Notes under the pieces: model-generated
What the model saw: only the letters and a program-made list of their open reading frames with translations
Databases searched by the model: none
Told to the model about the DNA's origin: nothing
Source of the DNA: Marsupella aquatica
Taxonomy: Eukaryota; Plantae; Marchantiophyta
Assembly: GCA_973895155.1 (NCBI GenBank)
Contig: OZ316892.1
Location: 17,784,357-17,848,356 of the forward strand
Reading direction: 5' to 3'
DNA: 64,000 nt
Shown here: positions 1-64,000 of the stretch, piece after piece
How the letters are laid out: every line of letters begins with the position of its first letter
Position numbering within the stretch: position 1 is the stretch's first letter
Program-made: the position numbers and the translations under genes

Positions 1-133
1 ACGCGAGAAGAGAAATGCCATTCGAAGAACTGAAATCCCCGGAACTCTGGGAAATCTTCCAACCAGACAAATCGAAAAGGAAAAATTCAAGCTAAGAGAC
101 AAAGAGTGACAATTATCAAAAAGATTTAATCAC

Positions 134-494
134 CTGTTTAGTAGATCCTCGTTCAAGAGATCCTCTCCATCGTCGGCCTCCTCATCACCCAGATCCTCAA
201 TGTCCATGTCCGGAACTACCTCCGCCTCCTCGGACGCTGCACGGGAAGAACTTCTTCTCCTCCCACTTCTGTCTGTGCTCCGCCCGCTCGGAGTGGGAGA
301 GCCAGCTGATGACGATGGCCCCTCTTGAGAATCCTGCACACACTCATTCACTCATTCACTTACTCACTCCAAAATGCATCTTGACATCAATTTGAGTGGC
401 TTCGAGTTCCCTGAAAGTGAAGTTGAAGGAAATGTCATCAGACCCCGGCCAGTTCCCAGGTCAATGCAAGAAAACAAAGATCCAATCTTACCAT
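134..494 (-). CDS. MCM2: DNA replication licensing factor MCM2, 5' exons (gene continues off the left edge)
   Basis: ATG-only first coding exon (ATG 494-492, then GTAAG donor). Acceptor TGCAG| opens exon 333-134, encoding DSQEGPSS...EEAEVVPD...DEEADDGEDLLNEDLLNR, like the acidic plant MCM2 N-terminus (EEEGEDLFND..DY). GT donor at 133. E2F sites upstream. Confidence 0.75.
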
Positions 495-599
495 TTCGGC
501 TTGACCACTTCTCGAGTTATCAAAACCGTTCCTGGAGAGCGATGACGACTTAATGCGTACAGAGACTTCGGTGGCCAATCACTGGGCTCACTCACTCAC

Positions 600-602
<3 letters not shown>

Positions 603-654
<52 letters not shown>
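603..654. repeat. (CT)n microsatellite
   Basis: Uninterrupted CT dinucleotide run. Confidence 0.95.
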
Positions 655-658
<4 letters not shown>

Positions 659-844
659 CTCTCTCTTGGGCTTGGCCATCAGGGAGGTCCATTTGGGATG
701 CCCATTTGAGATGGTCATTAGGGATGGCCTTCTCTAATGGGCATCTCTCTTTCACTCTCTCTCGAATGTTGTTGTGCTGGTTTCGGGAACGTGGGGGAAA
801 TCTCGAATGTTGTTGTGCTGGTTTCGGGATTGTGGGGGAAAGGC

Positions 845-852
845 GCGGGAAA
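845..852 (-). promoter_or_regulatory. E2F binding site TTTCCCGC
   Basis: Perfect TTTSSCGC upstream of MCM2; MCM genes are established E2F targets. Confidence 0.65.
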
Positions 853-1233
853 GAAAGGCACAAATTCAGTCTTGACAATCCTGGACACAATCCATTCACT
901 AATTTCACTCACTCCAAAATGCTTCTTGCCATCAATTCGAGTGGATTGGAGTTCCCTGAAACTAAAACTGCAGTTGAAGGAAAACATCAATGTGGTCGGA
1001 CCCCGGCCAGAATCTCAGGTCAATATAAGACCAAAACGATCCGATCTTACCATTTCGGCTTGACAACACTTCTCGAGTTATCAACTTCCGTTATGACGGC
1101 TCAATGCGTACAGATACTTCGTCGGTCAATCACTGGGCTGAGCTCACTCACACTCTCTTCCTCTCAATCGTTCTCTACGGAGAGAGGGAGTGACAGTGTT
1201 GTTGTGCTGGTTGGGGGAACGTGGGGGCAAAGC

Positions 1234-1241
1234 GCGGGAAA
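1234..1241 (-). promoter_or_regulatory. Second E2F site TTTCCCGC in the duplicated promoter copy
   Basis: Same motif conserved in the distal duplicate. Confidence 0.6.
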
Positions 1242-1309
1242 GAAAGGCACAAACGGACTCCGGGAAAAAGCACCCGACGAGTCTTTTCTTTTGAGAGGGG
1301 CTTTCTGGG

Positions 1310-1550
1310 GCTCTCGTCCCTGCGGCCCGGCACTCGCCCCTTTCGGGGTCCTCTTCGTCCCTGCGGCCCAGCACTGCCCCCTTTCGAGGCTCTTCGTCCC
1401 TGCGGCCCGGCTCTCCCCCTCTCTTGAGGGCCTCTTCATCCCTGTAGCCTGGCCCTCCCCCCTTTCAAGGGCCTCTTGTCTCACAGCCCGGCCCTTCCCC
1501 CTTTTCAAGGTCCTCTTGTCTTGGCAGCCTGGCCATTCCCCCTTTCAAGT
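1310..1550. repeat. GC-rich degenerate ~40-bp tandem repeat
   Basis: Recurrent ctcttcgtccctgcggccc...ccccttt units, about 6 copies. Confidence 0.75.
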
Positions 1551-2109
1551 CTCGTCCATACAGGTGCAGAAAAGTATGGGGTGAGCCAGCCTCTTTTTTT
1601 GTGTGGGTCTGCCTTTGTTAGGAATTGTATGGGGCAGGGTCACACTTGGACGAAGGTTGGGAATAAGATAATGTCCTGGTTAGAGGGCATTGTGAGATAT
1701 AATGCCCTGAAAAATGAGGGCAATAGCCCGAGTTTTGAGGGCATTATTCTCATAATGCCTGTAACTAGGACATTAATGTACGTAAAACCTTGAGTGACTT
1801 TTCGGTAACAAACAAGAAAAAGTGAATTCTGAAATAGAAAATTCAAATTAAAGGGTCATCCAAGAAGTGGTTGCTATGGAATTGGCCAAAAATATAGGTT
1901 TTTTAGCTATATTAGATTCTATTCATAGATATTTTGTTAGTATCACCATATATTTGGTTATCATCTTGACTAAATTTAATTATTATCAATTAAAAAATTG
2001 TAATTACTTTCCATAGAGCGGTTGTCTTTATGTTGTGGTGTCCCCATAAGAATGGAAGGGATATTGATAGTACTTTATATGCACAATTTTTAAAACCATT
2101 GTTGATTCA

Positions 2110-2250
2110 CTACTGGAATTTATTGGGGAGTTGTACCTAAATAGTAGGAGCGGTAAGCATGGGCGCTACTGGAATTTATTGGGGAGTTGTACCTAGATAG
2201 TAGGAGTGGTAAGCATGGGTGCTAATGGAATTTATTGGGGAGTTGTGCCT
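2110..2250. repeat. ~56-bp tandem repeat, 2.5 copies
   Basis: ctactggaatttattggggagttgtaccta(a/g)atagtaggag(c/t)ggtaagcatggg repeated. Confidence 0.9.
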
Positions 2251-2400
2251 TCTAGCTTTGAAGTCTCTTCTTTCGCTTTATCACTTGGCAAGTTCTCTTT
2301 CATGAGATAGCTTTCGACATTTGTTGGCTGCTGGAATTTGATGTCTAGATTTGTGATTTCTTATTGTAAGATTCTTGTCTTTCATTGATTTTACATAGAG

Positions 2401-3529
2401 ATGGAATCTCTTCTGAAGGAACTCAATGTTGAAAGTGAGTTTGAAGGTATTCGTGAGGAGTCATATTCAGGGACGAGACAATGTAGGGAAGCTTCTATAT
2501 TTGGTGAGATTGATGCAGCGGAAGCTCTGAACATCATGATAGGTGGTAGGAGAGCTAGTGAAGACGGTGAGAAGTGGTCGCAAAATCTTTTTGATGAGTG
2601 GAGACAGTGGAGAGAAATAGATACTGAGAAATCCATTGGTGATCTTTTTGAGAATGATGATCCGAGGGAGCTTCTGGAATTGTTGACTGAATTCACTTTG
2701 CAAGTGACAAAGAAAAATGGTAGCTTGTATCCACCAACTTCGATTCAGTCCATTTTGAGGGGTATCAATAGGACAATTTGAGCACGACAAGTGAAGAGAT
2801 CTGTTGAATCTGGTCTATCATTTATTGCTGTGGACATTTTCCGAGATCCTGTGTATCCTAAAGTAAAGCTTGCTGGTGATGAAACAGTTAGAAGATCTTT
2901 TCCAAGTCACAAAGAGAAGTGACCACCTCTCAGGTGTGGAGGAAGCTTTGATGTTGGCCCTCCCTCGAAATCAGTTGGATTGTCCTTTTGGTTTAAATTA
3001 TCGATTTTCTTGGTTTTGTACAAAAGCTTTTTATGATTCGTGGTGCTAGTGAGTTGAGGAATGTTATGTTTGAGGATTTTGAATTGAAATCAATATCTTT
3101 TCAAAGGGATGTTCTTGTTTACAATCAGGGGACGTCAAATAATTGGAAAGTTGATGTTACCAAATGTGGCCCTGATAGATTACGTGCACCTGTGGAAGTT
3201 GAGGTTCTTGATATTGTGAATACTTTCAAGACACTACTATTGAAACGTCTGATTTACAATGATACAGAGCCTGGTCCTCATCCATTGTTTTTGAAGCCTC
3301 TTATAAATTTTAAGGTAGAAGAGTGTATGGTTCACGAAGCAGCCTCTTGGAAGAAATACTGACTTCTTATACAAAGTTGATGACTGCAAATGTCCCGGAG
3401 TTGGAAGGGAAGAGGATTACAAATAAAACTGGTCGTAATACTGCTATTGCGCGACTTGAGGAAGCAGTTACACCTCCAAAATTTGGAATGGAAATTTCAG
3501 GTCACAAATGTACTTCGAGTTACAAAAAG
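2401..3529 (+). pseudogene. Crypton/DUF3504 (ZMYM/QRICH1/KCTD1-type) tyrosine recombinase, disrupted
   Basis: WSQNLFDEWRQWR...LTEFTLQVTKKNGSLYPPTSIQSILRGINR (Crypton N-terminal helical domain); FMIRGASELR (catalytic R box); ITNKTGRNTAIARL...MEISGHKCTSSYKK (cf. TNHSLR..GH.S..Y). Stop at 2779-2781, frameshifts near 2900 and 3320-3350, GTAAGT donor near 3529. Confidence 0.75.
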
Positions 3530-3637
3530 TAAGTATTTTTTATATATGTCGTTCTTGTTCAGAGATATATTTGGAAAGAAATCAAACAAGAGTAGGTTAT
3601 GTCTGAAACTATAGATAATGTACACGCTATTCAATTT

Positions 3638-3778
3638 TGTTGTAAACCATAGTTTACATATAACCCTAAGCTAAGGTTAACTTTAACCTTAGACCATGTA
3701 ACCTCATGGCTATATAAAGCCACACCTTAATGAAGAGTGGACACATTATTCCAAGCATTGGTATCCCAACTCTTAACA
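3638..3778 (+). repeat. 5' LTR of Bianca-like element
   Basis: TGTTGTAAACC...CTCTTAACA with internal TATATAAA. Confidence 0.95.
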
Positions 3779-3792
3779 CGTTATCAGCACGA
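3779..3792 (+). other. Primer binding site complementary to the tRNA-Ile anticodon arm (half-tRNA priming)
   Basis: CGTTATCAGCACGA directly after the LTR; no TGG (CCA complement). Confidence 0.65.
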
Positions 3793-4235
3793 GTATGCTC
3801 TAGTCATTTTTTTTCTGAAATCAGTCTTTTGGTAATTCGATCACCTCGATGTTTTCATGAGTAAAATACTCTTAAAAGGCACTTTTTTTCTCCCTCCTCC
3901 CAATAACCGCCCAAACCGACCCCCACCCTTTTTTTTCCCCTCTCAGCGCTAGCACATCGCTATTTGGGCAATGTACAGGCACTGAGAACATATAGAACAC
4001 CTCACCAATTAGAATTACTCCATATCGCTTGTTTAGCCCAAATTTTTCCCCATCAACTAGAAATCGCTACACATCCAATTGAGCGCAATTTAATACGAGA
4101 CGCGCCATCGAAGATTCATCATACCGAAGACCAAGGATAGACACACGACAACCATAATTGGTATACCAATACCAAATCCCTGCAACCTCCATATTCAATT
4201 GTAACTAAACATTACAATCCCAAATTGTATTAAGA

Positions 4236-7200
4236 ATGAATACCATAGAGAAATTACACTTCCCTGCATTAAAGGTAGACGGATCGAACTACCTTACATG
4301 GATCACAGATGTCGAAACATATTTTGCATTTCAAGAACTCGAAGATACACTATATACAGATGCAAATCTAACCCTCAAACAAAAAGCTAAAGCCGCGTTT
4401 CTATTGAGGCAACACCTATCACCACAATTGAAGAACGAATATATGAATGAGGTAAATCCCGGCAAGCTATGGGATCAACTCAAATCCAGATTCGACCACA
4501 TGCACGAAATATGGCTCCCAGAAGCACGCAGGGACTGGCACAACCTGCGAGTCATGGACCACACAACAATTGCAAATTATAACAGCGCCTTATTCCGAAT
4601 CACATCTCAACTAGAAATGTGCGGCCACCCAGTAAACGATAACGACCGCATTGATAAAACACTGTCAACATTCCCAGAAGCTAATATAGCCCTGGGAACC
4701 CAATACCGAAATATGAATTTTACGACCTACTCCGACCTCATTGCACATTTATTAGTCGAAGAGAAACAACAAATTGTAGCCCTACATAACGCAAGAAAAA
4801 GACCAGCAGGATCAGAACCACCACCCAATCGACCCGAATCACACTATGGAAATTACCAAGATGGGCGACGAGACAACACAAGAGGAAGAAAACCATTCAG
4901 GGGAGGCAGGGGAAAATTCAGGGGACAAGGGAGATACCCCTACCAGGGCAGAAACCCGCTCCCCACACAAAGAACTACCTGGAACCGTGGCACCAACAGA
5001 AGCAGGGGCACATGGCGAAACCCACAAAATCACCCAACAAACGATAATCAGAAACTATGCTACAGATGTGGTAAGATCGGCCACATCAGGAAGATATGCA
5101 GAGCATCTGACCAAGTGGCACAACGCTATACAAATGAACGCATATTAACGAAACAAAACCCACAAGGAAACTATATGGAAATCGAAGAAAATATAGCGAC
5201 ATACCAAGATCCTGCAGACGCCCCAATTGAAACACATACTGCTATCTCACACCTGTATACATCACCATTAACTGACCCCAATATATGCATTATTGATAGC
5301 GGAACGTCACATACAATACTGACACAAAGCAAATATTTTGACTTTATCACCCATCATCTAGACCGATGACAACTATCGCAGGCCCCAACCAAATAGAAGA
5401 AGGCAAAGGAAAAGCGCATATTATATTCCCAGGCGGGACCAAAATTACGATAGCAACAGCTATATACGCCCCTACAGCTACTAGAAACCTCATCAGCTTT
5501 CAGGATATCCGCGCGAATAACTATGAACTAAGAACAGCAAAACAAGGCGAAACTGAAATCCTACAACTAATACAGAACAAGGAAGGATTACCACATATTA
5601 TGGAGAACTTACCACTAATCCCACCTGGACTATATGCAGCTAACATACAATCATACCACATTGAAAAGGATACATCGGATATCACATATACCTGGCATTG
5701 CAGACTCGGCCACCCAGGCATTAATATGTACACCAGAATAATTAGGGACTCCAAAGGAATCCCACAGACGGCCAAACCAAACGCCATGGCCCCACAGTGC
5801 ATGGCCTGCTCACAGGGCAAGATGATAACACGCCCATCGATACCAAAAACAGTCTACAGGATCCCCAACTTTTTGGAGCAGCTCAATGCAGATGTATGCG
5901 GCCCCATCGACCCTCCAAGCGGGCCATTCAAATATTTCCTGTACTCATCGACTCCTCCACAAAATGGCTACAAATTTCCTTACTCTCCACCCGTAATATG
6001 GTATTCGCAAGAATACTTGCGCATATCTTAAAATTATAAGCTCAGTTCCTTGAGCACCCCACACGCATATTACGAGTTGACGGAGCAGGAGAATTTACAT
6101 CCAAAGCCTTCGATGACTTCTGCTGGACAGCAGGTATTGATACTCAGTACTCTATACCCCACGTACACTTTCAAAATGGAATAGCAGAATCCGTTATTAA
6201 AAGACTCCAAATGATTGCCAGACCACTGTTAATGCACTCAAATTTACCATTATCAGCATGGGGCCACGCCATCCTCCACGCATCAACACTACTGAAATAC
6301 AGACCTTCAGCATATAATTTGAAGACACCTTATCACCCAGCATTCGGAACGCCCCCCGAATTATCACACCTACGCATATTCGGGTGCAAGGTCATGGTAC
6401 CAACCTTAGGGCCTAAAAAGACCAAAATAGGACCCCAAAGACATCCAGGCATATATGTAGGATTCGATTCTACATCCATTATTCGATATCTGGAACCCAC
6501 GACATCCGATCTATTCAAAGCTCGATATCAAGACTGCCACTTTTATGAAGACCAATTCCCTGCATTATCAAACGGATCAACTCTATATAACCAAAACCGC
6601 CAGAACTTAAACTGGCAAAACCAGACCCTCATCAACCAAGACCCAAGAAGCAAGAGAGCAGATGAAGAAGTGAGGCGACTCATTCACCTCAATGAGATGT
6701 TAACAAAAATCCCAGATGCATTTAATGATGCTGCAAACGTGACAAGGTCACATATTGAAGCAGCAAACATCTACACGCGTGCAGATATCCAAGGATCTCG
6801 CCACAGAGACAGCCCCAAGAACAAAAAGGGGTAGACCACCAGGCGCAAAAGACGTACATCCACGGCAGCGAAAACCCACCTCAACGAAACCTGTCACCAC
6901 ACTAAGTACGGTACACCCAGACCTTACCCATACCCATATTATGGACAATGAAGAGATATTCATTCAATATAACCATACGGGACAAATATACAACAGACAT
7001 TCCACAGACATAAATACACAATTTGTATACCACATAGTACAAGAAATAACCGGTGATACACCAGATCCACTTACCCTGAAGGAAGCCCAAAAGCGAGCAG
7101 ATTGGCCGAAGTGGCAAGAAGCCATCAACACTGAGATGGACGCCCTCATCAAGCGACAAGTCTTTGGACCACTCATACAGGCTTCCCCAGGTAACAATTA

Positions 7201-8872
7201 CACTGACTCCCGCTTTACATTCATCAGAAAATGGAATGCTAAAGGAGAAGTCATACGATACAGAGCACGGTTAGTGGCAAAAGGGTATACACAAGTCCCA
7301 GGCAGGGACTATGATCTTACATACTCACCCGTGATGGACGCCATAACATATAGATACCTCATATCATTTTCCATACAACATCAACTTCTTAATATCCTAA
7401 TGGACGTGGTAACTGCGTACCTGTATGGCACCTTAGACACTGAAATATACATGAAAGCACCTCAGGCATTGATCTAGAGAGTGAGAGAACATACTCAGGG
7501 GGAGACGTCCCAGAACCTGAATCCAGAAATCATGTCGGGCATACAACAGATAGTACCTGATACACAGGTTAAAAATCTTCTCATGCAAAGTGGCAATACA
7601 ACATATATGCAGAAGAAACAAACTGGAAATACAGGACAGGGCCAACCAACCCTAGCAGTCAGAGTGTTACGCTCTATAAACGGATTAAAGCAGAGCGGAA
7701 GGATATGGTATAAAATGTTCCAAACGGAGATGATTAAACTCGGATTCACCAATACAGATATAGCTCCCTGTATCTTCATCAAACGGGAACAGCAGGAATT
7801 TATAATCCTAGCATTATATGTAGATGATGTGAACCTATTCGGGACACCTACTATAACCAAAGAAACTGTCAAAACACTGCAAGGAGTATTCGAGATGAAA
7901 GACCTCGGTGAACCCACATACTGCTTAGGCCTACAATTCGAGCACCTCCAGAACGGCACTTTCATCTGCCAATCAACATATACAGAGAAAATCATCAAAC
8001 AATTCAATATGCAACTATCCTACCCGGTATCGACACCAATGGAGCTAAGGTCTCTTGACCTTGAAAAGGATATGTTCAGGCGCAGACAGGAAAACGAACC
8101 CATATTAGGCTCAGAGAAGCCTTATCTATCTGCAGTGGGGGCACTGATGTACCTTGCAAACCATACCAGACCAGACATCTCATTTTCAGTTAACCTCCTT
8201 GCCAGACACAGTGCTCAACCAACAATCTGCCACTGGAACGGCCTCAAACGGATATTCAGATATCTCCAAGGTACAACTGACCTCGGCCTTTTCTTCCCAA
8301 AAGACACCACTGATACCCTCACCGGATACACTGATGCAGGATATCTATCAGACCCACAAGATTCAAAATCTCAAACCGGCTACGTCTTCCTACAAGGCAC
8401 AACTGCGATATCCTGGCGTAGCACTAAGCAATCTATGACCACAACCTCATCCAACCACTCGGAAGTCATCGCATTATACGAGGCATGCAGAGAAGCAATC
8501 TGGCTCCGAAGCATGATTAACCACATCAGAACCAGCACTAGACAACCACCGATCACTACGCCCACTGTCATCTATGAGGATAACAAAGCTTGCATCGATC
8601 AAATTGTTAACGGCATCATGAAAACAGAAAGAACGAAGCATATAGACCCCAAGTTCTTCTTTCTCCAAGAACAACAAGGCAAGAATATACAAGTCGAATG
8701 GATTCACTCACAGGATAACAGAGCAGATATATTTACGAAACCTTTACCACCCGCTACCCACCGTGAACATGTAGCAGGTATAGGAATGATAAAACTTTCA
8801 GCATTACTCCAAGAAAGACAAGGAAATACCTCAACGACGACCAAGGACGAACGCAAGAAACGAAACAAATGA
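4236..8872 (+). pseudogene. Bianca gag-pol polyprotein with frameshifts and stops
   Basis: Gag CYRCGKIGHIRKIC; protease IIDSGTSHT; integrase WHCRLGHPG..CMAC, ADVCGP, LRVDGAGEF; RT ARLVAKGY, LYVDD; RNase H YTDAGY, YEDN, ADIFTK. Breaks near 5365, 5940, 6039, 6790 and 7477. Confidence 0.92.
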
Positions 8873-9475
8873 CAGAACCTGGAACGAGTTGCCGCCCATA
8901 GTGTCGCAACCCCCGCACACAAATAACGAGCGCGTTTACCTAAAGCTCAGCTTCCCAAGTTCCAGCAACTCACTTCTGAATGCTACCACCACGAATTCAG
9001 TCGGCTTCGAAACAACACCAACCAGGATGCGAAACAAAAAGCCATGGCGCAGCACACAGAGCTGCAACAACAACACATCACACACACCAACAAAAAGCGA
9101 CACGGAAATCCGATCGATACACACCATCTCTATTTTTGTCGACAAACTACGAACTAATGAACCCTTTGTGAGCGAGTTTTAGTTTAGGTTACAATTTTAC
9201 ATAGAGGCAGGTTCATCTTACACGAGTAATTCCATATAATGGATAGGTAATTGCATCTTACACATGTAATGGCAAATAATTACCCCCCATAAACTATAGG
9301 AAACATAAAATAAATGGATACAGATTGGATCCCCACATGTAATGATGGTAGTACTCTTTCCTTGAGAAGAAAGCAGCAAGGTTTTAATGAGGCTACATCA
9401 AAGGGAATACCAATTTAATTCCTTAGGGTTAAACACATGGTTACTTTACACCCCCATAAACTAACCAAGGGGGAG

Positions 9476-9616
9476 TGTTGTAAACCATAGTTTACATATA
9501 ACCCTAAGCTAAGGTTACCTTTAACCTTAGACCATGTAACCTCATGGCTATATAAAGCCACACCTTAATGAAGAGTGGACACATTATTCCAAGCATTGGT
9601 ATCCCAACTCTTAACA
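9476..9616 (+). repeat. 3' LTR of Bianca-like element
   Basis: Follows the PPT; matches the 5' LTR except one A/C. Confidence 0.95.
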
Positions 9617-9817
9617 AATTTGTTTTTGTACTTGTATGTGAGAGTGCACTTCATTCTTAAGTATACAATATTTCTAATTTATTTTTGCGGTTGCATGTCA
9701 GAGTGTAATTTATTCCTTTTGGCTCAATCTCACAACTGTTTTCAATTCGATTATGTCCTTGCATGTCAGAGTTTACTTAATTGTTTTCAATAATCTCACG
9801 GTACTTTCAATTTTCTT

Positions 9818-10072
9818 TTGTACATGTCAGAATGTCATACAAAGGATGAGTTTTGGGCTAATGACCAAGTGCTTGAAGCTGTCGAGAGTGAAATGAAGAA
9901 GTATGATCGGGTTGTGCAGAAAACTGAATGCAAGTCAGTTAATGGACATGTGTTTAAAGACATCACAAATTGTCCGATTACAATTGTGAATGTTTTTTAT
10001 TCATCTAGTATCGCAAAGCTTTTACAGCAAACGTTAGGCCAATCTTTTTTGCCATCATTGAGTAGTTCATAA
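9818..10072 (+). pseudogene. Probable C-terminal exon of the Crypton-like recombinase
   Basis: GHVFKDITNCPITIVNV resembles the F..(N)C.I.I tail common to DUF3504/Crypton proteins. Lies just past the copia insertion and inside the direct repeats. Confidence 0.45.
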
Positions 10073-10387
10073 AAGAATAGAATGACACGATTTGATAGAA
10101 GGATTATTTATTTTGAGTGACATAGGTACTTTTTTTAAGTTATATTAGGTTCTATTCATAGATATTTTGTTAGTATCACCAAATAAGATTTGGTTGTCAT
10201 CTTGAGATCTTGAATAAAATATATTATTTTGTTTTACATGGTAAAACTATATTTAATTTTTACTTTTATTATATTTATGGTGTTTTGCATAATCCCCTCC
10301 TCAAAAAAAGGTGTGCATTATGGAGAATTAATGCACTCAAATATACAAAGAGAAAAGTCAAGAAATATTTTACATCTTACTTATAAA

Positions 10388-10795
10388 TCTGCAACTATAA
10401 GCTAGAATTGGGGCCTAGGCTTCTAGAGTGAAGCCTCTAGACCGTAACTCCATGGTTCATCATGTGGCATTATGAGAAAACTGATGTATGATGTATGTCA
10501 TATCAAATAATAATCATGACTGCTTTTTGTTATGATTTCTATTTATATTAAAAACTGATCTCTATGGCCCCACCATATTATATGTGCATAAGTGGGATGT
10601 AGGATAGAAAAACTAGGGATGTGCATAGAAAAAAGTACTATGGTATGTTATGTCTGATTATTAAAATGATGATATGCATGATAATTTTTTATCATTTCAT
10701 TAACCTTCAAAATATGTGAATAAGGAATATATTTTGGTGACATTTTTATTGTCCTCCCCGCTATTCACGTTCAAAGAACGGGTAGTCGGGGCTAG
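10388..10795 (+). mobile_element. Putative short non-autonomous Helitron
   Basis: 5' A|TCTGCAACTATAAG; 3' hairpin cgttc-aaa-gaacg followed ~11 nt later by CTAG|T; AT-rich interior, no TSD. Confidence 0.45.
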
Positions 10796-11721
10796 TATAG
10801 GATAACGGTGGTCTGGGTGTGCTTACTACCTTGTGACCAGAATGTGAGGAATGTTGATCAGTCACAACCCTTTTGGTAGCCAATAAGCTTTTCTGAACTT
10901 TCTAGGAGCATGGTTCTGGCTAGAACTCTTGCCCAGACCTCCTTGTTTGTACTGTCTAATTACTGTTTTAGAAAATGGTTGCTTTTGGGCAATAGATTAT
11001 GGGAATAGCAGGTACCCTCGGAAATAGTTAAAGATTATGGTAATAGCAACTAAATACCTCCAAAAGTAAGTACATATTGAAAATTTACATTTTGTACATA
11101 AATTAAGTATAGAGTGGGGGCAAGGAACCTGCACTTCAACTCTCATTTCTATGTTGAGTGTTTTTTGTGTGTCACTTGTTCTTACAAGTTAACTTCAATT
11201 GGTTGTCTATGAGATGAGTGCATTCTCAAAGCTATGCTATGAGGGTGTGTGGTCAAATCTGCATTGCCTGCCTGCACTTTTATGCCAGGCTGAAGGGGAC
11301 AAGAGGCTCGTCTCTAATGCCAAACTGAGAAGGGGACTCATTAGTTCCCTTTTCCCAAAGGGGAGATGACAACAATCAATGATACCTGAGCATTATTACC
11401 TTCACCACTTTGGTGTTTCTTGAGTGGGTTCATGGCTAGCATTTGTTTCTCTTGTTCACTTGCCTCATCCATGAGTTGTTTCCCTTTCTTTTTTCTCATG
11501 ATGTCTAGAACTTGTTGTACTTGGCTATCTCTTCTCTCACATTCTCTAGGAATGTAGTCTCTTTGGCAACTGACCTTTGTGCAACTCGCACTTGTGCTTG
11601 AGTGCATCAACTGTAACTACATGCGCATTGTGGCTCTTATTTCTAGTGAATTTTATGCTAACTTCATGTTGGAATGATACATGGAATTATACACTCCTTC
11701 CAATCTGTATACAATCTAGAC

Positions 11722-12620
11722 TGTTAGACGCTACAGTTGTTCTATTTTCTTGGCAGCATTTGTTAGGCCATTTGGCTGCAAGTTCTTGGTTTTGCATCTG
11801 GCCCCATGGATGCCCACTTGTTGCCTAGTATCCAGCAAGCTATTTAATGTAGGGTCCACCTTGTACTTTGTGATTCATGCCTTCATTCAATAACAGTTTT
11901 TTGAGTGACTTTTCTACATGGTATCAAAGCGCTAAGGAGTGTACTTTGTGTTAGGGGCAAGAGCTCTAACTTGGATAGTTGAGTGACTGTCTCTTGAATC
12001 CTAAAGTAGAGTATAGCTACAAGGAAAATTTGAGACAAGATTGCAAATTGAGGAGAAATGGAGTTTTGTTATATGAGCCCAAGGAGGAGAAGCTTGGTGG
12101 GTCCCATCTGGTCCTTCAGCATGCAACAAATTCTAGTGGAGAAGAATGTCTGGAATATAGTGAAGGTGGATGATGACCAAGAAGCAAAGGAACCTTGAAT
12201 GCATGTTGAGTTGCGAAGCAAGAAGTAAAAAGCAATGTTCTTGTTAACCTCAACAATCTTGGATACTACTATGAGTTGCTACATGTTGTTTCAAGATCCC
12301 AAAATTTTATGGTCTGAGCTCAAGAATCTTATGGTGCTAATACTCTAGTCAAACGGTGCATGTTTATCAAGGTGGCAATGTGATTTCCAGAAGGTTGGTC
12401 CATACTTGAGAATTTTTGGCAAGTAGACACACTCCTTTCACAGCTTGCTACAGTCAGAGCTTCTCCTACCAATGATGACATGGTGGACATTGTGTCAGGC
12501 ACACTTCCAACTTCCTACGACGGGTTTTGAACCATGATAGTTGGTGTAAGACATCTCAGACATATGTCTAGCTTGAAACTGATTTGGCTCTTGCAAAAGT
12601 GCACAATAGCAAGAATTGCC
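11722..12620 (+). mobile_element. Degenerate 5' fragment of a copia element (LTR, PBS, decayed gag)
   Basis: TGTTAG...TTCTACA (11722-11918) followed by TGGTATCAAAGC (tRNA-iMet PBS, one mismatch); downstream gag-like remnant DDMVDIVSGTLPTSYDGF. Confidence 0.6.
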
Positions 12621-12899
12621 TAGAACTCAGAGAGGAGGCTCTTGGTACTCGAGAGGTTAACTAAGTGTATATTTTGGGGTACCACGTGCATCCTAGCCTA
12701 ATATAAATAGACCTATTTTATAAAGAAAATATACCAAAAATGTTCTCCATTTTTAATATTAATAACCTATGTTACTTTATAAAAGGTATATATTAGAGAA
12801 TATTTTATAAACATGAGTTTATAATACTTTCTTTTGCCTCCTACACTTTTTAAGAGTTTACTTAATTTTTATCAAAAATACATATTTTGGATCGCAAGT

Positions 12900-13420
12900 G
12901 GTTCCTAAGAGTTTTGGTAGTCAACCCCCAAATCTTGGGCTCATGCATCAACCTATGGGGGAAAACATGGACATGGTGGCCACAAACCATTTCCCGAGGC
13001 AACCTAGGGAGAATTTCATCCTGGAACTAATTTCAACAAGCAGCATGGAGACTCCAATCATTGTGTGGTATCTACACCTCGCATGAGAGCAGATCACCTA
13101 CATCATTGGGATAGGGAACTTGTTTGTTGTGACTGGAGGTTTTGGGCTCTGCACCCAACCTTGTACCATATGTTAGGAGAAGGCACATGCTATGTGCTAC
13201 CTTGGCAACCTATTCTAGTTGCTTGTTGTGACTGGAGGTTTTGGAGCTCTATACCAGACCTTGTACCATTTCTTATGATCTTCTATGGTTCATTGTGTTT
13301 CGTGGAGGCCTTATCCACTTGCATCTATCATCACGACCCTTTCTTATGGCAAATGTCGATCATGCTTCATAGGGCTAATCACTAACTATTCTTTGTGGGG
13401 TGAGACGGTTGGTTCTAGGG
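12900..13420 (+). mobile_element. Possible L1 LINE C-terminal (zf-RVT-like) remnant
   Basis: Broken Trp/Cys-rich fragments (HHWDR..C, PCTIC, ACCDWRFW, ITNYSLWGE); heavily decayed. Confidence 0.3.
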
Positions 13421-16400
13421 CAGCTAGTCAGGTTCCTTTGTTAGACCCCCCTATGCAGTTTACTCCAAAGCTCTACCAACTCTGCAGTCACCAACTGCAG
13501 TCACCAATAGACAAGGTTTTAGGTCTTTTGTTCTCAGTTGGGTTTGTGGTTTGGGTTTGTGGCAGGCTTCTGTCTGGGTCAATTGGGCTTCTTTGGCTCT
13601 TTGGGTGCATTCCTTTGATTCAGACTTTTGCTTGTGGGATCCAATCTCAGTTTGGGGGCACTTCTTGTTCTAGTTCTCTTCCATTGGAGCTTGTCTCATG
13701 GAGCACTTATTGTCCCTGCTAACTATCATGGGGTGCGATAGAGTCACGAAACTTGATTACTTTAGCACTTAACTCCGACGTCGTTGAGCTCCTCTACGGT
13801 CCAAGCCCGGAACGGTCATTCGGGGAGGACTTAACATGAGGAGACCTGTGGGCAATGAGATGTTGCACAAGCAAAGACAAAGCGTTGAGCTGGTGACACA
13901 CACTAAAGACTTAGACTAGCTGAGGGCTGGTCGAGTCATGGGAAAAGGCCAGACTCAAGGTCGACCATTCGGATCCCTGAACAACTTTGAGTTCTGAGGG
14001 CTCAAGTCAGAGCTCCTATTGGGCCCAAGGCTCATGAAATTTCCTTCATGCACAACAAACACTTGGGACATCAAATACGGCCCGACCTAGGTGTGGTCAC
14101 CTGGGAACCCCAAGTGACAACCAATTCTGAGGGCCTAGAAATGAACACTAGGTAAGTTTGATCACAACAGGTTAAAACATTTCGCCTACAAACGCCTAAC
14201 TCGAAAGTTATGGACGTAGCCAATTGGTGACATGCCTAGACACGCGGGTTGACGTTGTCGGGCCAACAAACATAAGTGCACTCAAGTATGCGCGATAATA
14301 TTACTCCACGAGGGTCTAGTAAAGTCAACAGTAAAGGATTGTGCATGTTCATATAGGATTGCATCATTGGTGACAAACACTAAACTGCGTCTTGCATGAA
14401 GAGGTGGACACCGCAATGAAGGTTCGGCATGTTCTTCAAGTGCGGACGCAGCAAGGTTTGTAAAATCTCTTGCTGTACAATGGTGTGCACTAGCTCAATT
14501 GGAAGTCCAAACATTCTGAAAATTCGAGAAGCCGGACAGCAATCTGGTCCTAGACGATGGAGTGCACCAGTTCAAATAACTGAGACTCCATTACTGTGGA
14601 AAATTTCAGAAACCAGAGATAAATCTGTTACCACAAAGGCAGTTGAAAGCATTGACATTCTAGATCACCAGACCACGCCTATGTGAAATTCATTCATTCA
14701 TTCTTCCAGGCTCCCCAGCAGTCGACTAAGAGACTCAGTTTTTGAGGGCTTTACTTCCAAAATCATGCAAGTATTTCAGCTGAGAGGCTTTTAGGAGCTC
14801 CTGGCATATGAGGTAGGCCGCCAAGCAAAGAAGAATGAATCTGCTCATGGATCTGAACTGTGACCTCTCTCTTCTCAAGTGACGAATCAGACAAGAGCGT
14901 TAATTACGCAGTGGTTGAAAACGAGTTCTTGTGACATAAACTCGGTGCCAATTTGCCCAATTCGCTTCCAACCTTCTTGCTTCCCACCGTCTCCACGAAT
15001 TTTCAAAGGCATACCATTGAGATGATATACGAACAGAATGTAGTCAAATTCAAACATTGAATCGTTGATTAGCATGCAACACAATAGCTCACTTCTTCAG
15101 CTCCAGACGGGAATCGTCTGCAATGTCTGTTTTCTCTGTTGATAATGCACGTTCCTTACAAGCGATCGCTACCACGAACACCAATGCTATTCAGGATAGA
15201 AAATCTACGAACTCGACTCTTACTATCTTGCAATGTTGCTTCTGATACCAAACGTGTTGTCGCAGCCAATATGCAAAGCTAATTGCCAAAAGCATTGCTG
15301 CAATTAAATATAGAAAACCGGCAAAGGTGTAACAGGTTAACATTATTAAAACGTTAGAATTGAGTCTATCCTACTCAGATTTGGAGTTCCAGCCCCGCTT
15401 GTGATCACAAGCAAACTTTCCGGGAAGATCCTCCAAGTAAGTATGAGAGGGTGATGAAGTGACATAGGAGTCAGCCTGACATTTACCTCCTTCACATGAT
15501 CATGCATACTGGCGATGCTTTACACCTAGAGGGTACCACTACCACCCACGTAAGTAGCAGCAAAATGACCAAAGCACTGTAAAATACAAAGGACATTTAC
15601 TTGACTTTTGGGGTTCAGCACAAATAAATTGTTCGTCACCGCAACATAAATAGAACATAAGTTAGTTCTTTCACAGTTTCCAAGACAACGCCGTCAAACA
15701 CTGTATAAACTGAAGGCAAAATGTGTACATCGGAAGACGAAAGCGTTTACCTCGTTTCCTCGAAGCCACTTCAGGGAGGAAGGATATAGTTGAAATGAAG
15801 AAAAGTTGTAATCTTCAATTAAACCGTCAACATCCTTGGCCAACCTCTACCTATCTTACATTCTGTTTCAACAAGAATCTCCAGGCACCAAAACTACAAA
15901 GTTTTCTAACTCTAAGCATATTTTTACTCACAAAGAAAGGGGCGGATCAGGTTCATTACAACGCTGACACAAAGAATGTAGACAAGTCAACATACAGTAG
16001 AAAAACATTGAGTAGCAGAACAAGAGCTGGTCACCAGAAAGTATACAGAAACACTGAGTGGCAGTCCTAGTGGAAAGAATCGATTATGGAAGATGTTCTT
16101 TCCATTACAGGGTTTCACATCAGGCAAACGAGAAAACCGTGGCTCAAAGCTCCCATGTATTTCCATCTACAGCGTCATGTTCCGCTGCGTCACTTCCTGG
16201 TCCCTAGAGAATCATAATAGGAAATATACTTTTCCTCCTCTTCTCAACAGTTCTTGTAGAGCTCAAACTGGATGGGCTGATCAGATGCCGGTTTACGCCA
16301 ACCGCCTACATGGAACCACCATTTCCCAGCCAAACAATTCCCATTTATGTACAAAGATACAACATTACTGTCCAAGGACATAAACATTTGCAACGGTTTA

Positions 16401-17083
16401 ACAATTAAGAACAGGCTTTTTGAGATTGTAAATCAGAAATCGGTTCACATCCACAAGAATAAGAGGAAGAAAAATTTCCCAACAGAACAAGCTTAGATCT
16501 CACGGGAGAATTTAGAAATCGGATCTATGTATTCGACAAAAACTGTTGTCCATAGTTATTTACATAAGGGGTATCGTCAACAAACATTTCTCAAAACCCA
16601 GAACCTCACACGGTCATGAGCGGCCACACATGCCTGATGCTAACCTTCCGTCAACTATATAGTATAGACAGCTTCACAATCCCAGTCTCAATAAGCACCA
16701 TGACGATGTTCCTACCCTTATGAGATGGGAAGAACTAGTAATGGCTACAGAATAAAATGTACAAAGCTTAAAAACAGGTGCAATTGACGGCTTCCACCAA
16801 GAGAAAGAGGGGGAAAATTGATCTCCCTGTAAAAGTCGCATCACCTGGTGTTACACTCTTAACAGTAGACAATTAAGGGACACCTGAGGGATAAAGATGA
16901 GAGCAATTCACTTTGAAAGCATCAAGACTCGGGAAATCAACGCAAAATGAGAAGGGGACAACGCCAATTCAGAATACCTATCGCAAATTCTGTAATTCCC
17001 CTGACTGGCCCAGATTCCAAATGCTTTGACACACAACATGCAGGATACTATCCCTACTACTATTTGGAACCATCGCAGACCAT

Positions 17084-20000
17084 TCAAGATTCATACTCTT
17101 CAGAAATGATAGCCTCCCCCAGGTACACATATTGCAGCTCTTCTTTCCACACCTGCACATGGGACACACTTGTAGTAAGCCCCTGGACATGATGTGTGTC
17201 AACAAAACATGAGTCGCTGCTAAATTCGGAAAGCCCAGCCGCTGCACCTAGAAGTTCGATGTCAAGATGAGCACTCTTTGTCAGAAAACGGTGAAACAAG
17301 AGACAGACCTCGTGACGAAATCCAACTCGCATATGGGGTACATTTGTTTTGTGGATGTCGTTGCCGTCTGGGCCCCTTTGGAAGTATTGTTTCCCAACCC
17401 AGTGAGCCTGACGGCACCCAAAAATATCAGGGTGAAATAAGTTAGACATCAGAGGAAGAAACTCCATTTCCAAAGTTTGACCAATCACTGATCACATCAA
17501 TGACAAAAACTATTAGAGTGATCTTAAAAGGACGACTACCTTCACGGGATGCGAAAATCCAGACTGGTAGACTGAATTTCGAGCAATCTCACAAAGATCG
17601 CAGGCACTTAACTTCCAAACCTGTACACGAATTGCACATCACGGTAATAACGCTAACAGGACTGACGCCTCTTTGCACACAAGGCGAATTCAGTGACATT
17701 GCACACCCTTAAGAAAAGAAAGAATAAGGCGGCAATTCTCTGCAGTACGAGACTCAGTCCATCGTAACAAATTCTTTGCAAACCAACCGATTATTTCAAC
17801 ACTGGGACGAAAAGCATGTTAACATATTGTAACAACATCTTAAGTTACCAAACAGATATCCAAACAGGATATCAGACTTCCTGTGTTTAACTGAGAAACA
17901 GCCACCACCAAAATTCTTCTCCATTTCAAAGATACACCTGGCGAATCGAGCTAGATCAAATTGAGGAAAGCCAACCTGCGCAGCAATGCTGTATTCTTCG
18001 ACAAGGGGTTCCTTGGTGAGGTGGATCTGGAGAGGGTCGTCAGTTGACAGCGAAACATTGAGCCCTCGGGAGAAAAACATTGGGAAAGGATTTCGATGAT
18101 AATCGAGGAAAAGGGAATTGTTGCTCAACGGAGACATAGACAATCCAATCTGCACAGGTCGACAATTTTTCCCACCAGTATACAGCTTAGGAGTCCACGT
18201 AGCAGTTTCTTGAGACATTTAAATGGACCCCACAGAGACTTCCCTATCTATGTCCAGAGTGGAGTTTCATTTCTCTGGAGAAACAATTATATAACATCCA
18301 GCAGTTATATAAAATCCAGTCCCAAGATTCAGCGTGAATAATTTCCGACGTGCTCTGAAATCATTGATTTACAGGTACATTACTCGCCTGTGCAAGGTAG
18401 TACAGGTATTGTAGACCTGGAGACTTTCGCAGGTTATTGCCATGAGCAATGTTATGCGCAAGCACAAACGTAGCTGCCAAATGGTCCAAATCACCAGCCT
18501 GTTTCAAAGAAATCCATGAACAAAGTCACTAAATGGATGAGACACCTTAATTTGCATTTGACTTAACGGACTGCGAGTTTCGGTGGAAAGTGAGACAATC
18601 ACAATTAATTAATTCACTTATATGGAACGAGAACTGACAGTCCATACTGAATTTGCGCCTAAGATATCAAATTCACCGAGAGTGACTGGGCATTCGTCAG
18701 TAAGCGGAACAGTTACCTCGCCCGAGTGAGGTCGAAATTTGATGGTGGACATGCCTTTTGATTCCCGCAGCTGCGTTCGGTTGAAGTATAAGATTCAAGG
18801 ATTATGGACCCGTAGGCATGATGTGTGCATGCGTTCAGCACAGTCATTTAACTCTATTACTTTGAACCTTAATGAGTAATATGCATGTTGTCATGAGAGG
18901 ATGAAATGGATGCAAGGAACATTAATCGTCCCATTCCTGCCTATGGACACTGACAGAAGATATGTCGAAAGCGCAAATTAACTACTTTCAGAAATTATAC
19001 AAATTGTTTAACTTATGGCTACACAACTTACTTTGTTAAGCGTGTAGAGATTAGCATACACATAGTATGCCCAATACGAGTATGCGGGGTTAAAGGGGTT
19101 ATTCCACTGTTCAGGAGTCTTCATATGCTTTGTTGGTCGCCTTTCAGGTTTGCTTTCATCGTCCACCATGTCAAATCCGACAACCTAACAACGAGGGAAC
19201 TAAAACATCAAACCCAACAGCTAAACAAACAAATGCCTATCAAATATGAACTTTTTGGCTGTTAGATATCAAGACAGAACTAGCCATACAAAGGGACAAC
19301 AAACATATAATTCCAAGGAACGGATAGGAGGGCAAGAGGCATTACAGAGACCTCATATATGGTGTACCGACATAAAAGACAATCCTAGCCGCAAGTGAGA
19401 AAGACAATCATAGTCATTAAACCGCAGCGTTTTCCAACACTTCATTGGACCAGCAACGACGAAAAGTGTAATGCTTCAGAGTGAAATGCAAACAAGCTCG
19501 ATCGTATTTGTTTCAGAAGCAAACCAGTACATGAGGATCCGCTGACCTGTTTCAAAAATACGTGAAGCTGGGGATGTGAAGATGGATCCACTGTGACTTC
19601 AAACAGAGGTATAAAAACATTATCAAGAATGGCCTGAAACGATGTAACTATTCCCATCTCTTTGTACACATTGTACAACCGTGGCAGCTGCATCCACACA
19701 ACGACACAAGACAAAATTTCTGAGAACTGCAGCTTTCTGTCTAACCAGAGCTGAGACTACTAGCGAAAGCAAGGAGATGAGGTACTTTTATCCAGTCCAG
19801 GACGGGGACAAAACAGAATAACTCGAGTTAAACCACTGCACTTAACCCAATCTTGCTTTGGTTTTAAAACAACTTCAATGACGCACCTGGATTAACCACA
19901 TCACGTTCTCACTGTACAGCTCGTTGTTGACAATCCAGCTTGCCAACTGATCCCATTCACTTTGCTTCCTTCCGTAAATAGATATTCTGTACTCCGCCAT

Positions 20001-23000
20001 CTGACGACCACAAATAACGCATGAGTTGACCTAGTACGAGAGACATTTACAACCTTGTAGGCCGTGCTATTGAAAATTCCACTGAAAGGTGGGAGTGATG
20101 GACATGGAGCATCCATCAAATCTTACATCACTTATTGATCTTTCACTTGTGATCACCCTAAGTCAAAAGGCCTTGATGTGATGCCTCGACTCGTCAAGAC
20201 TTGGCTACAGAGCCTTGACGCCATCATAAATCAGAAGAGTTATGTGGACACTAACTTGATATTTACTCGCTTGAAGATCTGCAAAGACTTGCTTGGTAAG
20301 CTCGGCCAGAAACCGCCCTACACAAATGGAAGCAAATGGAAGCACATGGATCATTTGCACACGTCTTCCTTCAAATTCCTTTGACAAAAACGAGATATCA
20401 AAGCAAGCACACATTGAAACGTAGTGTTAAGGTTTATTCGGATGCAATCTGAATGCTAAGTCCTGCAGAAACACTTCTCTCGTTTCGAGGGTAGAATTGT
20501 ATCTCATTTCTTATTATTAAGAAATCCAATTGATTGCGTGAAGAGTAGACGGGAATGGTTGCTGTCCGTGATCAGGCTCTTAGAATTTTCTTCGCTGGTC
20601 ATATCACATTGCTATAGACCTGTTCATCCCCGATTTATGGCCTATGGCTAGCCTCTTAAATTATTCTTAAATCGATTGTGAGGCTGTGGTCCACTATTCC
20701 ATGCTGCTCTCTTTCCTATCTGGGTCCTGCTTGTCTCTGCTTACTTGACATATACTTCCGAATGGATCGTTTTCAATGCAGTTAATAGCCATTTTGCTAG
20801 ACATGCTCTAACAGTGAACATGATCAAGAGATATCAGACTTCATTACACTTTAACGCTTCGACAAGTACCATTGGAATACTTTTTCTGAGAACAGCATGC
20901 TTTGTCGGTTTAGTCACTCTCGCCCTACTCTCTAATCGTAAGGTTTTCGAAGAAACGTCACATTCCTCATGCGGTGCTAGAGAGCCCATGGCTGATTTCT
21001 CCACAGTAAAGCTGCAAGGGCTAAACAGGATACTCGCTCTCAAGGGACCAACATCCACAACTCACTTGCATTTAGCATCGAAGAGTGCATTTCTAGGATT
21101 TCCCAGGACAGATAAGAGAACGCAAAGACATACGACTAAAGATTCTGTCTTAAAAGAAAGGAAGATGCATGGCTGTAGATTAGTCTCAATACCTTGAATG
21201 AGATTGTCCTGCTTCAGAAAGATTTCTCTGAGTCTACTTTGACCACAGGGATTGTATTTAAGGTTGAACTTATCGAAACGGTGAAAGGTATTCTTATCCG
21301 CGTGGACATCAAGCAAGTCCACGTTAAGATCGTATCTGTTTAGGCAAAACAAAAGAATTACGAATTAGAGTCACCGGTCCCAGGACCTTACGACATATCT
21401 CCTGTACAAGAACAGAGTGCAGATAAATCATATTACTCATTGTGGTGACATCACTATGAGAGTCTGAATCGCCTTTCCAAACCACAAAACCATCGTGGCA
21501 CTCAATATCTGAGATCAAGCATAGAATTTTTAATGGATCAAAACTTTCATCACTGCATACAAGTTAAATACATGTACGTCCATTTCCAACCATGGACGTG
21601 AGTTGTGTAGCTTACCCAGTTAGATCCAAGCTCTCGAATACCTCTCTTAGGGTCAAGTACTTTCCATCCCGGAAAATTACAACCTACCCCAATGCAAATA
21701 CCACCCCATGCCCTCAGTTTATCCATCACATTGCCGCTGTCGAAGTTCATTAGTTATTTCTATCCAAACACCAGAGCTTGATGCAAAGCCGAGCTCCACA
21801 CACCGAAGATCGTAAGAATCCCAAGACAACAACTGGCAAGCGAGAGAATAAGAAGGCCAAATCAGATAAGCAAACCAGGACTTTTACAACTAAATTAGGA
21901 TATTAGCATACCTCATCAGGTTCCTTGCGAAGCTTGGACTTGATGAAACGCAAAAGATGCTTTTGATTCATGCAGGAGGTATGATGGACATGTGTATCCA
22001 CTTTTCTGACGTTGTACAGATCTCTATGAGGAGCACTTTTCTGAGCTAGGAATTCCCGGTCTGCATTGAGCATGAGATGGAGACTGAATTTCTGCAATCA
22101 CCGAAACAATGTTCCAATTAACATATCTAATCAACTACGATATTTGGAAGACAGTGGTGGAGCTGGGGATTACAATACTTGATTCTCGAAGGAGGTCAAC
22201 AGGACCCATAGGAACTAGGCTCCGTACCCATGGGCACAACCAGATCAATTCAAAGAGATGCAACGGGAAAGTTCTTCAATAATTGTGTTCTTTTAAGGAT
22301 GATATCAACAATGGGGAAAAGCTTATTTTTTTCTGTGGGATAGAACAACCTGCTAAAGAACTAGACAAACTGGGCATCTCACGGTTTCAGTGGACATATA
22401 CAATAAAATAAACAAAGAGTGTGATTTCGAAGATTTCAACACTGCAGCACCAACTGCCCAACCTTATTATGAATTTGTTAAAACTATTATCAGACAACAG
22501 CAGCTACGGGTACATCATTAGTATTCCCTGAGCCTCAGTGAGCACAAATAAGATGGTGGTAGATCTATATCACAGCCACCTGTTCCAAAAGACGTAGTCG
22601 ATGATGACATAATGTCCTAACATTTCCGAGTGATACAATTCGTAAAATTCGGTGCAAGTCTGTGAAAAAGCTGGTTGCATCTAATACTGGGAATAGCTCC
22701 TGTTCGGCTGCACATCGGCCAGAATGAAAGCGTCAAAACAGATTTTTGGCTCTTTTCCTCTCCAAACATAGGAAAGCGAAGTAGCAAGATACTGATTAGA
22801 AATCAGCTTAGCATTCTTCAGGAACTCACCTCCTTCCTGGGGATACACACGGACAACTCCATCAATCATTTTAAAAGTATGCTGCGTATTGCAACACCAT
22901 CAGAAATTCGTTAGTGGCAAACCTTAGTCATTTCTAACCGTTTCCTGATTCAAAACAGTTCAATCTTTCCTGCTGAACCACACCTGCAGATTGGAACAAA

Positions 23001-25380
23001 GTCATCGTGATTTAAGAATTCATCTTCAATTGACATACAAAGCGATTAACACGGATTTGTTCTTATATACTAAATACGACAACTACTTGACCTGCAGATT
23101 GGCGCAATTTGATTTCTGGTACGGTCATCTACTGATAGACGCATTTGTTATTGGCCGTAGATTCGAAACGGTATACCAGATAATACTAAAAGCAGCACGC
23201 TTACCATTGATGCTGGCTCGGGATCATAGTGAAAAGGTTGAGGATTCGGTTTTGGAGTACTCGGATCCGTGATCTCTTCCTTCTCCCAGGGATGCGCATT
23301 TTCCCGAAACACATACTTCTCTCGCATTGCCAAGCACTCTTGCATCAGCAAACAAACTTCCTCCTCCTCTTGAGAGGGAGCCTCTGGGAAAAACACGAGA
23401 CACAACGATAGCTCAGGGTTCTGACCAACCTCGTTCCAATATTAATATACACCCCAACTTATTCCACAAAATCGTAGAGCATGTGTCCCACTAAAAGAAA
23501 ACTATAACAATTTCAAAGCATCTGTATTCGAGGATCTGGATAAACCCAGTGTTAAACAAATTTGATACTTCATCCCTTTCTTTCGGAAAACGATCCTTGC
23601 GAGCCTATTCCATACTTTACAGAGCGAGCAGATTTCAATTGAACCAAAACAGCTCACAAGTTGATTGCTGGCAAAGAATACCGCCCAAGTGTGTTGATAT
23701 GAGTACTATGCCATTGACAGTGAATCTCGTGAGCTATCGTTACTATCTCAGAGAGCAACCTGATAGAGACTTTCTATTGCTATGCATCTCAAGACCCTTT
23801 GAAACAACTTCTATTAATGCCGATCATTATCGATCAGGGATCATAGTTCTTCTGGGAGAAATCCCTCACCTAGAGGTGTCACATTCAAGCGAACGAATGT
23901 TTCTTGCTCAGGCTCTTTCCGCAAAATATCTGCAGCAACCGGATCGGGTGCATGAATTCCATGCAGCTCCCCAGGTATACTATGAGATCGAATCATAGTG
24001 GCCGCAGTCTTCTCGCCACCTCGATCAGAAGCAGGAGATTTCGGTTTCACAGGTTCCTCCTACTTTCCAAGCACAAGAGCAATTAGACACCACCCGATTA
24101 GCCAAGTCTATTGCAACAATTCCTCATAATCTGAGCTCAACAAATGTGTGCCATTTTATTACCCTGTAAATTACACCACTAGGAGGATTCAATATCAATG
24201 CCTTCGGCATTTCCTACCAATTCACCCTCAGGGATTTCATCCGCTGGCGCAATCTGCCCTGAGTCACCTTCCTCATCGGCCATTAAAAAGCCTTGATCGT
24301 CTTCGTTCAGCAGAACATGGTCTTCCTCATCTGATCCTTCCAAATTCTCAAAGACCCCACCTCCCACAGGGGACCTCGGCGACGATGGTCGAATGACGGG
24401 CAGAGGGCGTTGTACAGTCCCAGAAGCCCCACCGTTGCGGTTGACGGCAGCCTCCTTACCTGCTTTGATCATGACAGAAAGAATCAAAAACTCCCAGCCA
24501 GATGGTGAGTGTCCTCACTAAACATTGCAGATACAAATCCACGAGAATCTAGGTGCAGTCAAGATCCGAGGATTGGATCATACAGACTCTCCGCGACTAA
24601 AGAGAGCTCACGTTAATAAAATTCACAATAGAATCCTTTCGTCTCTGCTTTATTTTGAAGGCTACACCTATTCCCTTCCGACAGTAAGCTACGACTCTGA
24701 ATCAAAACCACTCAGCAATTTTAATGAACGTTAATTCTGACATCATCAGCACTAAGGCAAATAAACCCAACGAAAGAAATTCACTGAGATATTGTCTTTA
24801 CAAGCCCATAAATAGAATTCTAAGACACAGAGGGCCGGAGGTTGTATCACAGAAGCAGAAAGGAGCTTCCCTGCACTGGCACACAACCCACTCAATTTCC
24901 TCTCCTCTGTAACTGAAGAAGAGTACATTCTCAAATGGTAAACCAGAGGACTGACTAAACCCTACCTTCCCGGCGAGTCTGAACCCTAGGAAGCCCTGCA
25001 GGAATGGCACTCATCCCCGCGAAAGATGAATGTGAGTCCTGCATCTGAAGAGATGATGGCGAGCTCGATTTATGATCCGCTTTACCATTTTCAATTCCAT
25101 TAGCAAAGGAGGACATTTCCGGAAGAGAGTCCGAACTTGCAATTTCTTTATCCTTACTACTGGTCTTTTCTGGAAGATGATGACGCTGCCGGTGCCTCCC
25201 TCTGCTTCTATGCTTCCGGGTCTCCAAGCCCATCCCCTGTGAGTCCAGCTTCGCGAGGATGTCGTCCATGGCCCTGTTGTGCAAATAAAATGCCGTACCG
25301 GCAGCAACAGTCGCCCCGAGCAATGCAGCCAAGCATACTTTGATCCATTGTGCTTTGCTGCCGCTACTGGACGAGTCCAT
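17084..25380 (-). CDS. AMPD: AMP deaminase (FAC1 homolog), ~19 exons
   Basis: Approximate exons: 25380-24966, 24459-~24226, ~24060-23870, 23383-23205, 22881-22830, 22707-22580, 22091-21912, 21683-21616, 21335-21193, 20317-20256, 20000-19887, 19687-19547, 19184-19032, 18770-18717, 18498-18388, 18149-17976, 17620-17540, 17407-17309, 17152-17084. Motifs: N-terminal TM anchor [62 protein letters not shown]. Confidence 0.97.
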
Positions 25381-26149
25381 TCCCTCTCGTCTCCTCTCCT
25401 CCCCTCTTTTGCTAAAACTATCGGCTCCAAATCACTCGGTCAATCCTGCCTCTACTGAATCCTGAAAACTCCACAATCCTCCCCTTACGAATTCTACAAT
25501 AATTTACACTGACAATTCCCTCCAACCTCTTCCAGTCCGCTCCCCTCCCTCCCGTCCACTGCAATCAATCCATACCGTACCAATCCATGCATAGCGTCCT
25601 TCAGTTACCTCCTCCTCATCCATCCGTCATTAGAGCGCTCCAATTCTCCGCTTCCGCTCTCCTCCATCGACAGTCACACCCTCCTCCCCCTCCTCCTCCT
25701 GCTGTCAAAAACTACATTCAATCAGTCCTATCCTCCCTCTCCGTCAATTGCGCAGTCCAATCCGCGGACACCTCCAACAATGCTCTTCGCTTGCGGCCTC
25801 CGCTTCACATTACGCTGCCAAATTTGCTTCGACTGCTTCCCGGGCCGGATGAATTGTTCGAATCATCCTCAACACCAATCGCTTCCGCAACAGCAGCAGC
25901 ATCAGCATCATTCTTTCTCCGCATCAAAATCATATGGGACCACAATCGTCCGCCCGCTGCAGCTTCTGGAGAACGGGACGACGCACGCAGAGAAAATTTC
26001 AAATGAAGGCGAATGTCCAGTGAGCGGAAGAGCGGAGCGGAGCCGAATCATTTATACTCTCTCTTCTGTGGAAAGCGGAATCAATTTAGGCCGAGGACGA
26101 ATCATACCGTCATCCCCACCACCACGTACGGTCCATCCGTATCCGCATG

Positions 26150-26615
26150 GATGGACGGATATACGTACGTTACGGTAGGAGTATCGTATTCTGTGCCACT
26201 CTATGTTTTCCCCCCTCGAACAGGTGAACGGAATGAATTACTGCAAGGTGTTTACTACCGCGAACAGGTGAAAAGAATGAATTACTGCAAGGTGTACTAC
26301 GGTAGTGCCATCCTCGTTCTCGCACTATTTATTCTAAATGTAAATTATCTCTTTTTCCAAATCATTTTTGTCTTGAACGGAAATGGGAAAGAAATACAAT
26401 GTAAATTATCTCTTGTTCCAAAAAAGAACTGACACAAAGCCATCAAATGGACGGTTATACGTACGTTACAGTCGGAGTACCGTATACTTTACCACTATTT
26501 TTTTCCACTCGAACAAAGGAAGTACTGCAAAGTGTACTGGTTCGCGTACTGTTTGTTCGAAATTTTAATTATTTCTTAGTCCAAGAAAGAAATGACACCA
26601 AGCCATCAAAATGTT
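26150..26615. repeat. Diverged tandem duplication upstream of AMPD
   Basis: ggacgg(a/t)tatacgtacgttac and gacac(a/c)aagccatcaaa each occur twice. Confidence 0.7.
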
Positions 26616-27249
26616 TATTTATTATGCCAACCTGATACCACTGTGGTAACAACGTGCTAGGCTTGGAGGTGGCGGAACCTACTTTAGTAGAGGGTGAGGG
26701 TGGGTGGGGTGGGGTCGAGAGAACTACCCCCCCCCCCCCCCCCCTGGTGCATTATTGTTCCAACTCACACAAAGTGCATGGTTGGACAGAGGGTACATGG
26801 GATGATTGTATGATTCTAAATGTATGTTGTAGTAGCAAGGCATCTAACTTTGAGGGTGTTTTCACACGAGTTCCATTGTGACCAAAGACCACTTTGGTCA
26901 CAAGAACTATCCTAACTCTGAGGGTGAATTTACACCAGGTCGTGACCAAAGAATGGTTTGGTAACAACAACGATCTCAACTTTGAGGGTGTCTATGCACC
27001 AGGTCCATAACCAAAGAATGGTTAGCTGTAGTCACAAGAACGACCTTTAACTCTAAGAGAGTCTTTGCACCAGTTCCATGGACAAAGAACACTTTGGTCA
27101 CAAAACGACTGATTGAATCTTCCTCACTCCCTCGGCTAGAATGTATACCATCCTGCCCTGTATTTGTCTTGTACATGTGGATGTAGTAGTAATATTCTCA
27201 ACTACCTTACCCTAGGATACAGGTTTGTGTTTGGTCATCCCACCACTAG

Positions 27250-28620
27250 TGACTAGGTTCAATCAATGAAGGAGGGGTCACTTGACCAGACATGTTCCCA
27301 GAGCAATCCAGAGGTCCCCCAAAGCAAAGCACTAGCAAAGAATCAATGGTTAAGGAGCTGTGTCAAAATATCAAGCATCCTAAAATTATGAGCTTGAAAC
27401 TAGGTTGTCGTTTGGTTTTTAAGTTTATTAAACATAAGGACATGAAAAACAGATTACATGACCCGCGTACGATGACCAAAAGTAACATTTGGGGATCTAC
27501 TTGAAATCAGGTAGGGTGGGTAATGTTGGGTCCCAAGAGTTGTCCTCTATTTGGTAAAGTGAACCTTGCCAACAACCACAAATTAATGGTGAAGATTGAG
27601 AGATGCAAGAAGAAAAGCAATGTGCTACCTCTGTTTGTTTTTGCAAAGACAATGTGAGACATTTTCCTTTGCTCAAGCGTACTCATATCAACCACATCGC
27701 TGACCAAGGGGGTTGGTCACACATCAGTGAAAAAATTGAAACCCTTCTCTCTCCCTCAGTAGTTTTCACCAACCTTACACTAACCTTGACTAGACAGTTA
27801 CCCTCAAATACATCTTGAGAAATTGGGCTCCCCATGCTTGACTTCTCTTCATCTTAAACTTGTTCAATCAATAAAATTGCAGGGATGAAAACAGGGTGAG
27901 CCCACCATGTATGAGGGTCACTCAATGTTTGAGCATTGAAGCACTTGTATACACCTTCCTGGGAATAGAACCAGGCTACGAGTACATGAAATTCGAGAGC
28001 ATGTGTAGTTGATTCTAGTATTCATTTGTGAAGGTCCATTGCTTGAAGACATGGCAACACAAACATAGGAGAGATTTGAAAGTGCTATGGTGGTTCCTGA
28101 CATTAAGATACTAATGTTAATCAAGAGTATATTCTGTAAATAATTTCCTTTTGGATTCTAAACAACCTGTTTTACTTCATCAAAGGTGTAAATTCTAGAA
28201 TAGTCTGTGTTTGTGGGTTTTAAACACATAATAGCATCATAAGAATTTGGTCAAATAAAATACCTATTTTAGATCAATGTGGTGCTGATGGATTTTGGTA
28301 ATTGACCCCCATGAACTTGCTCATAACCCATTGCAGTATGCTCTCCCGCTCATTCTGAAATGGACAAAATGAGATTGACGGTTTTTTGTAAACCTGCATC
28401 AGTGCAGTATTTCCCATTGCTCATTTTTGTGAAAGTAATGATATAACCTCAATATTGGTACATACCTGAGAGCTGGCTTATAGCCTCCAAATGTCTTTCA
28501 TAAACCAACCACCCTATCCTCTATGTAATAAGTGGAATGGTGTGATTCTTCCCAACTTCCTATATGCCTGCCTAGTGCTGTTCTATCAGGTCTAGTAGGT
28601 TGACTTCCCTCAAGGCTCAA
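27250..28620 (-). mobile_element. Decayed L1-type LINE (endonuclease/ORF1 region)
   Basis: Minus-strand fragments such as MVSDVVDM and ARFTLPNRGQ resemble the APE-endonuclease GDFN and FTW.N boxes; many stops. Confidence 0.35.
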
Positions 28621-29652
28621 CTACAGTACCTTTTTGGCTCAATCTTTGCATTTCAAAATAGAGATGCTTTTCCTTCTAACTTATCATGTACTTTTTAGGA
28701 AAATGAAGGATGGGAATAACACATGTGCATTCAAAGCATGTCGGTAAGTTTTCCACACTACAAGGTATGTATTGGCACACTTTGCAAACCTCACTAAACT
28801 GATGTTTTGCCCTTGTAAACTCTGAACTTGGTGATGTGTGTATTTTGCATATGACCATTTGGACTATGCAAAAATGTGCTCTAGAAGTGTGTTTTTTGGT
28901 CAATTGCCCGTCTACCTTACGCAGGATCATAGGATAAGTGTGAAAGAAAAACTTGCACAAGTGTGAAAGCACTAAGCTCTCAGCATTTTCATTTGACACC
29001 CTTTTGAAACAGTGAGTTTCACAAGCTTGCTATGTGTGGAGCATCACAAGTTGCAAAGTGGATTTACATGAAACGACGTGAAGCACATCGTCTCACAATT
29101 TTGCAAAGTTCAGAGTTTACAAGAGCAAATACACCTCTCTAGCAAGGTTTGCAAGTACTATTGGTGTAATAAAACAGGTATCAATAAAAATATAATTATG
29201 ATGTAAAGATCAATTCATAAATTCATGTTCCATTCTCAGAGTTTTGCCAAAGCCCGGTCTCTCCTCCCTAGGTACCTAATTAAGTTATCCTATGTGCTTC
29301 TATTTCTTTCTTTGAGCCGGTTTAGCCTGCTGGTAATGGTGGCCACTTGTACCCATGAGGTGGTGAGTCAAGTCCCAGCCTTGGCAAGACTGGTACCTCA
29401 ATTGTGCCCTCAACCCTTCATGAACGAGGTTCAGTCCCCACCCCCGTCACTGCCACCCCTGCCCCCTCATGGATGGGCTACCCTGCCAATCCCCAAGCTT
29501 CGAGCATCAAGGCTGTGCTAGGGCAAACAAGATAGGAAGTCTAGTCTAGGTGAGTCTTAGGTGCTCAACTTGTGTGGCAATTTTCCCAGTCCTGCCGTTA
29601 CTTTTTCATTAAACTCCAGGCCACTCACACTGAAACCCTCTGTTTACAAAAC

Positions 29653-29983
29653 TATTAAGGATTGCTCTTAGTCTTGTGACTCGTATTACGATACTTAGGC
29701 TAACCACAATTAGGGTCTTAGTTGAGGTTAGGTTAGTCGTGTGTGACCTTGTATATACCAGGGCTAGTGTAAGTTGCTGGTGTGTGATGCTTACTCATTG
29801 TAACAGAGCAACTTGAGGAAGAGGGAGAGCATGTGTGTTCGTCTACTCTTGAAATAAAGCTTGAGTGTTCGTGTGGACGTAGCCTTGGAGAAGAGGTGAA
29901 CCACGTATGGATTGTGTCGACTACGTGAGTATGGTATGAGTCACGGGTTGTATGGTCATTGCGATTGACGTCTTAGTTCAACA
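29653..29983 (+). mobile_element. Solo LTR related to the neighbouring copia family
   Basis: TSD AAAAC at 29648-29652 and 29984-29988. Ends TATT (decayed TGTT) and CAACA. Contains TATATA and the gtggacgtagcct..gaggtgaaccacgtat motif also present in the 30473 LTR. Confidence 0.8.
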
Positions 29984-30510
29984 AAAACAACTTTCATATT
30001 GACTATGAAGAAGCTTGGCCACTCTTCAAATTTGTAAGACATATAGCTGACTGTGTCAACCTCAAAGATAAAGACTCCACATTCACTATTCCAAATCCCC
30101 ACTCCCATAATTCATAAAAACAAGTTTTTATTAGGTTAAGCCCCAAACTGAGAGTTCTTACAGACCTAACCCCCAAACTATGTTTATTACTATACTGACC
30201 CCCAAGTAGTATATGAGGCTAGTAACCAGTATTCCTGCTCATGAGAGCACCTGATTGGTCTACTAGCTGGTTAGCTTAACCCATCCCATTCCCCCTTGGT
30301 CCCCTTCTCGTGCACTGCCCATGAACACTTGCCCAATGCCTCCCAAACGTGTCATCCTGCTGGCTCATCTTTCTTTCAAATAACATCGAGAAAGTGAGAT
30401 GCTGCTGTCCGGGGACACTGAAATCACACTACGCATGCATACCTCAATTGATTGTTGGGGCTTCAGGCTGTGTGTTGGGTATTTACTCTTACGTCTAGGT
30501 TAGGTATGAC

Positions 30511-30707
30511 GTGGTTGGTACAACAACGTGGGTTGGTACAACTACGTGGTTAGGTACAACTACGTGATTAGGTACAACTATGTGGTTAGGTACAACTACG
30601 TGATTAGGTACAACTATGTGGTTAGGTACAACTACGTGATTAGGTACAACTATGTGGTTAGGTACAACTATGTGGTTAGGTACAACTATGTGGTTAGGTA
30701 CAACTAA
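30511..30707 (+). repeat. 11 x 18-bp tandem array in LTR U3 (second copy at ~36659-36855)
   Basis: Unit GTG(G/A)TTAGGTACAACTA(C/T). Confidence 0.95.
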
Positions 30708-32121
30708 GTTGCACACTATATCATAAGAGGCATGTGTGCTTGGAGAGGTAGAACCAAGGCTCATTGTTATGGAGCCACTTGAGAGATAGGGAGAGCTTAC
30801 ACTGTGGAGACTCGGTATAGCCGACGGGCTTAGAGTTCAGTAAAGCTCTCTTGTGTGTTCCCGTGGACGTAGCCTCAAGGAGGTGAACCACGTATCTCTT
30901 GTGTCGACTATTGTGCGTTGGATGGTTCATGGGCTTGCCGTTGCGATCGTCATCTATGCTCAACAATTGGTATCAGAGCATGCTTGGGAGGTGACGTGTG
31001 TTCGTGACGGGATTTCATGACGGTTTTTCCAGCGTTGAGTGTTGGTGGATTTTCTAGAGTTCCATCGCATGGAACTTGGAGTTTATGGGCTCAACGGATA
31101 GATCAGGGCAAGAGCTTTCTAACGGTGTGAAGAAATCGTTGAACGGAGCTCGTGGTGCAGAGAGATCTAAGTTTTCGTCGTTCTGGATTTTGTGAAGAAA
31201 GTTGGCAATCGACTCGGAGGGAGAAGCGTCAAGTGTTTTGACTCAACGGAGAGATTGAGGCAAGACGATTGTTTTTGAGTCCGGGATTGGCTCTTTGATG
31301 CAAAGAGGAAGGCTAAGCAAAATCAATTACCTTGTTGGACTTGGTGACGACACCAAGTGCAATTGATCAACATTCGTTGTTGACAAGGTACCATTTTTTT
31401 CTCTTTGAAAAACTGATTCGAAATTGGCTATGGCAATTGAGAGAAATCTGTCATCTTTACCAATTTTTTTCTCCCTCGTTCTTTCCTCGTTTTGGGTGCT
31501 TCTTATATCGATCTTCATCGCCTCGGAGTCTAGTTTCCAAATCTGAAATCGGATCTTGATTTAGTCAAAACCCGAGTGAGATATCTTGCGTTTGGTGTCG
31601 AGGGGTACATTCTGCCGTGTGTATTTTCTGCGCGCGCGACCAGATTTCGACGACGAAGGGTGGTAGGGGGTTTTGGGGGTTCGAGGACACATGTCAGCCC
31701 CTCGATTGTTCTTCCAAAATTCCCACAGGGCCTGTACAAGGGTCATAGAATATTCCAAAAAAACCATAGAGCTATTTTTTTGACCGTCCGACAAAGATTT
31801 CATCCGCCGAACGGTAACTTTTTTGGTTATTTTTCGGCGAGGTCGTAGCCATTGAAGTTGGCAATGCAGCGCACCAATCACATCGCAATTCCGACAACGG
31901 GTTGTACTTGGTATTTCGGTTATTCCCTGAGGTGGTCAAAATGGGGGAGTTTCCCAAGGTTTTACCCACCTCGACCGAAATTTGAATAACTTTTTCGTCA
32001 AATTTCGATTTTGATTTCGGTTTTCAGTATTGGACTCCTAGCTTTGTGGGCTACGCGGCGGTGTTGAGTTTCGAGTTTTTTGAGAAGTTGTGAAAAACAA
32101 CATTTTTTGTGACTTTCTCAT

Positions 32122-33156
32122 ATGAGTGATTCGGAGGAGTTTTTCGAAGACGTGGAACTTGAAGCACGAGGGTCACCGCGGAGGTTTCAGGGGCAGAGAG
32201 AGGAGCAGGAGGAAGAGCACGTGACACCGATACCATCACCGGTGCGGCGTGTGGTGGAGGAAGCAGTACTACTACCGGAGCTCACGGTAAAGAAGAAGAT
32301 GGGGACTTTCAAGCTTGGGGGACCCAAGTATGAAGTGACAAAGTATGATGGGCGCTCTGACTACTTGCTATGGGAGAAGCAGGTGAAGGGAGTGCTTTAT
32401 GCGTCAGGGATGGGCCAACTGCTGAGCCCTCGTGAAGACGATGTTGATGAGAAACAATGGGACCGCATGCAGGAGCAGGGAGTGTGGTGTGTTACACTCT
32501 ATCTCATGCCTCCCATCATCAAGCAGTTGGGTGCACATAAGGATTGCATGTCCTTATTTGCGGAATTGCAGAGCAAGTATCACCGCAAGGAGTTGTCGAA
32601 CCGGCTCTACACTTCCTACAAACTGATGAGTTTCAGGATGAAAGAATCTGGTACGAAGTTGCAAGACCATGTGGATGCTTTCAACGACATGGTCGTTGAC
32701 TTGGAAAACCTTGGGGAGACTTTGAATGATGAGACGAAGGCTCTGCAGCTTCTTAGTTCATTGCCTCCATCTTACCAGTCCCTATCACGAGTGTTGTTGC
32801 ATCGTGATAGGGATACCATTTCATACAATGACGTGGTAAGTTCTCTGCTTAGTGATGATCTTCAGCAGAAGATGCACATCACGTCACAGCCTTCATCATC
32901 TGGTGCTGCCCTCAATGTTAACCGTGGGAGGAGTATGCAGCGACCAACTGGGGACCGTAGAACCCAGTTTAGATCTAAATCCAGATCTAAGTCCAAGGGT
33001 AAATCCCCTCAGAGGAGGCAGGTGACATGTTGGAAGTGCAACCAAGTTGGACACTTCAAGCGAGACTGTAAGGGAAAGGCAGCGGAAACTTCATCGGCAA
33101 ATGTGGCTAGGGCTGATGGAGAAGCTGATTTACTCAATGATGAGTATGTTTTATGA
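32122..33156 (+). CDS. Copia Gag
   Basis: KYEVTKYDGRSDYLLW, LLSSLPPSY, zinc knuckle CWKCNQVGHFKRDC; 344 aa, ends in TGA. Confidence 0.93.
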   Translation: MSDSEEFFEDVELEARGSPRRFQGQREEQEEEHVTPIPSPVRRVVEEAVLLPELTVKKKMGTFKLGGPKYEVTKYDGRSDYLLWEKQVKGVLYASGMGQLLSPREDDVDEKQWDRMQEQGVWCVTLYLMPPIIKQLGAHKDCMSLFAELQSKYHRKELSNRLYTSYKLMSFRMKESGTKLQDHVDAFNDMVVDLENLGETLNDETKALQLLSSLPPSYQSLSRVLLHRDRDTISYNDVVSSLLSDDLQQKMHITSQPSSSGAALNVNRGRSMQRPTGDRRTQFRSKSRSKSKGKSPQRRQVTCWKCNQVGHFKRDCKGKAAETSSANVARADGEADLLNDEYVL

Positions 33157-36100
33157 AGCCGGGGGTATGCCCTGTGCACGTCATCTAGGAGAGCAGATGA
33201 TGTGTGGATTCTTGATTGTGCTTGCTCTTTTCATATTTGTTACATTCGTGAGTTTTTCAGTTCTTACTCTATTTCAAACGGTTCAGTTCTGATGGGAAAT
33301 GATCACTCCTGTCAAATTGAGGGAATTGGGTTTGTGAAGATTCAAATGTTTGATGGCGCTGTGCGCACAGTGTCCGGAGTCAGGTATGTACCTGGCATGC
33401 GTAAGAATCTGATTTCACTCGGTGTGTTGGATTCAAATGGTCATCAATGGAGCGTTATTGATGGTGAACTTCAAGTCAGGTCGGGAGAGATAGTGATTTT
33501 GAAGGGGAGTAGACAAAAGAATTTGTATGTGTTACAGGGCAATACTGTATGTGGAGAGGCCAATGTAACCAAGTCTCACGAGGAGATGACTCAACTGTGG
33601 CATTCACGGCTAGGCCACATGAGTGAGAAGGGTTTGGCTATCTTACGGAAGAATGGACTCATTTCTGATTTGCAATCTTGTAAATTAGAGTTTTGTGAGC
33701 ATTGCATTCTTGGAAAGCAGCATCGTCGTGCTTTTGGTGTTGGAACTCAACGTTCCAAAGCGGTTCTTGAGTACATACATAGTGACGTGTGGGGTCCATC
33801 CCCGACTCCCTCACACTCTGGAAAGTTGTACTATGTATCATTTATTGATGATTACTCAAGATTTGTGTGGATTTATTTCATGACGCATAAGTCTGATGTC
33901 TTGTCCATTTTTAAGAAGTGGAAGGCCCAGGTGGAGAATCAGACTGGAAACACGATCAAGTGTTTGGATACAAGGGTGAAGAGTCTGAGGTCAGACAACG
34001 GCGGGGAGTACACTTCAATGGAATTTGAAGAGTACTGTTCAGAACAGGGGATAACTCGCCATCTCACCACAGTTTATACTCCGCAGCAGAATGGTGTCGC
34101 TGAGAGGCTCAATCGGACACTGTTGGAGCGGTCACGGAGTATGTTGAGCCAATCAGGTTTACCACAAGAATTTTGGGCAGAAGCTATCAATACCGCAGCT
34201 TATTTGGTAAATCTTTCTCCTTCTAGTGCTATCAATTTCAAAACGCCGTTTGAGATGCGCTATAAGCGGCAAACAGACTATCATGGCTTGGTAATTTTTG
34301 GAAGTGATGCATATGCTCTCACACCAAAGCAGAATAGGACCAAGTTGGATCCTACCTCCAGGAAATGTGTTTTTCTTGGGTACCAGAGTGGTGTGAAAGC
34401 CTATAGGCTATGGGATCCTATTGCCTGTAAGCTCGTTGTCAGTAGGGATGTTTCCTTCAATGAATCCAGATTATTGAAGGAGGGGGAGAATACTCAGGTC
34501 TCCCGTACTGACAAAAGAAAATCTCCTATCCCGGATCTCGTTGAGGGGGAGATTGGTTATGAGGTGCATGACCGGAGAGAAGGAGTTGCTCCAATTATGG
34601 AGCTGGTTCCTGTGCCAGAGGAACCAGAGGAGTTTGTTGATGCTGGTGAGCAGCAAGTGGATGCTGTTGAGCTTCAAATTGTACCAGCACACGCAGATCA
34701 ACCGGAGTCATCGGCTAGAAGAACATCTGGTCGCACTGTACGCGCTCCATCAAGGTATGGACAGTGGGTTGATTCATCTCAACTGCAAGAGGATGATTTT
34801 ACAGCTGATGATGAGGGTGATGCGTTAATTTTGGAAGAAGGAGAACCTTCTTCATTTCATGAGGCAAGTGCTTCAAAGGAGAAGCAAAAGTGGACTGTAG
34901 CAATGCAAACAGAGATGCAGTCACTAAAGGACAACAAAACTTGGGAGCTTGTTAAGCTGCCTAAGGGTCAGCAAGTGGTGGACAGCAAGTGGATTTACAA
35001 GCTGAAGGATAATTCCATAGGAGGTGGATCGAAGGTCTACAAGGCTAGATTGGTAGCAAAGGGATTCACACAAGAGAAAGGTGTGGATTACAATGAGGTC
35101 TTCTCACCAGTTGCTAAGTACTCTACAATACGACTATTGTGTGTACTTGTTGTAATGTTTGGTCTGCTCCTAGATCAGATGGATGTTGTCACAGCTTTCC
35201 TCTATGGCACATTGGAAGAGGTGATCTTCATGAGACAACCGCTAGGTTTTGTGAAGAGAGGACAGGAGGAATTGGTTTGCAGATTGCTGAAATCCTTGTA
35301 TGGGTTGAAGCAGTCACCAAGACAGTGGAACAAGCGGTTTGACGATTGGATTCGGTCACAAGGTTTTCACAGAAGTGTATTTGACCCTTGTGTGTATTTG
35401 AAACCGGTGAAGAATGTTGTCTTTGGGTTCATTGTTTTAGTACTTTATGTGGATGACATGCTAATTGCAGCCAAGGATAGGTCTGAGATTGTTAAGCTCA
35501 AGGCACTGCTTAGTGCAGAGTTTAAGATGAAGGACTTAGGGCCAGCTAAGAGGATTTTGGGTATGGAGATCACTAGGGACTTGGAGGCTGGCAAGCTATG
35601 GTTGACGCAGAGCAGTTATGCGAGGAAGGTAATTGCAAGGTTCAACATGGAGAATAGCAAGCCAGTAAGTACCCCGTTGGCTCCACACTTCAAGTTATCA
35701 TCAGCGTTCTGTCCTACGGATGACACAGAGAAGGGGTTGATGTCAAAGGTTCCATATGACAAGGCAGTGGGGAGTCTCATGTATTTGATGACTTGCACTA
35801 GACCTGATCTTGCCATGGCTATGGGCAAGGTGAGCAGGTACATGTCGAATCCAGGGAAGGTACACTGGGAAGCAGTGAAGTGGATTATCAGGTACTTGAA
35901 GGGTACCGTGGATCATGGTCTTTTATTTGATGCGAATGCAAAGAATGCTAGATCATTGATTGGCTATGTAGATTCTGACTATGGACAAGATTTGGACCGA
36001 AGGAGATCAACAACAGGATACGTGTTCACACTTGGCGGTGGATGCATAAGTTGGAGGTCTACTTTGCAGAAGTGTATTGCTCAGTCTACTACAGAAGCGG

Positions 36101-36429
36101 AGTATGTTGCAGCTGCGGAAGCAGCAAAGGAAGCGATTTGGTTGGATAGACTTATCACTGAAATGGGATTGCCACAGGGGAATGTGAAGCTCCATTGTGA
36201 TAGTCAAAGTGCGCTCCACCTTGCTGTGAACCAGGTGATGGACAGCAGAGTGAAGCACATTGACGTCAGGTACCATTTTATCAGGCAGGCTGTGTCTGAT
36301 AAATTGTTTGAGCTAGTCAAGATTGATGGTAAACTCAACCCGGCTGACGCATTTACCAAAGTGATTCCTTTGGAGAGTTTCTCTAGACACCATGACGTAT
36401 TGCAGGTTTTGCAATTGCATCACAAGTAG
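33157..36429 (+). CDS. Copia Pol (PR-IN-RT-RH), in frame with gag after one TGA
   Basis: WILDCACSFH, WHSRLGH..CEHC, HSDVWGP, LRSDNGGEY, QNGVAER, KARLVAKG, LYVDDM, YVDSD, ADAFTK; uninterrupted. Confidence 0.93.
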   Translation, partial: SRGYALCTSSRRADDVWILDCACSFHICYIREFFSSYSISNGSVLMGNDHSCQIEGIGFVKIQMFDGAVRTVSGVRYVPGMRKNLISLGVLDSNGHQWSVIDGELQVRSGEIVILKGSRQKNLYVLQGNTVCGEANVTKSHEEMTQLWHSRLGHMSEKGLAILRKNGLISDLQSCKLEFCEHCILGKQHRRAFGVGTQRSKAVLEYIHSDVWGPSPTPSHSGKLYYVSFIDDYSRFVWIYFMTHKSDVLSIFKKWKAQVENQTGNTIKCLDTRVKSLRSDNGGEYTSMEFEEYCSEQGITRHLTTVYTPQQNGVAERLNRTLLERSRSMLSQSGLPQEFWAEAINTAAYLVNLSPSSAINFKTPFEMRYKRQTDYHGLVIFGSDAYALTPKQNRTKLDPTSRKCVFLGYQSGVKAYRLWDPIACKLVVSRDVSFNESRLLKEGENTQVSRTDKRKSPIPDLVEGEIGYEVHDRREGVAPIMELVPVPEEPEEFVDAGEQQVDAVELQIVPAHADQPESSARRTSGRTVRAPSRYGQWVDSSQLQEDDFTADDEGDALILEEGEPSSFHEASASKEKQKWTVAMQTEMQSLKDNKTWELVKLPKGQQVVDSKWIYKLKDNSIGGGSKVYKARLVAKGFTQEKGVDYNEVFSPVAKYSTIRLLCVLVVMFGLLLDQMDVVTAFLYGTLEEVIFMRQPLGFVKRGQEELVCRLLKSLYGLKQSPRQWNKRFDDWIRSQGFHRSVFDPCVYLKPVKNVVFGFIVLVLYVDDMLIAAKDRSEIVKLKALLSAEFKMKDLGPAKRILGMEITRDLEAGKLWLTQSSYARKVIARFNMENSKPVSTPLAPHFKLSSAFCPTDDTEKGLMSKVPYDKAVGSLMYLMTCTRPDLAMAMGKVSRYMSNPGKVHWEAVKWIIRYLKGTVDHGLLFDANAKNARSLIGYVDSDYGQDLDRRRSTTGYVFTLGGGCISWRSTLQKCIAQSTTEAEYVAAAEAAKEAIWLDRLITEMGLPQGNVKLHCDSQSALHLAVNQVMDSRVKHIDVRYHFIRQAVSDKLFELVKIDGKLNPADAFTKVIPLESFSRHHDVLQVLQLHHK

Positions 36430-39021
36430 AGTTTTCTTAAACATTCATTGTAATTACTGATATATGCTCTTCCTCATTCCTATGTATTAGGCTACGGCTT
36501 AGTTCTGGTTTGCTCTAGTTAGAGAGGGAAACCGGTTTGGTTTCTGTCCAGAACTTCCCGCTGAGGGATCATATACATTGGCAGTATTACTCTCCCCTAG
36601 ACCAGAGTCAAGGGGAAGATTGTTGGGTATTTACTCTTACGTCTAGGTTAGGTATGACGTGGTTGGTACAACAACGTGGGTTGGTACAACTACGTGGTTA
36701 GGTACAACTACGTGATTAGGTACAACTATGTGGTTAGGTACAACTACGTGATTAGGTACAACTATGTGGTTAGGTACAACTACGTGATTAGGTACAACTA
36801 TGTGGTTAGGTACAACTATGTGGTTAGGTACAACTATGTGGTTAGGTACAACTAAGTTGCACACTATATCATAAGAGGCATGTGTGCTTGGAGAGGTAGA
36901 ACCAAGGCTCATTGTTATGGAGCCACTTGAGAGATAGGGAGAGCTTACACTGTGGAGACTCGGTATAGCCGACGGGCTTAGAGTTCAGTAAAGCTCTCTT
37001 GTGTGTTCCCGTGGACGTAGCCTCAAGGAGGTGAACCACGTATCTCTTGTGTCGACTATTGTGCGTTGGATGGTTCATGGGCTTGCCGTTGCGATCGTCG
37101 TCTATGCTCAACACTGTGGACCAATCAGACACTGCCATGGGCAGGATATACGGGTTACTTGGACTCATGCACTATTTGGGGGGCGGTATAATAATAAGGG
37201 TCAGTTTGGGGTCAGGTTGGTTTGGGGCAGGTTTATATAAACGCTCAGTTTGTGGGTTAGCCTAGTAAAAACCTTTTCATAGAAAACAATTTTGAGATAG
37301 TAAAAGTTTCCATAAAATAATTATCAGCTCATGCAACTTTGGTGAATGTGCTACTATACCAAAAATATAGTTATTACCTTTTACTACTAGTAATGCCCTT
37401 TGTGATTTCCTCTTACAAATTATTTTGTGATTTATAGAGAAGAATACACAATCTACGCAAACCAGATTTGAATCTAAATATTATCAAACTTGTCCTCCAC
37501 GTTCATTAAAATAGCTGGACCCAACTATAACAAATCTGTGCATTAAAATGAACATGAAGCTAATAGCAAGCCCAAATAAACCTAAAAATCTTTCAGACTT
37601 TATGTGTGTTGACACTAGAGAGCATTGTGGGCAAAAATAGCCCCTCAAAAGTCGAGCTCCTGTTACCAGAGCTATACTATATCCATAAAGTAATGACCAT
37701 CTCGTGCTTTGGTGAACGTGGTTCTACAGCATCCTTTCCATAAAGGAGGATCATCTCATGCAACTATAATGAACAGTGCTGCTATAGCAAGAATGACATC
37801 CTACAGAAGGGATATCAATAAATGATTAAGCTCGAAACACTTCCTAGAATCTCCATTGTCCAAGCTCAAAAGACTTTAAAACAACTCACCATTGTCGAAT
37901 TATGATGACCTAAAATAGATTCATAGTTTTCAAGCCTAAATGACAACCCTTTCTAAACCTATGACAGACGATCACAAAAATATTCTTCCCATGACCGAAG
38001 TTGTCGATCCTGAATTGCACTCATCGATCTCTGAGAGTCTCTCGTCAGTTATGACAGGTTTGATAATTTTATGTGCTTCAAATGACTGGCTCAGCTTTGA
38101 CTTAATATACTACATCAAACCCCTTAAACCTCTCATTCAAGATAGCAAAAAGTAAGAAGGGAAAAGAAGCGAGACAAGCTTACCGCACTGACATGTTCTG
38201 CTCCAACAACCACCTATTAGAGAGCCTCAGGGAAAAACAATTTCATGACCTTAAAATCTAGATTGCTATCCATAGCCAGAATATCAGCAGCAGAACGTCA
38301 TGTGATGGTGGGAACGAAGTCGTGTGCCCACGTTTTAACAAGGAACTGCGCAAGAATCCAAAGCAGTGAAGCGACACAAAATTTATCGATGTGGTAAAAA
38401 ATTGCATTCTGTGATCTGTGTCTCAACAAGAACCTACACGTTGTTGTGATCCATAGTTAATACACGGTGCATTTTTGGTGTACCCAGAAAAGATTCGTGT
38501 CACGTCTAATACGCCAAGTGAGAGAAAAACCAATGAAATCTCTCGTCTGACTATCGAACGAATCATAATCCAAGAACTCTGTCTTATTGACATGGTAATG
38601 AAGAACATCATCTCTTCAATGGTCCGAAGCTTCGGTATGGAAGGCTCGTCTAAAAGAATTCGATATGACGAATCAATGTTTAGATCCGGATGGCAATAAT
38701 CGTTGGATTTAGCTCCAACGATGATATGTACACAGAAAATTCCAAAATTACAAAGTTTCCACGACTCTGTCTATATAATGAGAGGCAATGCAGCACAGCC
38801 TGGAAAACAGGTTCCATCAATGCGTAGGGAACATTCATGCAGTTCAGTCCACAACTGCAACAGAAAGCGTCCTGAACAATGCCCGGCCGAGATTGGCCAT
38901 GGAGTATCTTCTATTCACAACGCCGAGCTTCTCATGAATAGGAGGTGTGGAACTTCAGCTTAGCAGCACCCCAAAAAGGAGAACGGATAGTAGGAGATTT
39001 TCTCCAGGAATAAACAGCAGT

Positions 39022-40362
39022 TTATATAGGAGAAGCTGGCACCTTCACGACCGTTACAGGGCAAGGAGCATTGTTGACTACGTAATTGCTCACACTGCCC
39101 AAAAACACCCTGTGACACAACAAGAAATCAGGGAGTATCAGTTAAAACCTGAGTCGGTGGCATGTAAGAGCGAAGAATATTAAGCTCTAACAACACCGAG
39201 AATTGGGTACTGTCAAACAAGTTCTTATCCATGATGAACACAAACCGTCTACTGCACATTCTTCAACCCAAAGATCACTAAGTTAAGCATCACGGTGAAT
39301 CGAACCAACAGGAGTAAGGCGAACGAAAGCGTACTTTTTAAGGCCACCCAGACCTCGACTTCCCATAACCAAAGCATCCAATGGGACCTCCACAATGGCA
39401 TCGACTAATTTTTCTCGTGCATCTCCATAATAAACTTTTCCAAAAACTGTCACCTAAAGAAGAAGAAAATTCATATATTAGTGACCTTTCCTGCACAGAT
39501 GAAGGATAAATGACGGTGATGTAGGCCACGTACGAAACGGTTGCTCTTCGGAAAACTAGAAATCTCTGCCAGTAAAATACATAATGTATTGTTGATTGAT
39601 AGTCAAAAGTCCTTCATGCTGAATGTATCAATTACCTCTAACCAAGAAGTTGAAGTGTGAGACAAGGAGCAGTGGAATTCTACAGTCTATGAACATTGAA
39701 ATCAGTGAAGGAATTTCGTCAACTGGATCGGGGAAAGCAAAGCAAATGAGGTACCGCTTTTGAAGCCAGAAATTTCTGAACACACTCGACAACTGCTGGG
39801 CTGACTGTTACGCCGTAGCGTTTCATCACACTTCCGTCACAAAAGTCGTGGAAGGGTATCAAAGCTGTGGAACCCACAAACGGTTAGACAACAAATCGCG
39901 GGGTTGTCTAATCCTTCCCAAACAACACGCTACTCTTTTCACATGTTGCATGCATATAGTTCGCCACGAAAATATTTTTAGCATACTCGGCAAATCCCAT
40001 CTTGACCCCCTCTCAAAGCTACCAGAGCCCTCTGTTATCTTTCAACTATTCCTTCAAAAAGAAAGATAAAGCAGACGAAAAGAAGTGGACAAAATTTATC
40101 TAATTATACTGACTTCACCCATGACCAATCCTAACATGCTCTTACTACTCTTCCTCAACGACCACCCAGAGGGTCAAGAAAACTCACGTGAACCATGACC
40201 AGCCCACAGATTTTCGATGCTCTCTACCTCGTCGGTTTTCTTTACGACCACCAGGAGAATCAGAGTATCACCATCCCTCAGAATGTTATCAAGACCCCAC
40301 TGGAGAGCGTAGTTGCTGCTTGGCGAGAAGTCCAGGGCCAATCCAAGCTGCCTAGTAGCCAT
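39022..40362 (-). CDS. Universal stress protein A-like (plant PHOS32/34 type), 4 exons
   Basis: Exons ~40362-40188, 39864-39757, 39453-39335, 39109-39022: MATRQLGLALDFSPSSNYALQW...GSPLIP...KVYYGDAREKLVDA...[35 protein letters not shown]. Confidence 0.93.
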
Positions 40363-40540
40363 TTTCGTCAAATCCCTTTGAGCAGTGACTAGACGAACCG
40401 CGCAGTTCAAGAGATGGACGTCGATGTGTACGCGAATAGGGTCAGCAGCCTGCACATGAAAAAAGTGGTGCATTAGACAAAACTCGCTTCACCCGCATAG
40501 CAAACCGCAAAAATGGCGATTAGCACAGACTCGGACAGTG

Positions 40541-40743
40541 AATCCCCTGTAAGAATGAATCGGCACGAATCCTACCTCGAATGAAAATATTTACTCAAGC
40601 AACTGTAACAAGAATCCCCTGTAAGCATGACTCGGCCCGAACCCTTCTCGACTAAAAGAGATTACTCAAGCAACTGGCACAGGTATACCCTGTACGATGA
40701 ATCAGCACGCATCCATCGCGACTAAAAGTACTTACTCAAGCAT
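40541..40743. repeat. Three diverged ~70-bp tandem units upstream of the USP start codon
   Basis: ccctgta..atga.tc.gc.cg....cga.t.aaa...ttactcaagca repeated three times. Confidence 0.8.
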
Positions 40744-43700
40744 CTAGAGCTTCACGAGAAAGAAGAGACATCCACAGTTTCGAGAAAGGAAGTGAGAGGA
40801 ACGACGCTATTTCAGAATCTCTGTCTCTCGTTAAGAGATGGACGAGCAAAGGACAGGCTAATACCTACCGCAATGGACAAGACTCCCCAAGGACTTGACA
40901 AGTGTTTCCAATATTGCAAGTGGCATATTGACAAAGCACGAGGATCGGAACAGCAAGCGCTCTGATGATGAAGGCCAAAGGAGAACTCCCTCAGAGCCAG
41001 CCAGCGTGCGCAAGCAGACAAGTCGGAGGCCGTCCTTTTACGGTGATCCACCGGACAAGTCGTCTGATGTCAGCAAAAGAAAACCTACCCGGTTCTAAGG
41101 GAATCCAAGGAGCCAGTAGAATGGACTCCGCTCCGAAGATGTCAGCAAGTCACAAAAGGATTTCGATCCTCAACGAAAACTCTGCGAAACATTGTCAATA
41201 AAATCGACCGATGGAAGAGAGGAGGACAACGACGAGGAACTCACCAAAAGCCGGCAATCTTGTAAAAGCTCGTGTGAGACACTCTTTCCTGTCACTCGTC
41301 AGATTGAAATAACGTCAAATGGTTACACCCTGTGGAGGAAAGGAAATACCGCAGTCGCGAGGCACTGCTATGATTCTGGCCGTATGGTATCAACGAATGT
41401 CTACAATCGCTCAATTTCTGGAGGCAAGCACAATTTCTGGAGGCAAAGAGGAGGCACAAGATAAACTACTGCCACAACTCTAGAATCCAGATGTGAATAC
41501 GCGTAGTTAGCAATGGCCAGTGGATTGAACGGTACGGAAACACCCCAATAGGTAAGAAAATAGTACTGGGCAATTCGCATTGGAAGAAGAGGAGCAAGCC
41601 TTCGAAGACTGATAACCGGCCAGTCAGCGGAAGGGTAGACCCGGAACTCGCAAAGATTACGGCAACGGCAACCTCAAGGGGATAGGCCGGAATCCCTCTT
41701 CGGGAAACAACCCTCGGAACCAGTCTGGCCCGAAGTATTCATCAGACACGCAGAAAGGCCGCGGGACCCATTCGGCTGATCTCTGTTTTTCGTTATCTCC
41801 GCGTACTGGGGTTCTCTTTCCGTGTCAATGAAGGGAGGGGTCGTCAAACTGTTCTTCGTAATCTCGGGGTCCCACCTATCAGATTCTCGGTCCTAGCTGG
41901 CTAGATATAGATAGGCTGCCAAAGGGCAGTACCGTAGCAGCAGCTCGGCCTAGCCTAAATTAATTTCGTGCTTGTTCCAATCAATCCACCAGTAATCTCT
42001 CAGGTTTCCTAAAATGTCCAGAAATTACTCGGCCACGTCTCAATCTTCAGCCGTAAGGAAATGTAAGTCCCTACTGTAGTCCTTCGACCTTTATTTTTCC
42101 ACACCACTCGAAAGAGAAATGCAAACGGTTCGAAAATAGTGGAGTGACGTGCAGAACTCCTCCGCTAACCCCCGTTTCAACAACCATAACACTAACACTT
42201 GAGCAGACAATCTAATCTCCGAAATTCTGTCTCTAGAATGTCAGACAGAACTGAGGTTATGTATTAATACCATGCACCGCCGATGTGACACTACCGTATT
42301 TAATCCCTCGTGATCACTCTATTCGGACAGATCTGTACAGCAACTAACCAGTCTGTCTTTCCGTCCTGGGAACCACCTGGAAATCGGACGGGATTTGCTA
42401 TTTCTCGGACAAGTAATGCAAAATAATCCGCCTTACTAGTGTCAAGTCGACAAAGTAAAGCTACGCGTGAGACTTATGCAGCGTTGTCCTCTGACCCAGC
42501 GATACGGACGCAACTTGTCAACGTACACTAAGCGTAAAAGTGGAGGAACAGTGAATTTCTATACATTTTAATCGACGCGTAGTGTCGATTTTCAGTATCA
42601 TATAATACAGTGTGCCTAGCCTAGTAATGAACCAGTACTTGACAAGTTTCCGAATTCTTTTTGATCGAGCAAGAAGTCGCAGAGAAGCAGGTGGCCTCCA
42701 TAATTGTTACCATCGACGGGAACGAAGATGCTACTGGAAACACGTGTAAGCATAGAGAGCTTCCTGTTGCGGTAGTCATACACTGTATCTGGAGCTTTCT
42801 CTCCGGCGGCCTTATCAATCTCGTTGCACGCAATCGCTTTCGCACGGTCCCCGTCATCTACAACCTACTCAAAGTAAAGTGATTAGTTTAAAAAAACCGG
42901 AAATTAAATTCAGTGAATAATCCCTCGCAGGAATGGAGACTCCAAAAGACCATACGAAATTGAGAAGCAGCACCATTTCTGAGGCAGATCCAACTACAGT
43001 CTCAATTCACTGCTCCTTAGTATGATATCCACAAATCGTGCAGAATGCTCAATTCTTGATCTCAATTACAAGTTGTCGTCTCTCACCCGAGTGAATGCTG
43101 CAGCAAGACAAGTTTCTCGTGGTCCACCTTTCCACTGTGCCTAGGGAGGACAATGAAGCACGCATGTGGTGTCAGGCAAAAATTCCGTAGAGGATTGAGC
43201 GGCGAAAAGTGTGACATGGATGCCTCAAAGTACTCGTCGACAGAGTCACACTGTCGCTTTTTAATATGGGACTTCCTTTCCACTGCGACCGCACTCACCT
43301 CCTGCCTGGGGGCGGAGACACCTTTCGAAACGAGAATTTCAGTCTGCAAAGAATCGAACTCTCCGGAATGGGACAAGCAATCAATTATCCTGAGTTTCCG
43401 GCAGGATCAATCCTTAGAGTTCTGGTTCAGATAACTTGATCACACTCTACGCAAGGAGCAACTGTACCATGGACGACTCTCCCCTACGCTCATGCAACTA
43501 GAATAATCGAATGCATTTTGCTTCCGGGGAATAGTGTGGAGAAAGACGCAGTGAGAACTCTGGGGTAGAGCGGAGAGCAGCGGGTATGGCATGTTGGACA
43601 TGGCGGAACACGATTTTCACGATTTTGACGGTGACCTCTCGATTTAAAACCATCAACGGAACCGCCTCTGAAAGGGCTGCAAGGTGATTACAATTTGGAA

Positions 43701-43937
43701 TTGGTTTCCGGGAGCTTCGCATATCCGGCAGCCTGTTTTCTTCACATCGATACTCGCTATCGCGGTTTCCTTCCGCTTGTCGATGACTCTGTCTGCTCGC
43801 CATTCTGCCTGGCTTGTCAGTATCGTTCTCGTCATCCCATCCATTGTTCATTTCTGGCAAGCTTTTACGTAGATCTTATCCATTGTACATTGTCTCATTC
43901 TCACCATTATACTGCCAATCATCATTTTGTTCACAGC

Positions 43938-44210
43938 TTTTCCACAGACTTCAAATGCTCTGCTTCACCTCTGTCTCACGGAATTCATCGATACACAATC
44001 CCTTACGGTGCATAATTATTTGTACCGCGTTCACAACTTTTCCAGACTTCAAGTGCTCTGCCTCAACACTGTCTCACGGAATTCATCGCACAATCCGTAA
44101 CAAAGTAACAAATCTCAGGTGTAATTATGGGGACAACTTTTCCACAGATTGCAAGTGCTCTGCTTCACCACTGACTCACGGAATTCGTCGACACACAATT
44201 CCTTACGGAT
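43938..44210. repeat. Three ~100-bp diverged direct repeats
   Basis: tttccacaga.t.caa.tgctctgc.tca....tg.ctcacggaattc.tcg at ~43938, 44038 and 44138. Confidence 0.85.
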
Positions 44211-44374
44211 CTCATGCGCATAAACATGTGTACGGTGTACCATTGAGCTAAATAAATAGAGCTCCTTCGAAAAATGTCGATCCTCTGCTCCCATCAGTCT
44301 TCGTTCTTCTTGTCAAGACTCTGTACCCCTTTGTTAATTTTTCTTGATTTTTGGGGGTTTCATTTGCCCTTTTC

Positions 44375-44830
44375 TTCTGACTTTGGAGTTTTGTCTTCTA
44401 GTCAATCTCCATGGACTTCTTCTGAGTTTGGAGTTTTGTCTTCTAGTCAAATTCCTCAGCATAACCCTCCTATGCTGTTTACCCCGAGTTCTGAGTTTAG
44501 TGTTTGCCTTCTAGTCAAATTCCTCGGCATAACCCTCCTATGCTGTTTACCCCAAATTCTAAGTTTGGTGTTTGTCTTCTAGTCAAATTCCACGGCATAA
44601 CCTTCCTATGGTGTTTATCTGGGAGTTCTGAGTTTGGTGTTTGTCTGTTAGTCAAATCCCTCTGTGTGACCCTCCTATGCAGTTTACCCGGGAGTTCTGA
44701 GTTTGGTGTTTGTCTTCTAGTCAAATTCCTCTGCATGACCCTCCTATGCAGTCTACTAGGAGTTCTGAGTTTGGTGTTTGTCGTCTAGTCAAATACCTTG
44801 GCATGACCCTCCTATGCCCTTTACCCAAGA
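44375..44830. repeat. ~69-bp minisatellite, about 7 copies
   Basis: ttctgagtttggtgtttgtcttctagtcaaattcct..gcat.accctcctatg..gtttaccc units. Confidence 0.9.
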
Positions 44831-47166
44831 CTTCAACTAGGTTTGTCAGTTTGCCAATCACTATAGGTTGAGGTTTTTAGTTTTTGGTTGTTGTAGGGGA
44901 CTTTTGCTAGGGACTTACAGGCTTCTCTCTTTATGGCCTCTACATTTCTTGGCCTCTACTTTTCTTGGCTTTGACCAATTCATGTTTCTGTTTTACACTA
45001 TATGCAAATTACTATTGCATTGGGAGTCCGAACTACAGTATGTTCAGAGCATTTACAAGAGTCCTGAAAAATGACCAGTCCTCAACTATATCACAGCAAT
45101 AATAGCACTCCTTGCCTCAGAAATTGAAATTTTTCACCCCCATCTTATTCCATTTAAGTCATCAGAATCTACCTGGCCTGCCACTTCAGGGCTTGCGTAG
45201 CTGGCGCCATCGTGACCTCCTTCATACTCACTACCAGCTTAAATATATTTGTATTTACAAGATGGGCTCTCCATATCCCAGGAGTCACTACTCACAAGCG
45301 TATTCTATCATTATCAACATTGTCTGCTACCATAGAAATCACGCCCTATGGCTTCACTCTAAAGATTAGGTATGAGCTGTGGACTTCAAACTCAAATTAT
45401 AGTATGAATTCAAATCAATATTATATTTCCATGCTTCTCAAAAAGATGGATGATCTAAGGGCTCACCCTAGGGGGTTCTCATATCTTGTGCACCATTTTG
45501 GGGTAATAAACATTGGGGATGGACGTACATTGTTATTTATATTCCATTTGGCCCCTCTCCATGTCCATGATGCTTTCAATGTGTAATAAATCTCAGGGGC
45601 AACCAACTGGTTGTGGTCAATTGGCCAGAGGATGAGCCTAGAACTGAGAGGTCCCAGGTTCCACCCCCTCCCCTCCACATGCACGGGCTGTGGAGGGTGT
45701 GTGTGTGTGAGTCGGATGTAGTGGTAGGTGTAGTTTTTCTTCTCAACCCTGGCGTGTCTGCTTTAGGCTCTGGTTCAACCCTCCCTCCTGGTTCTGGGTA
45801 TGACCCCCCTTGTGGGCTACCCTACAAAGGTGCATGCTCCGGAGTTGATGTCTATCTTCTGTTGGATGAGTCAGCGTTTGGTTTTCAAGGCAAAGAAATA
45901 AACTTCAGGGGTAAACTCTGACCTGATGGCCCAACATGCACATGCAATGCCCTGAAAATGTGCCCAATACCAGACAGTATGCAATTGACATAACCAATGA
46001 GAATGCTCATAATTGGGCTGCTACAAATTCCATACTTTTTTGGCAATTCATGTTGTGTTCAACTTTATTGACTAATTTTGATAACCTAGATCCACCATCT
46101 GCCAGGTTTTGCTTCACGGGTAGTGGCGGTTTAATTGTAGAATGCACCTAGAGCCAACTTGCATGTGGGCAAACTTCATTTTCCAGCCCTTTAACTTAAA
46201 CCACAAATCATACTACAAGTACTCCGGGTGACCCGGAGTAGACATAACAAAAACGCGACATTCGCATTTGTGGACGGGCGCCCGTCGCCAGCCCTTCGAT
46301 CGAAGCTTGCAAAAATCTTATCCGTCCACCAAATGACCCGATCCACGGTTCAAATTCAAGATCTCTTCAAGATCTACGTATACAAAAAAACCAGGATTAA
46401 AAATGATAAAAAATAAGAAAGAAAATTGTGAAAAACAAATTCAGTGTTCTGATTGGCAGAGCCACAAATTCAAATTTGAAAAGTTTCGGGCAGGTCGGGC
46501 AGGGGACATCTGGCCTGCGGAAAATGCCTGTGGCAGGGCTCCTTCGCGGGTGCGGCCAGGCTCTCATATGGTCGGGCAGCACAGGCCTTTGTTGTGTGGG
46601 ACATCCGGCCAAAGAGGGCCCCGGCCCTGCCCTTGTGGGCCTGAGCGGCCTTCATTAGTTTAATTATAGTTTTCGCTTTGCTATTTTCGAAGATTTCCCC
46701 CTAGCATTTCGGTTCAAACTCCTGCCTGTGTACTTGAGGTCTCAGGTTCAAAACTTGCAAGTGTCCTCTGTGTGACTTGTACCTTTTTGGCAGCTGCAGT
46801 GTGCGCTGCCCTATGTGGGTGGCGGAAAAAATTTTGCAACGTGAGTTGGCGCGGCGGCTGGTTAGGGAACGTGTTAGGGTTACTAATAAAAATGCTTTGG
46901 ACGACCAGGATCTAAGGGGATGTAGCCAATGGGGAAGAGGGGTAGAGGGCTGGCAGGGGGCAAAGAGCCTGTGTGCTTGCATTCAGGCCTCATTGTCCTC
47001 CCCAAATTTTTATTCTCACCTCTTACTACCTTTCTACTTGTGTTCAACTTGAGGTTTTTTGGTGCAACTTTGTAGTTGCTTGCCGGGTTGGACTTGGCAT
47101 CCGGTCTCCGTTCTCCGTTTAGAGCTTGTAGGTTTTTTTTTAGTGTAGGTTTTAGGATAGGCTAGT

Positions 47167-50100
47167 ATGAGTATGCCGGGTCACCCCCCCCCCTCTTCCG
47201 GATGGGAGGCGGAAACGCCCCCCATAGGGTGGTGGTCCACCAAGGCAGCGATATCCGAGTGATGACATCGATTACAAGAAGAGGCGGAGACCGGATGCCA
47301 AGCCCGAAATCCGGGTCCCACTTGACCGGTGGGATGAGTGGGAGGACCTTAGAGCTCTACTTGGACAGGATACGACCCACTCTACTGTGGTCACATGGTT
47401 ACTTGATCGTGCACGGCCTATAGTTCAGGAGCTTCGGGTATGGCGAGCAGCTGAGCCCGCTCCAATTCCACCCGAGGCTATGCCTTCGCCCACAAGTGGT
47501 CAGCACATGGGTCAGGCTTCACAGTCATCACTTCAGGTGGGAACCTCCTTTCATTTACTCAATATTTGCCCATTTTAGCAATTCATTTTGGCCCTTTGTA
47601 TAAACCCATTGATTTAGGCTTATCCTGTACTATGCTTCTTATTTGAAACATAAATAATAAATCACATCTGAAGGAAAATGAAAGTCTCCCATTGTACCAA
47701 GAAGCATAATTATTTATATTTGAATATATAAACCCTTCATTGAAGCTCGTGCTGTATTGTAATTTCTATTTGACGCAAAAATTTAGTAAACCTGATTAGG
47801 TCAGGTATTAGGGTACTCAAGGGTCATAATAAACAAGCACATGTATTTATATTTGAATATATAAACCCTTCATTGAAGCTCGTGCTGGATTGTAATTTCT
47901 ATTTGAAACAAAAATTTAGTAAACCTGATTAGGTCAGGTATTAGGGTACTCAAGGGTCATAATAAATAAGCACATGTATTTATATTTGAATATATAAACC
48001 CTTCATTGAAGCTCGTGCTGTATTGTAATTTCTATTTGAAACAAAAATTTAGTAAACCTGATTAGGTCAGGTATTAGGGTACTCAAGGGTCATAATAAAC
48101 AAGCACATATATTTATATTTGAATATATAAACCCTTCATTGAAGCTCGTGCTGTATTGTAATTGTCAGGTTTGTGTTTATTGAAGAAAATTGGCTTCAAT
48201 AACCCTCCACCAATATGGTCAATAATTATTGGTCAAACTCTACCTTAGGATTTATTGTAACCATATTTGTGGAGTATTTATTTTTGTATAATCCCAACAT
48301 TGTCTTCCAGGATGCACTACTCGAAGACGATGTTGTCTTAGACGAGAATATTGCAGAGCAATATGGATCAGATGCAGAAGATGAATCCATGTATCGGGAT
48401 GATGATCCAGATGTTGTTGCAGCTTTAGGAGCTGACCACATTGGGGATGGGGATACCTTCCAGGTTTGAGCTCTTTCACATTATCCAAGGCTTCCCATTA
48501 CAATTTTGCAATTGTTGAGACACAATCTTTAATTCATATCCGTGACATTTTTTACAGGAGTTGTTCATCGTCCCCGATTCCCAGACGTCTCGACCTTCTC
48601 CAGATGTAGACCCTCAGCCATCTCCAGAGGCCAATGATCAGCCATCCCGGGTTGCAGACTCTCAGGCATCTCGCGCACCTGACTCTCAGCCGTTACGACC
48701 TCCCGACGCACTCCCGACTCGTAGAACGAGCCCTCGTGTACCAGCCAGGGTAGCATTTTTTGATCGCAACTTGTTGGGTACTTTTGTTGACAGGCTACTA
48801 CCCCGGTGTCATATACATGCATGTCCTCGGATCCCAAGAGTTGAGCGAGTGTCCGAGTTGCATCAGTTGTGGTCTATTCATATTGGTTGTGGAGAGGATG
48901 GACGTGGCTGGACTTTTGTTACGGGTGACAATGAGCCTGGGAGGAGTTCGCCTATGATTACCCCTCAGTTGTATCATTCCACCCTTTGTGCTGGCCTCAC
49001 CTATACCTCCTTGGCTGCTGTTGCCGCGTATCTTGGATTACATGTCCCCACTGCAGCTCATTGGCATGACTTTCAGAGTGGTCGTGGTCATCCTCGGGGT
49101 GGATGGATAGCAGCTGTGAGACAGCAATGGGAAGAAAACAAAAGGCATATGTGGCAGCAATTGAGGGATACTATTCAGCAGAGGCGAGCAACTGAGACTA
49201 GTAAGTAATTTATTTTACCCTCTTTCACTTTCTCTAGTTACTCAAGGATCAAAGTCTTATTGGGTCTTGATGAGTTTTGATTCTAATAGTTACTATATGC
49301 ATTGGTTATGACAGACCCTGGGTTAGTAGTGTATTTGGATACTCGATGGGATTCTTCTCGGAGCGGTTATCATGGTACCACCTCTATTTTGAGCATGGAA
49401 GATAATAGGGTAATTGAGATGGTCACAATTACTAGAAGAGAGGAGAGAAATGCTTGGCACATGGAGGACAAGGGTACTCAGAGGGCATTGGATAATCTGA
49501 GAGAGGCTGACATTTCTATCATAGAGGTTATCCATGATGACAAAGCCACTATTGATAATATTGTGGAGGACATGGAGATTAGGAACCAGAAGGACTTGTG
49601 GCACAAGGCCAAAAACCTTGTCAAGAAGTTTGTGGAGAAGATGGTGAGCGCCACATATACTGTGACTATTGACATTGATACTGCCGCATCCCGTTCTGAG
49701 TTGCAAGCAGTAACCGCTAAGAGATTACAGGATTGGCTCAAGGCACGGGGAGTGAGAGGGTATTCAACCCTTAGGAAGGAAGCACTTATTCACAAAGTTG
49801 GCGACATGCGTGGATTGCCTCTAGGTGAACTAGTACATATTCCGACACGTGGTCTCAAGTACCCAGAGTTGTCTCAGCACAACATTGCCACAAAGTTCAA
49901 GACCTGGTTTTATGTATGTTGTCGACGATGTAAGAGCAGGTATTTACAATGTTCATGTTTGGCGACTTTTCAATTTGATATAATGTGTAAATACTAATGT
50001 TGGTTTGGTTTGGGTTTATTTTACCCTAATTGACTATAGAATGTTCAATATGCAGTGGGGGGACGCTGCATCTCTGGCCTTCGAGTTGAGCAATTGTGGT

Positions 50101-50668
50101 GATCATTGGGCCGGGGATCATAGTTTATGTGCGAGATTATCTGACAGACCTTGTCAACATCTTGAGGAAGCAGAAGCTATCCAGCTTGACCATTACTATG
50201 CAAGAGGTAAGTAATTTAATTTGTGACCTCCTTTTGTGACTTATGTCACATGTTAGCATGATTGAACTTCCATGCATGACTTTTTTATTGAATTTTTGTA
50301 CTTTGTGCATGTAGGTGGGGAGACTCACAAGGCAATGCAAAAGTTCATGAAAAAATACATTACTCCTGCGACGATGAGGTTTTATACCATGGCCCGGGAG
50401 AATTTCATGTCAGAGACCTACCATTCCGTCATGGGCAAGTATGCCACCAAGCGTATTCATTTTCGGCAAGCCATGAGGCCCGTTTGTGTTGTGCTGCCAT
50501 GGATTGGAACGAGAATATAAGAAGACATGTTTGGAAGGTATATGATCGCAGACTTGTGAATACAAGTGTCAGAGAGCGTCCTCCTCGAACACGAGTATTG
50601 GTGGATCGCACCACTAGTTGGAAGGACACAACAAGTGAACGCATTTATGGTGTGACAAGTCCATGAGG
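47167..50668 (+). pseudogene. Spliced Kolobok-type DDE transposase with few lesions
   Basis: Exons ~47167-47536, 48311-48463, 48558-49200, 49315-~49912/49939, 50056-50206, 50315-50668 with GT-AG sites. Motifs: LDTRWDSSRSGYHGT (D1), HMEDKG, IHDDK (D2), KDLWHKAK (DxxH), HWAGDHSLC, SETYHSVMGKYATKRIHF (E), ARLCCAAMDWNEN. Lesions: C-run frameshift ~47190, TAG ~47225, 1-nt loss ~50462. Confidence 0.8.
47712..48163. repeat. 133-bp tandem repeat, 3.4 copies, in transposase intron 1
   Basis: Near-identical units start at 47712, 47845, 47978 and 48111. Confidence 0.95.
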
Positions 50669-51162
50669 TAAGACACTCCTCCATAAATATGATTGCAAGC
50701 ATAAAATGTAAGGATAGGGTATGTTTGAGGTAATTCTAATTACAAATTGTTTTTTTGCAGGATGATTTCATGTCATCCTAGATGCTCAGACATTACCACC
50801 CAAGTACTTTCTCTCTATAAGATCAGCGTACATATGGAGTAACACCTCCATATATGACCTCGGCTAACATACCTCATGTGAGTGAAAATTGTGACTTATT
50901 CTTTCTGGAAACAATTCATTGTAGTGTGAAAATTTGTCATTTTGTGTACCTCAATGCTAATTTTATTGTTTACCATTGCAGGGGTGATTTCCTTGAGGAG
51001 GGCTGAGACCTGGCACCACTTGTATTTCATCCTTTTTGCATGGATAGTGTTAGCAATCCGGACTTGGGGGTACCCTATTACTATCAACTTGGAATGCTAT
51101 GCCAAAATTTCAAACTTTTATAAATTATGTTTTTCGTCAATTTTTTTCATACCATGCCCAAA

Positions 51163-51540
51163 CAGTCTTATAACCTGGGCACCAAGTGAGGGAATGAGAA
51201 AAGTTTAGAAGTGGAGCACCAAGCGAGGGAATGAGTAAAGTTTGTGGTTATTGAATGACAGTCTTATAACCTGGGCAACAAGTGAGGGAATGAGAAAAGT
51301 TTAGAAGTGGAGCACCAAGCGAGGGAATGAGTAAAGTTTGTGGTTATTGAATGACATATGGCATTTTTGGGCAGCTTTGAGAGGTAGTAATCATCTGGGT
51401 CCCTTTGCCAACCTAGTGATGGAATGAGAAAAGTTTAGAAGTGGAGCACCAAAGTGAGGGAATGAGTAAAGTTTGTGGTTGACATATGGCATTTCTGGCC
51501 GCTTTGAGAGGTAGTATCATTTGGGTCCCTTTGGCAACCT
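51163..51540. repeat. Internal ~97-bp repeats between the two transposon genes
   Basis: ggaatgagaaaagtttagaagtggagcaccaa..gggaatgagtaaagtttgtggtt occurs three times. Confidence 0.9.
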
Positions 51541-51860
51541 TGTCTCATTTTGGTTTCATTGAATATGTCAACATCTGAAGGGAATTGATCTTTTCATGCT
51601 GCCAAACAAAAGCAAGAGTTGTCTCCCTGTAACAGGTGCAATTGTGATGCACAATATTTCAAACAAGAGTTCTCCTCCTGGAAAAATTGCAATTGTGGTA
51701 CTCTAACCCATGTCTAACCCATAGCCATGTACTCCCAAGGGGAATTGAACCCCTTTTGCTGCCAACCAGCAGGAGTTATACTCTGCAAATAGTTTATTAG
51801 TAGATATTGGCAGAAATTTCAAACAAATGTGAAACATATATAGCAGAAGCCTGTGTACTC

Positions 51861-52259
51861 CTAATTTGGAATAAATCCTACAAATTCCTCCCCTTCATCA
51901 TGCCAAGTCGCCTTCACACAAGCTTCAACAGCTTCGGGAAACTTGGTTCTATCAGAAAACCCTGCTATGTAAGCCAAGTGAGTGTAGACCTGAAATCTTT
52001 TCCTTCTCATGACAGTTTCAGCATAACTGTATGCTGCGCACATGATAAATTGTTCAATCGGGACTACAGGATTGAGATCCATGTGACACTCTGAAATTGT
52101 AGTAGAGAATTCAGGAAAATCAGCTTGGACTTGTTCCAATGTGACAGTCCGGACAATAGGTGGAGCATCGCCAACATCAGCAGGATCCTGCCAACTCAAG
52201 GTGTAGGTCCCATTGTCATGTTCAGTCAATGTGGCTCTCAACTTTCGAATTGGTGCCAT
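51861..52259 (-). CDS. KolX-like accessory protein (P2X7 C-terminal-like tail motif), 132 aa
   Basis: Intact ORF from ATG 52259, ending RKRFQVYTHLAYIAGFSDRTKFPEAVEACVKATWHDEGEEFVGF, which fits the R..AY..F....G...R..LP.CV...IR..FP.....YVGF pattern. Convergent with the transposase. Confidence 0.65.
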   Translation of the reverse strand: MAPIRKLRATLTEHDNGTYTLSWQDPADVGDAPPIVRTVTLEQVQADFPEFSTTISECHMDLNPVVPIEQFIMCAAYSYAETVMRRKRFQVYTHLAYIAGFSDRTKFPEAVEACVKATWHDEGEEFVGFIPN

Positions 52260-52539
52260 GTTCCTGAAAAAATCAAACACTCAAATATCACATATGCTGT
52301 TGCTGCCCAACACCCACATAAAATATGAATTCAACAATAGAGATCCAGCAGAGACCGACTCAAATCACCCAAAACCAAGTCTGACTCATTGCAACAAGAC
52401 ATGAATACTACATTGCTCGAAAATTGACATTGCAATGTAACGAAGGAGGAGAGGGGACCAGAGAGTTGACACTATCCCTAGTGAAGCTGAAGCTGAAGCT
52501 GGAATGTGGGCACAACGGCATGAGCAAGGAGCTTGAGCT

Positions 52540-53170
52540 ATGGAGCGAGCAACCTTGACCTGCAGCAATGAGCAAGCTTGAGCAGCAATCGAGGTTGGTG
52601 AGGGACCCAAGGCAGAAGCGAGTTGAAGCAGCAAGAGAGCTTGGACAGAGGCAGCAACAAGTTGAAGCAGCGAGCTTGGACCGAGGCAGCAGCAAGTGAG
52701 GGCAGCAGCGAGTTGAAGCGGCGAGCTTCAGCAGCAACAGCCGAGGCAGCAGCAAGATTCAGCAACAAGCTTGGACCGAGGCAGCAACGAGTGAGGGCAA
52801 CAGCGAGTTGAAGCGGTGAGCTTCAGCAGCAACAGCCAAGGCAGCAGCAAGCGAGCTTGGACCAAGGCAGTAGCGAGCTCGGGCAGCAGCGAGTTGAAGC
52901 AGTGAGCTTCAGCAGCAATAGCCGAGGCAGCAGCAAGATTTCAGCAGCAAGCGAGCTTGGACCAAGGCAGCAGCGAGCGAGGGCAGCAGCGAGCGAGGGC
53001 AGCAGCGAGTTGAAGCTGCGAGCTTCAGCAGCAAGAGCCGAGGCAGCAGCAAGTTGAAGCTGCGAGCTTCAGCAGCAAGAGCCGAGGCAGCAGCAAGATT
53101 CAGCAGCGAGCTTCAGCAGTGAGCTTCAACAACGAGTTCAAGCAATGAGTTGAAACAGCAAATATATTTA
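52540..53170. repeat. GCA-rich compound tandem repeat inside the Kolobok-like element
   Basis: Recurrent gcagcagcgagttgaagc.gcgagcttcagcagcaa.agccgaggcagcagcaag modules. Confidence 0.9.
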
Positions 53171-54445
53171 GCAGCAAGTTGAGTTGAAGCACAAAATTGT
53201 TTCAGCAGCGAGATCAAGCAGGAAATCGAGCAGCAACAGCGAGTAGGGGCAGCCGAGAGCTTCGCAAACAGGGGCAGCCAAGGGTGCAGCAAGTAGGGCA
53301 GTCCGTGGATGGCTATGGCAGCCGTAAGCTCAAAGGGAGGAGGCCATACACATTCAGCTGGGAGGCAGCAGCGAGCCTCGGCAGCAACAGCCCCAGCAGC
53401 AGCGAGTTGAAGTCAGCAGCAAGTCGAATGAAGCAGCAAGTTGAATGAAGCACCAACAGCCAAGGATGCATCAAGCTTCGGCAATCGATTGAGTGGCAAC
53501 AGCAACCAGGGGCAGCAGATGGTGCAACGAGCATGGGCACACTGTGGCTGGCTATGGTAGCCAAAACCTCGAAGGGAGGAGTGTGAGAGGAGGCGAGCAG
53601 CTTGCAGGAGGCCAGCAGCTCGCAGGGGTCGAAGGGAGGAGCGGGGAGGAGGCGAGCAGCTCGCAGGGGCAGCTCGTCGCAGTCTAGGGCTGGTGGGGGA
53701 GGGGAGGGCGGCCCTGCTGACCCTGGGTTAGTCCCTCGGGTTCGAACTGGTCTCTGACCCAGTGGGCAGAGTGGCACGCTCGCGGGCAGGGCTCGGGGTC
53801 CTTATGTACCCCGAGTTGTGGTTTAACAGATTGCATTCAATCGTTGACAGACAATATTATGCCTCAACGCCTAGTCAGGCAGGCCTGGGTTTGAACCAAG
53901 GGCAAGGGGCGGAAATTTGTGGGCCCTTGAGTTCCTGACCTGTAAAATCTAAAAATAAGACAAAATGAGGTAGGGCTACCAAAGCTGGGCCTGCTGACAC
54001 CTAACAACCGCAAATTAGGGACAACCAAGGGCCCCAAAAGAAAGGGCAACTTACATGCAAGATGGCTCAAAGACACTATACAATTATGCATGGTTTCCCG
54101 TAGACAAAGGGGCAATTGTAGCATGCCAGCAAGTAGGAAAAAATTCCACTTCACAAACTTACTCCCTAACTAGCCAAAACTTGGTTAGTAAAAACACAAA
54201 TTTTGGATTGGGAATCTTAGAAATGCATTAGAAATACAAAAGTCAGCAGACTGCCACTAACCATTAACAACCACTTGTGACTGGCTAACAATACTCTCCT
54301 AGCTAGCCAAAATTTTTGTGTGCCTGCATCATACAATATCTCTACATGAAGGGTTTATAGTTGATATTTGTTAACTAGCTCATCCCATTGTCAGCTGAAA
54401 AAGGCTTCAAGCTAGGGTTGAGTTAACTAGCCTACCCTCTGGGTC

Positions 54446-54670
54446 CTGTGGGGACCCCGATTCAGCGGAACAGAATGTGGATCAGATGGGTATCCTCTCG
54501 TACATCAATAATGAAATCAGCAAAAGTCTAAAATATTAAGAATTATTTGTGACTCGCCCTGTGGGGACCCCGATTCAGCGGAACAGAATGTGGATCAGAT
54601 GGGTATCCTCTCGTACATCAATAATGAAATCAGCAAAAGTCTAAAATATTAAGAATTATTTGTGACTCGC
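54446..54670. repeat. Exact ~113-bp tandem duplication, with a diverged third copy in the psb28 promoter (~55700-55860)
   Basis: ctgtggggaccccgattcagcggaacagaatgtggatcagatgg...gtgactcgcc twice; ccgattcagccgaacttaatgtggatcagatgg at ~55790. Confidence 0.9.
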
Positions 54671-56090
54671 CAGCCAAAATTCCTGTCTGCTTGCATCATA
54701 CAATAGGGGTCTCAATTAAGGATCCCTTATGTTCTTTCATGGGATAGTGCCACTACCAGTAACGAGGCCCATGGGTGAGTTTCACTGATGCACAGATCTT
54801 TTGAGGTTCATTTGGTTGGGTCTAGGCTGTGTGATGGGGGGAAGTGACAAGCAGGAAACAGCAAAATCCTGCGACACAAGTGTGCTGCTAGACTCAGTGA
54901 GTGGCGCACATTTTTTGGCCACATCCCTCCAAACCTGAACCCATAAGACCGTTGGCATAATATGTTTGAGACCCCTAATATCTCTGCATGAAGGGTGTAT
55001 AGTTGATATTTGTTAGCACAATACTCTCTCCCTAGCCAATTTTTTGGTCTGCTCTCATCATGCAATATCTCCGCATGAAGGGTTTATAGTTGATGTTTGT
55101 TACTCATCCCCTTGATGCAATATCTCTACTTGAAGGGTTTATAGTCGATGTTTGTTATTATTAGAGCGTCTCAAGGCCTGACGTTAACAAGAAAGGCCCT
55201 CCCATAACTCTAGTATTACGGGAACTCCCATAAAACTTATGGGAACCTATCTTTAGCTACCCTAAGGAAAGTCCATAGGCTCAACACTTAACTTGTAACT
55301 TTCCTGCAACTTTAGGAGGAAATCTGGAACTTTGAAAGCCGCAATTGAAGTGGGCATTTGAGGTGCACGAGAATGGAGGAAAATGAATATAGGCCATGAG
55401 ACATGTGAGGCCATAACTCCTGCCTTATGGGGCAGGTCAAAGCTATCTCACCCCATTTTTAAAATTCCATAACTGGGTCCCATAACTGGAGTTATAGGAT
55501 ATACCACAAATCCATAATCACTAATGACCGGAGAGGCACTCAAAGTTCTCCCGTAAGCAGAGTGTTATGGCTGTGTATGTTTGGAGGTAAAATGCTTATG
55601 GGATACTTATTTTGGTACTTATTTTGGTCTCCCTTAATGATTTTGTCTTGGCCATAACAGTTGTCCTAACCTGCTTTGACACTGCCTGTTAACTCATCCC
55701 GTTGTCAGCATTCCGAAAAAGGGTTGAAACCGGGGGTTGAGTTAACTACAGTAGCCTACGTACACTCTTGGTCCCGGTCCCGCGGGGATTCCGATTCAGC
55801 CGAACTTAATGTGGATCAGATGGATGCGCTCTCGTTGAAAAATAATGGTGGCAAAAGCCGAGCCAGGCGACTGAGGAGTGATGAGTGATGAGTGGGCGTG
55901 GCCCGGCACTCCAGAGGGAAGCGAACTAGAGGACCGTATCCATTCTGTGACAGAGCAATCGAGCTAGCGACTAGTAGCGAAGCCCAGGAGTGGACATTTG
56001 ATCGATCGGGCGACAAACGAGAGAGTGAGATTGAGAGCCAGGAGAAACGTGTAGGTCGAGAGAGTGTTTAGAAGAGAGGAGAGGGTGGCT

Positions 56091-57662
56091 ATGGCGGTCA
56101 CGCTAATGCAGCCCTCTCTGGCTTGCAGTGCGGCCTCGCAGACGAGGTTGCCAGCAGCTGGTGCAGGAGGAGCGACGAGCGTGGACCAGCCACGATGCAG
56201 CTACTCGCCGGTCCCCTCCACTCGTCCAGGTTGCGTTGCATTCCGTTCTGTTCTATTCTGTTCCGTTCCATTCCATTCCATTCTTCTTCTTTCTTGAGTG
56301 AAAGGTCTGTGATTCTAGAGTCGAAATCGTAGATTTGGTTGTCGATAGGTGAGCTGTATGTCCCTGGTGCTTCCCTTTGCTCCAAATTCTTGAGTCTCGT
56401 TTGAATCCTGCAATGTCGGAGTATCAGATTGAGAGTGCTCTAAAATTCGATGTCGAGGAAGAGATACGCGCGTTTTCGAAGAGAACGTGGGGACCCTCGG
56501 AGCGCTGAGAAATCTCAGTGATATGGCCATCGAGAACTTAGAATTGACAGGAGAAACGGATCTCCGTGAAGTTCAAACGAGCTGTAGAAACTTGAACAAT
56601 TGGGCTGGCATTGTTGGCAGAGCAGTGGAACTCGTGCCTCATAGCATTTGAAGCAGTCAAAGCCTCGTGCCCGCTTGCATCGTGAACCAGCTCTTATAGG
56701 TTTTGCATGGAGACTGGCACTGCCCGCCGGGGTCATATCAGCCGACCATTGTAGTCTGTGAAAGTGAATGCCTCTTAGATGCAGAATGTCAAGCTCTCGT
56801 GTCATACCATTGCCAGTACGGGCACCTTAATTTATGTATTTTGTTCATTTTTATCCCTATACTACAGTGAAGTAGATGGAGAATGTCAAGTTCTCTTCTC
56901 ATACCATTGCTAATATGGTCACCCATTTCTATGTCTGTTATTGACTTCTGATCTTTAAAAAATGTTAGCGGGACTCAAATTCGAGCAAGGGTCCAGATGA
57001 GAATGCTACCATGTGTTTCTTCTATGAGTGCGTTGCCTTAGAATATTTTATGGAGATGTGTTTCCGCCGGCACCTAGAGCATTGTCTGCATTCAAATTTC
57101 TGGAAATCCCCTAAATTTCATTTTGTTCCAGAGATGTTGATGGTTAGTTTGTGGGCATTCAGGTTCTATCTCGACGTTTCGTCATGGGGTTTGCAAAGGT
57201 GCCAGAGGATCTTTTGGAGGGGATGTTAGCTATCTCAGAGCCGCTATCATGAGTTTTCCTCATGGGGTTGCATCAGGTTCGAGGCCTGTGACTGACATGA
57301 ATGTCAATTCGTCTGGCAAAGCCAAGCCTGTTATTCAGTTCATCAGAGGCATCAACGAACAGTCTGTCCCAGACGTAAAGCTTACAAGATCCCGGGATGG
57401 ATCAAATGGAGTAGCAAATTTTGAGTTCGACGAGCCTTCAGTGTTTGATTCTTCTAGGGAGTTGGGAGATATCACTGGCCTTTACCTGATTGATTTTGAA
57501 GGTGTGCTATCATCAGTTGATGTCAGTGCCAAGTTTGTCAATGGAAAGCCTGCTAAGATAGAAGCCCGATACGTGATGCGTAACCTTAAAGAGTGGGATC
57601 GCTTCATGCGATTCATGGAGCGCTATGGAGAGGAGCATCAGCTTGGCTTTGTAAAGAGTTGA
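56091..57662 (+). CDS. psb28: Photosystem II assembly protein Psb28 with plastid transit peptide, 2 exons
   Basis: Exon 56091-56229 ([16 protein letters not shown]..., transit-like) splices in phase 1 to 57163-57662: [23 protein letters not shown]...LIDFEG...KFVNGKP...[11 protein letters not shown]. Confidence 0.95.
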
Positions 57663-58814
57663 GTAATCAATAGAGTTTGGCTGGGGACCTATGATGTAAC
57701 CCCTGGGACTCAGCACAATTTATTTGTCTGGAAATGAGTATCAGATCTATCCACTTGGAATTCTTGGGGTTTTTCACCCTGACCAGCTACATGTACTCGG
57801 GATCTTCTCTCGGTTGAGGCAACCACGAAGTAGTCTTTATTTGTTGCTCCTCCTGTCTGCGGAAATTGACGATTCTGCCAATGCTAATGCTAAATTCTTG
57901 CGTGGAAACGAGGTCGAGCAGTCTGGAAATTTGTGTGTCAGAATGAGTATTATCTGTGTCTCATTATTACAATGAAGTTTTCATTACGTATTGTGGGCGG
58001 AGTTGATTCGGCAAACAGTTCATCGAAATTTTTTAGGGATAAAACGTGGCGTCAAATAGGATCCCGCTGATTCCCTATATTATGTCTTCGTGATAATGTC
58101 GTTCTTAAATCGGAGCACATCAGGGACAGTTTTGGACGATGACAAACGAGTGTGAAGGGTCACCATTCCAATCAATGTTGGGGTTAAAAGCACTTTTTTG
58201 GAATAGCGAACTTCGAGCACAAAGTATTTCCATTCTTCAATTCTAATACTAAACGAATAACTCAAGAGTGGGGACTGCAATAATTTCCCCACCACACCAC
58301 AGGGTCACAGATGCTTAATTTGAAGGGAAATACCTAATTTCAATGCAACAATTAACTCAACAGGTTAATTTCCCTGCTGAGCAATCAGATCTGGAAGTGA
58401 AGTTCGAACTTGTTCGCGACAGACAAAACTAAAAGGTTCACTGTAAAATCAGTGGAGAAAACGACAAATGCTGGAAGAAGTATCAACCAGGTCAAATCTG
58501 GCGATGAAGATAGAAACCACCTGAACTACGGCGATGGCTGTGAAGTCCTCGGTACTCCTCCGATGCTGACCTGGAGATCAGTTTGATCAGCTTCTCTTTG
58601 AGGAATAACAAAATTAACAGGCTCGTTGCGGAGTTTCTGGAGGAAAGCACTAAAGGCTGGGCCAGCATCAAAGAGGTCAGATCTGGCGATGACGATAAAA
58701 ATCACCCAAACTGTGGCGATGCTGTGACACTGCTGCACTAGAACTCAGTTTGACCAGCCTTGATGACGGCCCACAAGAATTGGTAGTCTACTTGAACCTC
58801 ACATACCACCTTTG

Positions 58815-60467
58815 TCATCGCGGTCGCAATGGGACTGTGTATGGCGTGGGGAGGTGGATCCGGTGTGGTATTGAACTTCCAGCACCAGCCCCATCGAGCC
58901 CAAATGAAGAAGAGAGGCTACTTCGATATTGTTCCAAGTCTGATTGAGGTTGAGTGGGACCAAGCGTTGAACCAAGAGATGAACCGTGTCCTTCGATAAA
59001 GTCTGAATGACGAAAGTTGTTGGACGTGGGCGTCAAACCGGAAGAAGGCCTCGCTGGCGGATGCCACAATTGTCCCGGAGTCCAAACGGAAGTGAAGGGC
59101 TCCGTCGCACCGTCCCTCCTCCAAGGAACAGAACTCTGACCACCACTCTGGTGTCCTGCACCATGTGATTCTAGTCCGGGAACAGGTGGCTCCGGCCCCA
59201 AAGTTAGTGAAAGATCTGTCCAAGAGTGACTAAACCTCCTATTCAGCTCTCCTGCAGTATGACCAGTATCAGTCCTTCCACCTGATATCGAAGGGGAAAT
59301 CGTTCCATTTTGCCTTGCCCTTCTACCGCTGCCTGTCGGTGCACTCCGAAGAGAAGAGCTTTGTGGTTGTGACTGGCTTGTGCCAACTTGCCCATGCGCA
59401 AAACGAGGCCTTGGGCATGGTCCTACCGGCAGGCTACCACCATCTGTAAGCAATTCGTGGTTGTGTTGCGCACTGTAGGTGCCAAGAACACTGTCGTACT
59501 GGCTATTTTGCCTTTCGGTCTCAGTGCGAGTCCAAGAATTCGATCTTTCAGGGGCAGAAGGTGCCGATCCTGTGTCCCCAAAAACTGTTGCACTATTGCG
59601 AGGAAGGAAAGGAAGGTCCATCATATGAGATAATCTTGGTTGTTCTCCAAAGATAGATGGATCAGTCCGGTGTCCATACCCAGAGTGCAGGCGAGGGCCC
59701 CAGATGTTGCTGCGAGAGTTGAACAAATCTCCATTGCCAATCGATGACCCCACAGAAGAGCCGCTGTTTGATGCACCGGATGGATCGAGGGGTCTATTGG
59801 GTCGACCTGCCACGGGGGGTCGCACACGGGCCTCATCTGTACCTCGAGACTGTCTGCCTTGTGCCTCAAGGTAAGGACAGACGGGAGGAGAACTGCTTGC
59901 ACCCCCAGTAGTACTTTCATTGTAGTTGTAAGACACATTGACAACCACCTCCGGAAGAATTCTGACGGGCCCATCGTCATGCCGTAGCGGCACCGAAAAG
60001 TGAACTTGCTCGTAAGAGCTTCCACCCGCCGCTGCAAGGCTCCCGTGTTGATACGGGCACCAGTCGAAGTGATTAAGCGAGTCTGGCGCGACCAGAAAAG
60101 GAAGAAATGTCGGATAAGCTTCATTCGCGTCTTCCTCGTAGGAGAATTCCTCCAGCCGTAATCCAGCCTCGATCGAGAAATCTTCATTCAAGCGCGATCC
60201 ATTGGCGTCGATCGAGAATTCGTCACTCAAGCGCGATCCGTTGGCGTATAGCCACTGCCCATTTTCCACATGCCTACAATTAGGGCACTGCATCGCCCCC
60301 TTGGCATTGAACGCGGACCCAATGCAATCCAGATGGAAATGATGGCCGCATTTCAGCTTCGCAATCGATCGCTCGCCGGAATCGCTGACGGCGTCTAAGC
60401 AGACAGAGCAGAACTCCGACGCTCGAAACATCTTCGCCAAGTCTCGCTCCGAAGACACGGCACCCAT
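58815..60467 (-). CDS. RING-H2 E3 ubiquitin ligase, RFI2/IPI1-like, intronless, 550 aa
   Basis: CSVCLDAV..GERSIAKLKCGHHFHLDCIGSAFNAKGAMQCPNCRHVENGQWLYANG, followed by WCPY, CPY and a long low-complexity tail. Confidence 0.92.
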   Translation of the reverse strand: MGAVSSERDLAKMFRASEFCSVCLDAVSDSGERSIAKLKCGHHFHLDCIGSAFNAKGAMQCPNCRHVENGQWLYANGSRLSDEFSIDANGSRLNEDFSIEAGLRLEEFSYEEDANEAYPTFLPFLVAPDSLNHFDWCPYQHGSLAAAGGSSYEQVHFSVPLRHDDGPVRILPEVVVNVSYNYNESTTGGASSSPPVCPYLEAQGRQSRGTDEARVRPPVAGRPNRPLDPSGASNSGSSVGSSIGNGDLFNSRSNIWGPRLHSGYGHRTDPSIFGEQPRLSHMMDLPFLPRNSATVFGDTGSAPSAPERSNSWTRTETERQNSQYDSVLGTYSAQHNHELLTDGGSLPVGPCPRPRFAHGQVGTSQSQPQSSSLRSAPTGSGRRARQNGTISPSISGGRTDTGHTAGELNRRFSHSWTDLSLTLGPEPPVPGLESHGAGHQSGGQSSVPWRRDGATEPFTSVWTPGQLWHPPARPSSGLTPTSNNFRHSDFIEGHGSSLGSTLGPTQPQSDLEQYRSSLSSSFGLDGAGAGSSIPHRIHLPTPYTVPLRPR

Positions 60468-60527
60468 GCTGCCTGGGCGGCCCTCCTTTCCACTCCAAGA
60501 TCAGAAACGGAAAAATCGCGTCTGCTG

Positions 60528-60740
60528 AACACGAGCGCACAACAGTTAGGGCCAACACAATTTCCCAACATCAGCTGAACACACGAACACACGACAATTA
60601 GCGCCAACACACCAATTGCCGCGATCAGCTCAAACACGAGAGCACAACAATTACCGCCAACACAATATCCGCCGAGATCAGCTCAACACGAGAGCACATC
60701 GAATTAGGGCCAACACAACAATCGCCGAGATCAGCTCGAC
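60528..60740. repeat. Diverged ~50-60-bp repeats in the RING gene 5' region
   Basis: aacacgag.gcaca..a.tta..gccaacac.....atcagct, about 4 copies. Confidence 0.8.
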
Positions 60741-61269
60741 ATAAACACAATTTCCCTTCTTAACCCTCCACTCCACTCAACTCAACTCAACTCAACTCCA
60801 CGCTGCTTTCGGTTTTCAAGGCAAAAAACTCCACGCTCACCTTCCCTTCGTATCCCTTTCCCTTCTCCTTCGTTCCGCACTTCCGCTCGATCTTCCTTCC
60901 TTCCGTCGTCGTCCCTTTCGATCAATCTCCACTCTTCTCAACTCCTCTTCCTCCCCCTCCTCCTCCTCCTCGTGTTTCTCTATCGGCCCCCACCGACGCC
61001 GAGACACTCATCTGAGGCCCAGTTTCCGCAGATTCCACTCAATTCCGTAGACGTCTGGACGGAGCAAAGTCGCACATCATATCGTTCCATTGATTGACGA
61101 CAGAGAATCCAGCAGCGACGCGAGAACGGAGCCGATAATGTACACTTCCGACCTTAAAGACACGATCCATCCGCAGGTTTCTTCTCCTCGGGACCAGCTC
61201 CTCTCCTCTCCTCTCCCCTCTCCTCGCGTCGCGTTGCGTACAGGAGTGACTAAAGTTTTTGCTTCGGTA

Positions 61270-62135
61270 CGCGTGAAAGGCGTGTTATATGAAACTGAAC
61301 CCAAGCCAGGACGGACCACCATGTTGGGCAACGTGCTCCCGTGTACCGCATTTTGGTGGTCCATGGGAGTTTGGACCCTTCCCTTGATGGTTATGATTAT
61401 GAGTTCTAAAATAGTTTATTGTGGCTTAGTGTACACTAGTGAAAATAGTTTTTTTCTTGGGTATCGTGAAAGGAGTGTTATATGAAACTGAAAGCCAAGC
61501 CAGGACGGACCACCATGCTGGGCAACTTGCTCCAGTGTACCACATTTTCGTGGTCCATTGGAGTTTGGACCCTTAACTTTGATGATTATGAATTCTAAAA
61601 TAGTTTATTATGGCTAAGTGTACACCAGTGAAAATAGTTTTTTTCTTGGGTCTGCGTGAAAGGAGTAAACTGAAGCCAAGCCAGGACTGACCACTATGTT
61701 GGGCAATGTGCTCCCATGTACCACAATTTGATGGTCCATGGGAGTTTGGACCCTGAACCTGATGGTTATGAATTAACTTCATGGTTATAAGTTCTAAAAT
61801 AATTCATTGTAGGTTATTGTACACAGTGAATCAAGTTTTTTATTGGGCACACGTGAAGGCGTGTTATGTGAAACTGAAGCCAGGATGGATCACTATGTTG
61901 GACAATGTGTTCCTGTGTACCACATTTTGGTGGTCCATGGGAGTTTGGGACCCAAAACTTGATGGTTATGAGGCCTAAAATAATTTATTGTCTGGTGGTG
62001 TAGTGTACACCAGTGACTCAAGTTTTCTCTTGGGTTTGTGTGAAACTCATGTTATATAAAACTGAAGCCAAGCCAGGACTGACCAACCATGTTGGACATG
62101 GTGCTCCGGTGGTCCATGGGAGTTTGGGAATACTA
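61270..62135. repeat. ~190-bp satellite-like tandem array, about 5 copies
   Basis: gtgaa.gg.gtgttat.tgaaactgaa.ccaagccaggac.gaccac.atg.tggg...ggtccatgggagtttgg units at ~61272, 61466, 61656, 61853 and 62040. Confidence 0.9.
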
Positions 62136-64000
62136 AAATAATATTTAACTTTATTTTGCACCTGCAAGGAGACATCGAAAACACACAAGCACAAACATTT
62201 CATGTAAACATAATGAAGATTAATTTAACAAAATTTACCTCTTCATATTTTATGCTGTAAAACTCAACTAAATTGACCTGAAATTCACTATGACTTGATG
62301 GAAATCTAGCTTACCTACTACTCGAGCATGTCCCACAAATTAAAAAATATTTGTGATCCATGGGGCCCTCAAATTCAGTGGAATATATTTATTATTTTAT
62401 TATTACCCGGGAGAGTTTTCGGGGTCAGATGTGTGGGGCCCACACGGCTACCATGCCACATGCCGGGTTTACCAATGATATACGGGATACAATTCTACTT
62501 CTCCCCCTAACCCAATGATTTTATTTTAATAACGATGTATGGGCTGCACGTTAGTTAGTATTGTGATAGCCCCCCAAAATGGCCCAGCAGGTGTTGTACA
62601 CCTTGTTGTCGATGAGGGCCCCAAAAGGTACTGGCTTTAAGGGTCGGTGTGTGGGGTCCACATGGTTATTAGCGTTTTGGGCCAGCGTTACTATTCAATT
62701 AGGGGACACCATTATAGTTTTCGCAATCTCACCCTAACCAATGATTCTATTTTAACTGGTATCCCAAAATCCTTCTCTGTATTTTATTGCCACAAATAGA
62801 ATTGTTTAGTCAATTGTGAGCACGTGCTCACATGATAGTACCTACTAAAATACATGACACAATGGTTTTAATATAATTGGTATAAAAAACATGTATCTAG
62901 TGACTCCCCAAACAGTCTCCACTCTCCAGGAAGCTCGGTGTGTGGGGTCCACACTATTATTAGCCCACTTGACCAGGTGTGCCACTGAACATTTGTTTGC
63001 TATCCTATTCCCCAAAATCGTTCAAATTACCAACCTGCCCCCGAATCTAATTTATATAATGTATGATGTCTACATTGGGAGGTTAAGCCAACCCCCATAC
63101 CATTGTGTTTTTTAAAATTTTTTTCTTAAAATCAATTTCTTTGGACCCAAAATTTCAGTTTTCACCCATATCTACTACCTTTTAAATAAATTAGCTTAGC
63201 ATATGCTATGATCTCACATGTGCCAAGCATGGATACTTTGGCTGAAATTAGCCAAAACATAAATCAGATGCTAGTGTAAGTCGAGCATCGGCCCAAGCCT
63301 GGGTTTGCTATTACAGTTATCAAAGCATCGATCGTCAAGCGGGTGGTCAAGCATATATGGGTCCATTGCAAAAGATTAGCAGATCATGGATCTGTGCCCA
63401 AAGTTTATGACATGGATTGATCTGGACCAATGTTAATGTCTCATAGCATCATGATACTTCTTACACTTCTATCTATAATATAACCTGTAAGGTGAGGGCG
63501 GGCTGAGGGACACGGGGTGCAACAAAATACTCTGTCCAGTACAGCTGGTAGTTAGTCCATTAAAATCCCCTTAGAATCTAAAATGTTTTTAATGGCATAA
63601 TAATTAAACTAAATTTTTGGTAAACGGATTAAACCAGCCTCACAATTCGCATTAATGTATTATTTTTGCACCTGGTCAGGTTTGCCACTCAATGACAGGA
63701 CAATTTTAGTTTCACCCATAACCAATGTTTCTGTTTTAATTCAAAACTACCCTCGTCCCCCAAAGACAACCCCATGGCCTTGTATTCTATTAGTGGGGGC
63801 CCTCTATTCAGATAGTGAGTCTGGGCATTGTATTCAAGTTTTGACATGTGCTGTCATTTTTTGTGCTTTCAGGGCAATATGTTGGAAAATGGGCGTAGAG
63901 TTTGAATATTGACTTTATGTTTGAATATTTGCGTTGTAGTATGACGCATGAATTTCTACTTGTTCTATTTGTTGAACAGTTTAGGGTCAAATCTTGAACA

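Follow-up and report, generated by a model that had tools for sequence, protein, structure and literature searches.

The locus described here raises the question of whether a two-gene, TTAA-flanked element in the genome of a liverwort, Marsupella aquatica, belongs to Kolobok, a DNA transposon superfamily, and, if so, how its lineage came to reside in land plants. The element lies within a window of 64,000 nucleotides, this window being the whole stretch of DNA analysed. In the accessible parts of the published account of the superfamily, Kolobok elements are defined by TTAA and RR..YY termini, with a 4-bp TTAA duplication as the rule, and the hosts listed there are animals, fungi, chlorophytes, rhodophytes, and protists, with no land plant named (PMC9587614). 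Kolobok is less alien to plants than the original prediction had it: besides the animals, fungi, and protists from which these elements are mainly known, chlorophyte and rhodophyte families and Kolobok_1_KlNi also appear in those parts (PMC9587614). The C/DxxH motif is common to Kolobok, Mutator-like, hAT, and P transposases; a His/Cys zinc finger between C/DxxH and the final E is present in almost all Kolobok (all but Kolobok1) and absent from MuDR, P, and hAT. The second gene of the Kol0 lineage, KolX (related to the P2X7 ballast), has the seven conserved Cys residues of the ballast zinc site, and some piggyBac families carry Cys-poor KolX-like genes (PMC9587614, same parts). Copies of Kolobok in Xenopus, in the part of the report available, have AG ends and are 7–14 kb long (PMC6004289).

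The element is very probably a full-length, frameshifted copy of a multi-copy TTAA DNA transposon that likely moved by cut-and-paste with a Kolobok-type DDE transposase, and its lineage has likely been in green plants since before land plants. The direct observations behind this reading concern its ends, the right boundary shared by its copies, its exon–intron layout, its catalytic motifs, two reading-frame breaks, and the occurrence of related proteins in liverworts, Chara, and Closterium (Table 1).

Table 1. Features of the element, with positions and strands given relative to the window.
Feature	Position	Strand	Basis or remark
Left TTAA, target-site duplication	46196..46199	.	Sequence; depth step in four runs
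Left terminal inverted repeat, AC start	46200..46209	+	9/10 match to right end
Left sub-terminal palindrome, inverted CTCSGGGT pair	46220..46240	.	Candidate transposase binding sites (putative function)
Transposase exon 1, N-terminal helical region common to Riccia relatives; frame broken at 47183–47230	47167..47536	+	
133-bp tandem repeat, 3.4 copies, within intron 1 (47537–48310)	47711..48163	.	
Transposase exon 2, acidic linker	48311..48463	+	
Transposase exon 3, linker and Cys/His region ahead of catalytic domain	48558..49200	+	
Transposase exon 4: first D (49338), second D (49536), DxxH (49593–49604), SAP-like insertion (~49698–49790)	49315..49939	+	
Transposase exon 5: zinc-finger-like set (its His/Cys residues), situated between DxxH and catalytic E	50040..50206	+	
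Transposase exon 6: catalytic E (50413), frameshift 50459–50462, DWNEN motif, stop 50664–50666	50315..50666	+	
Tandem repeats, 96- and 134-bp units, between the two genes	51162..51540	.	
Intact 132-aa second gene, convergent with transposase, Cys-poor, KolX-like tail	51861..52259	-	
GC-rich internal tandem arrays, upstream of second gene	52610..53150	.	
Right sub-terminal palindrome, inverted CTCSGGGT pair	53792..53815	.	Sequence
Right terminal inverted repeat, GT end	53813..53822	-	Pairing with left end
Right TTAA, target-site duplication	53823..53826	.	21 contigs (three runs) diverge after 53826

The element occupies positions 46200–53822 (7,623 bp) between TTAA at 46196–46199 and TTAA at 53823–53826, and the TTAA-flanked inverted ends claimed for it are present. 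The terminal repeat, ACCACAAATC at the left and ACCACAACTC at the right on the reverse strand, is exact over 7 bp and pairs at 9 of 10 bp overall; by itself it lies within chance (3 matches with one mismatch versus 2.0 expected), so the boundary call rests instead on contig data from public runs. Six runs contain the stretch, under three organism codes and none recorded as RNA, and the summed contig depth in them is not a copy number. At the left end, the summed depth in four runs rose from 31, 45, 255, and 6 before position 46188 to 171, 539, 1464, and 29 after it; it remained high across both genes and, at position 53828, dropped from 1619 to 56, 5104 to 208, 76 to 8, and 60 to 0 (four runs). 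Among the contigs listed, 5 in run X2, 11 in run X3, and 5 in run X5 had loose ends immediately after 53826, beyond which their flanks were unlike one another (agreement 0.41–0.49), and 3 more stopped at 53825 or 53827 (24 right-end contigs were listed, with 22 further rows unseen). The left end was placed by depth and symmetry, and the right end by depth and loose ends. The predicted sharing of the right boundary at TTAA was borne out, with at least 21 contigs ending there in unrelated flanks, and TTAA stands on both sides, as the Kolobok duplication would have it. Mutator-like, hAT, and P elements leave duplications of 8–11 bp with variable sequence, and no longer direct repeat of that type was found at the element junctions. 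The element is thus a mobile, multi-copy unit sitting in TTAA sites.

Inside the TTAA, the termini read AC..GT and not RR..YY, a deviation that had been pointed out at the start and was confirmed in the sequence, and because of it the element is filed as Kolobok-like. If the duplication comprised the central TA only, through a 2-base stagger inside TTAA, the ends would become AACC..GGTT and obey RR..YY, and a TTAA site yields the identical sequence under both readings. This alternative is unlikely, given that 21 of the 24 right-end contigs listed retain the fourth base (53826) and that Kolobok, in the accessible source, as a rule has a 4-bp duplication of TTAA (PMC9587614). The retention of that base makes TTAA the target under either reading.

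In a 352-nt contig from run X5, likely an empty site, the left flank runs up to 46189 and continues straight into 53823. The proposed search for empty sites thereby yielded one candidate, but this contig is approximately 9% diverged and lacks 46190–46195, six bases that a clean insertion would keep. The TTTAAC that precedes the left TTAA (46190–46199), absent in the putative empty-site contig, may have been left long ago as a footprint or may reflect an indel in a diverged paralogue. The identity of the aligned contigs ranged from over 99% to under 90%, which indicates both young and old subfamilies. The last 44 bases of the element (53783–53826) were common to contigs that were unlike it further inward, and this sharing of the tip alone probably reflects sister families or non-autonomous elements that terminate identically. 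No second copy of the element occurred within the 64-kb window. The inverted CTCSGGGT pairs, which were absent from the original prediction, lie at each end within 45 bases of the tip and make up 4 of the window's 7 matches; 2.2 matches were expected, and 7 were reached in 2 of 100 shuffles.

Several other features were observed in the window. A very high-copy repeat, perhaps a MITE or SINE, adjoins the left of the element (45600–45890; summed depth 3,000–18,700 in three runs). At 30473–37113 lies a young, complete Copia LTR retrotransposon with 493-bp LTRs that are 99.8% identical, TG..CA ends, and a CTGTG duplication; its gag and pol frames are parted by a single stop near 33154, and each LTR contains an 18-bp tandem array. 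The second Copia (3638–9616), its frame broken in several places, has short LTRs of 141 bp that are 99.3% identical. The host genes comprise a Psb28 gene (57141–57662, plus strand; E 2e-40), a single-frame RING-H2 gene of approximately 550 aa (58818–60467, minus strand), and what is presumably an N-terminal exon resembling plant AMP deaminase (24958–25431, minus strand).

The six-exon, plus-strand model of the transposase held up on comparison with a protein of Riccia sorocarpa (P0001): a read-through from 47228, with an X at one break, contained no internal stop and aligned with it end to end at 39% identity over 747 columns (E 1.8e-154). Five GT-AG introns with a GC content of 29–34%, in agreement with the AT-rich introns reported initially, join the exons in frame; diverged sister contigs lose their match across introns 4 and 5, and the exon 6 stop coincides with the end of the Riccia proteins. 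The six exons would be spliced as modelled. Additional GT-AG pairs at 50668–50760 and 50878–50981 were rejected as bounding coding exons and are likely 3' UTR introns, since the Riccia proteins end where exon 6 ends. The frame is broken at two places. At the first, the start codon at 47167 is out of the conserved frame and a TAG at 47225 lies within it, and sister contigs carry indels at 47224 and 47230. At the second, the frameshift at 50459–50462, an extra base was present in 300 of 398, 2478 of 3096, 2470 of 4584, and 23 of 52 units of sister depth in the four runs. The transposase of the present copy is evidently dead. These two breaks and the SAP-like insertion are, on the sequence, additions to the first description of the locus.

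All of the transposase motifs quoted originally are present in the stated order. In an alignment of 32 relatives, the catalytic residues were kept in most of the ungapped rows (first D, 23/24; second D, 29/30; the H of DxxH, 27/29; E, 24/27), with 66 residues between the first and second D and 19 between the second D and DxxH. The distance from DxxH to E was 196–246 residues in 8 of 9 parsed rows and 449 in the ninth (6 of 15 rows were unparsed). This last was P0097, one of the Closterium-clade relatives in which, as in P0099, the insertion that follows the SAP region is far longer. In the interval from C/DxxH to the last E, where Kolobok transposases have their zinc finger, stand His and Cys residues that form a putative zinc-finger-like set and a predicted zinc site (H517, 31/32 rows; H522, 29/32; C525, 29/32; P0001 numbering). 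The Pfam SAP domain was matched in 17 of the 32 relatives (best E 5e-9), within the extra stretch between DxxH and E; the insert in exon 4 of the present copy gave just a weak Rho_N match (E 0.17). The SAP domain had brought KDZ/Zisupton into consideration, and this candidate was dropped, as the 16 Pfam families matched included no such family and TTAA is the target.

The AlphaFold model of P0001 (pLDDT 77) matched the ISCth4, P, and Hermes transposases in Foldseek (E 1e-4 to 3e-3), and VIA returned matches with Z 13.8 (rmsd 4.5, 261 aligned) and Z 11.9 (rmsd 4.1, 226 aligned). The top fold match was the IS256/Mutator-like ISCth4. We know of no solved Kolobok structure, so a fold search reaches just the relatives of Kolobok; the predicted-fold matches place the transposase in the C/DxxH clan and have no power to choose the superfamily. 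Motifs, conservation, and predicted-fold matches together indicate a C/DxxH DDD/E transposase of the kind found in Kolobok. It is very unlikely that the element is Mutator-like (PF20700/IS256-type), hAT, or P-type and occupies TTAA by coincidence, because TTAA is fixed at the right end in at least 21 contigs, against the variable 8–11-bp duplications of those elements, because no MULE, hAT, or SWIM family (nor piggyBac or KDZ/Zisupton) was among the 16 Pfam families matched by the 32 relatives, and because the His/Cys set is present between DxxH and E. What speaks for such an identity is that the sole transposase family matched in Pfam was PF20700 'Mutator-like' (weak matches in 10 of 32 relatives, best E 3e-7), that ISCth4, P, and Hermes were the best folds, and that C/DxxH is common to all of these groups in the accessible source (PMC9587614).

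Of the proposed Kolobok identity, the TTAA target, the DxxH-bearing DDE transposase, the shared ends, and the existence of copies all stood; the termini are not RR..YY, and the comparison with Repbase Kolobok sequences was made by eye only. The piggyBac superfamily is characterised by a DDD triad without C/DxxH and by YY..RR ends, whereas the present element has DxxH, a final E in place of a third D, and ends that start with A; no piggyBac family appeared in Pfam or among the fold matches listed. It is therefore hardly credible that the element is a piggyBac whose second gene resembles KolX, although such an identity would suit the TTAA target and recall the piggyBac families with Cys-poor KolX-like genes in the available text of PMC9587614. 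The preferred reading remains a Kolobok-like element, which likely works as a Kol0 element does.

The convergent 132-aa ORF was found intact, with the quoted tail. It lies within the multi-copy part of the element, and diverged sister contigs match just over it (51876–52283). Three relatives were found, at 51–70% identity, and of its 3 Cys residues at most 2 are conserved across the four sequences, against the seven of the KolX ballast. Aligned by eye, its last 47 residues and the Cys-poor KolX from piggyBac-2_GrCh show approximately 11 identities in 47 columns and have R-x-x-x-P, W-x-D-E, and the final G-F in common (from the accessible supplement). A class pattern for the tail, written post hoc, was present in all 4 family members, in none of 193 other proteins, and in 1 of 100,000 shuffles. 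On the other side, searches of the ORF against Pfam, PDB sequences, Foldseek (E < 0.001), VIA (Z 5), and Atlas gave no P2X7 or KolX match, and an Atlas search with residues 60–132 alone was as blank as that with the whole protein. The best VIA match of its model had Z 4.3 (rmsd 3.3, 76 aligned), the pLDDT of the modelled tail being 30–38; a stretch of formate dehydrogenase among the PDB sequences (E 0.018) was taken as chance. A complex prediction for Riccia P0001 (residues 156–661) with the ORF scored 0.00. Searches of the loci around relatives confirmed none of the 176 (alignment A5) and 80 (P0045) stretches from metagenome contigs and none of the 70 from viral contigs (alignment A3).

The original assignment of this ORF to KolX thus finds a likeness in the tail motif but blanks in the Pfam, PDB, fold, and Atlas searches. 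The 132-aa protein is probably homologous to KolX, to judge from its tail. That it is instead an unrelated passenger or a family-specific accessory gene is possible though somewhat doubtful: this would explain the blank searches, the few conserved Cys residues, and the small number of relatives, but it leaves aside the alignable tail, the rarity of the tail pattern in the controls, and the confinement of the sister-contig matches to the ORF.

The relatives of the transposase found in word searches were all from Riccia (10/10 and 29/29). A profile search at E 0.001 retrieved 717 proteins, of which 150 were listed; the 30 looked up among these comprised 7 from Chara braunii, 6 from Riccia, 2 from Closterium, 1 from Calypogeia fissa, 1 mixed cluster, and 13 without an organism. 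Among these 30 there was no animal or fungal protein and no moss, fern, or seed-plant name. The mixed cluster (P0048), an 891-aa relative, was recorded from both Pyramimonas and Prorocentrum transcriptomes, and one of these labels is probably contamination. In a tree of 25 rows selected for length, the liverworts (91/91), Chara (99/99), and Closterium (100/100) each formed one group, and the present transposase fell among the liverworts, beside Calypogeia (89/90, not starred).

This clustering of relatives by host favours old vertical inheritance over recent transfer, without proving it, as the tree had no outgroup and its rows had been selected by length. That the element arrived through recent horizontal transfer, with an animal, fungus, or protist as donor, is quite improbable. 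The patchy known range, the lack of moss, fern, and seed-plant names among the matches looked up, the 13 of 30 without an organism, and the uncertain origin of the Pyramimonas and Prorocentrum cluster would suit such a transfer, but the closest named relatives are liverwort proteins, the groups follow their hosts, and the long insertion is common to the liverwort, Chara, and Closterium relatives. Of the two origins offered at the outset, the data agree better with 'ancient and overlooked' than with horizontal acquisition, and the lineage is likely old in plants and overlooked. Papers on algal Kolobok elements are known; no paper on Kolobok in land plants was found in the literature searched, in which some flowering-plant genome papers mention Kolobok once. 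In the available part of a survey of 1,007 plant genomes screened for Kolobok, active elements came from seven other superfamilies only (PMC12973397), and the corresponding part of the R. sorocarpa genome paper does not mention Kolobok (PMC11735767). The accessible sections of PMC8616336 and bioRxiv 2021.09.26.461848 contain nothing on Kolobok in plants, the mention in the review concerning animals. Repbase may already hold such families.

Under the preferred reading of a Kolobok-like plant transposon, an intact sister copy would make a spliced transposase of approximately 770 aa, whose N-terminal helices, Cys/His regions, and SAP-like module would bind DNA, the paired CTCSGGGT palindromes near each end being its likely binding sites. 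The D-D-E site with DxxH would cut the ends at the AC..GT tips and join them to TTAA with a 4-base stagger, and repair would produce the TTAA duplication. The present copy would move in trans only. The 132-aa protein, likely a Cys-poor relative of KolX, may be a putative non-catalytic helper of transposition; no transposition function for KolX was seen in the accessible portions of the literature searched.

We lean slightly towards a broader proposal, namely that these elements form a separate, plant-native, TTAA-specific branch marked by a SAP module in the catalytic domain, by AC..GT ends, and by a Cys-poor partner resembling KolX. On this view the branch has passed down from the common ancestor of Chara, Zygnematophyceae, and land plants and was active in recent times in non-seed plants, and plant repeat pipelines have missed or mislabelled it. 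If the Kolobok assignment is true, a DNA transposon superfamily is added to the land-plant list, and the Riccia 'SAP domain-containing' genes are transposases, not host genes. The near-identical sister copies make an intact element findable, which would provide a plant-native, TTAA-specific transposon for testing KolX-like proteins and the SAP insertion. The SAP-like insertion inside the predicted transposase and the AC..GT ends are new here; algal Kolobok families are already known from the accessible source (PMC9587614).

The Riccia (e.g., R1sor_008396), Chara, Closterium, and Calypogeia proteins belong to the same transposase family, are 25–42% identical to the read-through, and in most cases bear annotations as hypothetical or SAP proteins rather than Kolobok. 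The following comparisons with described Kolobok families draw on the parts of PMC9587614 and its supplements that were available. Kolobok_1_MicRcc299 (Micromonas) and Kolobok_1_KlNi (Data S5) are also Kolobok in green plants in the wide sense, but in both the first D is followed by a second (CCHC) zinc finger, and their motifs differ (PMC9587614). The present element, without a CCHC finger there, belongs to a lineage other than these two rows. We take the KlNi tag to stand for Klebsormidium nitens. The small, Cys-poor KolX-like proteins of piggyBac-2_GrCh and piggyBac-14_PI (Data S6) have a similar C-terminal tail but are borne by piggyBac, and the likeness was judged by eye and with a post-hoc pattern (PMC9587614). 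The word 'SAP' is absent from all four supplements, and no insertion of the length of the SAP stretch was seen in the Data S5 rows compared (PMC9587614). The rows Kolobok_16_CGi, _1_MyEd, and _1_NaeGru match H-D and N-D-L-W-H as well as the Kol0 rows do (PMC9587614). With Kol0 (type Kolobok-1_XT), the element has in common the TTAA duplication, short imperfect inverted ends, a small second gene, the D-x-R-x-D-S first motif, M-E, D-x-W-H, the His/Cys set before E-x-[FY]-H-S, and the lack of a second zinc finger after the first D; it differs in its AC..GT ends, its plant host, and a second gene missing most of the seven Cys residues (PMC9587614). Its size falls inside the range of the Xenopus copies (PMC6004289, available part). 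The spacing from the first to the second D and from the second D to DxxH is 66/19 here and, by hand count, 67/21 in Kolobok_1_XT, whereas DxxH and E are 204 residues apart here and 127 there, a difference of approximately 75 extra residues with the SAP-like module (PMC9587614).
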